Positions 1-64,000 of a stretch of 64,000 nucleotides of DNA are shown piece after piece (positions within the stretch are counted from its first letter, which is position 1; each line of letters begins with the position of its first letter). The position numbers and the translations under genes are program-made. The stretch is from a virus, in IMG/VR virus record IMGVR_UViG_3300021963_009201, positions 96,001 to 160,000 of that record; one strand, given 5' to 3'. The notes under the pieces are model-generated. The model was not told where the DNA came from. It saw only the letters and a program-made list of their open reading frames with translations, and did not search any database.

Positions 1-1545
1 TTAGATGACGACGCAGTGTACAAGTATCTTAGCGGTGGAAATTCTATGGGAATATTCCAGGTAGAGTCAAGGGGCATGCGCGATATGATGCTCTCTATGA
101 GGCCGGATAGGATTGAGGACATCATGGCGCTCATATCACTTTATCGTCCTGGCCCACTTGGTTCTGGTATGGATAAAATATATATAGACAGAAAACATGG
201 GCGCAAAAGCGCCGAGGTTCCACACCCAAAACTAGAAGACGTATTACAGAAGTCTCGTGGCGTCATGCTTTATCAAGAAGACGTAATCAATGTGGCTAGA
301 GTATTGGCCGGCTTTAGTGCTTCTGAGGCTGATGACCTTAGGAAAGTTATTGGCAAAAAGCAAATGGACAAGGTCCACCTTTTGAGGGAGAAGTTTGTCG
401 AAGGCTGTAAGAAGCACAGTGGTGTAAATGAAAATTTAGCGAATAAAATATATTCAGATATAGAATACTTCGCTGGTTACGGCTTCAATAAAGCCCACGC
501 CGCATCGTATGCCGTTCTTTCCTATATTACGGCTTGGCTAAAATGTTTCTTCCCTATGGAGTATATGACGGCATTATTGACTTCTGTGGCTACGAATAAA
601 GATAAGCTTTCGCCGTACCTTAATGAATGCAGAAAAATGGATATTAAAGTCCTTCCCCCGTCAATGAAGGACTCATCCTCTGATTTTACTATATCGGATG
701 AAGATGAAATAATTTTTGGCTTTTCTGCAATTGATGGAATTGGCGACTCAAAAATACATGAAATTCTTGCCAATAGAGGCTCTACTAACATATGGGAATT
801 CTTAAGGAATTGTGAATCCGGAGTAATAAATAAGGCCACACTTGAGCATTTGATAAAATCGGGTGCTTTTGATGAATTGTCCCCAGAAAGTAAAAGCGTA
901 AACAGGTCTGACAAGCTTGATCTTTTAGAAATGGAAAAAGATGAGCTTGGTCTTTATGTGACTGACCACCCACTGTTGGAAGTTTGGGATTTTATTTTAC
1001 CAAAAGTTTCGTGCGATATAGAGAGTTTAAAAACCATATCTGATGGGGAATTAGTTAAGATAGGCGGAATTGTAGCCAAAAAGCAGTCTATTATGACTAA
1101 GGCAAATAAGCAAATGTACAGGCTTCAGATAGACGACGTAACGAGTAGCACTGAAGTTATAGTATTTCCCAAATACGCGCAAAAAGTGGTAGAAGCAAAT
1201 ATAGAATCAGGCTCGCTGGTTGTACTGAGCGGTAATGTAGCTTTTGAGGGTGATGAGGAAAATTTAATAGTTAAAATTTTATTATCTGATATAGAAAAGT
1301 TAGACATTTCATTACTTCATGGGGGGAAGCCAATTAGGTTATCGGTTCGAGAAAAACCACATTATGGCCAAATAGTCAAAATAAGTGATATAATCAATAA
1401 TGTGTCAGGAGACTGTCCAGTGTACCTTGAGTTCCCTGATGGCAACAATCTTATGACTATGAAGTTCAAAGGGTCTACTTCGTCGAGCATAGAGGAAGAT
1501 CTTAAGAAAATTATACAAATATTTGAATTTGAAATGGAGAATTGA
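1..1545 (+). CDS. dnaE: DNA polymerase III alpha subunit, C-terminal part (gene starts before the window)
   Basis: Motifs GIFQVESRGM, ALISLYRPGP, GVMLYQE, YGFNKAHAASYA, FGFSAIDGIG and a C-terminal OB fold; frame is open from base 1. Confidence 0.95.
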   Translation, partial: LDDDAVYKYLSGGNSMGIFQVESRGMRDMMLSMRPDRIEDIMALISLYRPGPLGSGMDKIYIDRKHGRKSAEVPHPKLEDVLQKSRGVMLYQEDVINVARVLAGFSASEADDLRKVIGKKQMDKVHLLREKFVEGCKKHSGVNENLANKIYSDIEYFAGYGFNKAHAASYAVLSYITAWLKCFFPMEYMTALLTSVATNKDKLSPYLNECRKMDIKVLPPSMKDSSSDFTISDEDEIIFGFSAIDGIGDSKIHEILANRGSTNIWEFLRNCESGVINKATLEHLIKSGAFDELSPESKSVNRSDKLDLLEMEKDELGLYVTDHPLLEVWDFILPKVSCDIESLKTISDGELVKIGGIVAKKQSIMTKANKQMYRLQIDDVTSSTEVIVFPKYAQKVVEANIESGSLVVLSGNVAFEGDEENLIVKILLSDIEKLDISLLHGGKPIRLSVREKPHYGQIVKISDIINNVSGDCPVYLEFPDGNNLMTMKFKGSTSSSIEEDLKKIIQIFEFEMEN

Positions 1546-1955
1546 TGGAATATTTGGCCCCAAAGGGTACCTATAGGGATCCATTTACTCGGCACTGCTG
1601 GAAAACTTGTGGGTCGTGCGGGAGGTGCGAGAATAAAGGCAGTAGATCTCAATGTAACGGCTGTAGCGGTAGGGTTGATGAGTTAGGGCAAAAAGTTCCA
1701 CATATTGACGACAGGTGCAGGTGTACCGAAGGTATTCTCCAGCTTGTAAATAAAGATGGGAAAATGTTTCAGGTTAGAATGCCGCGCAATCCTTTTGCCG
1801 GAACTGTAACTCATGAAGCAAAAAGTCAAGATGAACAAGACTACGAAGCCTACCTTAATGAACAAAGAGAAAAGTTTGACAACCCAAACTGGGATGCCGT
1901 AACTTTTGATGATGGTGGCAGTGTCCAGGATTGGTCTAACTCAAGGCGAGGGTGA
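1542..1955 (+). CDS. Cys-rich hypothetical protein
   Basis: Several CxxC motifs; 4-nt overlap with the dnaE stop. Confidence 0.6.
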   Translation: MMEYLAPKGTYRDPFTRHCWKTCGSCGRCENKGSRSQCNGCSGRVDELGQKVPHIDDRCRCTEGILQLVNKDGKMFQVRMPRNPFAGTVTHEAKSQDEQDYEAYLNEQREKFDNPNWDAVTFDDGGSVQDWSNSRRG

Positions 1956-2133
1956 TAATGATAAAAAATGTCTATGAAAATGGCGACTCAATAATTGAGG
2001 TTAGAGTCCATAAGGATGGCTATGTAGACTACTGGGTTCAGGTTGGTCAAGCTGGACTAATTCTTGATAGCGACAATATCCTCGACTTAACGCAACTGCT
2101 AAATGCTGTGTGTACAGAGCTGTTGGGAGAATT

Positions 2134-2283
2134 ATGAATTTAGAAGATGATTTTATGGAAATTGGGAATACTGGCTTGATACCTATTGGTGAAGGTTTGT
2201 TTTGGGACAAGAAAACAAATTCAATAGTAGAACTAAAAAAGGAGGACGAAGATGACGCAGAAGAAGATGCCAAAAGAAGTTAA
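2134..2283 (+). CDS. small acidic hypothetical protein (not in the ORF track)
   Basis: MNLEDDFMEIGNTGLIPIGEG...; ATG overlaps the stop of the preceding ORF. Confidence 0.45.
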   Translation: MNLEDDFMEIGNTGLIPIGEGLFWDKKTNSIVELKKEDEDDAEEDAKRS

Positions 2284-2602
2284 AATAGGTCCATATAAAT
2301 TTCAGATCAAAAATGATAAACCATCAATGGACTCCGCCAGGGTCAGGTTCGAATCAATTGAAGCTATTGGGTTTACGTCAACTCATGAACAGTGTATTTA
2401 TGTTGATCCAGATTTAGGCGATGACATGCGAGCTGAAACACTTTTGCATGAAATTATACATGGCATTTGCGAGGCTACAGGCATCTCTACTTCTTTCGAC
2501 GAAAAAGAAGAAGAAACATTTATCGCAACAGTTACACCATTGCTATTAGATGTCTTGCGTAGCAATAGTGAAGTAGTCGACTATATGTTAGGTTTAGAAT
2601 AA
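2252..2602 (+). CDS. zincin-like (HExxH) metallopeptidase-fold protein
   Basis: ETLLHEIIHGI motif. Confidence 0.6.
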   Translation: MTQKKMPKEVKIGPYKFQIKNDKPSMDSARVRFESIEAIGFTSTHEQCIYVDPDLGDDMRAETLLHEIIHGICEATGISTSFDEKEEETFIATVTPLLLDVLRSNSEVVDYMLGLE

Positions 2603-2604
2603 TT

Positions 2605-3393
2605 ATGACAGTTAAGCTATTAGATGAATTAAGCGATTTTGAGAAGTTATCCTTAATACCGATAAGTTACTCTAGGTTAAATACTCTTGATATGTGTGAA
2701 GCAAAGTATTTTTTTTCATATATCCTCAAAGAACCCCAAGCATTTGGACACGCCGCAACGTTGGGCAACATATTGCATAAAGTCTTAGAGGAAAAATTAG
2801 AACCAAACAAAACCATAAGCAAAGACGACTTAGAGACGTTTATCTCGGAATACCATAGTCAAATCCCTTCTTACGATCCAAAATCTGAAATACCGGATAA
2901 TTTCCTTGTCGACGGGGAAAATATGATAACCGAGTTTATCGACCGCCATGACGGAGAATCTTTCAGTATCGAGTACAAAGAAAAAGGGTTTAGCATAGTT
3001 ATAGGCAATGCCTTAGTCAATGGGTATATTGATAGGGTCGACATAGTTGGTGACACTCTTTACATTACTGATTATAAGTCTGGAAAACGTGAAGAATCCC
3101 AAAAGAAAATACCATTTAATGTCCAGTTGGGCATATACGCCCTTGCTATGAAGCGGGAATATCCAGATAAACAAATTCATGCGTCACTTTATTATCTTCG
3201 CTCCGGAAAGCAAAAAGGCCACCTCTATACAGACGATGACCTTAATGCTATTGAGTTATTGATTATGGAACTTGTTAATAAATTGATTAATAAGAATAAC
3301 TTCTCTTATACGCCAAACTCTTTTATATGCTCATTTTGCGATTACGCAAAGAATGGGGTATGCTCAGTTGGTGCTAAGAGGGCGCGACATTAA
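2605..3393 (+). CDS. PD-(D/E)XK exonuclease, RecB/Cas4-like, probable Fe-S cluster
   Basis: SYSRL..C, LGNILH, GYIDRVD, ITDYKSG, QLGIYA and C-terminal CSFCDY..C. Confidence 0.85.
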   Translation: MTVKLLDELSDFEKLSLIPISYSRLNTLDMCEAKYFFSYILKEPQAFGHAATLGNILHKVLEEKLEPNKTISKDDLETFISEYHSQIPSYDPKSEIPDNFLVDGENMITEFIDRHDGESFSIEYKEKGFSIVIGNALVNGYIDRVDIVGDTLYITDYKSGKREESQKKIPFNVQLGIYALAMKREYPDKQIHASLYYLRSGKQKGHLYTDDDLNAIELLIMELVNKLINKNNFSYTPNSFICSFCDYAKNGVCSVGAKRARH

Positions 3394-3644
3394 AAGGTTG
3401 CGCCCTCTAGGTTTACGTTTGCCATAACCTCTAAGGGGTCAATGTCGATATGGGAAAGCTCATATGCTTGCCCTGCGGGGACACCGTAATCAACGAGGTC
3501 GCAAAAAACGTTATCGGTTACTATCTGGATGAGTTGTTCATTTACTGTATTCATGTCGCTTATTTTAGCACTCTTTCTTATGTGTTGCAACTTTTTTGAT
3601 TTTTTTTCTTAATTAGTGTAAAATTATCTTTTACGGAGGTTTAG

Positions 3645-4562
3645 ATGACTGCATCTTGGTCACCCATAGAGGATACGTTTCTCATAGAAAACGCTCACCG
3701 CATGTCTTATGAAGAGCTGTCATTATATCTGGATAAGACGCAGAATGCAATTAGGGAGAGAAGTATTATCCTAGATTGCGTATCATCGGTCTCGGGAGCC
3801 AAAAGCGTACACAAAGTCTGTGCTTACGCAGAATGTAGGAGAATTTTTAAAGTTAAAAAATCGGAGTACTTTAAAAATAATAAGATATTTTGTTCAGACG
3901 AATGCAAAAGTTTTTATGATGCACTTTTTTACCCAACTAAAGAAGAAATTGAAAAACAAATTACTGAGGGTAAAAGTTTTCAGGAAATATCCCAAAAGTT
4001 TAAAATGCCCCAAGGCGCTATGTATGAATGCTATTTGCGTTATGGTTTAAACGGACGTCCTAAAGATTTGGAAAAAATCTTATTGTTAAACCAACAAAAA
4101 TCTAAGGTAGAAAAAAGAAATACAGCACTAAATCAATCTGGCAGGTTTCCTATGACTAAGTTTAGGGGTGGCTATAAACCTTACCTTGGCGTCTCCGTAA
4201 GGAGCGGCTGGGAGAATAATGTTCTCTTATGGCTTAATCACCAGAGGATAAAATGGGATTATGAACCTGAGGTCTTTTACTTCAATGAAGTAAAGCGCGG
4301 AACTAAAGGTTATACACCTGATATATGGTTGAAGAAAGAAAAAATATGGATAGAAGTTAAAGGCTATCTATCGTCTGTTGATAAAACAAAAACAAAAAGA
4401 TTCAAAAAATACTACCCAGATCAATTTAAAAACCTGCATGTTATAACTAAAAATGATAAAGTAGAAAGTACAAAGTTTTTTCAAGATATGGGCGTACCAG
4501 TGTATGCTTTTTATGATGACATAAACGAAGGATTTAATCATTTACCAAATTGGATACACTAA
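3645..4562 (+). CDS. HTH/Zn-finger protein with C-terminal PD-(D/E)XK endonuclease domain
   Basis: RSGWENNV..WDYEPEVF..YTPDIWL..IEVKGY; N-terminal WSPIEDTFL-type HTH and a Cys cluster. Confidence 0.65.
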   Translation: MTASWSPIEDTFLIENAHRMSYEELSLYLDKTQNAIRERSIILDCVSSVSGAKSVHKVCAYAECRRIFKVKKSEYFKNNKIFCSDECKSFYDALFYPTKEEIEKQITEGKSFQEISQKFKMPQGAMYECYLRYGLNGRPKDLEKILLLNQQKSKVEKRNTALNQSGRFPMTKFRGGYKPYLGVSVRSGWENNVLLWLNHQRIKWDYEPEVFYFNEVKRGTKGYTPDIWLKKEKIWIEVKGYLSSVDKTKTKRFKKYYPDQFKNLHVITKNDKVESTKFFQDMGVPVYAFYDDINEGFNHLPNWIH

Positions 4563-4569
4563 GGAACCT

Positions 4570-5421
4570 ATGCCTAAAGCTAAGTCTAAACCAAAAAAAG
4601 ATATTTCAAATCAATACTATACGCTGACAGAAGACGAGATACAAGACCTCATTTCTAAGGCTAAAGATGGCGTATCTAGCGCTCAAATGGAGCTTCTAAA
4701 GATATTTGAGCCTTTCCTGAGTAAATATGTAACGCTATTGCACTATGGTAAGTATAAACTTTCTGATTATGATATACGTCAGTTTATAAACCTTTTCGTA
4801 CCAGATAAAATGGTTGGCTTTTACCTAAAGCGCAATAAGCTTAATTCTGTGGGGCTTTCTAAGGTCCAGGAAACCGTACAGGGAATTAGATATATGGTGG
4901 AACGCTATGGCGACGAGGAGGATACAAGGCAGACTGTTCATCTTGCATTTCTTCAATGCCTAATGAATTATAAGAGGACAGAGTCTAAAGCTGGAGGTTA
5001 TGTTCCTTTTAGCGGGTATATTTATAGTTATTTTTATTTTATTTTAAGTAAACATGTTAAGACATTCCTAATTGATCAGCTTGGTAGAAAAACTTTTCCC
5101 TTAATCAGTGATGAGGATTTTGGCGAAACAGAATCTGACGAAAAGCCTCAAGGGTTTACTGCCCCACCTGAACCTTCGGTGGAGGACTTACTAGGGCCTG
5201 AGATAATTGACGAATTTTGGGTAGCTGGTGATACGGTTATCTTCCCTTTCGATAGAATCACTATGCAAGAACGGCAACTTTTAAAGTGGAGATTTGTTGA
5301 TGGTTACAAATCGAGCGAAATAGCACAAAGAATAACTGAACACCCTAATACCGTAAGGGAACATTTTAATAAAATAAGACTTAAATTAATGGATGCACTA
5401 ATGGAGAGCGAACTCTCTTAA
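4570..5421 (+). CDS. phage sigma70-family factor
   Basis: Region 2-like segment (QTVHLAFLQCL..FSGY) and region 4 HTH (QERQLLKWRFVDGYKSSEIAQRITEHPNTVREHFNKIRLKL). Confidence 0.75.
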   Translation: MPKAKSKPKKDISNQYYTLTEDEIQDLISKAKDGVSSAQMELLKIFEPFLSKYVTLLHYGKYKLSDYDIRQFINLFVPDKMVGFYLKRNKLNSVGLSKVQETVQGIRYMVERYGDEEDTRQTVHLAFLQCLMNYKRTESKAGGYVPFSGYIYSYFYFILSKHVKTFLIDQLGRKTFPLISDEDFGETESDEKPQGFTAPPEPSVEDLLGPEIIDEFWVAGDTVIFPFDRITMQERQLLKWRFVDGYKSSEIAQRITEHPNTVREHFNKIRLKLMDALMESELS

Positions 5422-5446
5422 GTCCTAAGAAAGTGGATTAAAAATT

Positions 5447-5617
5447 ATGACAACTGCTACAAACGACATTTCATACGCAAGGGACTTTTGCCTTAATTGC
5501 GGGCACTATCATCGCAAGGATAACTCTAGTAAACCATTTGACTGCATGTTAGGCCATGACTGTAAATGTAAGGAAAAGAACTTTTTACCAAGAAAAAATA
5601 AGGGTTCTTTTGGTTGA
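5447..5617 (+). CDS. small Cys/His zinc-finger protein (56 aa, not in the ORF track)
   Basis: Manual translation MTTATNDISYARDFCLNCGHYHRKDNSSKPFDCMLGHDCKCKEKNF... Confidence 0.5.
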   Translation: MTTATNDISYARDFCLNCGHYHRKDNSSKPFDCMLGHDCKCKEKNFLPRKNKGSFG

Positions 5618-5627
5618 GTCAAATACC

Positions 5628-5638
5628 TATTACTAATA
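5628..5638 (+). promoter_or_regulatory. candidate late promoter motif TATTACTAATA
   Basis: Same core found upstream of three late genes; about 55 nt before the 5694 start. Confidence 0.5.
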
Positions 5639-5693
5639 TAGGGTGTCCACATAGTGTGGGATAAATCTTTTATTTAAGCTTAAAGGACCAAAT

Positions 5694-6368
5694 ATGAGTG
5701 TTAGATTCCAATTCAACCGCGGCACTGCAGCAGCATGGACTGCGTCAAACCTTGTTTTGACCGCCGGAGAAATGGGTGTTGAAACTGATACTGGCAAGTT
5801 CAAGGTTGGCGATGGGACAACTGCCTGGAACTCCCTTAGCTACTCTTCTGGCCCAACTGGACCTACGGGCCCTATTGGACCTACGGGCCCAACCGGGTCT
5901 ACTGGCCCGACCGGACCTACTGGAGCTGCCTCTACAGTGACCGGCCCAACCGGGTCTACTGGCCCGACCGGACCTACTGGTGCCACTGGATCCACTGGTC
6001 CTACCGGGGCGGCCTCAACTGTGACAGGCCCAACCGGGGCATCCGGCGACTGGTCTACAGCGCAGACGCTTAACTCACAAAGTGGCACATCCTACACTGT
6101 TCAGTCCACGGATGTTGGGAAACTTATAGTCACAACAGGTGCTGGTTCTGGCGGTATTGTTACTGTTACGGTTAATACTGGGCTGGGGTTAGTTGCCGGC
6201 CAAAGAATAGACTTATTGCAAACGGGAACCGGCCAAATTAGCATTGCGGGTACTGCAACAGTTAATGGAACGCCAACCAAAAAGACTAGAGCACAATATA
6301 GTGCAGCCACACTTATTTGCACGGCCACTGATACCTACGTAATCGTTGGCGATTTGGCGGCTTCGTAA
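5694..6368 (+). CDS. collagen-like virion fibre protein with Mtd_N/hyaluronidase-type N-terminus
   Basis: [32 protein letters not shown] followed by G-P-T triplets. Confidence 0.8.
5850..6044 (+). repeat. collagen Gly-Pro-Thr coding repeats
   Basis: ggcccaaccgggtctactggcccgaccggacctactgg occurs at 5886 and again at 5943. Confidence 0.85.
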
Positions 6369-7213
6369 TGCCTAGCACTGTTGGAATCGTTGCTTCGGGG
6401 GAGATGTTCCCATTTTTTACTGGAGGCACTGTTACTGTAGTAGGCGGATACCGAGTCCATAGATTTACTACTTCCGGCATAGCAACACTCACTATGGTTT
6501 ACCCTGGTGAAGTTAGTTATTTAGTGGTTGGTGGTGGAGGTGCTGGCGGCTCGAACGTCACAGGCACCTATAGCCGAGTGGGTGCTGGTGGCGGTGGAGC
6601 AGGTGGCCTTCGTACTGGAACCCTGTCGATCACCGGTAATCAGACCATCACGGTCGGCTCGGGTGGTACGGGGGCAAGCGCCGTGTCCGTAGGAGCGAAC
6701 GGAGGTAACTCCTCCATTGGGTCTCTTGTCATAGCCACTGGTGGTGGTGGGGGGGGAGCATCTTCGGTTGGTTCTAACGGAGGATCGGGCGGTGGTGGTG
6801 GTGCGCGGACAAGTGCGTCATTCGCTGGTGGAACCGGTGTCTCCGGTCAGGGATTTGCTGGAGGTACAGGCAACTACACCACGGCTGGCGCGCAACCCGC
6901 TGGTGGTGCTGGCGGTGGCGGAGCAGGCGCAGTCGGAGAATCGGGTATTGGCTCAATGACTGGTGGCGTTGGCCTCAGTATCTCGATTGCCGGAGTGAGT
7001 GAGGACTTTGCTGGTGGAGGCAACGGCGGTACTAATACGAACTCTGGCAACTCTACCAATATCGGATTCGGCGGAGGTCTGAGTGCTGGTGGAACGGGCG
7101 GAACCGCAACGTCAGGTACTGTCAACAAGGGCGCAGGTGGAGGCGGACACGCAGGTGGTGGAACTGCTGGTTCCGGTGGCTCAGGCGTAGTTATTATCTG
7201 GTATAAGATCTAA
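6368..7213 (+). CDS. glycine-rich virion-associated protein
   Basis: GYRVHRFTTSG..VSYLVVGGGGAGG..GAGGGGAGG..GSGVVIIWY; start overlaps the upstream stop. Confidence 0.75.
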   Translation: MPSTVGIVASGEMFPFFTGGTVTVVGGYRVHRFTTSGIATLTMVYPGEVSYLVVGGGGAGGSNVTGTYSRVGAGGGGAGGLRTGTLSITGNQTITVGSGGTGASAVSVGANGGNSSIGSLVIATGGGGGGASSVGSNGGSGGGGGARTSASFAGGTGVSGQGFAGGTGNYTTAGAQPAGGAGGGGAGAVGESGIGSMTGGVGLSISIAGVSEDFAGGGNGGTNTNSGNSTNIGFGGGLSAGGTGGTATSGTVNKGAGGGGHAGGGTAGSGGSGVVIIWYKI

Positions 7214-7283
7214 GAACGTCCTTTATGAGGGGTTGAACGCGGAAAGTACAAAACTGCGCAAATTTGATTTATACTATAGTATA

Positions 7284-7293
7284 ATTACTAATA
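7284..7293 (+). promoter_or_regulatory. candidate late promoter motif ATTACTAATA
   Basis: About 31 nt upstream of the endolysin start. Confidence 0.5.
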
Positions 7294-7324
7294 TGGTATA
7301 TAAATAAAAACTAGGAGAAAAATT

Positions 7325-8398
7325 ATGGGTTATTACCTATTGGACAATCCGCCAGCAAGTAGACAATTTTACCCTTCTCGCCAAAATGGTATCAGTGGTG
7401 GGGTTGTAATCCACACGACAGAAGGTTCCGGTGGCTATACGTCGGCAGAAAACACAGCAGGATTTATTTCTAGGCGATCTGACCCTGGTAGCTATCACTG
7501 TATAGTTGATTCAGAACCCAACACTGCAGTACAGATGATGCCAGATGACTATACGGCATTTGGAGTCGCAGCATCGGGATACAATAGCAAATGCTGGATG
7601 ATCGCAATTGCCGCACGTTCATCGGATCTGAACCCAGATAGTCCAGAGACTCAGACAGAGATTGATAACATGGGTCGCGAGATCGCAGCATTTTGGCAGC
7701 GTAATGGCATTAATGTAGCCGAAGCTTCACAGTTTATTGGTGAAGATGTTAAGGATCGACCAGGTCTCGCCCACCATGGCGATGTTCAGCCCTGGGACAG
7801 ATCTGACGCATGGTCCCGCAGGGAAGACCGGTGGGCCTTTGATGCGGCTTTACTACAGGCTATTGAGCGCCACAGTGGCACGGCCCCCATAGCACCTCCT
7901 ACCCCTACTCAGCCCGTCCCTGTGGCCCCGGAGAGCGTCTGGAAGCTCGGCTCCACTGGAGATAAGGTCAAGCAGATACAGGGCATTGTAGGGGTTGCCC
8001 AGGATGGTGTATTTGGCCCAAAGACAGAAGCAGCCGTCCGCCAATGGCAGTCAAATCTTGGCATCGGTGCTGACGGCGTCTGGGGCCCTCAGACTGAGCA
8101 GGCAACACATGATCTATTCGTCTTCCTCGCTAATCTATCAGCAGTAGAACAGACTGCACCGGATAACCCATTTTTTGTGGCTCTTAACAATGCAACTCAG
8201 CAGGTTCTCCGTATGGGGTCAAACGGCGATGCTGTAAAGATCCTTCAAGCCGGACTTAACGGCAAGGGCTATAGGCTCGTTGCTGACGGAGTATTTGGCT
8301 CAAATACGGATGGTGCTGTTAGGCGTTTCCAGGCAGATAGAGGGCTTCAGGCCGATGGTATTGTTGGGCCACGGACCTGGAATGCTCTTTTATCTTAA
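7325..8398 (+). CDS. endolysin: N-acetylmuramoyl-L-alanine amidase with two peptidoglycan-binding domains
   Basis: [17 protein letters not shown] amidase motifs; two L..GS.GD.VK..Q..ADG.FG..T..AVR..Q repeats; AGGAG RBS. Confidence 0.9.
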
Positions 8399-8437
8399 GA
8401 AATAGTTTTTAACAACTATAATTTAGCTTGGACATAC

Positions 8438-8469
8438 AATAGGACCCCACTAGGGGTCCTATTTTTTTT
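8438..8469 (+). terminator. intrinsic terminator after the endolysin
   Basis: AATAGGACCCC-ACTA-GGGGTCCTATT followed by a T run. Confidence 0.85.
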
Positions 8470-8496
8470 GTATTCTTGTTCTTCATAAATATAAGT

Positions 8497-8507
8497 TATT
8501 ACTAATA
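8497..8507 (+). promoter_or_regulatory. candidate late promoter motif TATTACTAATA
   Basis: Lies just after the terminator, about 35 nt before the 8543 start. Confidence 0.5.
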
Positions 8508-8542
8508 CTTATGTTGTCCGTCCACCACGTAAAGGGTACTCG

Positions 8543-8980
8543 ATGCTATTGACTATACTGGCAGAACTCCCTCAATGGCTAAACAATTTAGCCACAGATT
8601 TAGGGACTTTATGGCCTATCGTGCTTTTTGTAGGTGCGGCGTACGGCTTAATAAAATGGATCACTAGAAAATTCCAGCAAGAAGTAAAAGAGCTTATCAT
8701 AGGAGAGGTGGAACCTATTAAGGCAGAGTTCAAAAACAATGGTGGATCATCCTTCAAGGATTCTGTAGACAGAATAGAAGAAGGCTATAAGAGCGTCAGA
8801 ACAGATTTAGATCATATGAAGTCCGACATTGATTGCATAAGAGCGGATATATTGTCTATAGCAAAAAAGTCCCAAGACGATCATAGAGCCCTGAGGGATA
8901 TGATCAAAAGTCTTGAGACTAAAAATGACAATATGTGGCAAGAAATTCAAAAAGTCAAGCCTAAAAAAACAGACTTTTAG
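8543..8980 (+). CDS. membrane protein with coiled coil (possible lysis or holin-like accessory)
   Basis: One N-terminal hydrophobic helix then heptad repeats; adjacent to the endolysin. Confidence 0.5.
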   Translation: MLLTILAELPQWLNNLATDLGTLWPIVLFVGAAYGLIKWITRKFQQEVKELIIGEVEPIKAEFKNNGGSSFKDSVDRIEEGYKSVRTDLDHMKSDIDCIRADILSIAKKSQDDHRALRDMIKSLETKNDNMWQEIQKVKPKKTDF

Positions 8981-9303
8981 GCGCGACCTTCATTCTGCGC
9001 ATCTTTAATTAAAGAGTATCTTTGAAAGGTCTCGCTAGACGTAAGTGCAAACCCAATCTCTGCAGCTTTTGTTATTGCTGCGTGCAGGGAGTCTAGATCT
9101 TGCATTGATTCACCGTTTAATGGTAGTGCGAGGCCAGAATATACGTCGATATTTTCAAAATTGCCAATGTTTGCCTTCCTATTAACTCCGCAGATAAAAA
9201 CCGGAACTGTTGTAACAGCAATACTTGACAGAGTTTGCTCAATGGCTTCTTCAATTGGGGAGTTGTTAGTCTGGTCTTTTGCAGTTTTTGATATATTAGG
9301 CAT
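8977..9303 (-). CDS. hypothetical protein
   Basis: Last gene of the convergent - strand block. Confidence 0.6.
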   Translation of the reverse strand: MPNISKTAKDQTNNSPIEEAIEQTLSSIAVTTVPVFICGVNRKANIGNFENIDVYSGLALPLNGESMQDLDSLHAAITKAAEIGFALTSSETFQRYSLIKDAQNEGRA

Positions 9304-10084
9304 GAATGCGGCTTATCTCTTTCTTTATCGTGTTTAATGAAACTTCAGCTTGTTGTTCTATAGACATATTATCAGTATCTATAATCGAATCTATAATTTC
9401 TTCTCTAATTAATTCAACTTGTTCCGATTTATGGTTAAGTTCACTATCTGGCATTGTGTAGCCGTCACGTTTATTTAGGCGTTCAAGCCTGACTTCTGGT
9501 GAAGCATCAAATCTAATTAATATTCCACCAGGCAGTGATTTTATCATCTCTGCCTCATTTTCGTAGCGCACATCCGAGATTAGGCATACATATCTATCGA
9601 TTGTTTCATTTTCCTCATCAGGATCAGAGAGGAGTGTAGCAGATCTTTGGTAGGCTTTACGTTTCGCCCATTGGGTAAAACAGTTTTCATACTGCTCTCT
9701 GCAGATTTCGCCAGCTTTTTGTAAAAAGGCCCTTGGTTTAACATCGTCGTTAATGGGCATTGGGAGTGATGCTATGTCTTTAGTCGTTTTTATAAATTGA
9801 TCATATGACGGAGCACCATAAAGTGGACTACCACCAAAAAGGTCAAATAGCACTTCGTGGAGCTGAAAAAGAATTCTATCTTCTTCTTTCTCTCCCTTAG
9901 TCATCCTCTTGATAGAAGCCATTTCGTAAAGCGGCATTGCGAAAAAACTGTGATCCCAAACTACTCCATTATGGTGGTCGAACTTGATAGTGTGAGATGG
10001 TACTATAGCATTAGCTACGCTAGTCTTACCCGTTCCTGCCCTGCCGCAAAGTCCTATTATAATTGGGAATTTATCTTTATCCAT
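9296..10084 (-). CDS. deoxynucleoside monophosphate kinase
   Basis: IIGLCGRAGTGKT P-loop, FAMPL, RAFLQKAGE, ISDVRYENEA. Confidence 0.85.
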   Translation of the reverse strand: MDKDKFPIIIGLCGRAGTGKTSVANAIVPSHTIKFDHHNGVVWDHSFFAMPLYEMASIKRMTKGEKEEDRILFQLHEVLFDLFGGSPLYGAPSYDQFIKTTKDIASLPMPINDDVKPRAFLQKAGEICREQYENCFTQWAKRKAYQRSATLLSDPDEENETIDRYVCLISDVRYENEAEMIKSLPGGILIRFDASPEVRLERLNKRDGYTMPDSELNHKSEQVELIREEIIDSIIDTDNMSIEQQAEVSLNTIKKEISRIHA

Positions 10085-10440
10085 GAGATGTGTTGTGACA
10101 CTCCTGTAGAGCTTATATTGTAGATGAGCTATTATACAGGAGTGCCTTTCCTTAAATCAAGTTACTTATTTTTACTACTTCTTCTTTTAGCGTAGTAATG
10201 AATCCCTACAAGTACGGCTCCACCTATTATCAAAGCTATTGCTTGGGTAATTTTTGTTCTTACGAATATCTTCATAGTAACACATGCGCATATGGCTATC
10301 TAACCAAACGCGCGTTCGCAACCATTCCGCTACCGCACTGCCACCAAGCTGTAATCTAAGGCCTTAAATAAAAATCCTACTGCCTTTATAAAAAAAGCGT
10401 GTGATCTAAGGCTCTAGTCAAAAAAGCTTAAAAGAAAAAG

Positions 10441-10737
10441 CTATTCAGCAGATTTTAGATCACGCTCTACGCGGCTTTGCGCGCGCCATCGCACCATATT
10501 ATAGAAATTCATAGTCCACCACATAAAAGACATGGCTATGAATCCAGGTTTTGAGTAAAAGTACGAATATGCGAACCAAGGGATAGAGTGTAGGAGCACT
10601 ATCAGCCAACCCCACCACTGCTTGCGACCAACAAAAAACGTACCTGTTATCCCCATGATTTCAAAACAAAACAGTACCCAGGTCCAGGTTACTTCCGCAT
10701 CCATTGAATTTAGACCTCTAATCATAAGTGATAGCAA
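10441..10737 (-). CDS. short PnuC-like membrane protein (likely start 10704)
   Basis: Three hydrophobic segments, G...GRKQWWGWL motif. Confidence 0.55.
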   Translation of the reverse strand: MLSLMIRGLNSMDAEVTWTWVLFCFEIMGITGTFFVGRKQWWGWLIVLLHSIPWFAYSYFYSKPGFIAMSFMWWTMNFYNMVRWRAQSRVERDLKSAE

Positions 10738-10834
10738 GATTATATATTACTATCATATATGCATATACTGCGCATTTCAAGTTCCGCTACCTGGAGCGAC
10801 CATGGTAAAAGCCCTAGTTTTTCTGGGGCCTTTA

Positions 10835-11125
10835 CTATTGTTCGTCTGGTTCGTAAAACTCATATTCCTCATCGGTATACGGGTTATACCCATAGTCTTC
10901 CCCCATGACGATCATTGAGCCTTGAAGATAGTCTATAACTTCTTGTCCGGCATTCGGATCCCGCAAAAGATGCTCTTCTGAAACTTGCTCGATAATCCAA
11001 CTTGAGCAGATAGAGCTGGGTGAAGCCGGGTCAGATGCTTCAAAGATCAGATCCGTTAACTTAAGGCCATCCCAGTCTTGCTTAGAATAAACTACTATTG
11101 TCGACTTATAGTATTCTTCCATCAC
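10835..11125 (-). CDS. acidic hypothetical protein
   Basis: ORF with GGAG RBS in the - strand gene array. Confidence 0.55.
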   Translation of the reverse strand: MMEEYYKSTIVVYSKQDWDGLKLTDLIFEASDPASPSSICSSWIIEQVSEEHLLRDPNAGQEVIDYLQGSMIVMGEDYGYNPYTDEEYEFYEPDEQ

Positions 11126-11131
11126 CTCTCC

Positions 11132-11902
11132 TTATAGCCAAGTCATATTATAGGCTGAAGGATTGCTAGTTGCAACCTTATTTTCTATAGAGACTTCTAT
11201 TTCGGTTTTCTGCTCTTCAAGCTCTATGTAGGACAGTTTAAGGTCACATAATTCATTGAGCCTTTGAGATAAATCGTCGGAAAGTTTTTTGGATCTTTTA
11301 CGAAGCTCTTTAACTTCTTCTATTAGTTCGTTCGGTATCCCAATTTGAAGCTCTTTTTGAAGGTGATCGATTTCGTCAAAGCACTCAAGAAGCCTCTTCT
11401 TTAATTGGGCGTTTTCTATTAAAACGTTAGAACCCTTAGGAGCGTCTACTTTAACAACCCCAACCGGCCTAACGGCCGTATAGCCACGTTCAAGGGAGGC
11501 ATTAAGGTAGCCCTCCTCAATAATGCCGGCAGAACTTAACGCTTTAAGTATTCTTGTGTACTGCGTCCAGGTAATTTCTTTTTCAATATACAGATGGTAA
11601 TGACCAAGTTGCGAAGACGGATAAACCGCTATTGGTATGTCAATATCTATAACTGGGGCATGTTTTCCGTTATCACACTTAGAAGAGATAAGATTAGAAA
11701 CTTCAGGCTCTGCCTCTACAGTGATTTGCTGGAATCCTTGAGAATTTGGAATAACTACATACTCTCCATTAACTATAGCAAAAGAATCCTGAAACTCTTG
11801 CTTAGTTAAGTCGACTTGAGAGGAGTGCAGAAATATGCGCTTTGGGGTGAGTTTTTTCTTAGCTGGTTTAGGTAATTTAAATTTTGGCATTGTGGGACTC
11901 AA
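11132..11902 (-). CDS. hypothetical protein with AEP/prim-pol-like motif and coiled-coil tail
   Basis: HAPVIDID...SSQLGHYHLY resembles the DxD...GxHxY pattern. Confidence 0.4.
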   Translation of the reverse strand: MSPTMPKFKLPKPAKKKLTPKRIFLHSSQVDLTKQEFQDSFAIVNGEYVVIPNSQGFQQITVEAEPEVSNLISSKCDNGKHAPVIDIDIPIAVYPSSQLGHYHLYIEKEITWTQYTRILKALSSAGIIEEGYLNASLERGYTAVRPVGVVKVDAPKGSNVLIENAQLKKRLLECFDEIDHLQKELQIGIPNELIEEVKELRKRSKKLSDDLSQRLNELCDLKLSYIELEEQKTEIEVSIENKVATSNPSAYNMTWL

Positions 11903-12317
11903 TTTGGGAATAGTAAAGCATCATCAAGACTTTGATATATATAATCGTGATAATCCGGATTAACAAGGTGAACGTATAATCCGCCAAGTATAAAAGCGCT
12001 ATACGAGTTATCATTAGTATCATGTGCTTTCATGGCGTAACCTACACCATCAAAAGTCTTTAATTGTTGTTTTTCAGATATTTTTAAAAATTTAATATCA
12101 AAAACAATATCATGTAGACATAAATCATCTACAACTTTTTCTGTAATTGCGTTGCAATCTTGTAGTTCTAAAAGGAATGATCGCGACGGTATCAAAGAGC
12201 TTGCGTCTTGATCTAGACTATCTCTAAAAAAGTGCATATTTCTCCAAGTAAAAGAGTCGGCGCCCCCAACACTAGGCGCCGACTCGCCCTTTGCCCTACC
12301 ACACAAGCGCAAAGGTT

Positions 12318-12360
12318 AGTGGCCTTTCGGGAATCGAACCCGAACTAGTCCGTAAGGCCT
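12318..12360 (-). ncRNA. tRNA-like minihelix (acceptor stem plus T arm only)
   Basis: GGCCTT-ACGGACTAGT-TCGGG-TTCGATT-CCCGA-AAGGCC-A; no D or anticodon arm. Confidence 0.4.
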
Positions 12361-13122
12361 ATTTCCAGTCCATAATGGGAATAGATTTTTCTATCTTATT
12401 CCAAAGTTTTTTAGAGACAATATACCTCTCGTCATTATGGGGTACTGGCGTATCGCTTTCGCAAGCATGTCTCATTTTATGAAAAAATTCTACTATAGCG
12501 GCATTTAAGTAACATGCTTCCATGTAGGTTAGGTTGAATACGAATTTATTCTCACCCTCAAATTTTTCCACGTTTAGTCCTGATCGTTTTGGGGTGGATT
12601 TATTTTGTATTCGTAATCAAGAGCTGCGTCTTTGTTAATGAAAAGCATTTCCTTGTACTGCCAGGCAAACCCCCTCTTGGGGAGTATGCTTCCGGTTTCA
12701 GTACAGTACTGGGGTGTTTCACCCATATTTATTATCTTTATGGCAGTGCCTATATCTGTTTTTCTGGTTGTTGTAGTTTTACCGCTTCTACCTTTGCCCA
12801 TTTTTTACCTTTCTTTGAGTACCCCTGGAAGGATTTGCACCTTCTTCTCTAACAAGGTTAGTGTTTTACTTACGTAAACTAAAGGGGTCCGATGCGGTTA
12901 GAGCCCACATCTATTTATTAAATTATATTTAGTTTTCAACCATTAAGGTTGTCTGTCATATGTCCGGACATATGGCTTTAATTTCTCTAACTTGTTTTTC
13001 GGACATATTAAAGAGCTTAGATAAATCTTTTGTTGATTTGTTCTTGAGAAGATTCATGACTATTGATTCGAGCAGCTTCACTCGACGAAGTAAATCCTGC
13101 TCTTTAATTTCGTCATAGTGGT

Positions 13123-13554
13123 TCATGCTTCCCTCTTTGCCATTTTTCTTTCAAAATCTTTACGTTTTTTAGCGTAACTGTTGGGATTCATGCTTTTATA
13201 AGCCCCCCAGCATCCATCGCAGTCTTGTTGGGGCGCTCTAACAGCGCCATAATAGGGGTGTTTTTTACAAAGGTTCAGTTTAATTTTAACTGGGTTTTTT
13301 GGGTTCTTTGAGGTCCTTTTTCTAACTGCAGACTCTTTACTGTCTCCAGCAATAGCTTCCTGAGGGACCCCAATGGAAGATGCTACGACCGTGTCCGCGG
13401 CGCTATGCAGGGCATCATGTATCCGGGTTATCGTTTCAACTTGATCTAAATCAAAAGTTGCAATATTATTCTTTATTTTATTGACAGCACGGTCAAACAT
13501 CTTAGTGAGAAATTCGATGTCTTCTTTACGTTCTAACCTAAAATATTTAGCCAT
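13123..13554 (-). CDS. hypothetical protein with small Cys/His domain
   Basis: CKKHPYY..P..CDGCW..Y. Confidence 0.55.
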   Translation of the reverse strand: MAKYFRLERKEDIEFLTKMFDRAVNKIKNNIATFDLDQVETITRIHDALHSAADTVVASSIGVPQEAIAGDSKESAVRKRTSKNPKNPVKIKLNLCKKHPYYGAVRAPQQDCDGCWGAYKSMNPNSYAKKRKDFERKMAKREA

Positions 13555-13749
13555 TACTGTTCACCCTATAGGTATATCGATCTCCAAACACTTTTTCAGC
13601 AATGTCTCTTACCTGCTTTGTTGAGCAGGAAGATGTGCTGGCATAGTTTCGGCTATAGCTCTTACCAAGACGTTTATCGTCTTTATATTCTATATAGTTA
13701 AAAGAACTACTTCGTCTTTTTTTATTTCTTCTTCCCATTTTTCACCTTG

Positions 13750-13824
13750 CGCCCCCTGAGGGACTCGAACCCCCGACCTAGCGGGTAGAAACCGCTTGCT
13801 CTAATCCGGCTGAGCTAAAGGGGC
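13750..13824 (-). tRNA. tRNA-Arg(UCU)
   Basis: GCCCCTT acceptor; AGCGG-TTTCTAC-CCGCT anticodon arm; GGTTCGAGTCC. Confidence 0.93.
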
Positions 13825-14243
13825 ATGTTTAGTATTAGTTTATTAAAATCTTCTGGTTTAATAATATCAAAAAATTTAACTGTTTCTTTATCAATCCACA
13901 AATGAATAGTTAATTTACTATCCTTAAACTGATCGAGGCATACACCACCATTATAGTACGCAAGTACCGTACTATTGATATTATTAAATGGTTGAAAATA
14001 CCTTACAATGTGCAGTGGCGAAGAAGAATACATATTAGTCGAAAAAACTTTTAGAAACGCAAAGTTATTTATATATATTTCGGTTAATTGTTTGACATAT
14101 TCATTTTCTATAGGGCCGCTGTAGTGGTAAAACCTATTTTCGGAATCAACGACATAATACAAACCAAGCAAGAACGAGCTTTCTTCGTCGTCCATAGTGC
14201 TTTCGGAGGTTATTATGTCGCTGATTCTTACTTGGTTTTTCAT
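13815..14243 (-). CDS. hypothetical protein
   Basis: ORF in the - strand array; 3' end overlaps the tRNA 5' end by 10 nt. Confidence 0.55.
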   Translation of the reverse strand: MKNQVRISDIITSESTMDDEESSFLLGLYYVVDSENRFYHYSGPIENEYVKQLTEIYINNFAFLKVFSTNMYSSSPLHIVRYFQPFNNINSTVLAYYNGGVCLDQFKDSKLTIHLWIDKETVKFFDIIKPEDFNKLILNMPL

Positions 14244-14581
14244 GACGCGGAAAAATTACTCTTTGCTCTTAAAGTCTTGACAAAACGAATTCGTTCCTCA
14301 ACGGAGGCCTTAAAGCGTAAAGCGGTAATCCTCCATTTATCTTCTTCGGCTTTAAAACTGTACCACATATTATTATTCCATTGTGGCCCAAGTTCTGCTT
14401 TTTTCTCGGAAAATCTACCTTTTTGTGCGGCAAGCTGTATTTCTACGTCTCTTAACAGAACGTTTAATTCATCCAACCACATTCGGTAATCCTTCGAAAG
14501 TATGTCAATAAATTCGTCGGTTTCTTTCCTTACATCTTTTGCAACTAAGTTTTTAAATTTTTCTGTTGACATTTCGACCAT
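14240..14581 (-). CDS. coiled-coil hypothetical protein
   Basis: Coupled overlaps with both neighbours. Confidence 0.6.
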   Translation of the reverse strand: MVEMSTEKFKNLVAKDVRKETDEFIDILSKDYRMWLDELNVLLRDVEIQLAAQKGRFSEKKAELGPQWNNNMWYSFKAEEDKWRITALRFKASVEERIRFVKTLRAKSNFSAS

Positions 14582-15342
14582 TATTTTTCACCATATACAA
14601 AGTTGTAGGCTTTTTCTATATCCTGTTCAAATAAGTCCGTCAAATGTCCGCCGCCTCTCAAAACGTAGGCGGGAGAATACGTGGGCAAAATCGGCCATGG
14701 GCCTAACCACAATATCCTTCCTCGTTCTTCGTTAATTGACATTTTGGCGGGCAAAACTGCACAAGTAGCAATTAAACCCATAGTGACTATTAACTTAGGT
14801 TTTAAAACCTGGATTTCAGAATGAAGAAATGGTATACATGATTCTATTTCTTCAATTGTATGTTTACTTTTAGACTTTTTGGAACATCTGTTCACGAAAG
14901 TCATACATATTCTACTAGAAGTAAAACCGGCTTTTGAAGCACTATTTGAAAAATACTCCATACTTAATTTATCGAAGTACGGAGTATCAGATACAAACAT
15001 GATGTCAGGGTCTGAGACATTCCAGAATGGGATTGTGGCATCTGGATTGGCATCTTTGCACTTTCTGCAGTTCTTGGTTATTACGTGAAGATCTTCAAGA
15101 GTTTTATCTACTTGCAAATCTTCAAAGCTGTAGTCCCGCAGTTCGTTTAGAACCATCTGGACATCTGCTTTGTTCAAGTATTTACTAAGAACTAAATCTA
15201 TCTTTTCAAAAAGATTAGAATCCCCGATACCAATGGGGATCCTAGTCTTTGGGCGAAAAGTGCTGGAAACATTTTTCGATAGTGCTTGAGCTACTAATTC
15301 GATTACTTCTAGTTCATCGAATTCTTCGCTTGTATCATCCAT
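14581..15342 (-). CDS. uracil-DNA glycosylase family 4-like protein (Fe-S), divergent motif A
   Basis: CRKC, FVNRC, CIPFLHSEIQVLKPKLIVTMG, TYSPAY.LR; SDTPY where GEAPG is expected. Confidence 0.8.
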   Translation of the reverse strand: MDDTSEEFDELEVIELVAQALSKNVSSTFRPKTRIPIGIGDSNLFEKIDLVLSKYLNKADVQMVLNELRDYSFEDLQVDKTLEDLHVITKNCRKCKDANPDATIPFWNVSDPDIMFVSDTPYFDKLSMEYFSNSASKAGFTSSRICMTFVNRCSKKSKSKHTIEEIESCIPFLHSEIQVLKPKLIVTMGLIATCAVLPAKMSINEERGRILWLGPWPILPTYSPAYVLRGGGHLTDLFEQDIEKAYNFVYGEK

Positions 15343-15761
15343 TAGAACGAGCTAGGAGCTGCGCTTTCGGTAGAGGTTGTTGCAGCCTGTGTGCCACTGG
15401 TAGTTCCTTCTGAGCGACCACGTGAGGCATAGGTGATGTTTTCTGCTACAATCACAACTTTAGATGACTTCTTATCATCTGTAGACCAACGCTCTTGTAC
15501 TAGTCTACCGATTAAGCGAATTTGACTTCCTTTAGAAAGTTTTCCGCTGCTAATCTGATTTCTTACAAATTCGCAGTTTCGTTTATTTTCTTCACTATTA
15601 AGGTAGTATGTGACATCAAAATAGCCAGTACTGTTATCGGAACCTTTTTCTGAACCTGCGTAGTCAACCGCAACACGAAACTTTGCGATGTTGTCTGTTA
15701 CCATCTCGGGGTCGGCTACGACTCCGCATGTAAGGTTAAGGTTGTTGTTTGGGTCTATCAT
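15342..15761 (-). CDS. ssb: single-stranded DNA-binding protein
   Basis: G.VADPE..FRVAV..YFDV..KGSQI..GRL.QERW; C-terminal F. Confidence 0.9.
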   Translation of the reverse strand: MIDPNNNLNLTCGVVADPEMVTDNIAKFRVAVDYAGSEKGSDNSTGYFDVTYYLNSEENKRNCEFVRNQISSGKLSKGSQIRLIGRLVQERWSTDDKKSSKVVIVAENITYASRGRSEGTTSGTQAATTSTESAAPSSF

Positions 15762-15967
15762 TTAATTGCTTTCTAGTGGATTAGCTTTTACTGATCTGAG
15801 TCCGCTGGCTATTTCTTCTAGCCATTCGGCTGTTTCTATTTTTGCTTCATTTAAACCGACAAAAGTAGAAAGATGCTGGCACAAAGATATCGTCAAATGA
15901 AAAATTCCATTTTTTATTTCTTCTTTATAGTCACCAACATCTGTAGTGCTGCTTTGCTGCTCTTCCA

Positions 15968-16300
15968 TTAAGCTCCTACTTTCCTCGAAAGAGCTGTGTC
16001 TATAATTCTTCCCAGCTCCCTTTTATCCTTATAACCCTTGTCATAAAGCATAGATATAATGGGTTTAGGGTCTAGAGATTTGTATGTTAATAACTGTAAG
16101 TTTAGGATATCGTTAAGGGAATAAATCCTATAGTTATTTAAATCTCTTTTAGATTCCGGATATTTTCCGGATTTTTCTCTATTAGCTATAGTTAAGGGTG
16201 TTACGTTCAATATTCTTGCTACTTCTCCACGAGTGAAGATTGGATTAGCTATAGCGCCAGATGCAATACTCATACAAAAACCTACTTTACTATATAACAA
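15968..16300 (-). CDS. MerR-type HTH DNA-binding protein
   Basis: FTRGEVARILNVTPLTIANREKSG..P..RDLNNYRIYS. Confidence 0.85.
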   Translation of the reverse strand: MLYSKVGFCMSIASGAIANPIFTRGEVARILNVTPLTIANREKSGKYPESKRDLNNYRIYSLNDILNLQLLTYKSLDPKPIISMLYDKGYKDKRELGRIIDTALSRKVGA

Positions 16301-16342
16301 TATACACTTTTTATATAGTAAAGGTTATATACAAATATGTAA

Positions 16343-17176
16343 TCATACCGTAGAGAAACTATTGATAATTTTTACCATCATCTCTCGGGAGTTCATGCCG
16401 TAGGCATTACCTGCCTCAACGCAAAAATGGTCGAGAGTGTTACGGAATGTCGGATCTACTTCTTCGTTAAATCCTTCTCCATTCATTTGCGCTTTAGGGC
16501 TTTCCCATTTTGTTTCCAATATCTTTAAAAGAGAGAGTTTTTCCCACTCCTTAAAGTAGTACCGAACAGCGTCGGGATGGTTTGATTTAGATGCGCCAGC
16601 TGGGATCCCCCGTTGCATACAGTGGATTACCGTATCTTGGAGGTCTAGGTTCCAGCCTGAATTCCAAACCATATTATAAGCCTGCTGGACGCCTTCTGCT
16701 AGACTCCCGCAGGGCTCATAAATTTCGTGTACAGGATTGCAAAGGTTTGAGTTAAAGTATAGGTTTAAAAGTGGCAGCATAAAAACGCGGTCATCCCAAC
16801 CATACAATGGCTCATTCCTGCAATAAACACGAATTAAAACTGGATTATAGTGCTCATCAAACATCACGTAGTAAGTTGTCCAGGGTATAGGGAGATTAAA
16901 CCCCTCTACAGCGGTCCTACTATCTATAAAGTCTTTACGGGCAAACGCTAACTCTACATATTGTACAGAGGGTGGTCTTTCAAAGACTATGATACGTTGA
17001 TTATCGGAAATCCATCTTACAGCAGGAGGAAGAAAACCAAGATCTTGCCTACCGTGGCTGGTGAGACTACGGAATATATCCCCCGCAGATTTTTCTGGAA
17101 GAGGGATTGTACCGGCACTGTGGTATACACCACTTACTGTATCGGTTGATGAGTTAATTTTAAGTTCAATTTTCAT
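16343..17176 (-). CDS. prokaryotic E2-like protein (family D / PRTRC protein B-like)
   Basis: LPPAVRWIS..FERPP..LPIPW..RVYCRNEPL..FMLPLLNLYFNSNLC; putative catalytic Cys present. Confidence 0.7.
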   Translation of the reverse strand: MKIELKINSSTDTVSGVYHSAGTIPLPEKSAGDIFRSLTSHGRQDLGFLPPAVRWISDNQRIIVFERPPSVQYVELAFARKDFIDSRTAVEGFNLPIPWTTYYVMFDEHYNPVLIRVYCRNEPLYGWDDRVFMLPLLNLYFNSNLCNPVHEIYEPCGSLAEGVQQAYNMVWNSGWNLDLQDTVIHCMQRGIPAGASKSNHPDAVRYYFKEWEKLSLLKILETKWESPKAQMNGEGFNEEVDPTFRNTLDHFCVEAGNAYGMNSREMMVKIINSFSTV

Positions 17177-18072
17177 TTTAATAAATCCCAGAAAAACTTA
17201 GAGAGCTCTACATGTCCGGCATCTTTAGTTCTGTCCAATAGTGCCGTATTTTTATCAAAGTAGTTTACAAGATCGCCAAATGTGCAGTCTCCAAATTGAT
17301 GAACGTCAAGTGCTCGATAAGAAAGCCCTAGAACTTCTTCCATGGATAGTTTAGCCCAAGAAGCAAAGAATTCATTTGAGTAAATGTGGCAACCCATTTC
17401 CTTTGGGAAGTATTCGGTAATCATGGTTGTAAGATCGTTATTAAAGGTATCAGTCCAAAACCCATTTATCGCATCAAGGACAAACGCAGAAAAATTATTA
17501 TATTTCTCTGGATCATTAATTGGATGGAAACTGCCCCAGCAGATCGAGGCGTCAGGGTAAATGTTGGTTACTGGCAATGCATAAAGCTGGTCCGAAAAAC
17601 TGTTTAGCGGACTAGGCCTGCAGAAAACCTTTACACTAGGTAAATGATCTTTTTCAAATCCACTGAAAAACCAGACAGTCCATGGAATATTTATATTAAA
17701 AGAGAAAGTTTCGGGGTAAGGTCTTTCGCATTCGCAACCATAGTCTGGATCACAGCTATCCCAATGTTCAAAATCTTCATCTTCTAATTCACCTTGAACA
17801 TCTTGATACTTAATAGTGCAGTTGAGTGGCGGACGCTCAACCGCTATGGTGGACATATCTCGGGAAATCCACCTAGTAACCGGCGGTAAGATGTCTGTAG
17901 AATTTTTGGTGTTTTTAAAAAAGTTCTTTGATACGTTAACCATATTGGAATTTGATTGTTCCATAATCCCGTATCTAAAGTCTACACCAAATTCTGATAT
18001 AGTTATTTCTTGTTCTATTTGTGAATTGGGTGTTTCAAGGTTTGATTCACCTGTATCAAGCGCTTGCGACAT
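17173..18072 (-). CDS. prokaryotic E2-like protein (family D / PRTRC protein B-like)
   Basis: LPPVTRWIS..VERPP..NIPW..LYALPVTNIYPDASICWG..FWTDTFNNDL. Confidence 0.8.
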   Translation of the reverse strand: MSQALDTGESNLETPNSQIEQEITISEFGVDFRYGIMEQSNSNMVNVSKNFFKNTKNSTDILPPVTRWISRDMSTIAVERPPLNCTIKYQDVQGELEDEDFEHWDSCDPDYGCECERPYPETFSFNINIPWTVWFFSGFEKDHLPSVKVFCRPSPLNSFSDQLYALPVTNIYPDASICWGSFHPINDPEKYNNFSAFVLDAINGFWTDTFNNDLTTMITEYFPKEMGCHIYSNEFFASWAKLSMEEVLGLSYRALDVHQFGDCTFGDLVNYFDKNTALLDRTKDAGHVELSKFFWDLLK

Positions 18073-19177
18073 GTTGGGTGTACACCTTACCTTCCGGTAT
18101 CTCGGTAGTCATAGGATTTGAAAAGACTTCTTTTATTCCTTTTGATTGTATTGAATCTAGGAAAATATCAAACGTCTTTTCTTTAGTTTCGTTATCGTAA
18201 AGTGATTCAACGAGTACTGTATTCGTACTTAAATCTATAAGTCGATAAACCATGTGACCAAAACCGATACGCATCGATTGAATTTCTAGGTCTTGAATGG
18301 GCAAATCGGAAGCTTCATCTGCGCATTCTACACTTGATACACTTAGCTGCATTGGTGTCCAAGTTTCTGGACTATAGTGCGAGCAGTTTTTTTGGTTTTC
18401 CCATGAACAAGGTGGGTTAAGGGAGTTTTTCTCTTTCTTTACAGACGGGCAAGCGCAACTATGCTGAAGTTTTGACTCTCGATCGAAAGTGTAATGGCTA
18501 CTTTGCGTAGTAACGAGCTCTACACTCACAGGCTTTGAGGCAGTAAAGTATTCACATGTTGGTTTTAAATTTCCGTCAACTTCAATAGCGGCACAGATAT
18601 CATTGACATCGAAGACGTCTTTCCCGGTCAGTGTGAAGCAATCAACTATGTAGGAATAGTTTATATGCTTTGCTTTTTGTCCTTTGGGCAAATATATTTC
18701 TAAAACAAGTTTTTCATTATCGTCAACATTGACTACAGCAGCACCAGATAGACTATGGTCTTCTGGTACGATAATGTCGCGTATTTCGCTAAAACAATCG
18801 TGTGCTGGCAGTACGAAAGCGTTATTGCCTTCTACATCATTTACATTGATAAATAGTCCACTACCATCTGTAAAATACTTTTCTCCGTCTGGCCCTGTAA
18901 CGATTTGGGTGCTACTAGAAAAGCCTGGTAGTGTTTGCTGTTCGTTTGTTGACTCGACATTAAAATCTTTTACAAAATCGCCACTTATAGTCGACTTTAT
19001 TAGTTGGCTCAATGTAAGGTCAAAGGAGTCTACTAGGCCCCCTGGAAGCTTCTGGGCTGCACTTACGTGCCAAGGCTGCTCGGAGTCATCTACGAGCTCC
19101 TCTGGCCCTACAGGGCCGTTTACGGGCTCGTCTGGTGTATTGCTGGTGTTTGTAAAGGTAGAAATAATGTCATCCAT
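18056..19177 (-). CDS. hypothetical protein with Cys/His cluster
   Basis: CEYF..HSCACP..PPCSW..CSHY; overlaps the E2-like gene. Confidence 0.6.
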   Translation of the reverse strand: MDDIISTFTNTSNTPDEPVNGPVGPEELVDDSEQPWHVSAAQKLPGGLVDSFDLTLSQLIKSTISGDFVKDFNVESTNEQQTLPGFSSSTQIVTGPDGEKYFTDGSGLFINVNDVEGNNAFVLPAHDCFSEIRDIIVPEDHSLSGAAVVNVDDNEKLVLEIYLPKGQKAKHINYSYIVDCFTLTGKDVFDVNDICAAIEVDGNLKPTCEYFTASKPVSVELVTTQSSHYTFDRESKLQHSCACPSVKKEKNSLNPPCSWENQKNCSHYSPETWTPMQLSVSSVECADEASDLPIQDLEIQSMRIGFGHMVYRLIDLSTNTVLVESLYDNETKEKTFDIFLDSIQSKGIKEVFSNPMTTEIPEGKVYTQHVASA

Positions 19178-19178
19178 T

Positions 19179-19766
19179 TTAAGTCCAACTTAAAGAGAGT
19201 TTATCGTGGATAATAGCGTTTTGTGTTTCTAGGGTATTGCTAAGGTTGGTGAAATTTTCTTGAAGCTCTACATTGGCCTTCTTTTCTCGAATAAGGTCAG
19301 ACTGTAGAGTGGCGACAAGTTTATTCAGCCTGATTTTTTCATCATCATATCCAATGAATTCGGCGCCAAAAATTTTTGAAACACTGGTGAGACAGTAGCC
19401 GGATAGGGTTTGTTGGCTGCTGATTAGTGATTCTTGGATTTCGATTTCACTTAGGTTGGTGAGTCGATGTATCTTTATCCAATCAATAATTAGGCTTAGT
19501 TCTTGTACTGTGGTTGTTTTGATGGTATGTGCGGGGAGTATGTTGATGATTGAGCTGATGTTCATTACTTTTTCTGGAAACATTCCATAAATGTAATGTG
19601 TTTGATGTCTTTCGGTTATTTTTTCTGCTATTTTGATGTTTATTGTTCGTTGGTCTGAGTAGTATTTAAATCCCAGGAATTCAAAATAGTCTTCGTAAGA
19701 CATTGAGTGGTTTCTTAGATTTTCAATAATGACATTAGCTATTAAGAGTTGCTGCTTTTGAGACAT
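19179..19766 (-). CDS. hypothetical protein with C-terminal coiled coil
   Basis: Tightly packed ORF. Confidence 0.6.
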   Translation of the reverse strand: MSQKQQLLIANVIIENLRNHSMSYEDYFEFLGFKYYSDQRTINIKIAEKITERHQTHYIYGMFPEKVMNISSIINILPAHTIKTTTVQELSLIIDWIKIHRLTNLSEIEIQESLISSQQTLSGYCLTSVSKIFGAEFIGYDDEKIRLNKLVATLQSDLIREKKANVELQENFTNLSNTLETQNAIIHDKLSLSWT

Positions 19767-19964
19767 TATTTGCCCTTAAAGTTAATTTTGATATCATGAA
19801 TATTCACGATATCGTCTAGTAGTAGTTTGTAGACGTCGCCTTGGCAGACGGCAAGGGATGTCATTTCTGGGTGTATCTTTTTGGCTATTGTGTAGGCTTT
19901 GGATAGCAGTTCGATGCTTGTGTAGATTTGGTGTTCGCTATCGTCTACTACTAATAGTCCTGTG

Positions 19965-20351
19965 TTATTCTCCGCTAGGTGCAGCTGAGTTTTCTCCAGC
20001 CATGTTTTCCATGGGTTGTTCAGGCTCAGTATTTCCGTCTTCCACGACATCGGTTGCGTACTCCAGTGTTTCTATCATAAGTTTACGCAATTCTTTTACT
20101 TTTCCTGTAAAAATCTTTTGCTTTTCTTCTGTCTCGGTTTCGAGCAGTGACATGAATGCTTCAATGAATACGGCTTGTTCTGCTAGTCCGACTGTTAGTG
20201 TTGCTAGTTGTTGTTCTAGTGTTTCTAGTTTAGCCGTAGAGTTCTGTAGTTCTTCATTGATATATCTTTGGGTGGACTGTAGTGCACCGTCTACTTTTGA
20301 GTAGAAAAAATCTAGGTCCGCTTGAGTTGCGTCTGGCGATTGTTCTTTCAT
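19965..20351 (-). CDS. coiled-coil hypothetical protein
   Basis: 4-nt overlap with the upstream gene. Confidence 0.55.
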   Translation of the reverse strand: MKEQSPDATQADLDFFYSKVDGALQSTQRYINEELQNSTAKLETLEQQLATLTVGLAEQAVFIEAFMSLLETETEEKQKIFTGKVKELRKLMIETLEYATDVVEDGNTEPEQPMENMAGENSAAPSGE

Positions 20352-20953
20352 AGTGTCTCAAACCATTCTAGGTTGGAATTGGCATATGCGTTTAAGCATA
20401 AGTCAACTCTGTACGAGATTTCTGCTAGTTCAACTCTTGTTACTTTAATTGAATCTGTTGATAGTGGGCTTGACATGTCTGGTAGGAAAGCTCCGGACGA
20501 TGATTTGTTTGCTTTGAAGTGTCCGCATTTGAAGACGAATGATGTTTGGTCGTATTCGTTCTCGCCTTTGCGCCAGTGATGGGATTTGAATATGCGTGAT
20601 ATTGGTTTCCCATCTTGGCCTGTACCGCCACCGTAGAATACTATACCTTCGCTTGTTGGTACTCCAAGTTTTTGGTTGGCTGGGTAGATTACTTCTCCGC
20701 GCCCGCTAGTCACTGTTTGCAGGTATGTTGCAAATAGTATTGAGTCAACAAATGTTTCTGTGTGAGATTTCAGGGATGCGTCTTGCCCTGTTGCGCCAAT
20801 ATCTATACGGAATTTTCCGATTGACAGTATTGGCTTGATTGATAAGAACCCACTCGCCGATGGAGATTTGAACCATTTTTTGTATAGGTCTGGTATTATT
20901 TTCTTATCGTTTGTTTCTACTACTATTTGTTCTTCGTCAAAGTTCAAATCCAT
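20348..20953 (-). CDS. hypothetical protein
   Basis: AAGGA RBS; directly downstream of the AAA gene. Confidence 0.65.
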   Translation of the reverse strand: MDLNFDEEQIVVETNDKKIIPDLYKKWFKSPSASGFLSIKPILSIGKFRIDIGATGQDASLKSHTETFVDSILFATYLQTVTSGRGEVIYPANQKLGVPTSEGIVFYGGGTGQDGKPISRIFKSHHWRKGENEYDQTSFVFKCGHFKANKSSSGAFLPDMSSPLSTDSIKVTRVELAEISYRVDLCLNAYANSNLEWFETL

Positions 20954-20961
20954 TTATTTCC

Positions 20962-22542
20962 TTAAAAAGATGTCATAATTGGTTGCCGTTTTCCACCAGT
21001 TTTCTTTCCACCCAAGATGATCTCTGCATCTTTTAGTTGGTCGGAAGATGCCCAGTCCCATTCGGCTATTGCGCGTTTGTACATGTCGAGGACTGTTTCG
21101 CGGTGTTTGGTCCACATGCGATTTTGTTGTGTCGGTATTAACGATTCAATATCGTTTTGTTCGACTTTACGTTTGTCTTTTACTGAAATCTTAAATTTCG
21201 CTTCACGAATAAGCGCTTTTATTTCAGCGCCTGTGAATGTATCTGACTGTTCCGCAAGTGTCTGTAGGTTGAATCGTTCTGAGTCTGCGCCAAGGTGGAT
21301 TCCGAAGATGCCAATACGCTCTTCTAATGATGGGAGTCCGACAAACATGATTTTGTCAAACCTGTCAGCGCGTAACATCTCTGGGGAAATGTGTCCAATT
21401 TGATTTGCAGCTGCCATCAGTAGTACATTGTCTGGTAGTTCTTGGATGCCTGTGAGAAATTCACCATGTACACGAGATGTTGTACCGCCATCACCTTGGT
21501 AGTCTCCAACGGAGAGGTCGCGGCCAAGTTCGTCCATCCAGATTACTAGTGGGGCCATGGAGCGAATTTGAGAGAACGCTGCACGCATTCGTTTTTCTGA
21601 CTCGCCGATGAATTTATCCATCATTTGACTAATGCCGAACTTGGCGAGGTCTAGACCAAGTGTTGATGCAGTTGCTTCACATATCGCAGATTTGCCTGTA
21701 CCTGGTATTCCGACAAATAGTACGCGCCGAAGAGGCATAATATCGAGCTCTGCGGCTTCTACGGGGTTGTTCCAGGTCCAGACAACATTGTCGATGAGCT
21801 CTTTGGCGAGGTCAAGACCGCCGATGTCGTTAAGTGCAATTTTGGGGCGACGTATTTCAAGGATGCCGCCCTGTTTTACTCGATCCATTTTCCACTTAGC
21901 GATGAATTCCGGGTCGACAGTTTTACGCTCGTTTATGCTGAGCATAGAGACTTGGATAAACTCTTGCTCGGTAAGACCAAGTCCCGCTTTAACAACCTTG
22001 TTGAGATCAAGATCTTGATTGAATAGTATTTTATCTTTAGAAAAGATTGAAGCAGAAAGGAATGTTAACTCAGATTCGGTCGGGTATCCAGGATGACACA
22101 CAACAAAATGTTTTGTTAACTCAGGTGGCACTTCATCATTGCAGGAAAGCGCAATAAATTGGGTTTCAATATTTTCCAGGTTATTAGATAGCACAGCAGT
22201 GCGGTATTTGCTGTAAGCCGTGAGGAAAAGACCAATAAGTTTTTCTGCTAATTGGTGAGCATTTTCGAAAATAAAACATGCCTTAGCGTCCATTACATGG
22301 TCGATAGCCATACCTAGGTCATGAATTGGCGCCTCTTGTAAGTCGCCTGCTTCTGCACTACCTATCTCGCCAAGAATTGTCTTCCATGTGTTGTCGCGCC
22401 AAACAACTAGACCATTAACAGCGTCGAGCCTGTACACGTCTTTTGTGCTGACGCTACATATTATTTCTGTTATACGCTCAGGTTCTAGGGTGTTTACCCA
22501 GATTAGAGGGGAACCAATGCGGATGTGTTGGATCATTTCCAT
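20962..22542 (-). CDS. AAA+ ATPase, Ycf46-like (degenerate N-terminal AAA domain plus active C-terminal AAA domain)
   Basis: Walker A GIPGTGKS, Walker B IWMDE, PEMLRADRFD arginine finger, FTGAEI. Confidence 0.9.
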   Translation of the reverse strand: MEMIQHIRIGSPLIWVNTLEPERITEIICSVSTKDVYRLDAVNGLVVWRDNTWKTILGEIGSAEAGDLQEAPIHDLGMAIDHVMDAKACFIFENAHQLAEKLIGLFLTAYSKYRTAVLSNNLENIETQFIALSCNDEVPPELTKHFVVCHPGYPTESELTFLSASIFSKDKILFNQDLDLNKVVKAGLGLTEQEFIQVSMLSINERKTVDPEFIAKWKMDRVKQGGILEIRRPKIALNDIGGLDLAKELIDNVVWTWNNPVEAAELDIMPLRRVLFVGIPGTGKSAICEATASTLGLDLAKFGISQMMDKFIGESEKRMRAAFSQIRSMAPLVIWMDELGRDLSVGDYQGDGGTTSRVHGEFLTGIQELPDNVLLMAAANQIGHISPEMLRADRFDKIMFVGLPSLEERIGIFGIHLGADSERFNLQTLAEQSDTFTGAEIKALIREAKFKISVKDKRKVEQNDIESLIPTQQNRMWTKHRETVLDMYKRAIAEWDWASSDQLKDAEIILGGKKTGGKRQPIMTSF

Positions 22543-22772
22543 TTTAGTCCTAAAAAGTAAGTTGTATATCGGTTTCGATATTTGAATCTTTAGCCCACTG
22601 GTAAAGATTGGTTTTTTGATTTGGGGTAGATGCCCTATAATACCTTATGAAACGGTAGTTATTGTCTTTATAGAATATCCCTGGTGGGAACCTAGCGCTG
22701 TCTTGAGGTTTTGTTAATACGGAAACGTTTGTAGTTCCAATCATAGTGGTGTACATTCCGTAGTATAGGGTT

Positions 22773-23300
22773 TTATCCATACGAATAATCGCTTTCCCTG
22801 TGGTGACCTTTTTCTTCTCTACTTGAGGCAATTTGAATTGCTTGTACTTTATCGAGAAGTTTTCTTGCGGATTCAGAAGCTATTCTGGCTGCAATTTCTT
22901 GAGCTTCTGCGAGCTCTATAATTGCCTCTAACGTTGAAAGTTCTATGTATTCTTTTTCTGCAGCAGCCATTGCATTTGCTTCGCGTTCTTGGGCATTCTT
23001 TGCGGAAGTTCCTAGCGCAGTTTTATATTTACGCTTGTATCTACCTTCTGCCAATTTGTAGTGGGCGCGCGCAATACCAGCAAATCTTGCAATCCTACCA
23101 TAGTTGTTTGAAGTGCGTGCGACTAAAGACATTAAATCTTGAACAGTTAGATCTACATCTGAACTTGTAGGCATCTCTATAAAAGAAGATCCTGCACTGC
23201 CTGGATCTGAAACTATTAAGGAGATTATTTGCTCTAGCTCTGGGCCAAGAACATCTATGAGTATCTGTTCTGCGCGATGTATTGGTGAGTCAGGGTTCAT
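22773..23300 (-). CDS. helical coiled-coil hypothetical protein
   Basis: Ala/Glu/Lys-rich heptads; AGGAG RBS. Confidence 0.6.
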   Translation of the reverse strand: MNPDSPIHRAEQILIDVLGPELEQIISLIVSDPGSAGSSFIEMPTSSDVDLTVQDLMSLVARTSNNYGRIARFAGIARAHYKLAEGRYKRKYKTALGTSAKNAQEREANAMAAAEKEYIELSTLEAIIELAEAQEIAARIASESARKLLDKVQAIQIASSREEKGHHRESDYSYG

Positions 23301-23370
23301 TATTCTCCTTTGCTTGGGGCCGGTCTACACTTCCGGAGCAATAGGTGTAGACCGGTTCCCTAGGCAATTA

Positions 23371-23709
23371 TCAGACGAAGAGCTCGTCTACTTCGGCGTT
23401 GGTAAGCTTCTGGATGTCTTCGACCTCATGGTCAATGACACGGCTACCGGTGATGCGAGCTGGGCGGAAAGACTTAATCGCTGACTCGCGATTAGGTGCC
23501 TCTACCCAGAAAGTACCAGTGATTTCGTAAACGCTTGAACCGTTGTTGCGGGTCCAGTTAGCCTTCATGGCTGCAGCAGAAGGGACGGTGATCTTAAGAG
23601 CCTTAGCAACCTCTTTGGTGCTCTTGCCCTTTTCGAACATCGAGACAGCCTTCTCTCGCTTTGCGTCGGTTAATGCCATTTTAAATTTCTCCTTGTGCAT
23701 TTTATGCAA
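23371..23709 (-). CDS. HTH DNA-binding protein
   Basis: GKSTKEVAKALKITVPSA. Confidence 0.65.
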   Translation of the reverse strand: MHKMHKEKFKMALTDAKREKAVSMFEKGKSTKEVAKALKITVPSAAAMKANWTRNNGSSVYEITGTFWVEAPNRESAIKSFRPARITGSRVIDHEVEDIQKLTNAEVDELFV

Positions 23710-23711
23710 AA

Positions 23712-24755
23712 TTATTGTATATTCTGATTATCGTAAAAGTTAGAGTTTGCGTTATTCAAAAGGCGTGTAAGTTCAGACAACGAATATTTTATCCATTCTT
23801 TTGGATTATTATTCGGAGTCAAACTAAACCAGCATGATTCCATTGGTGTAGATGTCGAATTGCCGCGATAGTGAACTACGCCTTTTGGAATAACGGCCAT
23901 ATTATTTTGCAGGTGCGTCTTAACTAGACACGACCAACTCATCCAAGCGCTATGTAATAGATCCCTATTACTGTATAGCAAATAGTGTCTGAATTCGTCG
24001 TAGGTAAGACAACCTATATCATACAAGTCTAAAAGATTTTCTGCAACTAAATTCCAGTATAGTTGTTTGGAGCTCCAGTTATCTCTAAAAGACATTGCAG
24101 TATTTGTAAACCTAATCCAACTACCCGAATGCTTTAGTCTGTCTTTTGTTGATAGTATAATTTCTATAGTTTCTTCGCCAAAGATAGACATAAGATCGGC
24201 GTGGATATAGCTTACGGAGCCACTTGCGGAAGATCGAATAGCATCTGTAAGGTTGCCATTCCATGTTTTTGCTTGTGGCCATTTTCTCTCAATTTGTTCA
24301 AAAGTAGAAACATTTTTTTCTACTAAAAACAAACGAGAGTAATCGATAGAAAAGTTTTCTATCAATTCTTGAGGTTCAACGGATAACTCGGGTAAGAGTA
24401 TACAATATCCGGAACTAAGATCTACATCTATTGATTTTTTTTCTTGAAGTGAGATCTGTCTTTTTATGGAGACATTATAGGAAGACTCTTCAATGAAGTC
24501 AATAGGTACGGAAATGCCTAAAAGGTCTAGACCTTTTCGTGTGGGCACCCATATATCTGCCCTTCTTCCCCTTTTACTTCTGGGGTGCAGGTCTTGCTTT
24601 CTTTTTATATATCTATTAGAGAGCAGTTCTATTCTTGAAGGCAGAAATTCGTGTTGAGTAACTAGTTTTGCGCTTCTTAATTCTGTAGAAGTAACTGCTT
24701 TATTTGACGCAATAAACCTAAGGAGTTTTTTTGCGCTAACGGAAATTTTATCCAC
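23712..24755 (-). CDS. winged-helix plus possible SAM-dependent methyltransferase-like protein
   Basis: N-terminal wHTH (W.PT.KG..LL); LFLVEKN..WNGNL..IHADLM Rossmann-like segment. Confidence 0.45.
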   Translation of the reverse strand: MDKISVSAKKLLRFIASNKAVTSTELRSAKLVTQHEFLPSRIELLSNRYIKRKQDLHPRSKRGRRADIWVPTRKGLDLLGISVPIDFIEESSYNVSIKRQISLQEKKSIDVDLSSGYCILLPELSVEPQELIENFSIDYSRLFLVEKNVSTFEQIERKWPQAKTWNGNLTDAIRSSASGSVSYIHADLMSIFGEETIEIILSTKDRLKHSGSWIRFTNTAMSFRDNWSSKQLYWNLVAENLLDLYDIGCLTYDEFRHYLLYSNRDLLHSAWMSWSCLVKTHLQNNMAVIPKGVVHYRGNSTSTPMESCWFSLTPNNNPKEWIKYSLSELTRLLNNANSNFYDNQNIQ

Positions 24756-24773
24756 ATATGCCTCTTGTTTCTC

Positions 24774-24814
24774 CTCTGCGGCAGAGAGCTTTTTGATCGC
24801 CCCCTGCCGCAGAG
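24774..24814 (-). other. 16-bp stem-loop after the Ubl stop codon
   Basis: CTCTGCGGCAG-GGGGC-GATCAAAAA-GCTCT-CTGCCGCAGAG; G-U pairs form on the - strand. Confidence 0.65.
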
Positions 24815-24830
24815 AAAACTAATGTGACTA

Positions 24831-25076
24831 TTAGCCCTTTTCGCCAGCGCGACGATGGAACTCAATGTTGTCACCAGACTGGATGACATAGTTGTCGTCC
24901 AGTTTTTCCTTACCCTTGTAAGCGTTTGCGTCGCCTGGGATGCCCCACATCGACCCAAACTGCTGACGAAGTTCAGAAACGCTCTTACCTACGTGATTAC
25001 CGGGATTGTTGTAAACACCGTAGCGGATCTGTGCTGAGCCACCGCTCTGCGATCCTGGGGATGATGCTTGCTGCAT
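24831..25076 (-). CDS. ubiquitin-like (beta-grasp) small protein Ubl-1
   Basis: GKSVSELR..W.IP..A..L..NYVIQSGDNIEFHRRAGEKG, terminal Gly; abuts the E1 gene. Confidence 0.85.
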   Translation of the reverse strand: MQQASSPGSQSGGSAQIRYGVYNNPGNHVGKSVSELRQQFGSMWGIPGDANAYKGKEKLDDNYVIQSGDNIEFHRRAGEKG

Positions 25077-25859
25077 TTATGCTCCTTGGTATACTAATTC
25101 GTTAACGTTAACGCTTCGGTCAAAACTCTGGGCTAACCCGGCTTCTAAGTCAAAGAAATATTCACAATTAGAAGCCGGATCATTACCTTCAACAATGACC
25201 ATATTAAACCGTGCCAGCAATGCTGCTGTTACGGCCATATTCGTGGCAAGAAGCTGCGTCCCTCCTTCGAGTTCAGCCCTCTCTTGACACGAAAGTTCAC
25301 CAGGGTTACGGTCAGGAGGATTTACGTACTCCTCATGCCAAACCGCAGGGTGATCTACCAGCTCAATACCATCACGCTTAGCGTAGTGGTACGTAGAGCC
25401 AAAGTACTTTTCATCATTTCCGCCCAAAAATACGTCGACATTATTAATTTTAGAGGCCGCATCTATTAGCTGTTTCCTTGCTTTGAAGTTATCAACTACA
25501 GCAAAAATGATATCTTTTTCGACAATTAAGTCAGAAGCAGCTATTTTTCCTGCCGGCTTAGAGCCATCTGCTTCCTTGTCATCATCTTTTGCCCCCTCAA
25601 CTTTATCGACTACCCAATATGGCATAGGGATTATAAACGTTTTGTCAAACTGGGGGACAAGTTCTGAAGCGAGAACTTCAGCTTTATTGCCTACGCCATT
25701 AAAAAACTGACGTTGCTTATTCTTTGCTTCGAAGTTGTCACCATCAACTATGACTAGCGCTGACCCTGGCATTCTCCATTCTAGAGTCATAGCGATAGAC
25801 CTAGAAAGCAGGGAGCCAATACCGCCTGCGCCAACGATAATTACTCTGCGCTCTTCCAT
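25077..25859 (-). CDS. E1-like ThiF-family adenylyltransferase
   Basis: VGAGGIGS, IVDGDNFEAKNKQRQ, NKAEVLA, VVDNFKAR, putative catalytic Cys in ELSCQER. Confidence 0.93.
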   Translation of the reverse strand: MEERRVIIVGAGGIGSLLSRSIAMTLEWRMPGSALVIVDGDNFEAKNKQRQFFNGVGNKAEVLASELVPQFDKTFIIPMPYWVVDKVEGAKDDDKEADGSKPAGKIAASDLIVEKDIIFAVVDNFKARKQLIDAASKINNVDVFLGGNDEKYFGSTYHYAKRDGIELVDHPAVWHEEYVNPPDRNPGELSCQERAELEGGTQLLATNMAVTAALLARFNMVIVEGNDPASNCEYFFDLEAGLAQSFDRSVNVNELVYQGA

Positions 25860-26431
25860 TAAAACTCCTCGTAATTTATGTGAATATAGTCATTTGTTGC
25901 TGCTGACGACAAACTTTGAATGACTAATTCATCTTGGTAATAATCTTCACATACTGTAATACCTGCACTGATTTTAGGGTTCTTTATGTAATGAATTACA
26001 AAATTACGCAAGGGTTTGCAGTATTCAGTGTATTGGTACGAGCATGTAAAGCAGTCATTGGAAAATGAGTCTTGATACACGTTTTCCCAAATATCTTGAG
26101 GGACTTCTTCTGTATCATCCCAGCTCACTGGGTATGAACATGTGCAATCCATCATAGACTCTTCGCAGCAAATCATTAAAGGATCACTTGATGCGTAAAA
26201 GTCTTTAATCTGTTCTATAACAACTGTTGGTGCAGTAGCAACAAAAAGATCCCAGTCTTCTTCAGTAAAACCAACGCCACACGATTCGCATGAGTGTTCG
26301 TTAAATTCGACTAGATCTTTGCAGTTGGGATTCAAACATTCAACTAGTAGAGCACTCTCGTTATGGGAGCTTGATGCTATATCTATATTGCAGTAGGGAC
26401 AATTGGGAAGATCTTCTTCCATTTCACTCAA
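25859..26431 (-). CDS. Cys-rich zinc-finger protein in the Ubl cluster
   Basis: CPYC..ECLNPNC..HSCESC..CC..CTC..CFTC..C. Confidence 0.65.
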   Translation of the reverse strand: MSEMEEDLPNCPYCNIDIASSSHNESALLVECLNPNCKDLVEFNEHSCESCGVGFTEEDWDLFVATAPTVVIEQIKDFYASSDPLMICCEESMMDCTCSYPVSWDDTEEVPQDIWENVYQDSFSNDCFTCSYQYTEYCKPLRNFVIHYIKNPKISAGITVCEDYYQDELVIQSLSSAATNDYIHINYEEF

Positions 26432-26481
26432 ATAGGAGTAACACTCAAGGCAGTAGCCGTAGTGCTCTTTATTTGAGTGAT

Positions 26482-27753
26482 TCAGCCTTTTCCCAGCGCA
26501 TCACCGACTTTATCTGCTGCGCAGTAAAGTTCGAGTTTATCTTGAGAGTTGTTTTTGGTCCATAAGTATATTGGTTTTTGAACGCTTCGTTCTATGTCGA
26601 TGTCGTTGGAAAACAGCCCCATTGCTTTGCGGTGTGCTACTACATTGGGTACAGTTTCGTTATCGAACATAATATACTGATGACAGGACAGGCATCGACG
26701 CTTATCTTTGTCTACTTTGACAAACTTCACGGAACAAAACGGACAATGTGTATCGTTTTCGCTGATGCAGGCGATAATAATATTATCTTTGATAGGGGGA
26801 AAATCTTCAGGAAGCGTAACTTCTTTAGCTTGAGGTACAGTGCTGTAGCCTGTAGTTGAAGTTCCACCCGCACCGTACCCGTAGGAATAGTCGGTATAAC
26901 CGTATGAGCCAACGCCAGTTTTTCCGTTAGCTGTAGGTGTGTATACTTTCTTGGAAACTTTACCCATCCATACATCAATATCTGGCGAAGGGTCAGATTT
27001 TGGGAATGAATCAAATACCTGCCCTGGGTCAAGAGAAAATACTCCACCAGGAGTTTGTAACTCAATATGGTATTCTGTAGCATTATTGTTAATATTCTTC
27101 CGCCAACCATAGGTTATATGAATACCCGGAAAATCTGCCTGATCTTTATGGTCAGTGCCGGAAGCAAATGCTGGCATGTTTGGGTGGCTGTGAGCGGAGC
27201 CGACTAGGTAGACATGTTCCGGCTTCTCTTTAGCTATAGACTCGTGGTCATAAGCACAGTCAGCCGCCGTGTTTGTTTGGTCGGGAACTAAAACTCCCCA
27301 TCCGTCGCCTTCGTTTTCGAGACCAAAAAAGTTTGGATCATAAGTAAGGAGTACTATCGACTCGGTGCCGTGCTTGTCTTCGACAGCCCTAAAGAAATCG
27401 TCCATTTTTTGAACCATTTCATAAGGAATTCTAGGAAGCGTATACTCTGCGCTAGTAGAAAGAGTTTCCAAGTTAAGTTCTTGTTCTGTTGCTACAGTAA
27501 CAGAACGGGAAATAATAGTGGAGACAACTTTGAAAATTGTCGGCCTTGTACTAGTCTTGGTCGTCTTATTAGTGTCTGTATAGCTATATTCTTCTACCGT
27601 CATTAAGTAGTAGAAGTTATAGCCATGGGCTTCAATATGTTGGCAAATATCATCTACATTTCCAACGAAGCATGGCATTCCATTTGGTAGGTCAAAATAA
27701 GTTAATTCTTCCAGCGGAATTAACTCAAACTTATCTTCTGATACTTCTGTCAT
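26482..27753 (-). CDS. JAB/JAMM metallo-isopeptidase with C-terminal Zn ribbon
   Basis: E...HSH-x7-S-x2-D (GTE...HSHPNMPAFASGTD); CPFC..CLSC. Confidence 0.92.
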   Translation of the reverse strand: MTEVSEDKFELIPLEELTYFDLPNGMPCFVGNVDDICQHIEAHGYNFYYLMTVEEYSYTDTNKTTKTSTRPTIFKVVSTIISRSVTVATEQELNLETLSTSAEYTLPRIPYEMVQKMDDFFRAVEDKHGTESIVLLTYDPNFFGLENEGDGWGVLVPDQTNTAADCAYDHESIAKEKPEHVYLVGSAHSHPNMPAFASGTDHKDQADFPGIHITYGWRKNINNNATEYHIELQTPGGVFSLDPGQVFDSFPKSDPSPDIDVWMGKVSKKVYTPTANGKTGVGSYGYTDYSYGYGAGGTSTTGYSTVPQAKEVTLPEDFPPIKDNIIIACISENDTHCPFCSVKFVKVDKDKRRCLSCHQYIMFDNETVPNVVAHRKAMGLFSNDIDIERSVQKPIYLWTKNNSQDKLELYCAADKVGDALGKG

Positions 27754-27776
27754 TACAGGTCCTTGTTGAGGTTAGT

Positions 27777-29279
27777 TTAAGAAAGTACTAGTTTTGCGTA
27801 GCAGCTTTTGCAAACTGGCTGCGAATAGTTATCGTCTAAATATTGAATATTTTCTTTATAAACAAGAGATTTACATTGGCAAATAGAGTATTCTGTTACG
27901 CAGTCTGAGCAAAGTTTAGCTAAAGACATTTCCTGGGTAAAAGGATCAAGGTGTTCAATCAGGGCAAGATCCTCGACTGCTGTAGGGTATGAACAGTTAG
28001 AGCAATGCTCAACTTTGGTACAAGCTACGCACATATCGTTACTGATTAACGATTCTTCATCTTCATGAAAACTATAACATTTCTGACACTGAAACAAAGT
28101 CACACATGAAGAGCAGTGAAAGTTTTCATTGTAAAAAGCCATGTCGGCATAATGCTTATGAGTGTCACATGAAACGCAAATAGCTAATTTTTCTTCTGCG
28201 CACCAAGTGCATGCATAACCGTTTTCAAAGCTTATAACATTTGAAGACCCATAGATTTCTCCGCAAAGTTTGCACGACGTAATGTGATCAGAAAACGGTA
28301 TAAGCGGCTTATGTTCTTCTGCTGTTTTTATCGTTTTGCTTTCAGCACTCCTAAAAGCGCTTTGAATCTTAGTCAATACATCTTTATTTGACGGAGGCTC
28401 AAGATCTTCTCGAATAAACTTTTGATAATTTTTTGGAGTATTTTGATCTCCGTAATATGCGCGGTACTTGCCATCTACCGCCATTCTCAATGTGTAGTAA
28501 GAACCATCTTCACCATCGTAGTGCTTCGTCTGATCATCAATATCTTTTACAATGACGGGAATCCAAAGGCTACCATCTAGGGTCCAATCAGCGCCTTCTT
28601 GGGATGATTTACCTTCCCAAGCCTCAGGGTCCCAGAGGTAATTATATTCGATATTGTTTTCATATTTCTCGGCGTAAAAACGTGGGCCATCTGTTTCTTT
28701 CATGTTGGCGTCATTATATGCTTCAGTGCCGCCAGCGCGCTCAACGAGATTTGCTATTTTTTGACCAAGGTTCAAGTGTGATATAGATGGTTTATTGTGA
28801 TAAAGACATATCCAGCCGACACCATTACCGTTGCCATAGCCTTTGCAATTTAAGTTTGGCAAGTTCACATGAAATAAAACTTGATCAAGACTAGTTATAG
28901 GTGTCGGAGAGTAAAAGTGTCTAGCACCAAAAAATTCATTATCAACAAAATCGCCAATTACAATACGATACGGCATTGCAAGGTCGTAGTGGACGGCTTC
29001 GGTATCCCCTTCGGAACCGCCCCATATGACCCTATATACGCCTGGAGTATGCTGAAATACTACCTGACAATGCCCAAGGGCTTGACGGATCATTAACGTG
29101 CCCGATCCGTCAAGCGGCAATATCCCGGTATCAAAAAATGCTATATCACTTATTGACTTAAAAACAGCATTCAACTCTTTTGTTTCAGTATTTTCTATAT
29201 TACCGACAACAATAGAATTTTTAACTCCCTGATCACTTAATTCAATAAAGGAACCTATTTTTGGGTCAACATATGACAT
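27777..29279 (-). CDS. prokaryotic E2-like domain fused to multiple CxxC zinc fingers
   Basis: LAMPYRIVI..LFHVNLPNLNC..GWICLYH; about eight CxxC pairs in the last 190 aa. Confidence 0.7.
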   Translation of the reverse strand: MSYVDPKIGSFIELSDQGVKNSIVVGNIENTETKELNAVFKSISDIAFFDTGILPLDGSGTLMIRQALGHCQVVFQHTPGVYRVIWGGSEGDTEAVHYDLAMPYRIVIGDFVDNEFFGARHFYSPTPITSLDQVLFHVNLPNLNCKGYGNGNGVGWICLYHNKPSISHLNLGQKIANLVERAGGTEAYNDANMKETDGPRFYAEKYENNIEYNYLWDPEAWEGKSSQEGADWTLDGSLWIPVIVKDIDDQTKHYDGEDGSYYTLRMAVDGKYRAYYGDQNTPKNYQKFIREDLEPPSNKDVLTKIQSAFRSAESKTIKTAEEHKPLIPFSDHITSCKLCGEIYGSSNVISFENGYACTWCAEEKLAICVSCDTHKHYADMAFYNENFHCSSCVTLFQCQKCYSFHEDEESLISNDMCVACTKVEHCSNCSYPTAVEDLALIEHLDPFTQEMSLAKLCSDCVTEYSICQCKSLVYKENIQYLDDNYSQPVCKSCYAKLVLS

Positions 29280-29282
29280 AAT

Positions 29283-29681
29283 TTAACTTTCGTTTAAATT
29301 CAAAAACTTATTTAAGGCTTCATCAATTTCTTCATCAAAGTCGCCAAAAGCCCAAGCTAACCAGCTCGGGTCAGATTCGGCTAGATCAAGAATTTCCTTG
29401 CGTTTCCTTAAAACGTCTAATGGCTCAAGAAGTTCGGCAACCCGGCTTAAACCTTTAGATAAACCAATAAGCTCTTCCTTGTTGTGGCTAATGTGCATAA
29501 TTGGAACAATTATTGGATTGCCATCTAAGGTAAACTTATTAACTATGTTATCAATTCGGGTTTCCAGCGCCTCGATTTGAAGATCTATTTCTTTTTTTGC
29601 GAAAGAAGCGCTGGAAGCGTTAAAGCGGAAAGTGTCAATAGGTTTTGACGCTTTATTATTTTCAAGTGGTTGATGTGTCAA
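29283..29681 (-). CDS. hypothetical protein
   Basis: Immediately upstream of the E2-Zn finger gene. Confidence 0.55.
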   Translation of the reverse strand: MTHQPLENNKASKPIDTFRFNASSASFAKKEIDLQIEALETRIDNIVNKFTLDGNPIIVPIMHISHNKEELIGLSKGLSRVAELLEPLDVLRKRKEILDLAESDPSWLAWAFGDFDEEIDEALNKFLNLNES

Positions 29682-30021
29682 ATCTAAATCCCTTGTGATT
29701 TTGACTTCGTTTCTGCAGGTAGTCTACTATTTCTCTTACGGACCACCATGCAGTGCATAGTGCAACTATGCTTCGAGTAATAAGTCTTATGATGTATTCT
29801 TCCTTAGTGCCATTAAATGGGTTTGTGCCGCCTGGGCCCTGAACGTCAAAGTAGATATTATCTAAGAAAAGTTGAATTTGCTTTACTGTTTCGGTTTTTT
29901 GTTCCATAGTCCAATTTGTTTTGAGTCTTGAGATTAATGTAATATGTCTTTTTAATTTTAAGTTCTAAGCGTCTATTTAAAAATTTAGAAATTGCTCCGA
30001 ATAATAATAAAGCAGTCATTG

Positions 30022-30519
30022 TTAAAGCCTTGATTCACTTAAGCGATCATTTAAATCTTTAGATCGCTTTCTTTTAATGTCTAAAATAGTTTCATGATCT
30101 ATGTCATTATCTTTTAGGTACTGATGATACATTGAGTCAACTTGGTCTCTAATAATAGATTCAGATTTTTCGTTCCATTGAACCCAAATATTTCCAAACA
30201 AAGCGTCAATGTTTTTTACAGCAGACTGTATTTGTCGAGAACTGTGTCCTCCCCAAACCCCATATTCTTCTTTCTTAACTAAGGCTAAGAAAAGACAATC
30301 TTTTATGACTGGGCACTTCAAGCAGACTTTAGAAGCTGTATCTAATTCTTGATTATGGCTTCTAGGGTACATTTGCCCTGGTTCGCTTTCCCAGCAGTTC
30401 CCAAGTGGTGCCCAACTTCGTTTTTTAGTTTGAAGATTTCTATAAAAAAATTCTAAAGATTTGTATGGGGGTAATTCTATTTCTTCTAAAATATACTCTT
30501 CATCATAAATCATGTCCAT
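30022..30519 (-). CDS. whiB: WhiB-family Fe-S transcription factor
   Basis: W...GNC..CLKCPV..DC..GVWGG; start moved from 30594 to MDMIY to reduce overlap. Confidence 0.9.
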   Translation of the reverse strand: MDMIYDEEYILEEIELPPYKSLEFFYRNLQTKKRSWAPLGNCWESEPGQMYPRSHNQELDTASKVCLKCPVIKDCLFLALVKKEEYGVWGGHSSRQIQSAVKNIDALFGNIWVQWNEKSESIIRDQVDSMYHQYLKDNDIDHETILDIKRKRSKDLNDRLSESRL

Positions 30520-31171
30520 TTTTATTTTCTTTTTCTGCAGAGAGTTCTTTAATAATTGAAAATAAGACAGCTGGCCTATAAAGCTTCTGTCCAATTTTAT
30601 CTGTTACATTTCCGTAATTAATGATATTTTCGTCAGGCGCAATATTTAAGCTAGAACACGATGCAATATATTGATTTTTGGCTTGCTCAAATTTCCAGTC
30701 CAAGAATGAATGGTATGTTCCCATATATAAGAAAAGTTTATCGGCTTCAAGTTCTTTTGGTGCACTTTCTGCCGCTTTCCAAATAATACTGGAATACTCA
30801 CGCACAACATGGATCATAATGATGTTATGCCGAGCTTCATGAAGGTCTATATAATCGTCTAGCATTCCCTCACTAATTCGGTTCACTACATCGCATAAAG
30901 CTGACATAATTGGCGCATCAGATCTAGAATCAAGAAGCTCTGAATAGAAAGATATTAAATCAGCACTAGCAAAAACCACTAACGGAACTGATGTATTGTG
31001 CAGATTAACGCTATCAATATCAATATATTTACTTAAGGCTTCTACAAGTTCTGAAGGGAGACTTTCTCCGTTTGGGCCTAAAATTTTTGAAGCACTCTTG
31101 TTATTTTTCGGCGCGTCATTAAGAATATCGTCATCTTCATCACCTATGAAGTACGGATTACTGGAATTCAA
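30503..31171 (-). CDS. hypothetical protein
   Basis: AGGAG RBS, 222 aa. Confidence 0.65.
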   Translation of the reverse strand: MNSSNPYFIGDEDDDILNDAPKNNKSASKILGPNGESLPSELVEALSKYIDIDSVNLHNTSVPLVVFASADLISFYSELLDSRSDAPIMSALCDVVNRISEGMLDDYIDLHEARHNIIMIHVVREYSSIIWKAAESAPKELEADKLFLYMGTYHSFLDWKFEQAKNQYIASCSSLNIAPDENIINYGNVTDKIGQKLYRPAVLFSIIKELSAEKENKNGHDL

Positions 31172-31179
31172 AGTCGCTC

Positions 31180-31614
31180 CTATTTTTTGAGATTTTTTAA
31201 CTTATCTATTTCTAATTCATTTAGAAATACATTAGCAAGCTTGTCTGCTTCGTGGACGTAAGATCTTTTCACGTGTTGAATCCTAAATCTAAACTCTTGC
31301 TGAATAATCCTAATAGATTTTAAAAGAGTAAAAAGATTTTCGTTTCGGCATTGCCATTTTCCGTTTACCTGATTAACAACTACAGCGGAGTCGCTATAAA
31401 TTATAGGGTCGTTTAATTGAGCCATAGAACAAATTAGAAGACTCGTAATTACGGCTTCATATTCCGCTTCATTATTTGTTCGTTTGCCTAGGCCGCGAGC
31501 ATATTTTGCTATTTCTTTTTTATTTTTATAAACAACAATACCGCACGCTGCTTCCCCCATCTTTTTTTGGCCTTGCCCCCTTGCCGCACCATCGCAAACG
31601 ACTTCAATTAACAT
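31180..31614 (-). CDS. rnhA: ribonuclease HI
   Basis: CDGAARG, TNNEAEYEA, SDS..VVNQVNGKW, HVKR..ADKLAN. Confidence 0.92.
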   Translation of the reverse strand: MLIEVVCDGAARGQGQKKMGEAACGIVVYKNKKEIAKYARGLGKRTNNEAEYEAVITSLLICSMAQLNDPIIYSDSAVVVNQVNGKWQCRNENLFTLLKSIRIIQQEFRFRIQHVKRSYVHEADKLANVFLNELEIDKLKNLKK

Positions 31615-31621
31615 AGTTGAC

Positions 31622-31957
31622 CTAATCTATAGATCCGTATATTTCAATTTTAAGAATTTCCATTAGATCGTCCAACCTTGTCTTGACTATCTTCGGTGCA
31701 CGATCGTACAAGTCTAGAATCAAATCTAGATCTTTAGAAGAGTATATTATTTTTGAATCCCAAGTTTTTTGTCCAAGTAACAAAAATGATAATATTTTTA
31801 TTAAACGAAAATCCGAAATTTTTTTGTCAATATCATGCTTTGACTGGGATATAGCCAGTTCAGATACTAGGAACTGTAGAATATCATCTTTTTCGTTTTC
31901 ATCTAAACAAAAAAGGTAATCTAAAACATTATCATTTATCTCTAATATTTCATTCAT
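31622..31957 (-). CDS. hypothetical protein
   Basis: Packed ORF. Confidence 0.5.
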   Translation of the reverse strand: MNEILEINDNVLDYLFCLDENEKDDILQFLVSELAISQSKHDIDKKISDFRLIKILSFLLLGQKTWDSKIIYSSKDLDLILDLYDRAPKIVKTRLDDLMEILKIEIYGSID

Positions 31958-32151
31958 CTAGTTATCTCGAATGCTTTCTATTTTTATATTAGACACTAAA
32001 TTTCTTATATCTAATAAGACATCTGTTACTCTATGTGAATCGCAAAGTTTTTGATTTTTAAATTCAAAAACCCCAGCGTCAATTAAGCTGATAACATCGT
32101 CTAAGCTGATAACGTCGCCTATAGTAGGGGTAGCTGAGATCACGTATGTCC

Positions 32152-32718
32152 TTATGAGAATAAAGAAGTCATAGATTTAGTGTCAAAATTGTACACTAAT
32201 TGGAAATTCTCCATTTCCAAATGGGAACTGTATGCTTTAGAGAAAATGGGGTGACCTATTAGCATATTGATTTCAATTAAAGCTTGTTTAAAGTCTTCGT
32301 TTAAAAGGGTGTAATTTTCTGTATAAGAACTAAAAATTAACCATTGCATTAATGGAAAACTAGATGAGTTAGTATAGAAATCTTTACCTTCAGTTTTTTC
32401 GATATAGGTGTCTGGATTAGAAAGCTCTACAGGGTTAATACCTAGGCGGCAGCCTGAAATATAAGCTCCCATGTACGCATCATATTCTTCGCTATAATCG
32501 TTTGATACCTCAATTGATATATATTGAAGGCTTGGAAACTTATCTTTAATACTAGTGAAATAATTAATTGTTAATTCTTCAATATTTATAGTTAAATGTG
32601 ATTCTGCTTTTGCAATTTTATCTATAGATGATTGAAGATCTTGTTTTAAAAGTGTAACTGTCATTTTAATCAACAACCTTTGTAAGTTTAAAGTTAACTT
32701 TTCCGCCAAGCCAATCAA
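32152..32718 (-). CDS. hypothetical protein
   Basis: Follows the DUF6915-like gene. Confidence 0.55.
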   Translation of the reverse strand: MIGLAEKLTLNLQRLLIKMTVTLLKQDLQSSIDKIAKAESHLTINIEELTINYFTSIKDKFPSLQYISIEVSNDYSEEYDAYMGAYISGCRLGINPVELSNPDTYIEKTEGKDFYTNSSSFPLMQWLIFSSYTENYTLLNEDFKQALIEINMLIGHPIFSKAYSSHLEMENFQLVYNFDTKSMTSLFS

Positions 32719-33013
32719 GCATTGGCATTTCTTGCAGGTAGTCTTGCACTGTGGGGATAAAACCCAAGTCTTCTAATACATGTTTTTCACAAATATCTCT
32801 TACTGCGTATTCTTTATTGTTAGAGTTTATACGCCAAACTCCAAAGATTTGTTGCGCAATATATATACCAAAACTGCTATGCAAGATTGCGCGATGACGC
32901 ATATCGGGAAAATGAGCTTTTGAACTATCTAAAAACTCATGGATATCTATATAATCATCTATTTGTCCGCCATAGTGGGTTACACTATGCTTAGCATGAA
33001 CTAAAGGTTTCAT
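32666..33013 (-). CDS. DUF6915-like protein
   Basis: HAKHSV..YGG..DY..IH..DSSK..RHRA.LHSSFG..E.HV.EDLG.IP. Confidence 0.7.
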   Translation of the reverse strand: MKPLVHAKHSVTHYGGQIDDYIDIHEFLDSSKAHFPDMRHRAILHSSFGIYIAQQIFGVWRINSNNKEYAVRDICEKHVLEDLGFIPTVQDYLQEMPMLDWLGGKVNFKLTKVVD

Positions 33014-33015
33014 TT

Positions 33016-33720
33016 TTATACCAGGATAGCAGACTTGGGTTTTTTGAAGATTATAGAGTCTTCTTCAACCTCATTAGATGAGGTTCCATTATTGTCAGTT
33101 TCAGATATAATGAATTTGTCGCCATTATAAGAGACAGTTATAGTGTGTATTCCATTTCCTGCTTTGTCGGCTACAAATGAGTAGCCATTCTTAAATTCAA
33201 CCCATGATTTTTTATTTATGCTCAACAGATCTTCAATTGTTTCTACATTTTCGTTAATTCCATTACGGCAAGTGATCCAGTAAAGTAAAAGCGCACACTG
33301 CATTATCTTTTTTGAATCTTTTTTTAAAGTAAGCCATAATTTATTAAGATCTTCGACATGCTCTAGAATAGAGTCCCGCATAAGTATATCAATACTTGAT
33401 GAATCTAGATTATCTTCTATAAATTCATTAGGATTGAATAGGAATCGAATCATATCAATTTCCCAAGTTATTGCTTCAACATCTGTTTGCTTTATAATGG
33501 GGACTTGCTTTATGTATTGTGATGGAATTTGTGTTGAAACAATTGAGTCATAGTCGCCTATAGCGGCTGCGGTAAAATAACTAGCGGTATCTTTACTAGC
33601 ACAGTCATAGCTGCAAAATTTACCGTAAACAATCCCATTAAATTCATCGATAACGCTTACGACAATTGACGGATACGACGCATTGTCTTTTTGTGGACAA
33701 TTACTGCAGTTAAATTCCAT
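33016..33720 (-). CDS. hypothetical protein with N-terminal Zn finger
   Basis: CSNC..FCSYDC; GAGG RBS. Confidence 0.6.
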   Translation of the reverse strand: MEFNCSNCPQKDNASYPSIVVSVIDEFNGIVYGKFCSYDCASKDTASYFTAAAIGDYDSIVSTQIPSQYIKQVPIIKQTDVEAITWEIDMIRFLFNPNEFIEDNLDSSSIDILMRDSILEHVEDLNKLWLTLKKDSKKIMQCALLLYWITCRNGINENVETIEDLLSINKKSWVEFKNGYSFVADKAGNGIHTITVSYNGDKFIISETDNNGTSSNEVEEDSIIFKKPKSAILV

Positions 33721-33798
33721 GGTAAACCTCAGGTATAAAGAAAATGCTCCCCCCCTTTTCCCTGTTAATATCTGAAAAGAGAGAGAGCTTTTAATGAG

Positions 33799-34188
33799 TG
33801 GAGCTGGGGGGAATCGAACCCCCGTCTTTTGGGCGAAACTTTTTTGCGATACAACTATTCCCGTTTTAGCGACGGGTCGCTAGGGCCGATCGACTCTTGC
33901 GAGTTTCTCGTTTCCACCATCCACGCTTTCATGGCAGTCAAACGGTCTTTCCCGTTAGTCTATCTGTCTTTCCAGATTGTCTTTTTAGTTTCTGTTGAAA
34001 GGCACTAAAATAGCCCCGGGACACTAGTTAGACTAGTGCGCCCTCCTCTTCGAGAAGGGTGGCCATTTCGGCGTCCCAGTCGCAGACATATTCATCGGCG
34101 TTTATTGTTTTGCCCCTTTTAACGTCTCTGAGCAAGACGAGTTGCACTAGAAAGCTTCCTAGACCCAAAATCGAAACCAGTCAGCCCC
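33799..34188 (-). ncRNA. ssrA: tmRNA
   Basis: 5' GGGGCTGA; 3' GGGGGTTCGATTCCCCCCAGCTCCA; G3:U70 alanine identity pair; tag frame 34099-34028 ADEYVCDWDAEMATLLEEEGALV*. Confidence 0.93.
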
Positions 34189-34258
34189 TTTGAATCCAAA
34201 ACCCCAGCTATTTGCTTTAAGCAGGAATAGTTCCGTGGTCTGCAGTTTTTATAGTAAG

Positions 34259-34330
34259 AGCCTCCTCAGAGAATCGAACTCTGATCTTAGCTTTACAAGA
34301 GCCATGTAATAGCCGTTATACTAAAGAGGC
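34259..34330 (-). tRNA. tRNA-Thr(UGU)
   Basis: GCCTCTT acceptor; TGGCT-CTTGTAA-AGCTA; AGTTCGATTCT. Confidence 0.9.
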
Positions 34331-34334
34331 GTAT

Positions 34335-34604
34335 TTATATTTCGGACTTCCTACCGATGTCATGTAAGCCGCCTGGCGCAAAAAACTCTATCTCATCACC
34401 ATCACTAGCAATATAGTCCCAATCGATTTGGATACAGCTTGATGGTAAGTTTGTTACCGGATTTCTTTTAAGGACTTTCATCGGTGAAAAATTCAATGAA
34501 ATATTATCGAAGTATTCTTTATACTTTACAACAAGCTCTCGAATACTAACTCCGTCCCCGCTTTGGAGTTCGATATTCTTATTATTCCATAACATTTTTA
34601 CCAT
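34335..34604 (-). CDS. second ubiquitin-like protein Ubl-2 with di-Gly followed by a 10-aa extension
   Basis: GVSIRELV..DWDYIASDGDEIEFFAPGG|LHDIGRKSEI aligns with Ubl-1 and the ThiS/MoaD C-terminus. Confidence 0.7.
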   Translation of the reverse strand: MVKMLWNNKNIELQSGDGVSIRELVVKYKEYFDNISLNFSPMKVLKRNPVTNLPSSCIQIDWDYIASDGDEIEFFAPGGLHDIGRKSEI

Positions 34605-35105
34605 TTTTTCCTCCTCTGTCTTTTAGAATATTTTCGTATATGGTTTGAATTTTATTTTCAGCTTTTTTAATTTCTTGTTTTTTCTTTTTTGAGCTCTTCA
34701 TTTCTTCGATCTGTCCAATATCTCACGCCTGAATTATGAAATTGCTCATCATGCCACCAAGGCAAATAGCATTGGTAGTCGTCTACCGGGTCTTTTTCTG
34801 CGCATCTACATGATTTCATTCTTACTCCCAGTGTTCCGAATAGAGGTTATCGTTTGACCAGTCAGCAGACGGCGAATAATTTTCATCTTGCTCTTCGTAA
34901 TACTCTTCATAAGAGTAGTTTTTTTCGAAGTAATATTCTTCAATTATGTCCTCATACTCGTTATCGTGAATGTCAATCAATGTTTCCTACCTAAAAATTG
35001 ATTTTATACTTATATAAAAAGAAGCTACAAACAAAGAGTAATAGCCGAATTTGTTACGTAGTGATTGTTTTTTCCACCAAAATTTCAAGAAATCTATATC
35101 TAGCA

Positions 35106-35519
35106 TCAGAAAATTTCTGCCCTGTAGACCATGTCTTTTGCAATCCATAGATTGACACGGTTTTCTGCAAAACCTGGACCTATTAACTCACCAACGCCGT
35201 CTTTCATTACTATCCGGCATTGCATGCCATTTTGTATGGCTAAATCAAAAGCATTTTTCTCGGTCATGTCTACGTAGCCTGGCACTTCTTTAAAAGCTGG
35301 AAGCAACATGACCGAAACAATTCGGCTGTTTTGGCGCTGGTAAAACCATTCTCGATAAGTGTTTATAGTTGCACTTTTGCCTAGGACGTCAATAGCCCAA
35401 GCATCTTCATCTATAAAAGGTATATAAGCTCTTTCATATAGCGGGTATTCTTCGTCTATATCCTCAATATAAACTAATCCTTCTCCACGACTTGTTTCAA
35501 CATTAACAACATAATTCAT
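35106..35519 (-). CDS. hypothetical protein
   Basis: Coupled overlap with the upstream gene. Confidence 0.6.
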   Translation of the reverse strand: MNYVVNVETSRGEGLVYIEDIDEEYPLYERAYIPFIDEDAWAIDVLGKSATINTYREWFYQRQNSRIVSVMLLPAFKEVPGYVDMTEKNAFDLAIQNGMQCRIVMKDGVGELIGPGFAENRVNLWIAKDMVYRAEIF

Positions 35520-35923
35520 TTATTAAGCTCCATCTTATATATAGTAACAAACGGAGGCAAAGCAGCTATGACGTCTGTCATTTGATCGAATTGTTTAATC
35601 CAATCAATATATTCGGAAAGTATACTTTCGTTACTGTGCATTGGTGTGCCGGTTAGCTCTTCATATGCTTTGTATAAAGAATGGTCTTTTGCTGAGGCCC
35701 ATGTCCATTCTTCAATTTCATACAATTTTAAAAAACCGTATTCCATATTAATTTTTTCTAACAAATGCTTCTTTGCTTCTTCGATAGTTGAATATATGTT
35801 TTTTCCAACTATCATTTCCCCGAATTCACTGTATGTACTGTCGTTATATTCAAGATTAGAGCCAAGCATTATATAAAACTCCCCGGAATTTAGGGGGGTT
35901 TCTACGCTCCCTACTTTTTTCAC
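35516..35923 (-). CDS. hypothetical protein
   Basis: Coupled overlaps. Confidence 0.6.
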   Translation of the reverse strand: MKKVGSVETPLNSGEFYIMLGSNLEYNDSTYSEFGEMIVGKNIYSTIEEAKKHLLEKINMEYGFLKLYEIEEWTWASAKDHSLYKAYEELTGTPMHSNESILSEYIDWIKQFDQMTDVIAALPPFVTIYKMELNK

Positions 35924-36167
35924 GAAATATCATCTCTTTCTTGCATTTTTCGGAAAAATTTATATGCGGTATATGATTCCTCGTTTAACATTGCTTTTTT
36001 ATAATTTTTAGCTACAGCAATGACTGCCGCACCAAGCAAAAACGAGTACGCAAAAGATTTAAGAAAGTACTTAAAGCTTTCTTCTAGATCTATTTCGCTA
36101 TTTTCTTTTAAGTTTTTTATTCGATCAAATTCCATACACCTAACCTGCCTTAATCATTGAAGAATGT

Positions 36168-36617
36168 TTATATGTTTATTGTGCCATTTAGCAATTCTTT
36201 TGTTGGCCACCAATATTCCATTTTATCATCTTCTGTCCAAGAAAATTGAGAATAATACTCATAATCTTTTCTCAACAAGTTGCTGCGGTGTGAAGAATGC
36301 AGTCTATCGTCCCCAAGCCATAAAGGATCGTAAAATGGCCCATTTAAAAGATCAAAAGCTTTTATTGTCTTTTCAAGGCATACATTCTCATTATAGCCGC
36401 GATAGACCCACTCTGAAACTATTGCTATTTGGTACTCCAAAAGAGTATGCTCATGACCTTCCCACATAAGTGTTGCTGGATGATTTACCCACCCTGAGCT
36501 GAGTCCGGCCAACGCATTCATTATTTGGAGAGTTTCGACTCGCTGTTTGCCAAGGCGCCTATAGTCTAGACACTTTGCAGTTTTGCCAAAGTCTTTATAT
36601 GGTAAAAATGTTTGCAT
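36168..36617 (-). CDS. pyrimidine dimer DNA glycosylase-like protein (MSMEG_6728 type)
   Basis: MQTFLPY..LDYRRLGKQRVE..GWVNHPATLMWEG..HSSHRSNLLRKD. Confidence 0.88.
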   Translation of the reverse strand: MQTFLPYKDFGKTAKCLDYRRLGKQRVETLQIMNALAGLSSGWVNHPATLMWEGHEHTLLEYQIAIVSEWVYRGYNENVCLEKTIKAFDLLNGPFYDPLWLGDDRLHSSHRSNLLRKDYEYYSQFSWTEDDKMEYWWPTKELLNGTINI

Positions 36618-36623
36618 AAAGAA

Positions 36624-37109
36624 TTAACCTTTTGAATAATTATGCCATTTAGCCAAAGGCAGCTTGACTGGTTTTCCGCTATCAAAAAATACTACATACC
36701 TAACATATGTCTCTGCCAATAATGCCTTGCAGTAAAGACAGGGTGAAGTGTTTGGCATAAACGTATTGGTCCTGGCCCTACTTCCCGCTATGTAGACAGT
36801 CCCACCTTTAATTGCTGGCATCCTATAAAAAAGGTCTAGCTCTGCATGTACGCCACAAACATCTGGGTAAGCATCATCTATGGTACTTGCCCTGCGATCA
36901 AGCTTGTTATAGCCAAAAATGGATCGGGATCCTTTTACCCATTTCGCTACCATGTTATAACTTCCTCCAGAAATATGTTCTAAAGACATTTCTGTGAGTT
37001 TATTCAAAGTTATAAAATCTGTTTTAGTGATAGTTAAATCAGAAGTAAGTTCACGCATTACCTCATCTTGGTTTAAGATTTGATCATATTTTACGGCATT
37101 TAGTCCCAT
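36624..37109 (-). CDS. zinc-dependent cytidine/dCMP deaminase-fold protein
   Basis: VHAELD...SPCLYC. Confidence 0.85.
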   Translation of the reverse strand: MGLNAVKYDQILNQDEVMRELTSDLTITKTDFITLNKLTEMSLEHISGGSYNMVAKWVKGSRSIFGYNKLDRRASTIDDAYPDVCGVHAELDLFYRMPAIKGGTVYIAGSRARTNTFMPNTSPCLYCKALLAETYVRYVVFFDSGKPVKLPLAKWHNYSKG

Positions 37110-37265
37110 TTTTAAGCTTGCTCAAAAGATTTAACAATAAAATCTAAAGTCTGTACGTTAGTGAACCCATTTTCAACTACATCGTCAATAATGGAGTAGG
37201 GAAGTTGAATATATGTAGAGTTAACTATGGTCGCTTTACACCAGCACTCTTTGTCTAGGCAAAGT

Positions 37266-37463
37266 TCATGACGATTTTCCATCATTTCTCCAAATCATAT
37301 ATGAGAAGTATAGCGCAATAGCTAAAATACTTAAAATTATACAGATGAAATTAATAAATGATCTGTAGTTAGATAATCCAAAAGTAAATCCCAAAACTGA
37401 CAGCAATAAGACAGAAAAGAACGCTGTTACTAAAATAAAACTTATTTGCCATTTAATGTCCAT
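37266..37463 (-). CDS. small two-TM membrane protein (start trimmed to lie after the tRNA)
   Basis: MDIKWQ... two hydrophobic helices. Confidence 0.55.
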   Translation of the reverse strand: MDIKWQISFILVTAFFSVLLLSVLGFTFGLSNYRSFINFICIILSILAIALYFSYMIWRNDGKSS

Positions 37464-37465
37464 AG

Positions 37466-37547
37466 TGCGGGTAGTGGGACTCGAACCCACAAGCCCGAAG
37501 GCGAAGGATTTTAAGTCCTCTGCGTTTGCCGATTTCGCCATACCCGC
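37466..37547 (-). tRNA. tRNA-Leu(UAA)
   Basis: GCGGGTA acceptor; GAGGA-CTTAAAA-TCCTT; long variable arm. Confidence 0.93.
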
Positions 37548-37553
37548 AAGAAC

Positions 37554-38255
37554 TTAAACTTTTATTTCAGAGTATATTTGAATTTCATCTAAAAGATTAT
37601 TTTGGACTTGTTCTGCACAAAGATAGAAGAAGTAGTCAGTATGCATTACAGGATGACCACCTAACATTTCTTCGGCAATCAGTTTTCTAAACCTACACCA
37701 AAGATCTTCTGACATTGGAAATTCATTTTTCATAAAACCTATTAAACGACTGTACTGGTCGTACTCAAGTCCTGTCCAGATAAAATTTATATCTCTGAAA
37801 GCATGATACATAATATTATTTTCTTCATCGAAGACGTTATGATAATCAAGGCTTGACAATAAAGAATACATAACTTTATTATCTTGATTCCCTATTCCAA
37901 CGTCTTCGCAAAATTTATCAACCAAAATTGCCGAATCAACAAAGTTATCACAATTTGTTACATCAAAGTCTACGTAAGCAAAGAAAGAAGCTAATGCTAG
38001 TAAGTCTTCGTTGTTTATTGATATTTTTCGAGTTTCGTTACAAAATTCAGTCAACGCTTTAATAGAGTTTTGAACTCTTGACCAGGTAGAAAAATAGTTA
38101 GTTGATTTTGTATAATATTCGTCTAGCAAATGAAACCATTTATCACTAAAAGTTGTTGTTTGCCAGTCATATGATATATTATAAATCAGTTCTTGCCATT
38201 TATTGTAAAGAAATTCTCTATCGTAAGTAAACGGCTCAATATTTTTAAGATTCAT
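37554..38255 (-). CDS. degenerate HD-superfamily phosphohydrolase-like protein
   Basis: Overall pattern resembles the YH...LAAWFHD family but the His/Asp ligands are replaced. Confidence 0.35.
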   Translation of the reverse strand: MNLKNIEPFTYDREFLYNKWQELIYNISYDWQTTTFSDKWFHLLDEYYTKSTNYFSTWSRVQNSIKALTEFCNETRKISINNEDLLALASFFAYVDFDVTNCDNFVDSAILVDKFCEDVGIGNQDNKVMYSLLSSLDYHNVFDEENNIMYHAFRDINFIWTGLEYDQYSRLIGFMKNEFPMSEDLWCRFRKLIAEEMLGGHPVMHTDYFFYLCAEQVQNNLLDEIQIYSEIKV

Positions 38256-38614
38256 AACTCACTTTTTCGTAAATAATTTTTACAGGACCAGAGCGTTCTG
38301 GCAATTTTGCCTGAGCTTCAAGGTATGTTTCGTAAGTTAACCGGAAATGAAGTGGATCTTCGGTTTTTCCTATAACAACTCGTTTTTCTGATTTATCTTG
38401 TGATATCTGAGATAAGTATACTATATACATTAAAAGATATTGTTTAATTGTTCTTCAGACAAAGTCTGAGATTTTTTCTTTCTTATTTTTTCGCTGTATG
38501 CAGAAAGTGGTTCTTTCCCGCATTTAACACACCAAAGTTTATAGTCGAAGTAAAGTATACCCAATGAATCACAAAGATGGCATTGATGTTTTGGGTCTAT
38601 TTTTCTTTTAGCCA

Positions 38615-39196
38615 CTAAACTGAAAATGTTATATAATCTATTGTATCAATAGAGTATTCATCATTGAATTGGATATCGTAATTTTCGCTATGAAGCCAAT
38701 TAGCAATAACTGATGGCTTGTCTACTGGCCGATTTATCTTCATGCCCATAGCAAGAATATCGTTTATTTCCGATGGATAACAAATTTTACCTTCGGGAAG
38801 CTCTAGGGTTTCATCAAAAACTACATTTTGGTTTTCAATAGTATAAGAAAAAGGTTCAGCTATTGAACCACTATAATTTGCCAGTACTGTTACAATACTA
38901 TGCCTTACTACGCCATCAGCATACTCTACGTCGTAGCCAAATGTTAGTAAAATACTTTCTGCTTTTGCCGCAGAAGCAAGCATCATCATGCTAACGATCT
39001 GTTGGGAATGCTCTTCTTCAGAATGGAAAGGCTTACCTTGTACGCAGAGCATCTTGTCTGATGGGCTGTATAGCCGCATGGAGGGCATTAGTTGCCTTCC
39101 ATTGAGAATGTAGTCAGTATATGTTTCAATAGCACTTTGCTTTTCTTGCGCCATATCCAAAGTGCTTTTTTCAAAAAACTTAATAAAACTAGACAT
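38615..39196 (-). CDS. hypothetical protein
   Basis: 193 aa, AAGGA RBS. Confidence 0.6.
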   Translation of the reverse strand: MSSFIKFFEKSTLDMAQEKQSAIETYTDYILNGRQLMPSMRLYSPSDKMLCVQGKPFHSEEEHSQQIVSMMMLASAAKAESILLTFGYDVEYADGVVRHSIVTVLANYSGSIAEPFSYTIENQNVVFDETLELPEGKICYPSEINDILAMGMKINRPVDKPSVIANWLHSENYDIQFNDEYSIDTIDYITFSV

Positions 39197-39584
39197 GTAC
39201 TATCCTTACAAACAGAAAACGCAGAACATAGTTGTTCTGCGTTCCCCATTTTTATTTATGTTGGTCAATAAATTAAAGATTTAAAACATGAACGTTATCA
39301 TTTGCATCTACGGTAACTTGTATAGCCCGATACTGTTCAACCAAAATTCTTTTACCCTTACCTACGCAACCGTCACAGCTATACATTCCCGCTTTATGCG
39401 CAATGGTACAATCTGCTTCAATTATGCATTCACCAATAGGGGCTAAAGCCCATTGTTCTATTTCCATAATTACCTACTATGTGAGATTTAATATTAAGAG
39501 GAATGTAAAAAATCCGGTTAAGAATAGCAGCACCAAAAAGTATGCTGCAATAAGTATTTTCTCCATAAAACCTCCTCAACTAAA

Positions 39585-39607
39585 TAAGGGGGATAAACTC
39601 CCCCTTA
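39585..39607 (-). terminator. terminator-like hairpin after the Rpf gene
   Basis: TAAGGGGG-AGTTTAT-CCCCCTTA followed by TTT. Confidence 0.5.
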
Positions 39608-39612
39608 AATAA

Positions 39613-40176
39613 TTACAACCAGCCAAATTTCCTGCTACACCCTGGCCAAGCTCTCCAGCCTGAAGAGGCGAGAACTTTTTCGGCAATGATGATTTGTTGT
39701 TCACGAGTAGCTTCCCATGGATGTGGCGCAAACTCGCCACCTCCAAATGATAACCATGTTGAGTAGCTCTTTTGGTGCATGAATTGCAATCCACCACCAA
39801 ACCCGTTTCCTGTATTTGTAGCCCAGTTACCCCCAGCTTCGCACTGTGCGAGTTGATCCCAGCGGGATCCATCTCCTGGGTCGTAATTGGGTTCTGGACG
39901 GGGAGTCTGAACGCGGGCTTGTACTGTAGCCTCTTGTTTTTGGCGCTCAGTTTCTTCAACATGTTTAACGATCTTCTCTATTTCAGCAGCGATGATAGCG
40001 TCAACATCGTAGCTTGCTGCTGTACTCATTGTTATGTCGTAGCCTACCTGTTCCGCAGAAGCTGGTGGACCACCTGCCGTCTTCGAGTTGCTGAAGACGA
40101 ACCAAAGGGAAGATACTATAAATATAACTGCAAATACTGATATTACTATACGTTTGTTCTTTGTGATTGTAGACAA
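39613..40176 (-). CDS. rpf: membrane-anchored resuscitation-promoting factor (Rpf) lytic transglycosylase
   Basis: WDQLAQCEAGGNWATNTGNGFGGGLQF..TW..ATREQQI.IAEKVLA..GW.AWPGCS; N-terminal TM helix. Confidence 0.92.
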   Translation of the reverse strand: MSTITKNKRIVISVFAVIFIVSSLWFVFSNSKTAGGPPASAEQVGYDITMSTAASYDVDAIIAAEIEKIVKHVEETERQKQEATVQARVQTPRPEPNYDPGDGSRWDQLAQCEAGGNWATNTGNGFGGGLQFMHQKSYSTWLSFGGGEFAPHPWEATREQQIIIAEKVLASSGWRAWPGCSRKFGWL

Positions 40177-40223
40177 AATAATTCTCCTTGTTAGGGGGAC
40201 GGAACTATTAGCCTCCTTTCTAT

Positions 40224-40595
40224 TTATTTTGAAAGATTATCTTTATCGGCAATTTCTGACAAAGGTTTGAGAAAAAAGGAAAAAATCTCATCTTTAGAAA
40301 GTTTATCTAAAAGTAAAGATTCCTTATTTGTCAAGAAGCCACTAAATTCATCTTCCGCAATCCGATGCGTAATGTTTTCATTTTCCACACGCCCTTTGTA
40401 AAGCCTCATTAGAATATCCTGCATTGCAGCACCAGTTTCTATTAGGCCTTTACAAGTAGTAACTAGGTCTAATAAGCCATAAAATGCCTCTTGGGGCACT
40501 AGCTTCTGCATCTGTGGCAGCCAAACATTTTCTAAAGTTTCAATCCATGTATAAGATTGAACATCTTCTAATGATAACTCGTGTTCTTCAGACAT
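40224..40595 (-). CDS. hypothetical protein
   Basis: 123-aa ORF. Confidence 0.55.
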   Translation of the reverse strand: MSEEHELSLEDVQSYTWIETLENVWLPQMQKLVPQEAFYGLLDLVTTCKGLIETGAAMQDILMRLYKGRVENENITHRIAEDEFSGFLTNKESLLLDKLSKDEIFSFFLKPLSEIADKDNLSK

Positions 40596-40631
40596 TGATA
40601 TATGATATCAGGTCAATCAAAAAAGGTCAAA

Positions 40632-40988
40632 CTAATCTTGATCTGGCTCTTCTGGATCGCTATCATCTTTAGACATGCGAACTACTCCGTCTGGGATGGC
40701 TGCAAGACGGCAGTAACCATTTGGTTCGATTGGGCGTGCAACAATTTTGCAAACGTTATCACTTTCATGGAGATAACAATTGCCGCATTTTACTCCAATT
40801 TCTAGATTATCATTGTCTTCTGGTTCAACATAACCTACCCAGATACCTTTTCCATCGTTGTCCGCTAACTTCCCGTATTTCGCTACAATAGCAAGCATAG
40901 AGTTTGCGTACATTAGTTCGGGTTCTGGCATTGTGGCTTCAACAAGCTTCATAAATTCTGCAAGCCAAATGCTATGGTTTGGATTCAT
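40632..40988 (-). CDS. protein with HiPIP-like 4-Cys domain
   Basis: KCGNC..VCKIV..IEPNGYC. Confidence 0.5.
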   Translation of the reverse strand: MNPNHSIWLAEFMKLVEATMPEPELMYANSMLAIVAKYGKLADNDGKGIWVGYVEPEDNDNLEIGVKCGNCYLHESDNVCKIVARPIEPNGYCRLAAIPDGVVRMSKDDSDPEEPDQD

Positions 40989-41304
40989 TGTGTTCTCCTA
41001 TTGGGCATAGTTAGTGTCCATGTCGATACATTGATAGTAACCTATATAAGATGTATTTCTCTCATTTGACGCTTGAAAATCGTCAAATATATATATCTTT
41101 TTAATACCTGATTGGACTAAATCAGGATATTTTGCACAAAAACTACAGTGATAACGCTTGCTTTTACCTTCCACACCAACACCCCGTACATTGTGTTTTT
41201 CCACAAAATCCTCTTTTCTGACATGCGCAGTGACAGATTTTGTGAAATCGGTCAAATATTTTAAAATACCACCAGTGTGTTTTATCCATCTCTTATCCTT
41301 TCGG

Positions 41305-41376
41305 TGCCCCCGGCATGACTCGAACATGCGCACATGGTTTAGGAAACCAATGCTCTATCCCCTGAGCTACGAGGGC
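41305..41376 (-). tRNA. tRNA-Arg(CCU)
   Basis: GCCCTCG acceptor; TTGGT-TTCCTAA-ACCAT; TGTTCGAGTCA. Confidence 0.9.
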
Positions 41377-41942
41377 AGTATTAGGCGTCAAAAATTAAAT
41401 CAATCAAAAAATACTCTTAAGCCATCTCGCTTAGCTTGATTATTAAACGGATTTCTCAATTTCTGGCCAAAAGTAGCACCACGATCATGAATCTCAAGGA
41501 TATCCAAATCATCATAATGTTTAGTGAATGATAAACATTGATGTTTATTAAACCCAGCTTTAACTCCTACAAAGAATGCGGATATCTTTTCCATTATCTG
41601 TATACCAACTTTCCAAATAGGGTATATTGCACCAGCAACAATATTAGGCGCCAAGCATCTTCCATTGACAATAGGCCGCCCAGGCTTTTACGCACGCATC
41701 GTGAATAGTTTTGATGTCTTCTTCTACAAATTCAAGAGAACGTTGAGCTTCTCGTTGAATCATGTCGATTGGAAGGAAAACCGCAAGAGTTTCAATCCCA
41801 TTTTCGTTCTGGTTTTGTTCCACAGATATTACACCTCCCCCATGAGTTTATAGCTGAAACTATCCACTCTCTACAGCAATAAACTTTTATAAATAATTCA
41901 TCTGGTATTTGTTCATCGGGATGAACGTTTCTTGAAATAATT

Positions 41943-42326
41943 CTATCCACTGATTACTCGACTAGATCCATCTGCATAAAGGATTTCGCTTGTCTTGTCG
42001 TTAAAAGTCCAAGAGTAATCACAGCAAAAATCTTCATTGGGCTTCAAAGGGTGCAGGCCTTTATCTTTGCGGCCGCGAAGTTTAGGAATTTGCGACCAAA
42101 AATCAACAGAGCATTCGTGACATAAACGCAGCTTCATTTCTGGCTCATCGTAATCGTCGATGAAACCTCCGTAATAACCATCAACAATGACAATAAGGCC
42201 ATTTTCCGCAAGCCAATCGTCACTATTTTCGTAGTGTGCGTTAAACCCTTCGGAAACAAGGATTTCTTTTTCGCATTTATCGCATTGGGCTTTCATGTTT
42301 GAATTTTCCAATCGTTTTAATAGCAA
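41943..42326 (-). CDS. hypothetical Zn-ribbon protein
   Basis: CDKC...LCHEC. Confidence 0.55.
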   Translation of the reverse strand: MLLKRLENSNMKAQCDKCEKEILVSEGFNAHYENSDDWLAENGLIVIVDGYYGGFIDDYDEPEMKLRLCHECSVDFWSQIPKLRGRKDKGLHPLKPNEDFCCDYSWTFNDKTSEILYADGSSRVISG

Positions 42327-42599
42327 ATCTTAATTTCAGTTAAGGTTCGACAAACCTATAATTGTTTCCTAAAAATTGTGAACGTTTAAAAAGTTTTTGA
42401 TTATCATCAAAATAAATGTCTTTAACTTCTTTCAAGATAGTTTTAGACATGTCTAGTTCAGAACGAAGTTTTTCAATTTCATTAGCTGCACGTTCGTATA
42501 GCGTTTTGTCCCAAGGATCTAAATCATTAACTGACGCATAACGCAAATCTTCTACAATATCTCTCATGATAAGTGCCTTTATTATATTATTAATTCATG

Positions 42600-42672
42600 C
42601 TCCGGCGGTAGGGCTCGAACCTACGACCCATTGATTAACAGTCAATTGCTCTGCCAGCTGAGCTACACCGGA
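42600..42672 (-). tRNA. tRNA-Asn(GUU)
   Basis: TCCGGTG acceptor; ATTGA-CTGTTAA-TCAAT. Confidence 0.95.
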
Positions 42673-42676
42673 ATAG

Positions 42677-42759
42677 TGGACGCGGTAGGATTCGAACCTA
42701 CGAACTCTAACGAGATCGGGTTTACAGCCCGAGGCATTTGGCCGCTTTGCTACACGTCC
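42677..42759 (-). tRNA. tRNA-Tyr(GUA)
   Basis: GGACGTG acceptor; TCGGG-CTGTAAA-CCCGA; long variable arm. Confidence 0.93.
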
Positions 42760-42766
42760 AAATAGA

Positions 42767-43060
42767 CTAGCTTTCAATTATATCTAAGCAGTCGAGCGCG
42801 CTTTGCAGTGCTTCTCTGTCTACCGCAAACTCTGAAACAACTTTATAAGTGCGCTCTGTAGCGCTTTCGATATAGTTTGCTACAGTAATGCATAGAATAT
42901 CTTTAGCTATTTCTAGGCCAATCACTTGATCACTATTAGAATCAACGTCATCAAGCCAGATCGTTGCGTATTTATGGTTAGCAGGATTCTTTATCGATTC
43001 GATAAGTTTTTCTAGTTTTTCGTCAGTTACTTCAAAGCCATTATCGGTATCAGAGAACAT
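42767..43060 (-). CDS. hypothetical protein
   Basis: GGAG RBS. Confidence 0.55.
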   Translation of the reverse strand: MFSDTDNGFEVTDEKLEKLIESIKNPANHKYATIWLDDVDSNSDQVIGLEIAKDILCITVANYIESATERTYKVVSEFAVDREALQSALDCLDIIES

Positions 43061-43462
43061 TATTACTCCCTTTATCGCTGTTGCAAGGCGTTAATTTCTT
43101 GCTGAAGTTCATTAAGCTTATCAACTAGCACTATAATAACTTCCATCGAACATGGAAATATTGAAGATGGTTTTGCTTTATCTGGTAAATTTACATGATA
43201 GGTTTTATCTGTAAGCTGGTTTACTACCGGACTCGCAAACTTATGCGTACATATACATCCGTACATTAGTTAATATCACGCATTTAAATGCTCTTTCCAT
43301 AACATATCACTATTTATAGACAATAGTTGATATGAGTCTGCCCCACGAATCAACAATTCTTCACCAGTCTTAGACGCATGATCGACTGCTGCAGACTCAT
43401 CACCATCTACGTATATAGATATAACGAGAGTATATTGGGTTTTCATTAGTTGCTCCTTTTTG

Positions 43463-43554
43463 TGGCGGAGAGAGTGGGATTTGAACCCACGAACGAGTTT
43501 CCCCGTTACCTTCTTAGCAGGAAGGCGCATTCGACCGGACTCTGCCATCTCTCC
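43463..43554 (-). tRNA. tRNA-Ser(GCU), CCA encoded
   Basis: GGAGAGA acceptor; CCTTC-CTGCTAA-GAAGG; long variable arm. Confidence 0.95.
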
Positions 43555-43560
43555 TAAACT

Positions 43561-43962
43561 TCAGGCAGAGATTCGTTGAGCTTCAGCTGTATACTCAGGG
43601 CAGAAAAGAGGAATTGCAAGTCCCATTATGTAGCCTGCCGTCTTTGCCGCTTCTGTAGTCCATGTAGGATCTGAAGCTATACCTATAATAGCAAGTTCAA
43701 CAGAGCCGTAAGCACGTATTACGGTACAAGTTTGCTGGCCAATTTCTATGAGTTCTGCTCGGGTAGCACCCGGAAGGCGCGTTTTAGCGGAACTGACATA
43801 TGAATCAAGCGCAGAATACACACTAGTAGTGGTAGTGCGGGCGATAGTTGTTGTTGTTGTGCTTTCAGCTTTTGGTGCGGATTCTTTACTTGATCCACTT
43901 GAGCAACCCGCAATCAGACCGATTGAGACAAGAGCTGATAAGGCAATAATTTTAATTTTCAT
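43561..43962 (-). CDS. lipoprotein, DUF732-like
   Basis: Lipobox LIAGC, Thr-rich linker, G..TC...A...FCPEY. Confidence 0.7.
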   Translation of the reverse strand: MKIKIIALSALVSIGLIAGCSSGSSKESAPKAESTTTTTIARTTTTSVYSALDSYVSSAKTRLPGATRAELIEIGQQTCTVIRAYGSVELAIIGIASDPTWTTEAAKTAGYIMGLAIPLFCPEYTAEAQRISA

Positions 43963-43973
43963 TCTATTCCAAT

Positions 43974-44456
43974 CTATTTTTGATAATAAAAGTACAAATC
44001 TATTTGTCTACGAATATGTCCAGACATAGAAGCTGCTATTTTTTGTTTTTCAATGATTTCGTCATCATATTGACGTTCAGGGTAGGTTAGCAGGTAATCA
44101 TCTCTACTAAACCAGTAAAGTATTTGACATGCTTTTTGCGCTAAAACTATTTGATCTTTGTTCATTGAAGGCTCCCCTGTTAGCAATCGAAGAGATTCTA
44201 TTTCTTTCGCCGCATCTTCAAAAACCCTACCTGAAAGCATAGTTACCACAATAGCTTCAGAATCGCAAGCTTCAGCAAAAAAGCTTAATTCTTCTACTAT
44301 GTCTAGCTCTCGATCTTCTTCGTTTTTAAAGACTTTTGGTTTTAACTTTTCAATTTCAGCTTGTAAATTAACAATTTCTTCTGCAGCTTCTGCAAACAGC
44401 GGGTCTCCAGTATGGACCGACCAAGACCAAAGCTTGCTGACTAACTCGTTAGACAT
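43974..44456 (-). CDS. hypothetical protein
   Basis: Repeated F.EAA.EI..L segments. Confidence 0.55.
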   Translation of the reverse strand: MSNELVSKLWSWSVHTGDPLFAEAAEEIVNLQAEIEKLKPKVFKNEEDRELDIVEELSFFAEACDSEAIVVTMLSGRVFEDAAKEIESLRLLTGEPSMNKDQIVLAQKACQILYWFSRDDYLLTYPERQYDDEIIEKQKIAASMSGHIRRQIDLYFYYQK

Positions 44457-44844
44457 TTTAAACTGAATCTATTTTCATAGCTACAAAACTAATATCTTTC
44501 GGCGGATGTGCGGCAGATATTTCGGCTGTTTCATTTGGGCAATTCCAGCCGTTAAAACGAGTGTAAGAATCATGCTTGTAAACATCAAATTCTTCGCCGC
44601 AGCAAACAAGCCATGGACGACCATTCTCGCCCCATCCGTCTTGATGGTGTATTGTATGAAATTGATCATCTATTTTTATCATTGTTCCTCCAGAGCTTGA
44701 TTGAAAGCTTTGTTTACAATTTCGTCACTATACCATTCGCCTTCAGGATTGTTCATAGCTATAGCTATGACCCTTGGTATAGATATGGTTATTAGATCAT
44801 TTAATTCTTCTGGTGTCGGCTCTAGTGCAGACATTTATTCTCCT

Positions 44845-44921
44845 TGGTCCGCCAGGATGGGATTGAACCATCGACTCCATGTATATAAGACATGTGCTCT
44901 GACCAACTGAGCTACTGGCGG
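44845..44921 (-). tRNA. tRNA-Ile(UAU), CCA encoded
   Basis: CCGCCAG/CTGGCGG acceptor; CATGT-CTTATAT-ACATG anticodon arm; GGTTCAATCCC. Confidence 0.88.
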
Positions 44922-45046
44922 TAGAACACTACGTTAAATGGGTAGTTTTAAGACATACCCAGGTCTGCATGCGCCCTGCTCAGTAGCTTGTCCTGAGCTA
45001 TATTTAGTTGTGTGAAGCAGTTTCATGACTTACTTCAGGTCAGATC

Positions 45047-47632
45047 CTACACCCCGCCCATTTTTGCTAATGAACCGGCAGCTTTCTCTACGTAAATTAT
45101 GCCGTGAGGTAGCGGGAATTCTCTTTCGAGTTCTTGAATTGTTACATCAGGATGTTCCTGTTTAAATTTTTCTCGTTGAGCATAAACAAGTTCACGCTTT
45201 TGTTCATATTCAAGATTTGCCTTTTTATGTTCTTCAGAAAGAAATCCACCAATTTTGTGCACTGTTGGACCTGAACTGGCTATAACTACCGGAGTTTCTT
45301 GAATATGAGATTTCTTACCAAGGTCATCAAGTGTGATAACTGCATTTTGCGTATTTAATCTCCATTTAGGGCAAAGCGTCGCATATAGCATTTGCCTTTG
45401 CCTCATGGAATCATTATCCATAGCAAGAGCGTTACCAATCCCACCAGTAGCGCGTGCATTATAGCTTACTCTGCTATTGTGGTTTTTGTACAAAGCTTGA
45501 CCACATTCACAGGTTGGAGAAAACCAATTCTCAATCTCAGATTGATCATATTGACGATTACAGTTCACACATCGCCATGCATCAGTTATGTCAACTTGGT
45601 CAGGTTCACCGTGATCTTTAAAAATTGCAAACTCATTTTCAAATGCCGGCATAACTGTTTGTTCCCTACCTTTCCGGCTACCATAGTAGCCGCGTGAAAG
45701 GTCGTAACCAAACAGCTGTTGACGAACGCTAATCATTCTTGGAGTGTCGCCAGAATAACCAATTTCAACTTCTTCATCTAATCTGTCAAGAAAGTCACGA
45801 ACATTAGTGATCGGGTTTCCTTCATTGTCGTACATTCCTCCAATAGCTTCAAGTTTCGTTGTGCTCATTTCTTCTGGCCACACTACGTCGCTTGACACTA
45901 TCCCACCAATTTCTTCGCGATATCTTGGGTGAGAAGTAATAGTCGCTAGCACCTCTTCGTGAAGACGCTGTACTGTCTGGGCATGCTGGCGCTTACCAAC
46001 TCTTAATTCTTCTTCGACTATCGCAGTATTATGGGCGCCAAGGTCAAAGTCAATGTCTGTCCTTTCAAGCCCAAAAGAATCCATAAACACTTTACGAAGA
46101 TCAAGCCCATTTGGATGGCTACAATGATGCTTTGATGGCTCAACAGATGAAGGCTTTAGCCAATTAGGTCGAACCTTTACCGGGTTGGCAAAATGCAACA
46201 TTGCCACTATTTTGTAATACTGGCTTTGTAAATCTTTTACAGCCTTAGAACCATAACGAGCTTTCCCTATACGCAACAGTTCAGGAAGATACAATCTAAA
46301 TACACTTGCGTTAGCAACCTCATCTGAGTATGTAACAGGAAGGTTACCATTCCCATCTACAGCGACAAAACGTCCATTACGTTCTTCTATATGAAGCATA
46401 CCATGAGGAGGGAAAACATAATTAGCTTTTGTTTGCCTTCCTGTTGTAAATTCTACAATACCTTTTACGAAATTGTATCGTGGAGCTTTAGCATGGTAGT
46501 AGCATGGTATGTTTTTAGACTGGTTACAACGTGGACATTTTTCTTCAACTAACGAATCCCACTGTTCATTTAAGATCTCAATTTTATCTGGCAATTGCGG
46601 CCAAATACTTTTTCTAACCTTTAGGTTATCGGGAAGATTAAACTGCTTGTGGTAAGGGTACATAATTTCCGCTACACCCTTAACAGTCCCACTGCATTCG
46701 GGGTCAGAATAGTTATATCCGATTTCAGCATCATCGTTAATAAAGATTTGCTTATTATATGCGTCTAAAATTGCGGTAACGTTATTGTGCTCAAATCTTA
46801 CCTTATACTTCAACGTTCCCTGGTGGTAGTCTTTGCGCAAGATTTGAACAGGAAAGCTTAACACCCTTCCATGACCTTGCGTTTGTTTTCTCCAAAGAGA
46901 CAGTCCAATAGATTGACCAATTGGCATTTCATTACGAAACGCTTCTTCTATAGCTTTCTCTTTTTCCCACGGAGTTAAAGAAGCATTTTCATTGACTTCC
47001 AAGTACTCAAACTGCCAGCTATCACCAGAGTAATAGGCGTAAAAACAGTTTGCGCAAGAAGGAGATTCAACTCGTTTTCCGCGAGGAACAAAATCGCAAT
47101 AAGAGATTTGCCCGTTAACGCGAACTCCTTCTACCGGAAGAGTGCATGAGCCACCAATAGCAACTTTCCAGCTATTAAGGCGGCTACCATTATCGGTAAA
47201 TGGTTCAAAGACAGTTCTACCATTTACTTTAATTGGTCGAAAGTACACCTTAGCTTCTGGGTCTGATGCGTACGAAACATCGATTTCAATTGGAAGAAAA
47301 CGATCACAACTTAAGCATTCCCTGCGGATATCGTGCCCACAAGTTTCAACAAATGCACGAGTTTTTTGCGCAGATTCCTGATCAACTGGAACCAGTCGGT
47401 TATTATGGTCAGTAGTGTTTAAAACCTTTACATCGCCCCAAACTTTAGTGGGGAAACAATTTATTTCTGATTCTTTAAAGTCTTTTTCAGACTTAATTTG
47501 AATTAATTCTTCTTTCGTAAGTGCCCAAGTCTTATCACTTGTCCGCGTACAAGTCCTACAAACCAAAGCTTGAGGTCTTTCTGCGTAAGATTCGCATAGA
47601 GAAATCTCTTCAATATGCACTGGGTGTCTCAC
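45047..47632 (-). CDS. large Cys-rich hypothetical protein (861 aa)
   Basis: Long open frame with several CxxC clusters; no recognised catalytic motif. Confidence 0.75.
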   Translation of the reverse strand: MRHPVHIEEISLCESYAERPQALVCRTCTRTSDKTWALTKEELIQIKSEKDFKESEINCFPTKVWGDVKVLNTTDHNNRLVPVDQESAQKTRAFVETCGHDIRRECLSCDRFLPIEIDVSYASDPEAKVYFRPIKVNGRTVFEPFTDNGSRLNSWKVAIGGSCTLPVEGVRVNGQISYCDFVPRGKRVESPSCANCFYAYYSGDSWQFEYLEVNENASLTPWEKEKAIEEAFRNEMPIGQSIGLSLWRKQTQGHGRVLSFPVQILRKDYHQGTLKYKVRFEHNNVTAILDAYNKQIFINDDAEIGYNYSDPECSGTVKGVAEIMYPYHKQFNLPDNLKVRKSIWPQLPDKIEILNEQWDSLVEEKCPRCNQSKNIPCYYHAKAPRYNFVKGIVEFTTGRQTKANYVFPPHGMLHIEERNGRFVAVDGNGNLPVTYSDEVANASVFRLYLPELLRIGKARYGSKAVKDLQSQYYKIVAMLHFANPVKVRPNWLKPSSVEPSKHHCSHPNGLDLRKVFMDSFGLERTDIDFDLGAHNTAIVEEELRVGKRQHAQTVQRLHEEVLATITSHPRYREEIGGIVSSDVVWPEEMSTTKLEAIGGMYDNEGNPITNVRDFLDRLDEEVEIGYSGDTPRMISVRQQLFGYDLSRGYYGSRKGREQTVMPAFENEFAIFKDHGEPDQVDITDAWRCVNCNRQYDQSEIENWFSPTCECGQALYKNHNSRVSYNARATGGIGNALAMDNDSMRQRQMLYATLCPKWRLNTQNAVITLDDLGKKSHIQETPVVIASSGPTVHKIGGFLSEEHKKANLEYEQKRELVYAQREKFKQEHPDVTIQELEREFPLPHGIIYVEKAAGSLAKMGGV

Positions 47633-48041
47633 TTTCTATTGAGCGTTTATAAGAATTTAGCAAAGAAATGGCATTAGATAGAAATTCATCTTGTTCTTCA
47701 GCAGGCAATGCCCTCGCCGATGAAAGTATCATCTCAGCGGGCTTTTCCCTACAACTAACAGCAACAACAAGAATATTCATTCTTATAGACTCTGTAAGGT
47801 CATAAACCAGTGCATCTGCATCTCCGAGCGTGTTCCGGAGTTGTGTAGCAGAGTTATATGCCTCCATCAAAAACTCATCAGTTGTTAATGAGTTAATTTT
47901 GTCTTTACCATTTTGCAAAGACTCAGCTTGATATGTTGTCATGGCTGATGCGTGAGTCGCCATATAGTACATATCTGCGTTGAGCGTTTCACCTTCATTG
48001 AAGATGTCTGAATGATCTTCCAACTTAAACTCCTTTACCAA
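47610..48041 (-). CDS. hypothetical protein
   Basis: Packed between WhiB and the 861-aa gene. Confidence 0.55.
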   Translation of the reverse strand: MVKEFKLEDHSDIFNEGETLNADMYYMATHASAMTTYQAESLQNGKDKINSLTTDEFLMEAYNSATQLRNTLGDADALVYDLTESIRMNILVVAVSCREKPAEMILSSARALPAEEQDEFLSNAISLLNSYKRSIESETPSAY

Positions 48042-48298
48042 CGATATTTAATCGTCTTATCATCACGTACACCAACATTAAGAGTTCTTGGTCCTATGGG
48101 TCTACTGTTAACAAGTATTACCCCACCCCAAACTCCATTATTGGTGTAACTAGATTTTCCGAGTTTTTCGCATTCCTTTTTTACTTCGCATGTTTCGCAT
48201 ACTTGAGTAGCGATTGCTAGCTCTCTAATTCGAATTGAATAAAAATAATTTTTTATTTCACTCGGAAGAGAACGACATGAAGCTTTACTGTAGTCCAT
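48035..48298 (-). CDS. whiB: second WhiB-family protein
   Basis: ASCRS..FY..VCETCEVKKEC..NGVWGG; AAGGAG RBS. Confidence 0.88.
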   Translation of the reverse strand: MDYSKASCRSLPSEIKNYFYSIRIRELAIATQVCETCEVKKECEKLGKSSYTNNGVWGGVILVNSRPIGPRTLNVGVRDDKTIKYRW

Positions 48299-48327
48299 TT
48301 TTCTCCTTTACAAGTATTTCCGGTAAA

Positions 48328-48393
48328 CCCCTGACAAGTGCACGGGAAAGGAGTTAAACGTGCAACTCTAGCTTGCGCTAGTTGTCAAAGGGG
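48328..48393 (-). ncRNA. candidate three-way-junction RNA in the whiB leader
   Basis: CCCC..TGACAA / TTGTCA-GGGG closing CTAGC-GCAA-GCTAG and TGCACG-loop-CGTGCA. Confidence 0.45.
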
Positions 48394-48554
48394 TCTACCG
48401 ACCTGAGAGTCCAACCTCAGGCTCCTAAGATTTCCTAGTTGAGGTCATATATACGCACTGGTATATTTAATAACCTACAAGCTCACTGGCTTTACTAGAT
48501 GTTTGCAACCAAATAATTGGACATATCATTTGGTACTTAGGTATTCTAGCTAAA

Positions 48555-48983
48555 TCATATAGGCATTGTTTTGCGAATTTGTTTTACTTTTGTCTTTGAT
48601 AAATTTTGATATTCATAGTAAGTTACTACGATATCAAGATCTTTTGAAAGAACGAAAACCATGTCTTCGTTTCGGAAATGTTTGCGTTCGTGAGAACCCT
48701 TTGATATAGGTACTTGACTGCAGACCGAGAACATAAATTCTCTCATCTTTTGTTCCGCATGAAACAAGTTTAGCTTTGAACAATTAGAGCTATTTTCGTG
48801 TCGTTCGATAAAACGTTTCTTAGCGTGATGAGAAATTTTAATAGTATAAGGATTAAATTTAGGATTCATTCTTTTTGTTTTCAGAGCACCATTTTTCAAT
48901 GATGATATTAGCTGTTTCCATTTCCGCGCGCGCAAACCAAATATCATCACAACAATCAAGACAAATATCTTGATTTGTATCAA
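48555..48983 (-). CDS. hypothetical protein (likely start at MNPKF)
   Basis: ISHHAKKRFIER motif. Confidence 0.45.
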   Translation of the reverse strand: MIQIKIFVLIVVMIFGLRARKWKQLISSLKNGALKTKRMNPKFNPYTIKISHHAKKRFIERHENSSNCSKLNLFHAEQKMREFMFSVCSQVPISKGSHERKHFRNEDMVFVLSKDLDIVVTYYEYQNLSKTKVKQIRKTMPI

Positions 48984-49634
48984 TTTCGAAGAATGTAGCT
49001 ATATCACTTTCACAAATGTTGCATGATCCATTGTGTGAAGGATGTATATCGATGAATCCTTCAAAGTACCTTCCCATACTTCTCATCTAACCCTCTCCCT
49101 TAACTCTGGAACATGGATCATATCTCCGGGACTTTCGCCCCAATAGTCATGAACAATTCCCGAATACGGCCAACGGAGTAAAGCTATTTCCTCAAACCCC
49201 ACATGCCAAGAAGCATCTTCTTTGTATACAGAAATTGTTTCGTTATCAAAGTCGATTTTTGCTTCACCAACGACGATTTCATCTACACCCTTAATCCCAA
49301 GGATAACTTTTGTTCCGTCAAATCTTTCTAAAGGTATTTCTTTTGCAAAACTAAACAATAAACCGTTCATTTTTACTCCTTTATTGAATTTAGACCGACT
49401 AAAAACCTGTGATCTAAGCCTGTAAGATGGAAAATTTCTAGGCCTTTAGATCACCTTACTGCCTTGAATTTAAAACGCACCTTTGAAAGTGCGCAAGACG
49501 TAAGAAAAGAATTAAACTCCATTAAAACCCCCAATGTCGTGGTGAACGATACTAAACGAAACTCCTTACCGCCCTGGAGCAAGAGACAACGCTCAAGCCT
49601 CTTGCTCCAGGTTGGCAATGGAGTATCATTCACG

Positions 49635-50270
49635 CTAGGGGATGTCCAGGGCCAAGGCTGATTCGAACCCTTCCATCTCCCTCTCCTTTCTTAAAGCTGC
49701 AATTTCAAACATCGCAGCCCAAGAATCAATCATTCCATTATTGTCTAATTCAGTGCCGTCAATGATTTCATCTAGTTCATTTTTGCTTAAGAATGTAAGT
49801 TTATGGTTATCTAAAAGTATTTGCAATAGCGTCATATCTACTTTTGATTTATGTGAAGCGGCTATTCTATCCGCAAGGTACAGGGGACCTTCGCGGTCTT
49901 CGTAGCGCCAGACTATTTCTGGGAAATTCTCAGTAAGCCAATTTATGTAGTAAATAACTTCGTCTTCAGTAAGTTCGTCATTATCGTTTTTATGGCCTGG
50001 AATTATCTTTGAAACAAAGTTATTTATCTTTACTCGTTGATCAGCAACTTCGCATTGGGCTTGTTTCTTAACATCGCGATACTTACAAAGATCGCAGTTA
50101 CACCCTGCTTCATGCTCTGGTTCACCGGTCAACTTTCCAATGATAGCTGCTACCAAAGTCTTGGGAGAAACCATCATACCAGCACCAGCTACGCGGGGTG
50201 TCAAAATCGGGATTGTTGTTGTAAAGCAGTCTTCCTTAAATGATTTGAATTTTGTTACATATTTGCCCAT
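49635..50270 (-). CDS. hypothetical protein
   Basis: 211 aa with a CNCDLC cluster. Confidence 0.6.
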   Translation of the reverse strand: MGKYVTKFKSFKEDCFTTTIPILTPRVAGAGMMVSPKTLVAAIIGKLTGEPEHEAGCNCDLCKYRDVKKQAQCEVADQRVKINNFVSKIIPGHKNDNDELTEDEVIYYINWLTENFPEIVWRYEDREGPLYLADRIAASHKSKVDMTLLQILLDNHKLTFLSKNELDEIIDGTELDNNGMIDSWAAMFEIAALRKEREMEGFESALALDIP

Positions 50271-50656
50271 GCGTGATCCTTTTCGTTAATTGGATCAGCT
50301 ATGTAGCCTTTTATGATTTGTCCTAAACCAGTTACAAAGTCTTCGTCGAAGAATCCGTTTGCGTCGCAATTCCAGTCATAAATCACTAAATCAAATCGTT
50401 CATCTTGATAAGCGTAATACTCTTGATTTGCGCAGCGTGGTCTGTCAATGTTCTTTTGGAATGGTTTTGTTTCTTCTTGTTCGGATTCTTGCTTCTTGTC
50501 TAGCAATGAGCTTATAATCGCTAAGGGGCCAACTTGCATTAGGTCTCCACCAGAACCAGCACCAAACACTGGGAAAACTGATAAGTAGGTGGATTTACGC
50601 CAGTCATTAAACCTAATTATTGGATTACGCAATTGGATTATCCGCCGTAGGGTCAA
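50255..50656 (-). CDS. hypothetical protein
   Basis: Packed ORF. Confidence 0.5.
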   Translation of the reverse strand: MTLRRIIQLRNPIIRFNDWRKSTYLSVFPVFGAGSGGDLMQVGPLAIISSLLDKKQESEQEETKPFQKNIDRPRCANQEYYAYQDERFDLVIYDWNCDANGFFDEDFVTGLGQIIKGYIADPINEKDHAWANM

Positions 50657-50943
50657 TCATGGGCGGCATCGGTAGTGCATGCATTGGCGGTATCGATTGC
50701 ATTACTGGCGTATAATGCGATTGATAGTAGCTAGCTTGCGGATTGTATGCGAATGGCGATGAAGTTCGTTTAAACATATCATCTACCGGCTTGCAGACAC
50801 TGCGCGCGCAATCACATGCTGTAACAGCACCCTTTTTAAGTGCATTTGTACTGAGCTGCATAGCTTTGATTGAGCCAGAAAGATTATTGAGAGATGCCAT
50901 TGGACCAATAATCCCGGGAATACCTGTTGTGATGAAAAACGTT

Positions 50944-51528
50944 TCAGACTGCAACTGGCGCAGCTTGGAACGAAGTGACTTCAGTTTGCCATTCATTTGC
51001 TTCATTGCGATGCCTCCTGTAACGACGCCCATCCGCGCCAAAAGTACCCGACCAAATTTGAAACAGCAACATCCAAAACGATGCCCATGCCATTGGCGTA
51101 AACTTAATAGCCACTGAGATAAGCATTAGGATAACTGACACAATAGACCCAATCATCGGGCCCGCCAAAGCGACCGATTGTAGATGATTTGGATCTTTAC
51201 CTTTGACAGTCGTACCGCCTAGCACACCATATATCAATGGAATGAAAAACGGAAGCAACGGCATTTGGCCTGTTTTCGCAGCTGCGAAATAATGACCAAA
51301 CTCATGGGCTGCCACAATAATCATAATGACAGCACCGAGCCATAATGGCAACATTGCATATAGTACAGCTGCAGTAGCAGCAGCAGTACCTAAGCAATAA
51401 GCGCCTTGCCAAGCAGCGCGCTTGATTTTCTTTGCGTTGAACTTATTACGCCATTTCATAAGCCAACCCCATTTCAGTGGCAAGATTGCGACTTCTGCGG
51501 TTGACATTTGAAAGCCATTTTTCTGCAA
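50944..51528 (-). CDS. minimal site-2 protease (peptidase M50)-like membrane protein
   Basis: AHEFGH in a TM helix, FIP, LAGP, distal DG. Confidence 0.75.
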   Translation of the reverse strand: MQKNGFQMSTAEVAILPLKWGWLMKWRNKFNAKKIKRAAWQGAYCLGTAAATAAVLYAMLPLWLGAVIMIIVAAHEFGHYFAAAKTGQMPLLPFFIPLIYGVLGGTTVKGKDPNHLQSVALAGPMIGSIVSVILMLISVAIKFTPMAWASFWMLLFQIWSGTFGADGRRYRRHRNEANEWQTEVTSFQAAPVAV

Positions 51529-51627
51529 ACGGACTTACAAGTGCATCGAACGTTTGTTTGAATAGCCAGCCAAGAAAACTGAGCACGAACCATTTAGTTG
51601 CGCCTCTCAGTATGTAAGCTAAAACTT

Positions 51628-52131
51628 TCATGCTACACTCCAATCTGCGTGAATGTTTGATCGAATTGTTACATGCGAGACATTTACTTTATCTTGCTGC
51701 TCCTTTGCTTTACGGAACTTGCGACCATCACCACCAAAAGTGGCAGTCAAAAGTTCTCGAATAACCATGCCACCAGCAAACCAGACGCCAATAGTGGATC
51801 CTACTAATAAAAACGCAATCAACATCGCTGAACTTACAACAGAACCAAACAAAGGCCCAGCCATAGAGATCAGACGGATATTGCGTTTATCTTTTGTTGG
51901 AATCCATGTAGCGCCCATTGCTAGTGGGCCTAGTGGTATGAACATCGGCATTGCTGCTTTAACTCCTAAAAGCTTTGCCATGCCAAAGTGACCAAGTTCA
52001 TGGGCAATCAGTACAGCCATCAGCATGACTATCAGCCAGTATGGATAGAATACTAGCATCATAGCTGCTGATGCTGCGATGGTTCCCATGAACCAACCAG
52101 CTTGAGTTAGTGACCATGTAAGTTTACTCAT
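51628..52131 (-). CDS. minimal site-2 protease (peptidase M50)-like membrane protein, paralogue
   Basis: AHELGH, MFIP, MAGP, distal DG. Confidence 0.78.
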   Translation of the reverse strand: MSKLTWSLTQAGWFMGTIAASAAMMLVFYPYWLIVMLMAVLIAHELGHFGMAKLLGVKAAMPMFIPLGPLAMGATWIPTKDKRNIRLISMAGPLFGSVVSSAMLIAFLLVGSTIGVWFAGGMVIRELLTATFGGDGRKFRKAKEQQDKVNVSHVTIRSNIHADWSVA

Positions 52132-52490
52132 AGTGCGAAACTTTGCTTAATTAGTTCATGTGTCTTGTTGTTTGGATAGAATCTTACAACATGCAGGAAT
52201 AGTTGATGATCATCTTGGTGTGTGACAATCTTGCCAGCAAAACCATCTTTGAACTTTGGGTGTAGCCAAGTGATTTGACGAGTCGAAGGGCTTTCTTCAA
52301 TCCATCTTGTATTTGGTGAATCTTTTCTCATGTTTTGAGTGGCAAAAGCAAAATGGCCGTAAAATGTTCTATCGAATAGATTCATAGAATCATCAATTCG
52401 TTCTATGACTAAAGAATCTCTACCTACCCTGGCAATACGCGTGGGACTGTGCAAAGCGTTATGGATAGAGACCATTACATCAGCGTTCAT
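52128..52490 (-). CDS. hypothetical protein
   Basis: AAGGAG RBS; first gene after the AT-rich boundary. Confidence 0.6.
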   Translation of the reverse strand: MNADVMVSIHNALHSPTRIARVGRDSLVIERIDDSMNLFDRTFYGHFAFATQNMRKDSPNTRWIEESPSTRQITWLHPKFKDGFAGKIVTHQDDHQLFLHVVRFYPNNKTHELIKQSFAL

Positions 52491-52681
52491 ACTTCGATAC
52501 TCCTTTTTCGTAGTATAAACCTATATAAATATAGGCTGTGAGAACATCAGAAAAAGATTTTTTGTGTGTTTTAAGTTAGAAATGGTTACATTTATGAATT
52601 TTTATTGATTTAAGCTTATACATATACAAATTCAAATGATTAACATTTCTGTGATTTAAAAGTACACAGAAAAAGTGTGTT

Positions 52682-52707
52682 GGGGACCGACCCGAAGGTC
52701 GGCCCCC
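52682..52707 (-). terminator. UUCG hairpin terminator
   Basis: GGGGCCGACC-TTCG-GGTCGGTCCCC then AACACACTTTTT, after the 53788-52724 gene. Confidence 0.65.
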
Positions 52708-52723
52708 GTGACACATTGAATGG

Positions 52724-53788
52724 TCAGAATGGTTCTTCACCATCAGCGACGACTACTCCAGCGGTGGTGTCGATGACGCTAGCACCGGCTGGCTTGTCTG
52801 AACGCGTGGTCCAGAAGTCGAGTTCCACTGGGCTTTCGATTGAGCCGAGCTGGACGCGACCGCTTGGGATGTTGGTGGTGTACCATTCACCATTTTTGGT
52901 GAGGCTTCCATCGGGCTGAGAGGTGAATCCGCTCTGTACGCCACCCCAGTTTCCGAGGGAGCGAGTGAAGTTGTTCATCTCTTTGACGATGGTCTCAAGA
53001 CGTGCTTGAGCTTGGGTCTTTTTGGCACCAGTTGTTTCAGCGATCTCTTTCTCAGTCGCGCGCACAAGGGTGGCGAACTTGAAGTAGTTGAGAAGGCTGC
53101 TCATGGTTGAGTCGACCAGGTCGATGAATCCGGTGTTGGTGCGGTTCAGCGAACGGTCCTGGCGAAGCATTTCGAATCCGACAACTGGCACACCATCTTC
53201 ATGACGGTATTGGCTGACGACTCGGTCAGAGTTGTTGACCTTGACAGCACCGAGTTCAATGAACTTTGATGCGGCAAGCTCAAATTGCTCTTCGCTGGTG
53301 CCTTGCTGTTCGAAGAAGAGGCTCATGCCACGATAGTTGGCGAGTCCTTCTTCGGAATCGTTGATCGCAGCAAATCGCATGTTCTTATTTCCAATGATGG
53401 AAAGGAACTCTTCGCGCGAATACTGCTTGGAAGCAAAGGCGTTGGAAAGGTCAAGCATCTTGTCTACAAGGTCGATCTTCTCATCGTTTTCTTTGATAGA
53501 GATGTCGAACTTGACGTTGCTCATCGCACCGCGAGCGGTGTAAATGACGCGATTGTCGGTAGGACGAATACGCTTGATAAGGGTGAGTGTGGTAAGCCGA
53601 CCTTCACGAAGGGTGACTTCGGCTGGGATTTGCTGATTGGCAAGGGTTCCGATGAACTGGCTTGGAACACCTTTACGAACCACTGTACGGTTCGAGTTGA
53701 TGAATACGGTTTCATCGCTGATCAGTTCACCGAGGCTCTCTCCCGAGAGATCGAAACTGGACAGAATTGCTTCATTTGATACTGTCAT
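52724..53788 (-). CDS. hypothetical protein (354 aa)
   Basis: GAGG RBS; GC-richer codon usage. Confidence 0.75.
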   Translation of the reverse strand: MTVSNEAILSSFDLSGESLGELISDETVFINSNRTVVRKGVPSQFIGTLANQQIPAEVTLREGRLTTLTLIKRIRPTDNRVIYTARGAMSNVKFDISIKENDEKIDLVDKMLDLSNAFASKQYSREEFLSIIGNKNMRFAAINDSEEGLANYRGMSLFFEQQGTSEEQFELAASKFIELGAVKVNNSDRVVSQYRHEDGVPVVGFEMLRQDRSLNRTNTGFIDLVDSTMSSLLNYFKFATLVRATEKEIAETTGAKKTQAQARLETIVKEMNNFTRSLGNWGGVQSGFTSQPDGSLTKNGEWYTTNIPSGRVQLGSIESPVELDFWTTRSDKPAGASVIDTTAGVVVADGEEPF

Positions 53789-54000
53789 TATGAATTACCT
53801 CATTGTTGTGTGGTTTTATTTGGGAAGACAGCAGGCTTATTACGGACTGCCTTCGTCTCCCCCTTCTTTCTCTATAGAAAGATCTGGATCCGCCGCATAA
53901 TAGATAACGACTAGCGTTACTGCGATTATCGGTAGGAGAATAAGAAAGAATGGAAGTATTACAAATGCGCATAATAGAAAGAATAGGATTGTTTTCATAG

Positions 54001-54073
54001 TGCCTCCAGTAGGGATCGAACCTACGACCAGCGGATTAAAAGTCCGTTGCTCTACCAGCTGAGCTATAGAGGC
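54001..54073 (-). tRNA. tRNA-Lys(UUU)
   Basis: GCCTCTA acceptor; CGGA-CTTTTAA-TCCG; GGTTCGATCCC. Confidence 0.92.
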
Positions 54074-54306
54074 GTAGCGGAGCAGTGGACGACACCCGAC
54101 GTGTCTTATGAGGTCCACTGCTCCACACCTTTAGTCCCTAAACTGGAGAGTTTTCCATGTTGAGGAGCATGCCAGAGAGCATGAGTCCGAGAGTGTAGGT
54201 TGTTGTATCTCCGGACCAGGTAATGGAATTCCCGTCAATGCCTCCTACGGGAACATTGATTTGTTCTCCTGTCACCTTGGTAGGTGTCACTGAATGCATT
54301 AATGCA

Positions 54307-54585
54307 TCAGCCACATATTTGATCAGGTCTTTCTGGTCTTGGTTCATTGCTTTCCTTTTCGGCTTTGTAGGCCAGTAGTTCTGCGAAACGGATCACTTCT
54401 TTTTCCAAAAGCTCTAAATGCAGTTGCCTTTTCCGCTCGATTGCTTCTTCAAGAGCTAGTTCTGCTCCTCGTATGAGGAGGCTATGAACTGAGGTTTTTG
54501 GAAGAAATGACGCATTGTATTTCAGTTGAGCATGGAGTTCTACTGGAATACGTAGCGATACTCCCTGGGTTTCTTTCTTGTCCAC
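54307..54585 (-). CDS. ribbon-helix-helix (Arc-like) DNA-binding protein
   Basis: GVSLRIPVELHAQLK. Confidence 0.65.
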   Translation of the reverse strand: MDKKETQGVSLRIPVELHAQLKYNASFLPKTSVHSLLIRGAELALEEAIERKRQLHLELLEKEVIRFAELLAYKAEKESNEPRPERPDQICG

Positions 54586-54895
54586 AAATACTCCTTGGGT
54601 TGAGGTTAGAATTTGTGTAGGTTACATGTCTTCTTCCAGGTCGATTCGGATGACGTGTCCGTTGGAGTAGTTGATGGTTGCGCCAGTGATTAGTTCGTTG
54701 TGAAAGATTTTACGAACGAGCGGTTCAAGTTTCATGCAGTCGACAGGGTCTTTGGTTTTAACTGAGAACTTGTCAATATCTCCGCTGGTTCGTGTGATAA
54801 TGAGTTTGCGCATAATCATGATTATAGGATCTTTAGGAAGAACATGATGGCGGATGGGATGAAGAACAGGAATGCGACTATGAGTTGAGCGATCA

Positions 54896-55111
54896 TTAGT
54901 ACTCCTCTGTTCCAAAGGCTTCTTTCCAGCAGTGTGGATGGAATCCTGTTTTTAGGATTTCGCGCTCAGCATCATTGAGTGCTGGGAATGCATCTTGAAT
55001 GTATGCTCCTTTTTTCCAATCCATAAGGGATCGGTAAGGTAGGAACATAATAGATTTCCTACCACAGTGTGGGCAAGGAGGTGTTGTGTGGTTGACAATT
55101 CGTGATGTCAC
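54896..55111 (-). CDS. small Zn-ribbon protein
   Basis: CPHCG...HPHCW. Confidence 0.6.
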   Translation of the reverse strand: MTSRIVNHTTPPCPHCGRKSIMFLPYRSLMDWKKGAYIQDAFPALNDAEREILKTGFHPHCWKEAFGTEEY

Positions 55112-55638
55112 GACTTTCCTTTTCCTGGTGAGTGGGGCCCTTGCCCCACATTTTATTGAATCGCGCTATAGATTAGAGGATTACGGCTATAGCAAAGATG
55201 CTGAAGCCTATAGCAGCAATAAGGTATTGTTTCCAGAAGATGTTGTAGTATTTGCGTTTGAATGAGTTGTAGAAGTGCATACTCAACCTTTCAGTTTTGA
55301 GATTTCGCGCCGAATAACAATACTCTATCTTCAGTAGAGAGATAACTATACAGAGAGAGAACAATAGATGTTCCTCTTTGCTCAGATCCTTTTCAGAGGC
55401 CTTCTATAGGTTCCACCCAAAAATGTCTAAGATTCTATCATTACCTTAACATTAATTATCATTATTCCTTGGGGTATAAGAGTTCTTAGCAAGTTGTTTG
55501 AGTTTCCGCTTTGCGAGAAATGCTTCTGTTTGGTCTTGGATGACTTCGTTGAGTACTCGTAGGAAGTCTGGGTCTAGTGGGACTAGTGGTTTCATTGTAT
55601 ATACTCTCTCTCTAGGGAAATGTATACCATTTGATGTT

Positions 55639-55733
55639 GGGCGGGCCTCCAGCCACTGGCGGGAATGTGACTGGAGACCCTGCCCTAGCGTAGGAGCTAG
55701 GCCGGCGGAAGGCCATATTGCTCAACTACGCTA
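55639..55733 (-). ncRNA. candidate two-hairpin structured RNA directly after the CAU tRNA
   Basis: TAGCGTAG/CTACGCTA multi-segment hairpin, then GGGTCTCCAGTCAC/GTGGCTGGAGGCCC (14 bp with G-U pairs). Confidence 0.5.
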
Positions 55734-55735
55734 AG

Positions 55736-55809
55736 TGCACCAACTAGGACTTGAACCTAGGACCGACGAATTATGAGTTCGCTGCTCTGACCAGCTGAGC
55801 TATTGGTGC
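55736..55809 (-). tRNA. tRNA with CAU anticodon (elongator Met or Ile2)
   Basis: GCACCAA acceptor; GCGAA-CTCATAA-TTCGT; paired 1:72, so not an initiator. Confidence 0.88.
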
Positions 55810-56000
55810 GTGGTAGGGTTGGTGTAAGTTCGCGAAACTTACGCGTCGTTTATTAGACTGCCAACCCCCCAGATCATATGATCAGTATGATCCAGTTGCA
55901 TGACTATAGGGCTAGATGTTGGTGGCATGCCAGCATTCAACATCTTTCAGAGAATGGTTGTACGTGCTCACTGATTACAGTGGCCCATGTCTCAATGCCA

Positions 56001-56025
56001 CCCCCCAGCCCCCGCTTCGCGGGGG
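56001..56025. repeat. G/C hairpin repeat, copy 1
   Basis: CCCCCC-AG-CCCCCGC-TTC-GCGGGGG. Confidence 0.8.
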
Positions 56026-56062
56026 TGAGGACGCTCTAGGCTTAAAGCCTGTTTATACTGGC

Positions 56063-56365
56063 CTAGTCCAGTTGAAGAATTTTGTCGATGCTTTCAGGAG
56101 TGTAGCCTGCGGCGTTTAGTTCCTGATCGACTGCTTCTTCGTAGGTTTTGATGAGGTTTGGGGATGCTTCCACAATGGTTTCTCCGTAGAGTACTGTTGT
56201 ATTCTCTAGGAGTGCTTTCATGTGTGCGTTGAGTCTGCGTACGCATTCTACGAACATGAGTTGTTCGTGAGTGTTGTATGCGATTTTGATGAGGCCTTCC
56301 ATTTCATGGAGTCGTGCTTGCGATGCTTTAGTCAAGGTGATCTTGGCTTTTTCCAATGTGGTCAT
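56063..56365 (-). CDS. hypothetical protein (start trimmed to MTTLEK)
   Basis: GGAGG RBS before 56365. Confidence 0.6.
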   Translation of the reverse strand: MTTLEKAKITLTKASQARLHEMEGLIKIAYNTHEQLMFVECVRRLNAHMKALLENTTVLYGETIVEASPNLIKTYEEAVDQELNAAGYTPESIDKILQLD

Positions 56366-56401
56366 TGGTTCCTCCCTAGGGTCGGTGATTGTTTTTTTGA
56401 G

Positions 56402-56434
56402 CCCCCCCTGTATCCCCCCCCGCTTTCGCGGGGG
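56402..56434. repeat. G/C hairpin repeat, copy 2
   Basis: CCCCCCC-TGTAT-CCCCCCCCGC-TTTC-GCGGGGG. Confidence 0.75.
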
Positions 56435-56485
56435 AGGATCAGTCACCAGGGAGGATGATTGTTATCATCTCCTGTTGTCTTTTTA

Positions 56486-56512
56486 CCCCCCCAGCCCCCC
56501 GCTTCGCGGGGG
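56486..56512. repeat. G/C hairpin repeat, copy 3
   Basis: CCCCCCC-AG-CCCCCCGC-TTC-GCGGGGG. Confidence 0.8.
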
Positions 56513-56563
56513 TGGCATGAAATCAATATGTATGATATTCATAGGAGGAGTAATACATACAGT

Positions 56564-57028
56564 TCAGGAGTTGAACATTGGCAGTCCTTCCATCATCTTT
56601 TTCATTCGTGATGCCATGATGGCGTCTTGTGTGAATCCGATGGTGGAAAGGAGGAGAAGCATTGCCGGCAGGATCGCAACCCACCATGCCGAAATAAACG
56701 ACATGGAGAATACGGTCATGAGACCTGCTGCGATAATGTACTGTGCGAACAGTGCTGCAGTGATGATGAGTGCTGCCATGGTAACAACCTTGCCAGCGTG
56801 CATCATTGTATGTCCGCGTGAAGCAACGAAACGACGAGTCTTGCGAGACGCGTTCTTTGTCACGTTCCAAGCAGCACGAAATGCTTCTCGTGCTTGAGAC
56901 GGCTTGTCTGGAGCGATTTGCTCTAGTTCGATTTCATGAATCGAATCGATTGGGATACCCATTATACAACCTCCGGAGTTGGACGGTGGATTTTGCTTTT
57001 TACTGATTCGAAGGTGCGGATACACCAA
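56564..57028 (-). CDS. membrane protein
   Basis: Two hydrophobic helices; likely start at MGIPI. Confidence 0.55.
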   Translation of the reverse strand: MVYPHLRISKKQNPPSNSGGCIMGIPIDSIHEIELEQIAPDKPSQAREAFRAAWNVTKNASRKTRRFVASRGHTMMHAGKVVTMAALIITAALFAQYIIAAGLMTVFSMSFISAWWVAILPAMLLLLSTIGFTQDAIMASRMKKMMEGLPMFNS

Positions 57029-57411
57029 CGAAGGATGCGGAATGGCAATGTCAAGATCATGGCAATGCCAACCACGATTTTAGCGAGATCAGACATGGTC
57101 TGATGGATTTGCTCACGGTTTTTGTCATATTTGGCTTTAGCAGCCTTGACAGTAGGTTTACCGTTCTGTTCCCAAGATGACACAACACCATACATGGGTT
57201 GAGACAGAACAGTAGACAAAATACCTGCTGAAGCAACAACCATACCTGCTGCTGGAAACAGCATCATAGATCCAATGGAAATGAGGATTGAGATGCCAAG
57301 ATTCGCCAAGACGAAACGTTTAGAGATTTCTTCAAGTCCAAGAGCCTTGACAATCTTGAACTCAAAGTACAACTGGCCAATGGTCAGAAGTACCAAGATA
57401 GTGAGGAACAT
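56962..57411 (-). CDS. membrane protein
   Basis: Several TM helices; GGGAG RBS. Confidence 0.6.
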   Translation of the reverse strand: MFLTILVLLTIGQLYFEFKIVKALGLEEISKRFVLANLGISILISIGSMMLFPAAGMVVASAGILSTVLSQPMYGVVSSWEQNGKPTVKAAKAKYDKNREQIHQTMSDLAKIVVGIAMILTLPFRILRWCIRTFESVKSKIHRPTPEVV

Positions 57412-58390
57412 GTTATTCTCCCTGGGTCATGGGGGTCTCCCCCCCCTCCTTTTTACTTCAAATCGCGCATTATCAAATCATAATGATAATCGCAGTAGGA
57501 CGTTTCTGTCCCTTGATTGAATGGCTCACAGCCACAAGGTTCGCTCAACTGGAAAGCAGACCCTTTAGAAGCAGTCCGCAGTTCCAGTTCTTCGAGCGTG
57601 CAATCAAGACATATCTCGGCGTTATGATCATCATCAACACAACGCCAGCATCTACAACAATGAGGTCTCATCGACGTGAAGCCTTGTGGATAACATACGT
57701 GAGGAGCACTTTGACAGTAATGAAACCAGCGAGAGCAAAGATTCCTTGACGGACAAGCGCGCGCTGCTGTTCTTCACTGTATTGAGGTAAACTGTTGCGA
57801 TGTTCTTTGATTTCCATGATTGCTCCTTTCAGAAGCAAGAGTAAGAATCAAGCCATTCCAAGGCCTGATGTTGATGAACAAACTGCTCTACCAGAGTTGG
57901 TGACTGGCTGGCATGAGGCACAACCAAAGCAATCCAATCTGTACCATGACGAAAGATAAAGCCGGTAGAATCACCAAGGTTGCTTTTGAAACCAGCGAAA
58001 TCTTTCATGTGCTGATCAACTAGCATCATTTACTCCTTCATCGGGACACGAATCGGTTAGGATCACTGAATCGATTGTGGGATCCAGATCATACAGTATG
58101 TCATTCCAAGACTTGGAACACATGAAGAGGATTTCTTTACCATGATGGATTTCTTCAAGATTTAGATAATCGTTTTTACAAATCGTACACTTCATTTTGA
58201 AGCGTCCTCCCAAGTGTTTTTCACGTAATGCGCGAAATCAGAAGACTTACGGTAAACATTAGATCCCGCTTGACCCGCAAGTTCAACTGCTTTGATAACC
58301 AAACCAACAACGAAAGCAAAAATACAGAACAACAACGCTAAAGCAATCACAAATCCTCCTGGTGTGCTGTGATCGAACAACGGACCCCTA

Positions 58391-58428
58391 AATAAGAAAG
58401 GGGCAGATACCCGAAGGTACCCACCCCC
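58391..58428 (-). terminator. UUCG hairpin terminator after the second SSB
   Basis: GGGGTGGGTACC-TTCG-GGTATCTGCCCC then TTTCTTATT. Confidence 0.75.
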
Positions 58429-58434
58429 AACTCA

Positions 58435-58794
58435 TCAGTCGAAAGGCAGTTCCACTGGAACCGACTCGGACTTACGACGCTCAGTGAGAGGCTTCCACAC
58501 TGAAGCGCCACGAATGACATGACGAGTGCGCTTAGCACCACTGTCCTTGTCAACCCATGACTGCTGGACAAGACGACCCGACACCGAGACAAACGAGCCC
58601 TTCTTCAAAGACTCTGCCACGATATTAGCCAAATCGTCCCAAACCTGAACGGTAACCCAGGTAGTATTACCCTGGGAACCATCACGCAGACGAGGGGTGT
58701 TCGCGAGACTGAACGAAGCCACGGGACCATTATCAGTCACACGCAGTTCCGGGTCAGCCCCAAGATTACCAGTGATTTCGATGTTATTCATCAT
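58435..58794 (-). CDS. ssb: second single-stranded DNA-binding protein (short form)
   Basis: ITGNLGADPELR..VASFSLA..LKKG..V.GRL..W; ends ELPFD. Confidence 0.92.
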   Translation of the reverse strand: MMNNIEITGNLGADPELRVTDNGPVASFSLANTPRLRDGSQGNTTWVTVQVWDDLANIVAESLKKGSFVSVSGRLVQQSWVDKDSGAKRTRHVIRGASVWKPLTERRKSESVPVELPFD

Positions 58795-59448
58795 TCACCA
58801 CCGATCTCTGGGATCTTCCCAGCCTGATCCGCCACGAACTTCGTCGAAACCTTAGTGGCCTTGACCGTGGTATTGACGACCTTGACCGAACCGGTCTTAG
58901 TCTTGTGTGCAGCCTTGACTGTGGTGGTCTTAGCAACACGGGTGGCATCGGAAGCAAGACGCTTACCGACCTGGACGCTGACGGACAACTTGTCCTTCAA
59001 CATAGTGACCTCCTATAGGTCATGTTGGTAGAGGAACCCAATGTTCCCCTTCTTTATCGTACGCCCGATAAGCGCACTGGAGGACACACCGATTACCCGC
59101 AGGGGGACGAGAACCGATGTGCCCACCAGTACGGGCCGACTTTAGAAGCCGACCAGTACCGGGGAGGATAAACTTTAGAAGTTCACATGCGTGTAAATAG
59201 GAGTATCTTCGCATCGAGTAACAGTGATACGAATATTATCCATCACCCAAACAGTATGATTACCATTCTGGTGATCAAGAACAAACCCATTTTTAGCAAA
59301 CGCACGATTCGCTTCAATCGCACGATTCACATGATGAGGATAATCAGGTGAAGTCGGCTCATCAAGATAGAACCGAACAGAATCAGAAACAAGCGTAGAC
59401 ATAATGAAACTCCTTGGTGTGAAGGAAAGAATGAACAAAAAGAGAAAT

Positions 59449-59479
59449 GTGGAGGGCTGAGACAGTCCCAACCCCCCAC
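59449..59479 (-). terminator. 14-bp hairpin followed by a T-rich tract
   Basis: GTGGGGGGTTGGGA-CTG-TCTCAGCCCTCCAC then ATTTCTCTTTTT. Confidence 0.55.
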
Positions 59480-59483
59480 TTTA

Positions 59484-59936
59484 TCACTTAGGCTGACGAA
59501 TCCACTCAACCTTAGACGGATCTAACGTGACGACCTTGCCGTTACGCAGACGAAACGCGACACCATCAAAGTTGATGATATGCGGCTCATACAAGTTCCC
59601 ATGATAATAGAGAACAGGACCATCATCATCACTGTCAGGATCAACAGTGACAACATCAGCAGCAGGAGCAGGAGGAGGTGTAGATCCATGATCAGAACAC
59701 GTCCAACGCTTACCTTGGCCCTTAGGCTGCAACATGAAGTTCCGGCAAGAAGTCTTGGCACAAAAAACCTTCAACATGCCAACAGGAACAACAGGGGAAA
59801 GAATATCCGGAGTGGCTACCGGAGGAACAGACTTGGAGGATGCGACCAAACGTTCAGCCGCAACCAACATGCCTTTGCTGATCAACTCAGCACGAAACTG
59901 CTCAATGGACTTGGACATAATGACCTCCCTGGTCAC
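59484..59936 (-). CDS. hypothetical protein with Zn ribbon
   Basis: CAKTSC..WTCSDH; GGAGG RBS. Confidence 0.6.
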   Translation of the reverse strand: MTREVIMSKSIEQFRAELISKGMLVAAERLVASSKSVPPVATPDILSPVVPVGMLKVFCAKTSCRNFMLQPKGQGKRWTCSDHGSTPPPAPAADVVTVDPDSDDDGPVLYYHGNLYEPHIINFDGVAFRLRNGKVVTLDPSKVEWIRQPK

Positions 59937-60090
59937 AGAGGGACTCGACTTTCGAATCCCCCAACTTTATAAAACTGTTCAAACCTACGACTCTTTCCAT
60001 CGAAGGCTTTAGAAGTGAAGGCTTTGTCTTTCACCTCGCAGAGGCAGCGCCCGAGCTGAAAAGGTGCGAAAGCACCGGAGCAGGGCGCCT

Positions 60091-60510
60091 TTAGAAGGCA
60101 TGGAGATCACATCGGCAACGATCGCCGTAATGATCACGACGCTCCTCCAGCTTGAGTTGCCAGTAACGAGTGATCTGGTCTGGAGTCATGCCGGAATCAA
60201 CCTGGTCAGAGATGTCTGCCAAGATCTTCGCATGACATGCACCAGAGCCATCTGGGTTGACACACCAGCACTTGAGGGTCTTACCGACAAGCGCGCCTGC
60301 AAACAACTGTCGACGCAACTCTTCGGCACGGTCATCTACACCATTGATGAGCCAATCAGTGTAGTGGAAGACAGCCTCCTTGGCCGAAGGAAGGTTCTTG
60401 TGGACACCTTTCCCCCAGCTCAAGTTGGACCAGTCATTGCCCCATGCAGTGGGACGACCAACATTGACTCCGTTGGTTGGGTTTGAGTATTTCATGTTGA
60501 CAACTCTCAT
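60091..60510 (-). CDS. DUF4326 family protein
   Basis: VNVGRPTAWGN..L.GKTLKCWC..GACHAKIL. Confidence 0.85.
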   Translation of the reverse strand: MRVVNMKYSNPTNGVNVGRPTAWGNDWSNLSWGKGVHKNLPSAKEAVFHYTDWLINGVDDRAEELRRQLFAGALVGKTLKCWCVNPDGSGACHAKILADISDQVDSGMTPDQITRYWQLKLEERRDHYGDRCRCDLHAF

Positions 60511-61070
60511 GAGTTTGCCTCCTTAATCTCGTTGAATCCAGACATACCCTTCTTGGACACAGTCCAGAGGTTGATTGCCCAGCGTTCTTCACTTGCGCGC
60601 GAAACCGAATGAGGATTCTTGGCATTGAAGAGGAATACTTCACCACCAGTCAGATGATAAATCTCCTGTTCGGCATTATCATTCTGATTTGGTGTCCATT
60701 TGTACTCTGGGTAGCAATTGCGGTAAGTCCACGTGCACTCACCAAGATTGATGCCCATTGACAGGAAGTTGCAGTAGAAAGCGTCACGATGCTCTCTGAT
60801 GACACCTGCCTTGGATACTAAGCCGATGTCTGGTATGAATCCGTGCTTTTCGCCAATTCTCGTGACGTAGGACCAGATTCTGTCATCCTTGATAGCGGGT
60901 TTCCATGGTTGAGACATGGAAAGTGGTGCTTCGTACTGCAGCCATGCGCGCATACGGGAATCAGCGTATGAGCTCACGTCTGTAGTGAGTTGTGGCTCGA
61001 TAACCTCGTTGAGGTGATCGTTGATGCTTTTCACGATCTCTGGTGAGATCATCTGTACTATCCTGAACAT
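60507..61070 (-). CDS. 2OG-Fe(II) oxygenase-like (AlkB-like) protein
   Basis: IREHRD..NPHSV..RWAINLW (HxD...H...R); start trimmed to MFRIV with AGGAGG RBS. Confidence 0.7.
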   Translation of the reverse strand: MFRIVQMISPEIVKSINDHLNEVIEPQLTTDVSSYADSRMRAWLQYEAPLSMSQPWKPAIKDDRIWSYVTRIGEKHGFIPDIGLVSKAGVIREHRDAFYCNFLSMGINLGECTWTYRNCYPEYKWTPNQNDNAEQEIYHLTGGEVFLFNAKNPHSVSRASEERWAINLWTVSKKGMSGFNEIKEANS

Positions 61071-61071
61071 G

Positions 61072-61596
61072 TCAGGCCTCCTTCTGGTTGAGGATCTTGT
61101 ATGGCTTACCTGAGTCCTGCACCAATTTGATGCAGTTTCTGGTTCCTGGTGATGATGCATCCCAAATGAGGAACGCATTGGCCGTAAAGACCATGAATTC
61201 ATTCCTAATGAAGTTGACATGCTTACCGTCTCGGTAAAGACCTTGCATGCCGGGTGTGACCTTGTCCACGTACGTGACGTACTTGGCTGCCTCTACCATC
61301 TCGTTAAACTTGGAGAGACGATCCTGTCCAGTAGCGGACTTTTGGCCCCAGTAGTATGAGCCATAGCCTTTGTTTGGGATTGCGCAGTGCAATGGAATCT
61401 CAAGGTCCAGTGCAACTGTTGCCAGAAGATTATCGAAACCTTCAGCCATGCCGGACATGATGACAAGATCTTCGCCATACTTAACGCGAAGACGGATCAG
61501 TTCTGCAGCGACAATCGAGTATGCCGTCTTTTTGTCGTCAATGCTTGCAGTTTGCAAGGATCGAGGACCTGTTCCTGCTACAATGAAGCTCATCAT
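61072..61596 (-). CDS. SLOG-superfamily protein (YspA/DUF1273-like)
   Basis: VAGTGPR, SGMAEGFD..A..A, RNEFMV, WD..S.GT.NC. Confidence 0.85.
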   Translation of the reverse strand: MMSFIVAGTGPRSLQTASIDDKKTAYSIVAAELIRLRVKYGEDLVIMSGMAEGFDNLLATVALDLEIPLHCAIPNKGYGSYYWGQKSATGQDRLSKFNEMVEAAKYVTYVDKVTPGMQGLYRDGKHVNFIRNEFMVFTANAFLIWDASSPGTRNCIKLVQDSGKPYKILNQKEA

Positions 61597-61656
61597 TCCT
61601 CCTAGAATGATAGTTTGGTTAGGGTGGACAGTTTAGTGACATGTCCAGGTCAGGTG

Positions 61657-64000
61657 TTACGAACGGCAGCGTTTGCAGACGCGACCACTTGCCCGGAATG
61701 CTTCCTTCTGTTCCTGCTTTGCCACGTAGTAGCTGGTGTTGCAGGAGACACAGGTGAGATTCCAGGTCCTGATGTCGTGGTAAACGTGGTGTGCATTTCC
61801 ATCGTCATCGATCGTCAGATCGGCAGCGATGTAGCCATAGTTGGCCAATGCATCCATCAGGTACCGGAACGGACCCACGTCACCGCCATCGGTATCGACC
61901 TGAGAGGTGATGACGAAGTTGTCGTTCACCTTGCCAGTCGACTTCAATGGCATGTCTTGGGCAGCCACGTACAGGGCGAGGAGCAGGAGATCTCGCTCAT
62001 CACCCTCACGCTGAAGGATTCCGGGGACAAGAAGCTTTTCATCTACTTCACCCTTCTTGTGCCAGAGTCCCTCTTTGATACCTGAACGGATACGGACCCA
62101 GGCCTCCGATGAGAGACCTTTGATCATCTCAGGCGGATTACCTTGACCCTTCCAATCATTCAGGGCTTGCTGGTGCTCTTCTTCCTTCCGAGCATTCTCT
62201 GCTGGAATCTGGGAACGGAAGTTCAGGACCAACTTTCTGGCATCGGCCATGATAGGACTACCATTGGGGAACAGTGCCCTGATGGATTCATCCACCAGAC
62301 CGTGGTTCTCCTGAGCGAAGATATTGATCTTACGATCGTACTTCACGATGGCATCCGTCATGGTCTTTGTCATGAGGGACAGCTTGTCATTGTCCACAAA
62401 GTTGACTCGATGACCCGGATTGTCCGACAGGAACTCCTTGAGCACCTTCTCGAACCCGAAAGCGCGAGTGGTATTCCAGTAGGCCTTGGAAATCGGACGA
62501 CCAGATGCGAGGACTTCACGGACAAGATTGGCCGAGTAGTTCAACACGAACTGGACATCATCCGGATCGGACGAATCTACCACATCGGACAGCATGCCCG
62601 GCATGGTAGATGGAAGGGTCTTGAACACCCAGCGATACAGGAATAAGCTGTTGATGTATGCACCGAGCGCAGCATTCTGCCCTGACAGTCCGCGGATCTG
62701 CTCTATGACATGGTCACGAGTCAGAGCCTGGATTTCAGTTTTGGCTGGCTTGCCCTGGCTGGGGAGCCCAGTGAAGGTGACGAGACCCTCACGGATGAGC
62801 TGACCCAGTGGCTTGGGCATCCGATCCAGGTCCGACTTGGCAGACATCTGGAACGCGAACGTTTCAGTGCCCTTCGAGTCGACGTGGCGGATTCCCTTGG
62901 CGCTCGTACGAAACATAGCATACGAGTCCATAGGCATACGCCATGCCAGGATCCGGTGGTTATTGCGCGAATCACGCACGGACATCACGGTGAAGTGATC
63001 ATCACCATCATGACCGCCAAAATCGACCGAATGATCAATCCAGTCGGAATCGCACAGGAACCACACATCGGCCCCAGGATGATACTCGATGAAGCCCTTC
63101 TTGGGGGTCTCCACCTTGTATCCCGCCAGGCGCAGCATCGAGACTGACTTAACAGTCTTGAAGTGAGCGTTTGGCAGAGGGAACCGAGGATGGCCATTGT
63201 TGTCGACCATGTTGGTACGATGGTTTATTGCCACCGAGGTAAGCATGGACGGAGAGGTACGGTAGTCGAAACCACGCGAAGCAGCTTCAACTACAGAGTA
63301 CCTGTTAAGCACCGTGTTTCCAGGAATGCCAAGATCCTTCATCTGTTTCCAAAGGAAGGATTCAACATCCGTGAAACGTTCGGTGAGTTCACCATTGATG
63401 ACCTGCTGGTAGGCATTCTCCAGATGGTCATTGAGTGACTTACTCAGCATGTCCTGAGTGAACAGCTGGGTAGTACCGTTGGTGACGGCATGGAACCACG
63501 CGAGGGCCTGGATGTTGCTGTAGGCCTCGTTCTTCCCACCATCAGGTTCGGCGATGATGAACCTCTTACCACCGTCAGTAACCTTGATGGCTGACTTGAC
63601 ATTGGCACGAGAGGTGTACACCATCACACCACCAGGGAGTTCACCACGAGCACGAATTGCATTGCCCTTGATAAATCCCTGCTCAGTCCACAGACGCACG
63701 TTCATCTCACGCACTCTGTTGACCTTGCGCTTGCGACGATCTGTCTTGAAGGGATCTTTGTTCCCATCGACAGACTGCACGAGCATGTCCCAGATGTCCC
63801 TAGACAGCACAAACATGCCATCAAGAATCATCTCGACTTCATCATCCGAGTAGGACGACAGGTCTTCATGCGAGAATGCCCGTACCTCATCTCCTTCGAG
63901 GATACGAACAGTGATGTCCATATCATCAGGAAGAGGGAGGCCGCAGGTGGTCGGACGGTAAGCTTGCTTCTCGTACTTACCGTGGTTCTTGCCATCTGTG
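61657..64000 (-). CDS. candidate single-chain two-barrel RNA polymerase (YonO/RdRP-like), 5' end beyond the window
   Basis: LDGMFVLS, R...GFIKG, YTS..NVK, FGGHDGDDHF, LGAYIN...SDVVD; frame stays open from 63921 to the window edge. Confidence 0.55.
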   Translation of the reverse strand, partial: TDGKNHGKYEKQAYRPTTCGLPLPDDMDITVRILEGDEVRAFSHEDLSSYSDDEVEMILDGMFVLSRDIWDMLVQSVDGNKDPFKTDRRKRKVNRVREMNVRLWTEQGFIKGNAIRARGELPGGVMVYTSRANVKSAIKVTDGGKRFIIAEPDGGKNEAYSNIQALAWFHAVTNGTTQLFTQDMLSKSLNDHLENAYQQVINGELTERFTDVESFLWKQMKDLGIPGNTVLNRYSVVEAASRGFDYRTSPSMLTSVAINHRTNMVDNNGHPRFPLPNAHFKTVKSVSMLRLAGYKVETPKKGFIEYHPGADVWFLCDSDWIDHSVDFGGHDGDDHFTVMSVRDSRNNHRILAWRMPMDSYAMFRTSAKGIRHVDSKGTETFAFQMSAKSDLDRMPKPLGQLIREGLVTFTGLPSQGKPAKTEIQALTRDHVIEQIRGLSGQNAALGAYINSLFLYRWVFKTLPSTMPGMLSDVVDSSDPDDVQFVLNYSANLVREVLASGRPISKAYWNTTRAFGFEKVLKEFLSDNPGHRVNFVDNDKLSLMTKTMTDAIVKYDRKINIFAQENHGLVDESIRALFPNGSPIMADARKLVLNFRSQIPAENARKEEEHQQALNDWKGQGNPPEMIKGLSSEAWVRIRSGIKEGLWHKKGEVDEKLLVPGILQREGDERDLLLLALYVAAQDMPLKSTGKVNDNFVITSQVDTDGGDVGPFRYLMDALANYGYIAADLTIDDDGNAHHVYHDIRTWNLTCVSCNTSYYVAKQEQKEAFRASGRVCKRCRS

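Follow-up and report, generated by a model that had tools for sequence, protein, structure and literature searches.

We report a cassette of five genes, carried by a 190-kb phage record, which we interpret as a phage-encoded ubiquitin-like (Ubl) protein-conjugation cascade, with a probability of roughly 0.7. This reading was built upon what we observed for the cassette: its gene content and sequence motifs, the folds predicted for its products, their links by homology and its conserved synteny. A preliminary description of the same DNA had proposed that the virus carries its own protein-conjugation pathway; sequence and predicted structure support the proposal, with conjugation itself remaining an inference.

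Bacterial Ubl conjugation has so far been characterized as anti-phage immunity (Bil, type II CBASS). A complete and strongly conserved cascade, carried by large phages of a widespread lineage, would mean that this chemistry is at work on the side of the viruses as well. Our full-text literature searches retrieved no paper on a complete Ubl cascade encoded by a bacteriophage, the nearest published report being a preprint on Asgard viruses that describes viral E1 homologues only.

Organization and Conservation of the Cassette

The window analyzed here is a stretch of 64,000 nucleotides of the record. The cassette consists of five open reading frames:

24831..25076, minus strand: Ubl modifier, 81 aa, C-terminus RRAGEKG followed by the stop codon
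25077..25859, minus strand: minimal ThiF/MoeB-type E1, 260 aa (Pfam ThiF 41.1 bits, cut-off 28.1)
25859..26431, minus strand: Cys-rich protein, 190 aa, 14 Cys, with CxxC pairs in the N half and an 8-Cys module in the C half
26482..27753, minus strand: JAB/JAMM metallopeptidase (Pfam Prok-JAB 22.7 bits, narrowly missing the cut-off of 25)
27777..29279, minus strand: E2-like carrier enzyme, 500 aa, N-terminal 330 residues predicted to be UBC-like, followed by a Cys array

The observation as a whole was confirmed. The coordinates were verified, and the genes are as tightly packed as had been claimed (intergenic gaps of -1, 0, 23 and 50 nt). The glycine at the end of the small protein, the ATP motifs of the E1 and the Cys in its ELSCQER motif, the multi-Cys nature of the third product (14 by our count) and the exact JAMM motif of the JAB were all found as reported. 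The profile searches recommended in the preliminary description gave a mixed result, with ThiF above its cut-off, Prok-JAB just below and no match of the 500-aa protein to Prok-E2_D. Synteny in related phage contigs, another check recommended there, was clear: the order E2-JAB-E1-Ubl was identical in the six related loci examined (6/6). Found again in every one of these loci, the arrangement is far beyond chance. The E2 family comprises 209 clusters (50% identity) and is almost confined to large phage-like contigs with WhiB, where its neighbors are always the same.

The cassette is surrounded by non-structural genes (WhiB, RNase H, SSB, UDG). Scans for promoters and terminators gave signals at chance level. 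The WhiB genes agree with the actinobacterial setting assumed earlier, but they are the only basis for naming a host, and the G+C content of the window is ~40%; on this sequence evidence the host is probably a member of the Actinomycetota. As the completeness of the 190-kb record is ~90%, gene absences reported below are not absolute.

The JAB Peptidase and the Cys-Rich Protein

The JAMM motif of the JAB is complete, with HSH-x7-S-x2-D at residues 188-201 plus Glu131, and its residues E131, H188, H190, S198 and D201 do not vary among four orthologues. The best matches of the JAB profile in the PDB were Rpn11-like proteins, BRCC36 and AMSH. The N-terminal domain of the protein is conserved, with no function assigned, and the C-terminal part holds a zinc ribbon of the form CxxC...CxxC (C337, C340, C354, C357).

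Family searches with the neighboring Cys-rich protein gave no match. Its conserved 8-Cys module (C88, C89, C96, C98, C127, C130, C138, C161) is encoded by a separate open reading frame here and in the related locus L002, and is fused to the C-terminus of the JAB in loci L003 and L004. This gene, previously labeled a zinc finger, is a split-off module that relatives carry as part of the JAB. The possibility that the gene is not conserved was rejected on account of these fusions.

Relation to Known Ubiquitin-Like Systems

The cassette is a new phage-borne variant of the prokaryotic Ubl-E1-E2-JAB systems, and it falls outside Bil, PRTRC, CBASS and Bub. Its component set had been likened to PRTRC and Bil; the parallel holds for both, yet the cassette belongs to neither.

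PRTRC cassettes (ParB-related, ThiF-related; NCBIfam TIGR03735-03737), which reside on plasmids and ICEs, have in common with the phage cassette a small, free-standing ThiF-type E1 along with a JAB and an E2 of the Prok-E2_D type. The named families touched by two E2-like paralogues of this genome (see below) are PRTRC_B and Prok-E2_D only, the JAB touches PRTRC_A beside generic JAB models, and the E1 touches PRTRC_ThiF among many weak ThiF/MoeB-type matches. However, the curated cut-offs were missed by a wide margin (PRTRC_ThiF 22.6 vs. 144.75 bits; PRTRC_A 14.3 vs. 101.8) and, unlike in PRTRC, no match to ParB_N (PF02195) was found in the 190-kb, ~90% complete record. The phage cassette sits on a large lytic-type phage rather than on a plasmid or ICE, and adds a zinc-finger tail on the E2, the 8-Cys module, the E2 paralogues and an AAA+ neighbor. 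To our knowledge, the function of the PRTRC cassette is unknown.

Bil (BilABCD, types I and II; class 6d of Iyer et al. 2006) is a bacterial anti-phage Ubl conjugation system in which, as in the phage cassette, the Ubl, E2, JAB and E1 are encoded by separate genes. Both have a beta-grasp Ubl with a conserved reactive C-terminal Gly that is sometimes followed by a short overhang; BilA homologues carry such overhangs, which are removed by BilC, the JAB peptidase of type II Bil. In both, a conserved His lies soon after the catalytic, or putatively catalytic, Cys of the E2 (C158/H161 in the cassette, C138/H151 in BilB). Nevertheless, BilD is a two-domain E1, with inactive and active adenylation domains and a mobile Cys domain (PMC11601596), whereas the cassette E1 is a single adenylation domain of 260 aa with Cys191 in a loop. 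Moreover, Bil is encoded by the host and the cassette by a virus.

The chemistry of E1, E2 and JAB is also common to Cap2/Cap3 of type II CBASS, and the Rossmann part of the cassette E1 gave weak PADLOC matches to Cap2-type E1-E2 models. Cap2, however, is an E2-E1 fusion that conjugates a CD-NTase rather than a beta-grasp tag, in contrast to the separate genes and dedicated Ubl of the cassette. PADLOC v2.0 returned nothing beyond weak Cap2-type E1-E2 and generic JAB matches; the presence of Bil models in its library was not confirmed. Bub systems (6E/DUF6527) resemble the cassette in combining Ubl, E1, E2 and JAB with a further partner protein, metal-binding or other, but they work through oxyester intermediates, with an E1 devoid of catalytic Cys, a DUF6527 protease and Ubl-E2, JAB-E1 or E2-E1 fusions. 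The phage cassette has an invariant Cys in its E1 as well as in its E2 and encodes its components as separate genes, and Pfam detected no DUF6527. Finally, lambda/T1-type phages also encode a beta-grasp protein with C-terminal Gly (TAPI) together with a JAB (the JAB-NlpC protein TAPK), but without E1 or E2 and within the tail-assembly cluster, whereas the full cascade described here lies among replication and takeover genes.

Given that bacterial Ubl-E1-E2-JAB systems such as Bil and type II CBASS are anti-phage defenses, the cassette might be a counter-defense device that disturbs the Ubl/CBASS-type immunity of the host, either through a JAB that strips host conjugates or through a phage Ubl or E2 acting as competitor or decoy. 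The early-type, non-structural character of the surrounding genes fits this idea, and so does the Cys tail of the E2, whose variable length and occasional absence would be expected in an arms race. However, a decoy could do without three E2s and without a full cascade whose E1, E2 and JAB keep their catalytic residues unchanged, and the PADLOC search revealed no likeness to Bil or Cap2/Cap3 components other than generic E1 and JAB motifs. We consider a counter-defense role possible but unlikely.

The Ubl Modifier and the E1 Enzyme

The Ubl is made up of a disordered 14-residue leader, a beta-grasp core and a conserved tail (EFHRxxGxKG) ending at Gly81. The AF2 model (pLDDT 82) has the element order beta-beta-alpha-beta-beta-beta, nearly all of the top 50 Foldseek matches were ubiquitin-family proteins, and VIA-align gave a Z of 8.6, so that the three methods agree on a predicted ubiquitin fold, as had been suggested. 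The best fold matches were ubiquitin, SUMO and NEDD8, with MoaD, ThiS-like and TtuB chains also present. Gly81 is invariant in 16 orthologues and was found in two more divergent ones as well; three orthologues have 1-4 residues beyond it.

The E1 contains the motifs GAGGIG and ELSC(191)QER, and its invariant residues are G10xGGIG, D39, R50, D123 and C191 (PGE[LM]SCQER). Cys191, the candidate catalytic residue, sits in a loop of the single ThiF domain. The best curated and PDB sequence matches (ThiF, MoeB, MccB, TcdA) involve only the N-terminal Rossmann part. This is the sole ThiF protein of the 190-kb genome, and tblastn of the E1 against 50,697 phage records hit two jumbo phages of Bacillus (26% identity) and no others.

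Two features count against conjugation. The Ubl tail has a single Gly after Lys (KG) instead of Gly-Gly, and the E1 lacks both a separate catalytic-Cys domain and a recognizable E2-recruiting domain, for which reason the route of handover from this 260-aa E1 to an E2 is unclear. The proteins might form a sulfur-carrier or adenylation-only system like ThiF/ThiS, MoeB/MoaD or TtuC/TtuB, supplying a thiocarboxylate for cofactor or tRNA thiolation, with a JAB that only matures the carrier. The minimal ThiF/MoeB-type E1 and its best matches, the sulfur carriers among the Ubl fold matches and the presence of 10 tRNA genes plus one tmRNA in the window are in line with such a role. Yet ThiS/MoaD-type systems have a Gly-Gly carrier, a sulfurtransferase partner and no E2, whereas the phage Ubl ends in Lys-Gly, has ubiquitin, SUMO and NEDD8 as its closest folds, and is conserved alongside three E2-like genes with an invariant Cys. 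In addition, the 190-kb genome gave no match to rhodanese or to PP-loop sulfurtransferases (ATP_bind_3, TtuA/TilS-type), and Pfam found no rhodanese domain in the E1. We regard a sulfur-carrier or adenylation-only role as very improbable.

The E2-Like Protein and Its Paralogues

Residues 1-330 of the 500-aa protein are predicted to form a divergent UBC/Prok-E2_D-like domain. It starts with a small beta-beta-beta-alpha unit, followed by a helix, a beta-sheet, a long loop with H137-x-N139, LPN142, C145 and C158-L-Y-H161, and further helices. In the AF2 model (pLDDT 87.7), the helix spans residues 36-44, the strands 60-124 and the loop, with C158, 125-170, the last helices beginning at 171. The order of the UBC/E2 fold (helix, antiparallel sheet, Cys loop, crossover and C-terminal helices) is met, albeit in a prediction only. 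When this model was compared with ~48,000 representative PDB chains using VIA-align, ~20 of the top 25 matches were E2 enzymes (Z 3.5-4.2 over 105-133 residues), that is, a weak fold match with Z at most 4.2; Foldseek against the PDB gave no significant match.

Models and direct searches were silent. No E2 was detected in the 500-aa protein with Pfam, NCBIfam, PHROG or PADLOC models; neither it nor 89 scanned family members gave any match to Prok-E2_D (PF14460); scans of 44 and 46 family members yielded only zinc-finger noise, and a sequence-profile search of the family against the PDB only Cys-rich noise. Nothing was found by tblastn of the protein against the 50,697 phage records or by an IMG/VR pattern scan with this single protein. 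The link came instead from two further E2-like genes, ~7 kb downstream of the cassette:

16343..18072, minus strand: two tandem Prok-E2_D-like paralogues, 299 aa and 277 aa (mutual match E 1e-19)

One E1 and one Ubl of the cassette family are thus accompanied by three E2-like genes in the genome, in which the two paralogues are the only matches to the profile of the paralogue family. In that family, 14 of 16 members match Pfam Prok-E2_D at E below 0.1 (best 3.2e-6) and 10 of 16 match PRTRC_B weakly (best E 0.0022); a paralogue of the window itself reaches 16.4 bits against PF14460, whose gathering score is 25. Pairwise BLASTP between the 500-aa protein and both paralogues was not significant, the relationship being visible by profiles only (hhalign of the two families, 96.8%, E 3e-10, 182 columns). 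Some of the viral clusters that are language-model neighbors of the 500-aa protein also have Prok-E2_D. The E2 family D-like domain of the preliminary description therefore stands as a predicted UBC-like fold with a profile link, but not as a direct match to any curated model, and the putative E2 identity rests on profile-profile and fold evidence.

Cys158 is invariant in 46 diverse family members (31-47% identity) and C145 is present in at least 90%; because the loop holds these two conserved Cys, the catalytic residue is not settled. N142, N144, G155, W156 and Y160, close to Cys158, are invariant too, and Cys158 aligns with the conserved Cys of the paralogues. The Cys-rich tail is real, although somewhat richer than the "about eight" CxxC pairs first counted, with nine CxxC and one CxC in residues 336-493; it is variable in the family and missing in 7 of 43 members. 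The notion that the E2-like proteins are non-catalytic UEV/RWD-like scaffolds, so that E1 and Ubl would work in the manner of archaeal SAMP/UbaA, with no true E2, while the 500-aa protein would only bind targets through its zinc fingers, has in its favor that E2-less conjugation is known, that UbaA, the SAMP E1, is among the weak NCBIfam matches of the E1, that inactive E2/RWD-like domains exist in some bacterial operons (class 6e of Iyer et al. 2006) and that the fold match is weak, but it is a very improbable reading, as the invariance of Cys158 and its neighbors indicates an active site rather than a scaffold and the paralogues retain the aligned Cys.

A Proposed Cascade

In the conjugation cascade that we favor, the thioester chemistry, the conjugation and the targets are inferred. 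The minimal ThiF-type E1, probably a homodimer, would adenylate the Ubl at Gly81, its exposed C-terminal residue, and take it over as a thioester on Cys191. The Ubl would then be transferred to Cys158 in the E2-like domain of the 500-aa protein, probably also to the two Prok-E2_D-like paralogues, and in the last step be joined to targets in the infected cell. The choice of targets may depend on the variable CxxC tail, on the three different E2s and perhaps on the 8-Cys module, while the JAB may trim Ubl variants with a short extension past the Gly and strip the tag from conjugates. Given its non-structural surroundings, the cassette is most likely directed at proteins of the host or the phage during takeover or replication rather than at virion assembly.

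The preliminary description had specified findings that would refute a conjugation pathway: a small protein that is not beta-grasp, E2-like proteins lacking the UBC fold or a positioned Cys, or an E1 limited to sulfur transfer or tRNA modification, with no protein conjugates formed. As far as sequence and predicted structure can show, none of these applies: the Ubl is predicted to be beta-grasp, the E2 has a predicted UBC-like topology with an invariant Cys and the genome is without a rhodanese or PP-loop sulfurtransferase match. For biochemistry, the cassette would provide a small E1-E2-Ubl-JAB set that has zinc-finger parts built in and an E2 family not described before, and its targets, once found, could reveal how these phages take over hosts not yet culturable.

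Neighboring Genes and the AAA+ ATPase

The conserved module extends beyond the five genes:

29283..29681, minus strand: 132-aa protein, conserved partner, immediately upstream of the E2 gene (3-nt gap)
20962..22542, minus strand: AAA+ ATPase, classic clade (Cdc48/VCP-like; Pfam AAA 3.8e-25)
19965..20953, minus strand: conserved genes of 201 aa and 128 aa, downstream of the AAA+ gene

The 132-aa gene, whose product matched no family model, was found by tblastn directly upstream of the E2 gene in five of the six related loci (E 1e-19 to 1e-26). The AAA+ gene lies downstream of the Ubl gene, again in 5/6, and the PDB entries closest to its product are VCP-like ATPase and Cdc48 (E 2.6e-52). The conjugates may be acted on by this ATPase, but its functional tie to the cassette is inferred only. 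The AAA+ family occurs in 106 cultured phage records in which tblastn with the E2-zinc-finger protein gave no match, and the adjacency may therefore be merely genomic.

A speculative extension, which we hold to be improbable on present evidence, joins the Ubl cascade and the Cdc48-like ATPase in one viral "tag and unfold" pathway. Selected proteins of host or phage would receive the phage's own tag and then be extracted or destroyed by the unfoldase, possibly feeding host proteases, with the three E2s and the variable zinc-finger tails as built-in substrate receptors. If true, a virus would have its own counterpart of the ubiquitin-Cdc48/proteasome axis, in WhiB-bearing, probably actinobacterial hosts that otherwise use Pup. 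Identifying the targets of the cassette could also test whether the pairing of ubiquitin with AAA+ arose outside eukaryotes and archaea.

A proteasome subunit beside the AAA+ gene was considered and rejected, as the genome has no Proteasome-family match, and an independent "AAA+ plus 200-aa" module common with Aeromonas phage HJ05 was likewise discarded, the neighboring proteins being unrelated. Family searches with the 201-, 128-, 195- and 373-aa neighbors gave no match. The 201-aa gene is nevertheless present in five of the related loci, and the 128-aa gene in three.

Genomic setting of the cassette

The best-supported reading of the five packed genes is a thioester cascade for a ubiquitin-like protein (Ubl), its chemistry and targets being inferred. 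The preliminary description, which had proposed a phage-encoded ubiquitin-like conjugation operon, located all five ORFs correctly. They are spaced -1 to 50 nt apart within a long minus-strand run of non-structural genes, with RNase H and WhiB genes upstream and SSB and UDG-family genes downstream. A consensus scan for promoter and terminator signals found none above chance.

Features discussed in the text (window positions)
16343-18072, minus strand, two tandem Prok-E2_D-like paralogues (299 and 277 aa)
20962-22542, minus strand, AAA+ ATPase
22773-23300, 175-aa gene
23371-23709, minus strand, 112-aa gene
23712-24755, minus strand, 347-aa gene
24831-25076, minus strand, Ubl
25077-25859, minus strand, E1 (260 aa)
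25859-26431, minus strand, Cys-rich gene
26482-27753, minus strand, JAB
27777-29279, minus strand, E2-like protein with zinc-finger tail (E2-Zn, 500 aa)
29283-29681, minus strand, 132-aa gene
30022-30594, minus strand, WhiB-domain protein (190 aa)
33798-34188, minus strand, tmRNA
34335-34604, minus strand, 89-aa ORF
45047-47632, minus strand, large ORF (861 aa)
52724-53788, minus strand, large ORF (354 aa)
61657-63921, minus strand, large ORF (754 aa)

The source record is linear, 190,033 bp long and estimated to be about 90% complete; the window covers its bases 96001-160000. Its identity as a phage is supported by the presence of a DNA polymerase, an endolysin, 10 tRNA genes and a tmRNA. The tRNA genes are spread across 13.7-55.8 kb of the window, and the tmRNA, an ARAGORN call with the tag peptide ADEYVCDWDAEMATLLEEEGALV, adjoins tRNA-Thr. 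None of the three large ORFs matched PHROG, nor did the 861-aa ORF match Pfam. The G+C content is about 40% near the cassette, and rises to 0.48-0.53 at 6001-8000 and 58001-64000 against about 0.38-0.42 elsewhere; the first of these stretches overlaps the beginning of the endolysin gene (7325-8398).

Conservation and distribution

Six loci were compared with all window proteins by tblastn: three contigs of 101-236 kb reached through distant homologues (L002, L003 and L004) and three found among 185,579 species genomes (L005, L006 and L007). The conserved synteny on related contigs that had been suggested as a check was found, as the order E2, JAB, E1, Ubl is kept in all six loci. The 132-aa gene directly upstream is kept in five, and in five the AAA+ ATPase and a 201-aa gene come next, either directly or past one to three variable genes; in the remaining locus the contig stops about 2.8 kb downstream of the Ubl gene. 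The Prok-E2_D-like paralogues were seen in four of the six. In our phage, the interval between Ubl and AAA+ holds the 347-aa and 112-aa genes, neither with a tblastn counterpart in any of the six loci, and the 175-aa gene, which L002 and L007 also have. The interval is a site of variable insertion within a conserved module.

The only three matches in cellular assemblies are the contigs L005-L007, from metagenome-assembled genomes (MAGs) whose family assignments are unrelated (Cyclobacteriaceae, Ectothiorhodospiraceae and Iamiaceae). All three bear the whole phage cassette, and one is 210 kb long; they probably represent phage contigs placed in the wrong bins. The cassette is therefore confined almost entirely to a lineage of large phages. 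In most of the six loci WhiB genes are found upstream, one or two of them in L002-L004. The WhiB-domain protein of our phage is unusually long, its domain (residues 61-120) being followed by a helical tail, and an actinobacterial host rests only on WhiB.

Ubl and E1

A word-based search recovered only 12 clusters of close Ubl relatives, all nameless. In a 16-row alignment of these relatives and three syntenic orthologues, the tail F-H-R-x-A-G-E-K-G is invariant up to the stop. More divergent copies retain the glycine: that of L007 ends in PAGDKG-stop and that of L006 in MGEKG-SK-stop. Three orthologues carry one to four residues beyond it. The AlphaFold2 model (pLDDT 82) has a disordered 14-residue leader followed by the order beta-beta-alpha-beta-beta-beta. 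Almost all of its top 50 Foldseek matches in the PDB belong to the ubiquitin family (ubiquitin, SUMO, NEDD8, ISG15; probability 1.00), and VIA-align gave Z 8.6 to Fubi (rmsd 2.1 Å across 66 residues) in rows that are mostly beta-grasp proteins, MoaD and TtuB among them with lower Z. Absence of a beta-grasp fold, which would have refuted the preliminary description, is thus not what these searches indicate, as far as a prediction can tell. The 89-aa ORF aligns weakly with the Ubl family (23% identity, D-x-IEF motif included) and runs on beyond the position of the terminal glycine; the family profile does not pick it up at E 0.01 or better.

The gene described as a ThiF/E1 with ATP motifs and a cysteine in ELSCQER proved to be one, scoring 41.1 bits against Pfam ThiF (cut-off 28.1). 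The curated ThiF, MoeB, UbaA and PRTRC_ThiF models match only its N-terminal Rossmann part, far under their cut-offs, and in the PDB its sequence is best matched by MccB and TcdA. GxGGIG, D39, R50, D123 and Cys191 (PGE[LM]SCQER) are kept in four orthologues of 47-56% identity, and L007 also retains the Cys191 equivalent. The protein is a single adenylation domain, without CxxC zinc pairs, a rhodanese domain or a separate Cys domain, and is the sole ThiF of the genome.

The E2-like protein

Within the finding, the E2-like protein was the weakest link; none of the curated libraries recognises it. Its N-terminal 330 residues define a large family with sharp boundaries. At 90% identity this family has over 351 clusters, which are mostly about 50% identical, lie on contigs as long as 236 kb and bear no informative names. 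When 1.84 billion representatives were searched exhaustively with HMMER, 209 clusters at 50% identity matched, 182 of these at better than E 1e-30. Among 46 diverse members (31-47% identity), Cys158, N142, N144, Y148, G155, W156 and Y160 are invariant, and Cys145 is present in at least 90%.

In the confident AlphaFold2 model (pLDDT 87.7, pTM 0.84), a small beta-beta-beta-alpha unit precedes a helix and an antiparallel sheet; a long loop (125-170), which bears the conserved residues, and helices follow. This predicted order is that of the UBC fold. Foldseek against the PDB returned nothing significant. With VIA-align (48,161 representative chains), E2 enzymes made up about 20 of the top 25 rows (UbcH10, E2S, Ubc9, UbcH5, UbcH7, Ubc12 and Ubc13, with CBASS CdnG-E2 lower down), over 105-133 aligned residues covering about residues 42-240 of the model. 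The Z values of 3.5-4.2 are low and no proof alone; the uniformity of the E2 matches is nevertheless notable. The E2-like domain of the preliminary description stands as to element order and the invariant Cys158, but lacks a curated match or a strong fold score.

Further evidence comes from the paralogues, which match each other at E 1e-19. Of the 16 members of their family, 14 match Pfam Prok-E2_D (best 3.2e-6) and 10 match PRTRC_B weakly. Profile-profile comparison of this family with E2-Zn gave 55%, then 78.5% and finally 96.8% as diversity was added (E 3e-10 over 182 columns at the last step). The motifs of E2-Zn and paralogues are collinear: DTGxLP/DTDILP, QPYRIV/IPWTVW, FYSPxPIT…LYHxNLPN/FCRPxPLxS…LYxLPxxN and WIC/ICW. 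Cys158 pairs with the conserved Cys178 of the paralogues in the 55% alignment. Language-model neighbours are viral clusters, some of which carry Prok-E2_D (score 0.94). Because family conservation, predicted fold, fold search, paralogues, profile link and language-model neighbours combine, we consider the E2 assignment sound. Cys158 is the best catalytic candidate, with Cys145 still possible as an alternative.

The C-terminal tail contains nine CxxC motifs and one CxC. Its length differs widely within the family: 7 of 43 members (352-365 aa) have none, whereas in others it exceeds 400 residues. The tail is thus an accessory part that changes fast.

JAB and the Cys-rich gene

JAB falls slightly under the cut-off of Pfam Prok-JAB (22.7 against 25 bits), and the JAMM motif reported for it is exact and invariant (E131 and H188-S-H190-x7-S198-x2-D201). 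The best PDB matches of its family profile are a Caldiarchaeum Rpn11-like protein, BRCC36 and AMSH. On either side of the catalytic core lie a conserved N-terminal domain, to which no function is assigned, and a CxxC…CxxC ribbon.

The Cys-rich gene ends in an eight-cysteine module (CC-x6-C-x-C … C-x2-C-x7-C … C). Alignment shows this module joined to the end of JAB in L003 and L004, and in L002 it forms a separate, uncalled ORF; the module is thus conserved, either split from JAB or fused to it. The gene's absence from the L003 and L004 gene lists had suggested that it was not conserved, which the fusion rules out. Eight ligands would be compatible with two zinc ions or with an iron-sulfur cluster, metal and fold being undetermined, and to call the module E3-like would be no more than a guess.

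Proposed mechanism

In a thioester cascade, E1 would adenylate Ubl at Gly81 and receive it on Cys191; Ubl would then move to Cys158 of E2, which would hand it to targets, and JAB may serve in Ubl maturation and removal. The complete catalytic residue set is under strong purifying selection. This selection, the single Ubl of its family and single E1 against three E2-like proteins in the genome, and the masking of the glycine in some orthologues favour the cascade. Ubl and E1 might instead form a sulfur carrier system, an alternative weakened by the KG tail of Ubl, by the presence of E2s, and by the lack of a rhodanese or PP-loop sulfurtransferase in the genome (in a record about 90% complete).

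What the zinc-finger parts and the AAA+ ATPase do is inferred. The ATPase belongs to the classic clade, with an archaeal VCP-like ATPase and Cdc48/p97 as best PDB matches (E 2.6e-52), and matches PHROG 8638 along its full length. Since it has homologues in 106 cultured phage records (e.g., mycobacteriophage Corndog gp96, Rhizobium and Rhodobacter phages), and since E2-Zn has no tblastn match in the phage collection that they come from, the family is not tied to Ubl systems. Its close adjacency to the cassette in this lineage is suggestive only, and no proteasome-family gene was found in the genome.

Relation to known systems

PRTRC is the nearest named cassette, sharing an E2 of Prok-E2_D type, a small ThiF and a JAB; all scores of the phage cassette, however, are far under its cut-offs, and no ParB is present in the record. 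Bil shares the four-gene logic and the glycine overhangs, which resemble those of BilA homologues and in Type II Bil are removed by the JAB peptidase BilC, but its E1 is multi-domain whereas that of the phage is single-domain. Cap2/Cap3 and Bub differ by gene fusions, substrate or chemistry. Therefore, the cassette belongs to none of these systems; it is a new form of the general Ubl-E1-E2-JAB theme of prokaryotes, which Iyer et al. (2006) were the first to outline. Full-text literature searches found no description of a complete Ubl cascade encoded by a bacteriophage, the closest cases being the Ubl-JAB pair of lambda/T1 tail assembly and the viral E1 homologues of Asgard viruses. The BFVD library of viral proteins contains one clear member of the E2-like family, an uncharacterised protein of an uncultured Caudovirales phage.

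Follow-up and report, generated by a model that had tools for sequence, protein, structure and literature searches.

A second ubiquitin-like protein with a short C-terminal tail, encoded beside an unusual tmRNA in one clade of large phages

The window analysed here is a stretch of 64,000 nucleotides that corresponds to bases 96001-160000 of a viral record of 190,033 bp (IMG/VR IMGVR_UViG_3300021963_009201), which is estimated to be ~90% complete. The record contains a WhiB gene and 11 tRNA/tmRNA genes (ARAGORN), and relatives of the phage come from freshwater-lake metagenomes; on these grounds, it is taken to represent a large phage whose host is most likely a freshwater actinobacterium. The subject of this report is the gene for a small ubiquitin-like protein (Ubl-2), which is preceded by a strong ribosome-binding site (GGAGG, 6-7 nt ahead of the ATG) and followed on the same strand by a tRNA-Thr gene and a tmRNA gene (Table 1). 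The arrangement of Ubl-2 and tRNA-Thr recurs in the related loci L001, L005, and L097, and the neighbourhood as a whole forms a tRNA island in which gene turnover is high. The closest gene of the cluster that encodes a ubiquitin-activating-type enzyme (E1), a JAB peptidase, and a first ubiquitin-like protein (Ubl-1) ends at 29279, ~5 kb away, and Ubl-2 sits 8.5 kb upstream of the E1 gene itself, at a distance similar to that seen in L004, L005, and L006. An earlier reading, made from the DNA letters without database searches (the sequence-only reading), had described this ORF and placed it beside tRNA-Thr and the tmRNA, ~5 kb from the cluster; the ORF is real and conserved, the peptide strings quoted from it are exact, and the coordinates agree. 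Directly upstream of Ubl-2 lies a conserved, cysteine-containing ORF of 50 aa (34667-34819, minus strand), which is also found in L001, L004, L005, and L097 and has a weak match to Pfam GP46 (E 0.03).

Table 1. Features of the window that are discussed in the text (position 1 is the first base of the window).
Feature	Position	Strand	Description
Two tandem paralogues	16343..18072	minus	Putative E2-like (label of the sequence-only reading)
Ubl-1	24831..25076	minus	E1-adjacent Ubl of 81 aa, ends A-G-E-K-G; core modifier of the cluster
E1, ThiF-family adenylating enzyme	25077..25859	minus	Pfam ThiF 1.5e-10; invariant Cys191
Cys-rich 190-aa protein	25859..26431	minus	Between E1 and JAB
JAB/JAMM metallopeptidase	26482..27753	minus	Pfam Prok-JAB 1e-4; candidate Ubl processing/removing enzyme
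500-aa protein, Cys-rich C-terminus	27777..29279	minus	Putative E2-like (label of the sequence-only reading); core cluster member across the phage family
tmRNA	33798..34188	minus	ARAGORN; Rfam RF00023, 98 bits; after tRNA-Thr, downstream of Ubl-2
tRNA-Thr(UGU)	34258..34330	minus	ARAGORN; downstream, 4-nt gap to the Ubl-2 stop codon
Ubl-2	34335..34604	minus	Stand-alone 89-aa ORF, ThiS/MoaD-like beta-grasp; diverged paralogue of the E1-adjacent Ubl
Ubl-2 tail, residues 80-89 (ten)	34338..34367	minus	After Gly79; near part conserved in pattern
Gly78-Gly79 codons of Ubl-2	34368..34373	minus	Candidate cleavage/activation site, from the sequence and alignments

The E1 search of the whole 190-kb genome gave a single match, and the JAB search likewise gave one (25.4 bits, above the cut-off), so that exactly one E1 and one JAB are available that could serve Ubl-2; no PP-loop thiolase (PF01171) was found in the whole phage genome. 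Ser190 and Cys191 of the E1 are invariant in 35 sequences. The E1 family comprises more than 500 protein clusters in metagenomes and 65 loci in viral contigs, many of them from records of 170-270 kb, and tblastn of the window's E1 against 50,697 deposited phage genome records gave no match at E 1e-5; the GenBank phage collection contains no isolate of this group. Models of PRTRC proteins matched the E1 and the JAB only far below threshold. The 500-aa protein, which adjoins the JAB in almost all E1 loci, has no match in Pfam, PHROG, or NCBIfam. Most related phages, Ubl-2-less ones among them, have homologues of the tandem paralogues (22-57% identity) on the downstream side of the cluster. The 190-aa gene between E1 and JAB is confined to the Ubl-2 clade (L006 excepted) and its two nearest outgroups, L063 and L064, with weak matches in L020 and L022; as the JAB protein of most relatives is longer (~560 aa), the 190-aa protein may be the counterpart of a domain that elsewhere forms part of the JAB protein. 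A 347-aa gene (23712-24755, minus strand) separates Ubl-1 from the AAA ATPase gene only in close relatives of the window (L018, L019); in other phages, the ATPase gene comes almost directly after Ubl-1. The papers that were searched contain no description of this phage E1/JAB/Ubl cluster, and the wider cluster is more novel than Ubl-2 itself.

The AlphaFold model of Ubl-2, built on an 8-sequence alignment (pLDDT 83, pTM 0.70), has the order beta-beta-alpha-beta-beta-beta, with strands at residues 2-6, 9-13, 42-47, 54-60, and 71-74 and a helix at residues 21-27; residues 83-89 have a pLDDT below 50 and are predicted to be disordered. The model contains the mixed sheet of four to five strands gripping one helix that defines the beta-grasp superfold, and structure prediction, which the sequence-only reading had proposed as a check, thus returned the anticipated fold. 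Every Foldseek match of the model is a beta-grasp protein, with weak E-values, and in a structural search independent of Foldseek (VIA-align), the best beta-grasp matches span Z 7.2-8.5 and include RnfH (8.5), SAMP1 (7.6), Mth1743 (7.6), MoaD (7.5), and TtuB (7.4), although Z values of 7-8 are common among small folds and these matches speak to fold, not function. Residues 78-83 of Ubl-2 align to the C-terminal ends of the matched chains. The model indicates that Ubl-2 is a real ubiquitin-like (beta-grasp) protein.

Searches with the sequence returned a small family. The Pfam ThiS model (PF02597) covers only the last, C-terminal strand of Ubl-2, at 12.6-14.5 bits (E 0.05-0.21), which is below its gathering cut-off of 22.5 bits. 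A PDB sequence profile search with Ubl-2 gave no match, the PHROGs and NCBIfam libraries had none for either Ubl-2 or Ubl-1, and tblastn of Ubl-2 against the 50,697 deposited phage genome records found nothing; the ESM Atlas feature scores (0.81-0.82) lie under the meaningful level, and its structure rows do no more than confirm a ThiS/RnfH-like fold. Word-based and exhaustive protein searches recovered proteins of 86-90 aa that are 37-90% identical to Ubl-2 (11 distinct homologues over this range), and no fused or longer forms among them. Two real Ubl-2 clusters and one fragment were obtained from the exhaustive search of 1.84 billion protein representatives, and a metagenome scan added one variant, L097; a 647-aa candidate (P0009) proved to be a low-complexity repeat protein and was set aside as spurious. 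One source labels a 90%-identical homologue 'molybdopterin converting factor small subunit'. Ubl-2 is acidic overall, yet carries a conserved basic patch, K-V-L-K-R-N-P. Ubl-2 defines a new beta-grasp family, as yet unnamed, of a known pattern, that of ubiquitin-like proteins with a masked glycine. What sets it apart is its status as a second paralogue encoded by a phage, the partial conservation of its tail, and a tmRNA as constant neighbour.

On comparison with the E1-adjacent protein, the most fitting description of Ubl-2 is that of a diverged Ubl-1 paralogue. Pairwise BLASTP of the two proteins gives E 0.002 over 21 residues only; profile-profile comparison of Ubl-2 with a 13-sequence Ubl-1 profile gives a probability of 88% (E 3e-6), and hhalign with a 44-sequence Ubl-1 profile gives 95.6% (E 1e-8), aligning residues 59-80 of Ubl-2 with residues 58-79 of Ubl-1. 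This alignment places Gly79 of Ubl-2 on Gly78 of Ubl-1, and the homologous stretch amounts to 22 C-terminal columns. As the sequence-only reading had noted, each of these glycines is the fifth residue past an I-E-F motif (residues 72-74 in Ubl-2 and 71-73 in Ubl-1). When an HMM of Ubl-1 was run on 7,277 ORFs of related loci, its best non-self matches were Ubl-2 proteins (E 3e-4 to 0.1), with residues 15-29 as the top-scoring stretch in the Ubl-2 of L004 and L005, a region that covers the G-x-S/T-I/V-x-E-L block quoted in the sequence-only reading; in reverse, the Ubl-2 HMM matched distant E1-adjacent Ubls at E 4e-4. The alignment of the two Ubls that had been drawn by eye is therefore beyond chance, as judged by the hhalign E-value and the reciprocal HMM matches, with weaker support for the block ahead of the helix; outside the C-terminal and pre-helix blocks, the bodies of the two proteins do not align. 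Weak local HMM matches to 90-aa ORFs of L030 and L044 and to a cold-shock-like ORF were discarded, as these sequences are not Ubl-like on reading.

The Ubl-1 family and Ubl-2 have in common the beta-grasp fold, a C-terminal strand and hinge of the form D/N-x-I/L-E-F-x-x-x-G, and the G-x-S/T-I/V-x-E-L block where strand 2 meets the helix. They differ at both ends. Ubl-1 has a disordered N-terminal leader that Ubl-2 lacks, and it carries an invariant G-x-K-G that is usually the true C-terminus, whereas Ubl-2 has no K-G and continues into a tail of 7-11 residues; of the G-x-K-G motif, Ubl-2 keeps the first glycine alone, with the lysine replaced by various residues and the final glycine by Asp or Glu. 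The genomic settings also differ, in that Ubl-1 always adjoins the E1 gene, whereas Ubl-2 occurs in one clade and is not adjacent to it.

At nearly all E1 loci whose sequence extends to the position immediately downstream of E1, that position is occupied by a Ubl-1 homologue. The AlphaFold model of Ubl-1 (pLDDT 83) is a beta-grasp in which strand 5 comprises residues 70-74 and is followed by a flexible 7-residue tail (75-81). An alignment of 44 sequences, among them forms of 149-175 aa from loci whose E1 is only ~30% identical, shows no variation at G20, E72, F73, G78, K80, and G81; the Ubls that accompany these distant E1s have a long N-terminal extension. The G-x-K-G motif is invariant in ~50 distinct Ubl-1 homologues, most of which end at Gly81, and the 1-4 extra residues found in nine distinct homologues (C, SL, NI, LA, I, IFSL) always follow Gly81. 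As read from these C-termini, the pattern is the signature of a putatively reactive terminal Gly81 with occasional short propeptides, and Gly78 is, by the same alignment, a conserved internal hinge. The proposal that Ubl-1 is a pro-form cut at Gly78 is not borne out by these homologues, and the alternative that was offered with it, namely that Ubl-1 uses the glycine of its terminal K-G, is the better option, because the homologues keep G-x-K-G and add residues only beyond Gly81. Since some Ubl-1 orthologues carry 1-4 residues past the terminal glycine, a processing peptidase would already be required in this phage family.

The C-terminus of Ubl-2 was compared across 37 sequences (36 cluster members and L097). 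Gly79 is invariant in all 37, and position 78 is always small, being Gly in 20, Ser in 16, and Ala in one. A di-glycine conserved among homologues, as the sequence-only reading had anticipated, was not seen; 17 of the 37 sequences have S-G or A-G, the second glycine alone is invariant, and the di-glycine is, on this alignment, a trait of the window's phage and not of the family. None of the 37 sequences ends at Gly79, the tails being 7-11 residues long. The near part of the tail follows the pattern hydrophobic-x-D/E-hydrophobic-x-R/K, in which position 80 is hydrophobic in most sequences but Arg in one lineage, position 82 is always Asp or Glu, position 83 is hydrophobic, and position 85 is Arg or Lys in all sequences except P0145. 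The far end varies in both sequence and length, whereas positions 80, 82, 83, and 85 are conserved among homologues that are 37-90% identical; in P0145, which is >90% identical to the window's Ubl-2, the far end is wholly different. This replacement, together with the conserved near positions, suggests that the far end is dispensable and the near end constrained, so the expectation that the tail would vary among homologues holds for the far end but fails at the four near positions. The residue of Ubl-2 that matches Gly81 of Ubl-1 is an invariant acidic one (Asp or Glu), and in the AlphaFold models the stretch from strand beta-5 to Gly79 is 5 residues in Ubl-2, as against 7 in Ubl-1.

Every Ubl-2 locus shares synteny with the window and carries the cluster as well. 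Ubl-2 is absent from 43 other phage records that encode the E1 family, 11 of which are at least 90% complete, although very diverged copies could be missed among them because Ubl-2 evolves fast; the lone match in these records, 19 residues inside a 294-aa frame, was spurious. The records without Ubl-2 keep the E1, Ubl-1, the JAB, the 500-aa protein, the AAA ATPase, and E2-like paralogues of the 16343-18072 type, which implies that the conjugation machinery needs no Ubl-2. In a maximum-likelihood tree of the E1, the carriers of Ubl-2 fall together into one clade (support 99/92), so Ubl-2 was apparently gained once, in that clade. Across the same genome pairs, identity is 53-56% for Ubl-2 as against 81-89% for Ubl-1 and 83-88% for the E1, and this faster divergence, combined with the restricted distribution, suggests a fast-evolving accessory gene and not a core component. 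The idea of two modifiers for different E2s is not needed, as the E2-like paralogues, the JAB, the AAA ATPase, and Ubl-1 are all found throughout the wider family, where Ubl-2 is missing; Ubl-2 as the explanation of the extra E2-like paralogues was dropped, as these occur family-wide without it.

A ubiquitin-like protein with a short tail past its glycine is a known pattern by itself. QbsE/QbsD and CysO/Mec+ are examples in which masked ThiS-like proteins are trimmed by JAMM peptidases. The likeness of Ubl-2 to these proteins, and to the tail-assembly protein I of lambda and T1 with its protein K JAB (PMC1779556), lies in a ThiS-like beta-grasp fold and in a JAB/JAMM peptidase that exposes or recycles the reactive glycine, a role that would be proposed for Ubl-2 as well; the lambda protein is also phage-encoded. 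Their tails, however, consist either of 1-2 residues or of an entire fused domain, compared with 7-11 residues in Ubl-2, their roles are in small-molecule biosynthesis or tail assembly, and their genes adjoin that of the peptidase. Cleavage by a JAB at the last glycine of the phage protein TAPI has been proposed earlier (PMC1779556), and the JAB peptidase BilC pre-processes BilA, which in type II systems has up to nine residues after a conserved glycine (PMC10557695). The type II BilA of BilABCD resembles Ubl-2 in being a beta-grasp Ubl with one conserved glycine and a short tail (PMC10557695), and in belonging to the same genetic system as a JAB, a Cys-bearing E1, and E2-type proteins, the last of which are putative in the phage. 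In contrast to BilA, which belongs to a bacterial defence operon, Ubl-2 is phage-encoded, lies on the same strand as the enzymes but 5-8.5 kb from them, is matched to no named family by sequence searches, and has a partly conserved tail; it is also the second Ubl of its genome, and its cleavage is a proposed step.

Ubl-2 may be a second tag whose end is masked, or it may never be attached to any target. The reading that is tentatively placed first, with somewhat less than even confidence, is that Ubl-2 is a clade-specific, diverged paralogue of Ubl-1 made as a masked pro-form, which would be cut after Gly79 to give a cleavable second modifier. Its body ends in a short, flexible F-A-P-G-G with an invariant last glycine, followed by the tail of 7-11 residues that would mask it; the single JAB of the genome would cut after Gly79, the single Cys-bearing E1 would adenylate the freed glycine, and Ubl-2 would then be handed to an E2-like protein and attached to targets, so that the clade would gain a second, regulated tag alongside Ubl-1. 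Several observations are consistent with this scheme: Gly78-Gly79 coincides in the structural alignments with the end of the C-terminal GG of MoaD, TtuB, and SAMP1, the 22 C-terminal residues are homologous to the Ubl-1 family, Gly79 follows a small residue (G, S, or A) throughout the 37 sequences, the far end of the tail is probably dispensable (7-11 residues in length and replaced in P0145), and one ThiF-type E1 with an invariant cysteine and one JAB are encoded in the same genome, with BilC/BilA and the proposed cleavage of TAPI as precedents by analogy. Against the pro-form reading, Gly79 is homologous to the internal Gly78 of Ubl-1 and not to its reactive terminal Gly81, and as the stretch from beta-5 to Gly79 is two residues shorter than that of Ubl-1, the same E1 pocket may not reach Gly79. 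Conservation of the near tail (80, 82, 83, and 85) down to 37% identity would be unusual for a discarded propeptide, no natural variant is unmasked at Gly79, Ubl-2 diverges much faster than Ubl-1 in the same genome pairs, and 43 related records retain the machinery without it. In a close rival reading, possible but more doubtful, Ubl-2 is never conjugated and is instead a descendant of Ubl-1 that has lost the reactive x-K-G and binds partners non-covalently with its tail intact; its role could, for instance, be that of a pseudo-substrate or a regulator for one of the enzymes (the E1, an E2, or the JAB), or that of an adaptor in the recognition of a partner. The constant Asp or Glu at the position of the reactive Gly81, a near tail under purifying selection and missing from no variant, and an evolution faster and a spread narrower than those of the core modifier all argue for such a binder, and as Gly78 of Ubl-1 is itself invariant but internal, an invariant glycine at this position need not mark a cleavage site. 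The non-conjugated reading sits less well with the small residue and glycine that close the fold ahead of a disordered stretch, which is the classic appearance of a pro-Ubl, or with the freely replaceable far end, and its binding partner is only postulated. To our knowledge, bacterial ubiquitin-like conjugation has so far been described as host anti-phage defence (Bil, CBASS type II), whereas here a family of freshwater phages with genomes of ~200 kb encodes an E1, a JAB, and Ubls of its own together with putative E2-like proteins, and one clade of the family has added a second, end-masked Ubl. A cleavable pro-form would give the phage two separately controlled tags, and a Ubl-2 that is never conjugated would amount to a natural regulator, derived from a Ubl, of the conjugation enzymes that the phage itself encodes; either outcome would help explain how phages use a ubiquitin-like system.

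Other roles for Ubl-2 would lie outside protein conjugation, and the probability that remains after the readings weighed here goes to something else. A sulfur carrier of the ThiS/MoaD type, or a mimic of such a carrier, is a quite improbable reading of Ubl-2, in which the protein would serve host or phage sulfur transfer (cofactor, cysteine, or tRNA thiolation) with its glycine thiocarboxylated after trimming. Ubl-2 shares fold, size, and its best structural matches (Z 7.2-8.5, with MoaD, TtuB, and SAMP1 among the best) with the ThiS/MoaD/SAMP/TtuB group (PF02597), its C-terminal signature G-D-E-I-x-F-F-x-P-G-G is close to that of MoaD, and both the weak Pfam ThiS matches on the C-terminal strand and the 'molybdopterin converting factor' label given by one source to a 90%-identical homologue favour a carrier. 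Every ThiS score (12.6-14.5), however, is under the 22.5-bit cut-off, the GG is neither terminal nor conserved as GG, searches for sulfur-transfer partners in the phage genome found neither a PP-loop thiolase nor a second E1, and the sole E1, with its invariant cysteine and its place beside the JAB and putative E2-like genes, points to protein conjugation. A role with the neighbouring tmRNA and tRNAs instead of the E1 cluster, either as a TGS-like, RNA- or ribosome-associated beta-grasp protein or as a factor for tmRNA-tagged proteins, is also unlikely. The tmRNA encodes an acidic tag of 23 aa, A-D-x4-D-W-D-A-x-M/L-A-T-L-L-x-E-E-G-A-L-V, and tmRNAs with this tag were found only in Ubl-2-bearing loci and their clade. 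The two genes lie within ~130 bp of each other in every Ubl-2 lineage (tmRNA at 33798-34188 in the window, L006:9504-9893, and L001:4034-4424), despite a swap from the order Ubl-2, tRNA-Thr, tmRNA in the window's lineage to tmRNA, tRNA-Met, Ubl-2, tRNA-Val in the diverged L006 lineage; farther out, gene order is conserved. This shared confinement and proximity, along with the basic patch of Ubl-2, would fit a link to the tmRNA, as would the result of the Rfam model on 24 Ubl-2-less records, in which the sole full-length tmRNA has an ordinary tag (A-D-E-N-L-L-V-A-A) and no Ubl-2 nearby. The E1 tree, however, places all carriers in a single clade, so the association counts as one evolutionary event, and its treatment as independent statistics was rejected; the region is also a high-turnover tRNA island, the protein is acidic overall, TGS domains rank under the ThiS/MoaD-type proteins among the structural matches, and Ubl-2 has sequence homology to a conjugation-type Ubl. 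The adjacency is a lead and does not count as evidence for a functional link. It is most improbable that Ubl-2 and the odd tmRNA form a functional pair in which Ubl-2 marks, recognises, or competes with tmRNA-tagged proteins, a pairing that, if true, would tie ribosome rescue to ubiquitin-like tagging in a phage. In a related phage, G041 (L086:1501-1876), a tmRNA with the ordinary tag A-D-E-N-L-L-V-A-A lies beside a Thg1-like gene.

Follow-up and report, generated by a model that had tools for sequence, protein, structure and literature searches.

The locus examined here raises the question of whether a long open reading frame at one end of the window, the 64,000-nucleotide stretch of DNA that was analysed, encodes an active RNA polymerase despite an aberrant catalytic loop and, if so, what part that polymerase would play in transcription of its phage. 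The DNA belongs to an uncultured phage of ~190 kb (IMGVR_UViG_3300021963_009201), a myovirus with a tail sheath that encodes DnaE (Pol III alpha) and DnaB. The open reading frame list places the frame at 61657..63999 on the minus strand with its 5′ end open, and an earlier note on this DNA had accordingly expected a protein of more than 754 aa. Retrieval of the full gene (G000:C1:157657-160287 in the full record) confirmed this: it extends to window-equivalent position 64287, has its stop codon at 61657-61659 and encodes a product of 876 aa. The true start is an ATG lying 287 nt outside the window (window-equivalent 64285-64287), and not the in-window ATG at 63921 (754 aa), because a strong ribosome site, GGAGG, lies 5 nt 5′ of the upstream ATG and because all homologues begin with the N-terminus MxYPEKP. 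The gene forms part of a long run of small ORFs on the minus strand. No sigma-70-like promoter was found on its strand, and when this run of ORFs was searched with exact k-mers for a motif of early promoters, only tRNA-like words emerged. The features discussed below are collected in Table 1.

Table 1. Features of the predicted polymerase gene and of a second ORF, in window coordinates
Feature	Position	Strand	Basis
Gene for 876-aa protein, predicted two-barrel RNA polymerase	61657..64000	(-)	ORF lists, translation
First barrel, DPBB-B (beta-subunit-like), residues about 110-249	63541..63960	(-)	Minimal DPBB and beta-like subunit alignments
Semi-conserved RxPxP, R368-F-P-L-P372	63172..63186	(-)	59 residues before loop
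Catalytic barrel region, DPBB-A, residues about 361-480	62848..63207	(-)	Whole-chain alignments to RDR2, QDE-1 and gp64
Metal-binding loop, G424-G-H-D427-G-D429-D430	62998..63018	(-)	Invariant G424, D427, D429, D430
R450-M-P452, candidate relocated ‘Pro-gate’	62932..62940	(-)	Invariant; 19 residues after last aspartate
Bridge-helix-like helix 539-555, then SDVVD	62575..62673	(-)	Conservation and model
C-terminal CxxC...CxxC zinc-ribbon-like tail (C846, C849, C871, C874)	61666..61752	(-)	Conserved Cys
283-aa ORF with sub-threshold sigma-like signals	4570..5421	(+)	Profile matches below cut-off

The AF2 model of the 876-aa protein (pLDDT 89.4, pTM 0.86) was compared with known structures by two independent searches. 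With Foldseek against the PDB, all matches at E<=1e-3 (23/23) were to QDE-1, RDR2, gp64/gp62 or phi14:2 gp66. A VIA-align search of 48,161 chains, with which a second structure alignment run agreed, gave maize RDR2 (7W84, 7EU1) as the top match (Z 13.5, 576 residues aligned) and also returned QDE-1 (2J7N, 7Y7P; Z 9.4 to about 10, 605 aligned) and P74-26 gp62 (8F5M; Z 8.8, 402 aligned). The matches to gp64 (8F72; Z 9.1, 405/595 residues, rmsd 5.0), to gp96, a tape-measure-fused virion RNA polymerase (8H2M/8H2N; Z 6.6-7.0), and to crAss phi14:2 gp66 (6VR4; Z 5.8-5.9) complete a group outside which all structures scored Z <5. A palm-type ‘GDD’ viral RdRP and a Toprim/primase DxD site were both ruled out, as both searches returned two-barrel RNA polymerases only. 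The earlier note had read the protein as a single-subunit two-barrel RNA polymerase, and the modelled structure shows that it has this fold.

Both double-psi beta-barrels (DPBBs) of such an enzyme were sought in the model. The first comprises residues 110-249, onto which minimal DPBB domains can be superposed; the second is seen through whole-chain alignments only. All designed and VCP-type minimal DPBB chains aligned on the first barrel (7dww_A with 80/86 residues at model 115-247, Z 3.2), as did beta-like RNA polymerase subunits (7ogp_C at model 94-252 and the Pol II second-largest subunit at 15-252). This barrel carries an invariant D156-G157 (63817-63822), an invariant K207 (63667-63669) and K231 (63595-63597), which is at least 90% conserved; the two lysines, a pair by which the superfamily is recognized, both lie inside the region matched by minimal DPBBs and are probably equivalent in three dimensions to the canonical lysines. 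DSSP analysis of the catalytic barrel region gave E374-381, H382-387, E399-403, E408-411, H413-423, the loop, E431-438, E444-450, E457-460 and E475-480, so that the metal loop sits between a helix and a strand, as in canonical RNA polymerases. The catalytic barrel was not recognized on its own, every minimal DPBB chain having aligned to the first barrel. When residues 340-492 were folded alone, with 28 aligned sequences taken from DNA references, the pLDDT was 65, with the metal loop below 50, and the structure search gave generic beta-meander matches only.

At the sequence level, neither the single protein nor the family profile had more than chance-level matches in Pfam, PHROGs or the PDB; Pfam RdRP (PF05183) was not matched at E<=1, and the sole Pfam line was a chance-level SpoU_sub_bind. 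None of 50,697 cultured-phage records was matched in a tblastn search with three family members (P0002, P0025 and P0038), and the ESM Atlas yielded no usable match. Comparison of the family profile by hhalign with gp64 and with a five-member gp64 family profile gave probabilities of 0.1-0.2%, and with YonO 0.2%, neither being above shuffle level, so that the fold is held in common with gp64 and no sequence or profile similarity to it was detected. Like gp64 and gp96, the family is without a Pfam model, and, among the papers that could be searched, none dealt with a phage RNA polymerase with DxDD. The best reading, judged against Pfam, PHROGs, the PDB and the gp64 and YonO profiles, is that the 876-aa protein represents a new polymerase family.

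The conservation pattern of this family was defined from a 48-sequence alignment with identity down to about 18-20%, in which D156, G157, K207, G424, D427, D429, D430, R450, P452, G542 and D571 are invariant. Motif residues picked out by the earlier note coincide with these columns and are thus beyond chance, and the motifs (DGMFVLS 156-162; R198...G204-F-I-K207-G208; S226...K231; LGAYIN 541-546; SDVVD 567-571) all occur in the order proposed, although the spacing given for two of them was slightly off. Its placement of FGGHDGDDHF was exact (residues 423-432, window 62992-63021); the loop is indeed non-canonical, but its conserved form is GGxDxDD and not HDGDD, since a G between the aspartates is found only in the close clade. 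The signature GGxDxDD, with an RxP 11-35 residues further on, is present in 148/149 sequences covering the site, the sole exception being P0084, which reads DxDN. The aspartates are therefore at i, i+2 and i+3, as against i, i+2 and i+4 in the DxDxD triad of the superfamily. Moreover, the family invariants match one for one the active-centre residues D709, D1007/1009/1011, R962/P964 and D1116 of QDE-1 (PMC9508822).

The position of the RxP motif is a second, apparent departure. An [RK]xP ‘Pro-gate’ lying 20-100 residues before the aspartate loop has served as a search filter (PMC10770324, Supplementary Data 4), and in QDE-1 both the RNA 3′ end and the incoming NTP are bound through their 2′-OH groups by the RxP loop (PMC9508822). 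In the 876-aa protein, the WRMP noted earlier does follow the loop (residues 449-452, window 62932-62943), and the tail paralogue described below retains this post-loop RxP as RTP. The upstream RxPxP lies N-terminal to the loop, as the ancestral Pro-gate does, but at a greater distance; its R is found in roughly 70% of the family (judged by eye from the alignment), being otherwise H, K, S, C or M, and the motif is absent at the aligned position in the tail paralogue. When the post-loop and pre-loop RxP segments were compared with the gp64 Pro-gate by local hhalign, only the post-loop RxP aligned with the RxP of gp64, and too weakly to carry weight (E 0.037, 12 columns). Further downstream, the bridge-helix-like segment contains the invariant G542 and N546, conserved in at least 90%, in the place where gp64 has AVDRQKR, and the invariant D571 of SDVVD is a candidate trigger-loop aspartate that may be equivalent to QDE-1 D1116 (role described in PMC9508822). 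The four cysteines of the C-terminal tail are invariant in the close family, present in the wide-alignment consensus and modelled as four short strands; among the RNA polymerase alignments listed, none extends past model residue 839, that is, all stop short of this tail.

These features set the family apart from each of its structural relatives. The predicted single-chain two-barrel fold is that of P23-45 gp64 and gp96, but those enzymes have DYDGD and DFDGD loops with an RxP about 44 residues upstream, whereas the 876-aa protein has DxDD and an invariant RxP downstream. It is also 260 residues longer than gp64, with a bigger helical connector, a post-loop beta-meander and the zinc-ribbon-like tail. 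Alignments to QDE-1 and RDR2 begin in the N-terminal domain, cover both barrels and reach into the C-terminal helical domain (576-616 residues), at an identity of 9-12%; QDE-1 has GGDYDGD with R962-x-P964 45 residues upstream, in contrast to GGxDxDD with the invariant RxP downstream, and the setting of QDE-1 and RDR2 is eukaryotic RNAi, whereas the 876-aa protein comes from a dsDNA phage. The same broad clade also includes the single-subunit two-barrel phage transcriptases YonO (Bacillus prophage SPbeta) and gp66; YonO has RSP 43 residues before DNDGD, unlike the family described here with its RxP after the loop, and gp66 is, according to a 2020 bioRxiv preprint, a virion protein of 2166 residues whose loop is of the DFDxD type.

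The same phage encodes a second protein of this kind within its tail module. An hhalign comparison of the family profile with this 1441-aa protein gave a probability of 95.4% (E 1.9e-8, 238 columns) and aligned GGPDFDD and RTP along with two more collinear blocks including FNVRI, KGN and EDVID; the score was 76.9, compared with 14-20 for ten shuffles and the reversed 1441-aa sequence. Four related phage genomes of 180-210 kb each have an ~850-aa copy and a large tail ORF with GGFDLDD...RQP, one copy being in the tail module and the other on the opposite strand, among small genes of early type. The 876-aa and 1441-aa proteins are thus paralogous, and their pairing is conserved across phages. 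In P23-45, gp96 (virion) and gp64 (non-virion) form a polymerase cascade (PMC10770324), and the phage studied here likewise has two paralogous polymerases per genome, one in the tail module; P23-45 is a long-tailed Thermus siphovirus, whereas the present phage is a DnaE-encoding myovirus. Because a tail-module paralogue exists, the 876-aa enzyme is likely to be the second, non-virion polymerase of a cascade and not the first to act. Hence, of the earlier proposal of a phage polymerase for early transcription, the polymerase fold is supported, but its place in the cascade is probably second. From gene position and by analogy with P23-45, we infer the timing of the two polymerases and the packaging of one of them in the virion.

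We consider it likely that the 876-aa protein is a catalytically active single-subunit two-barrel DNA-dependent RNA polymerase and the non-virion member of a two-polymerase cascade. In the mechanism that we propose, D427, D429 and D430, on the helix-strand loop of the second barrel, would hold the catalytic Mg ions, and D156, K207 and K231 of the first barrel would complete the active site. An R-x-P loop, most likely the one containing the invariant R450-x-P452, would sense the incoming NTP and the RNA end through their 2′-OH groups, while helix 539-555 would serve as bridge helix and D571 as the trigger-loop aspartate. The 1441-aa tail paralogue probably enters with the virion and would transcribe the first genes, including that of the 876-aa polymerase, which would then read early and middle genes from phage-specific promoters without host RNA polymerase.

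It is also conceivable, although we regard it as unlikely, that the same enzyme is the main middle/late polymerase and itself recognizes a TTTACTATA-like motif, with host RNA polymerase and the sigma-like ORF uninvolved. Many plus-strand structural genes are preceded, at a distance of 25-45 nt, by a TTTACTATA(T/A)A-like word (genome positions 8807, 13374, 28888, 53761, 55730, 79761 and 187010), and no convincing sigma factor was found in the phage. Indeed, the ‘sigma factor’ of the earlier note corresponds to a 283-aa ORF that does carry HTH_16 (21.5 bits against a cut-off of 22) and Sigma70_r4_2 (19 bits against 25.7) signals, but none reaches its cut-off; Sigma70_r4 scored 15 bits and Sigma70_r2 was absent. 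However, the TTTACTATA-like motif is rich in AT and looks like a −10 element of the kind seen in T4-type late promoters, which host RNA polymerase uses. The late genes of P23-45, moreover, are read by modified host RNA polymerase (PMC10770324). A role mainly as an RNA-dependent RNA polymerase like RDR2 or QDE-1, producing double-stranded or antisense RNA that might, for instance, control transcripts of the phage or its host, appears very improbable to us: eukaryotic RdRPs do give the highest Z-scores and QDE-1 accepts DNA and RNA templates (PMC9508822), but the Z-score ranking is inflated by the larger RdRP chains, pairing with a tail-module paralogue suits a transcription cascade, and the characterized phage members YonO, gp66, gp64 and gp96 are all DNA-dependent transcriptases (described in part in PMC10770324).

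A function outside transcription altogether would be that of a replicative primase or primer-making polymerase for a DnaE-type replicase, which might be suspected from the presence of DnaE and DnaB together with no Toprim_2 match and no primase among the replication-block ORFs scanned, a non-exhaustive search (a 400-aa ORF at genome 92577-93779, for instance, is without a Pfam match). Yet the gene lies ~60 kb away from the replication block and a tail-module paralogue would be hard to explain, and we give this reading very little credence. It is extremely unlikely that the protein is a catalytically dead two-barrel protein with a structural or regulatory role, as the departure of the loop from DxDxD, the motif defining every characterized two-barrel polymerase, and the DxDN of P0084 might suggest. 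Across sequences sharing only 18-20% identity, no substitution is seen at the three aspartates, at the Asp and Lys of the first barrel, at the R and P of the RxP or at the downstream Asp, and such invariance of catalytic-type residues leads us to expect an active site and not a relic.

A wider proposal, to which we incline slightly less than to its denial, is that this is the first two-barrel lineage with a rebuilt active centre, in which DxDD has taken the place of DxDxD, the gate is provided by a post-loop beta-hairpin and the upstream RxP is decaying, and furthermore that P23-45-type cascades are common in freshwater-type phages of ~200 kb and that some phage polymerases have been missed. 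The gate might have been relocated if the catalytic barrel was re-threaded or circularly permuted; alternatively, a substitute hairpin might have replaced it. Cellular RNA polymerases and their single-chain kin have all been taken to carry the DxDxD loop and the upstream RxP gate, a supposedly universal signature on which searches have filtered (PMC10770324, Supplementary Data 4); a well-conserved and probably active family that seems to break both rules tests how far the two-metal site of the superfamily can be rebuilt, and indicates that motif-based surveys undercount phage polymerases. If the relocated-gate reading is true, screens requiring [RK]xP...DxDxD would be blind to such enzymes, and current annotation would overlook some fraction of phage RNA polymerases. 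The family would also provide mechanistic and structural work with a compact enzyme of 876 residues that probably needs no host factors, and would extend the strategy of an injected and then an early polymerase from one Thermus phage group to separate phages of ~200 kb.

The frame of the polymerase gene is open at the window edge, and in the full 190,033-bp virus record, of which the window comprises bases 96001-160000, it extends to window-equivalent 64287 and encodes a product of 876 aa. The chosen start is backed by a GGAGG 5 nt upstream of the ATG and by an N-terminal MxYPEKP that is shared by all homologues. The acidic loop FGGHDGDDHF was located at window positions 62992-63021, as the earlier note had claimed, and corresponds to residues 423-432. 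Searches of Pfam, PHROGs and PDB sequences with either the single protein or the family profile returned chance-level matches only. On sequence comparison, the protein is a member of a real family, with 20 close relatives (58-98% identity), 96 cluster representatives (E<=1e-3, nearly all of 750-1000 aa) among 1.84 billion proteins and 39 loci in IMG/VR, many of them on contigs of 170-270 kb. No match was found among 50,697 cultured-phage records, and the nearest UniProt viral entries are titled 'uncharacterized protein, uncultured Caudovirales phage'. Two different family members of ~850 aa lie ~200 kb apart on one viral contig (L028 and L037, IMGVR_UViG_3300042868_009074, 267,766 bp); either this phage has a third copy of the polymerase, or the assembly is chimeric or concatenated. 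Family-bearing contigs L061-L064 were binned in MAGs of Cyclobacteriaceae, Acidibacter, Limnohabitans and Saccharibacteria; as these hosts are mutually inconsistent, the contigs are probably phage sequences swept into bins. The MAG taxa suggest a freshwater origin.

An AlphaFold2 model built from a 48-sequence alignment (pLDDT 89.4, pTM 0.86) gave 23 Foldseek matches in the PDB at E<=1e-3, all of them to QDE-1, plant RDR2, P23-45-type gp64/gp62 or crAss-like phi14:2 gp66. An independent all-against-all structure search of 48,161 chains (VIA-align) agreed, retrieving RDR2 at Z 13.5 (rmsd 6.8 over 576 aligned residues), QDE-1 at Z 9.4 (605 aligned), P74-26 gp62 at Z 8.8 (402 aligned), P23-45 gp96 at Z 7.0 and gp66 at Z 5.9, with no other chain above Z 5; a further comparison gave the same picture. 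The expectation of a barrel pair is thus borne out, the matches all being two-barrel RNA polymerases, as is that of a conserved loop, which reads GGxDxDD in 148 of the 149 sequences covering the site, the third Asp directly following the second. The exception, P0084 (968 aa), has GGADNDN, in which the third Asp is replaced by Asn, and keeps a downstream RSPN; this copy may have lost activity, or the difference may stem from sequencing.

In QDE-1 complexes, the catalytic cations are held by D1007, D1009 and D1011, with D709 of the other barrel contributing to cation B, while the R962-x-P964 'Pro-gate' binds the 2'-OH groups at the RNA 3' end and on the incoming NTP, the bridge helix aligns the template and the trigger-loop residue D1116 sets the position of the sugar (PMC9508822). 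From order, secondary structure and conservation, we infer that this list is matched by D427/D429/D430, D156, K207 (with K231), R450-x-P452, helix 539-555 (G542, N546) and D571. Columns invariant in the 48-sequence alignment, which reaches down to 18-20% identity, are D156, G157, K207, G424, D427, D429, D430, R450, P452, G542 and D571. The invariant RxP lies 11-35 residues downstream of the metal loop across the family, whereas in QDE-1, gp64 (NRRP ... DYDGD) and YonO (RSP ... DNDGD) it precedes the loop by ~35-45 residues, as it does in beta-prime. In both its DxDD loop and its downstream RxP, the family differs from all relatives characterised so far.

Minimal DPBB domains (designed DPBBs and VCP N-domains) all superposed on residues 110-249, identifying these as the first, beta-like barrel. 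The architecture of the catalytic barrel can be read in more than one way. Residues 259-358 are helical throughout in the model, so the usual first half of this barrel cannot adjoin upstream, and the catalytic-barrel fragment folded poorly when modelled in isolation. A minimal barrel may lie inside 361-438, with the RxP hairpin an addition, or the post-loop strands 444-480 may complete a re-threaded or permuted barrel. In a third reading, the gate would still be the upstream RxP; the candidate, R368-x-P-x-P, has its Arg in only roughly 70% of the family (by eye) and is missing from a 1441-aa tail-module paralogue encoded by the same phage.

The family profile matched this paralogue with a probability of 95.4% (E 1.9e-8, 238 columns), including its GGPDFDD and RTP, and in two more collinear blocks that include FNVRI, KGN and EDVID; the real score was 76.9, and ten shuffles and the reversed sequence scored 14-20. 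In each of four related phages with genomes of 180-210 kb, a ~850-aa copy is accompanied by a large tail ORF that bears GGFDLDD followed 22-23 residues on by RQP, so that possession of the pair is conserved in this group of phages. The two-barrel fold and the two-polymerase strategy are already known, and no description of the family, its DxDD loop or its downstream invariant RxP was found in the literature searched. A published survey filter, '[RK]xPx{20,100}DxDxD' (PMC10770324), would exclude the family.

Features of the polymerase gene and its genomic surroundings (genome, G000:C1, the full record)
Feature	Position	Strand	Remarks
Polymerase ORF	window 61657..63999	minus	open at window edge
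WRMP	residues 449-452	minus	protein motif of polymerase
TTTACTATA(T/A)A-like word	genome 8807, 13374, 28888, 53761, 55730, 79761, 187010 (outside window)		precedes many genes of the structural module by 25-45 nt
TTTACTATA(T/A)A-like word in window	~16288-16320 (genome 112288-112320)		
Sigma-like ORF, 283 aa	window 4570-5421	+	sub-threshold HTH_16, 21.5 bits (cut-off 22); Sigma70_r4_2, 19 (cut-off 25.7)
Further early-block genes	window 50944-51528 (-); genome 162996-163781, 165956-166543, 170602-171603 (L007, genome part)		M50-type peptidase, rhomboid protease, peptide deformylase (138 bits), cellular-type RecA (378 bits)
Terminase large subunit ORF, 929 aa	genome 181098-183887 (L008:11065-13854)	+	LAGLIDADG and intein-splicing signals

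The phage also encodes a tail sheath, collagen-like fibre, DnaE, DnaB, RecA, peptide deformylase and rhomboid protease, and the signals in its terminase indicate that an intein is probably present. Around the polymerase gene, a long block on the minus strand consists mostly of small ORFs; no sigma-70-like promoter was found on the strand of the gene. The G+C content of the window rises from 0.34-0.41 at 28-50 kb to 0.44-0.53 at 50-64 kb, the polymerase gene being in the richest part. In P23-45, the TMP-fused gp96 transcribes pre-early genes, among them that for gp64 (PMC10770324). By analogy, the 1441-aa paralogue would probably be injected and the 876-aa enzyme would be its non-virion counterpart, transcribing early and middle genes. 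The TTTACTATA(T/A)A-like word, which was not found in the minus-strand early block, is a candidate late promoter. The 283-aa ORF may encode a divergent sigma-like factor, and no Sigma70_r2 match was found anywhere in the genome. Late genes may use the TTTACTATA-like element, which would be read by the host polymerase, with or without this weak sigma-like protein, or by the 876-aa enzyme.
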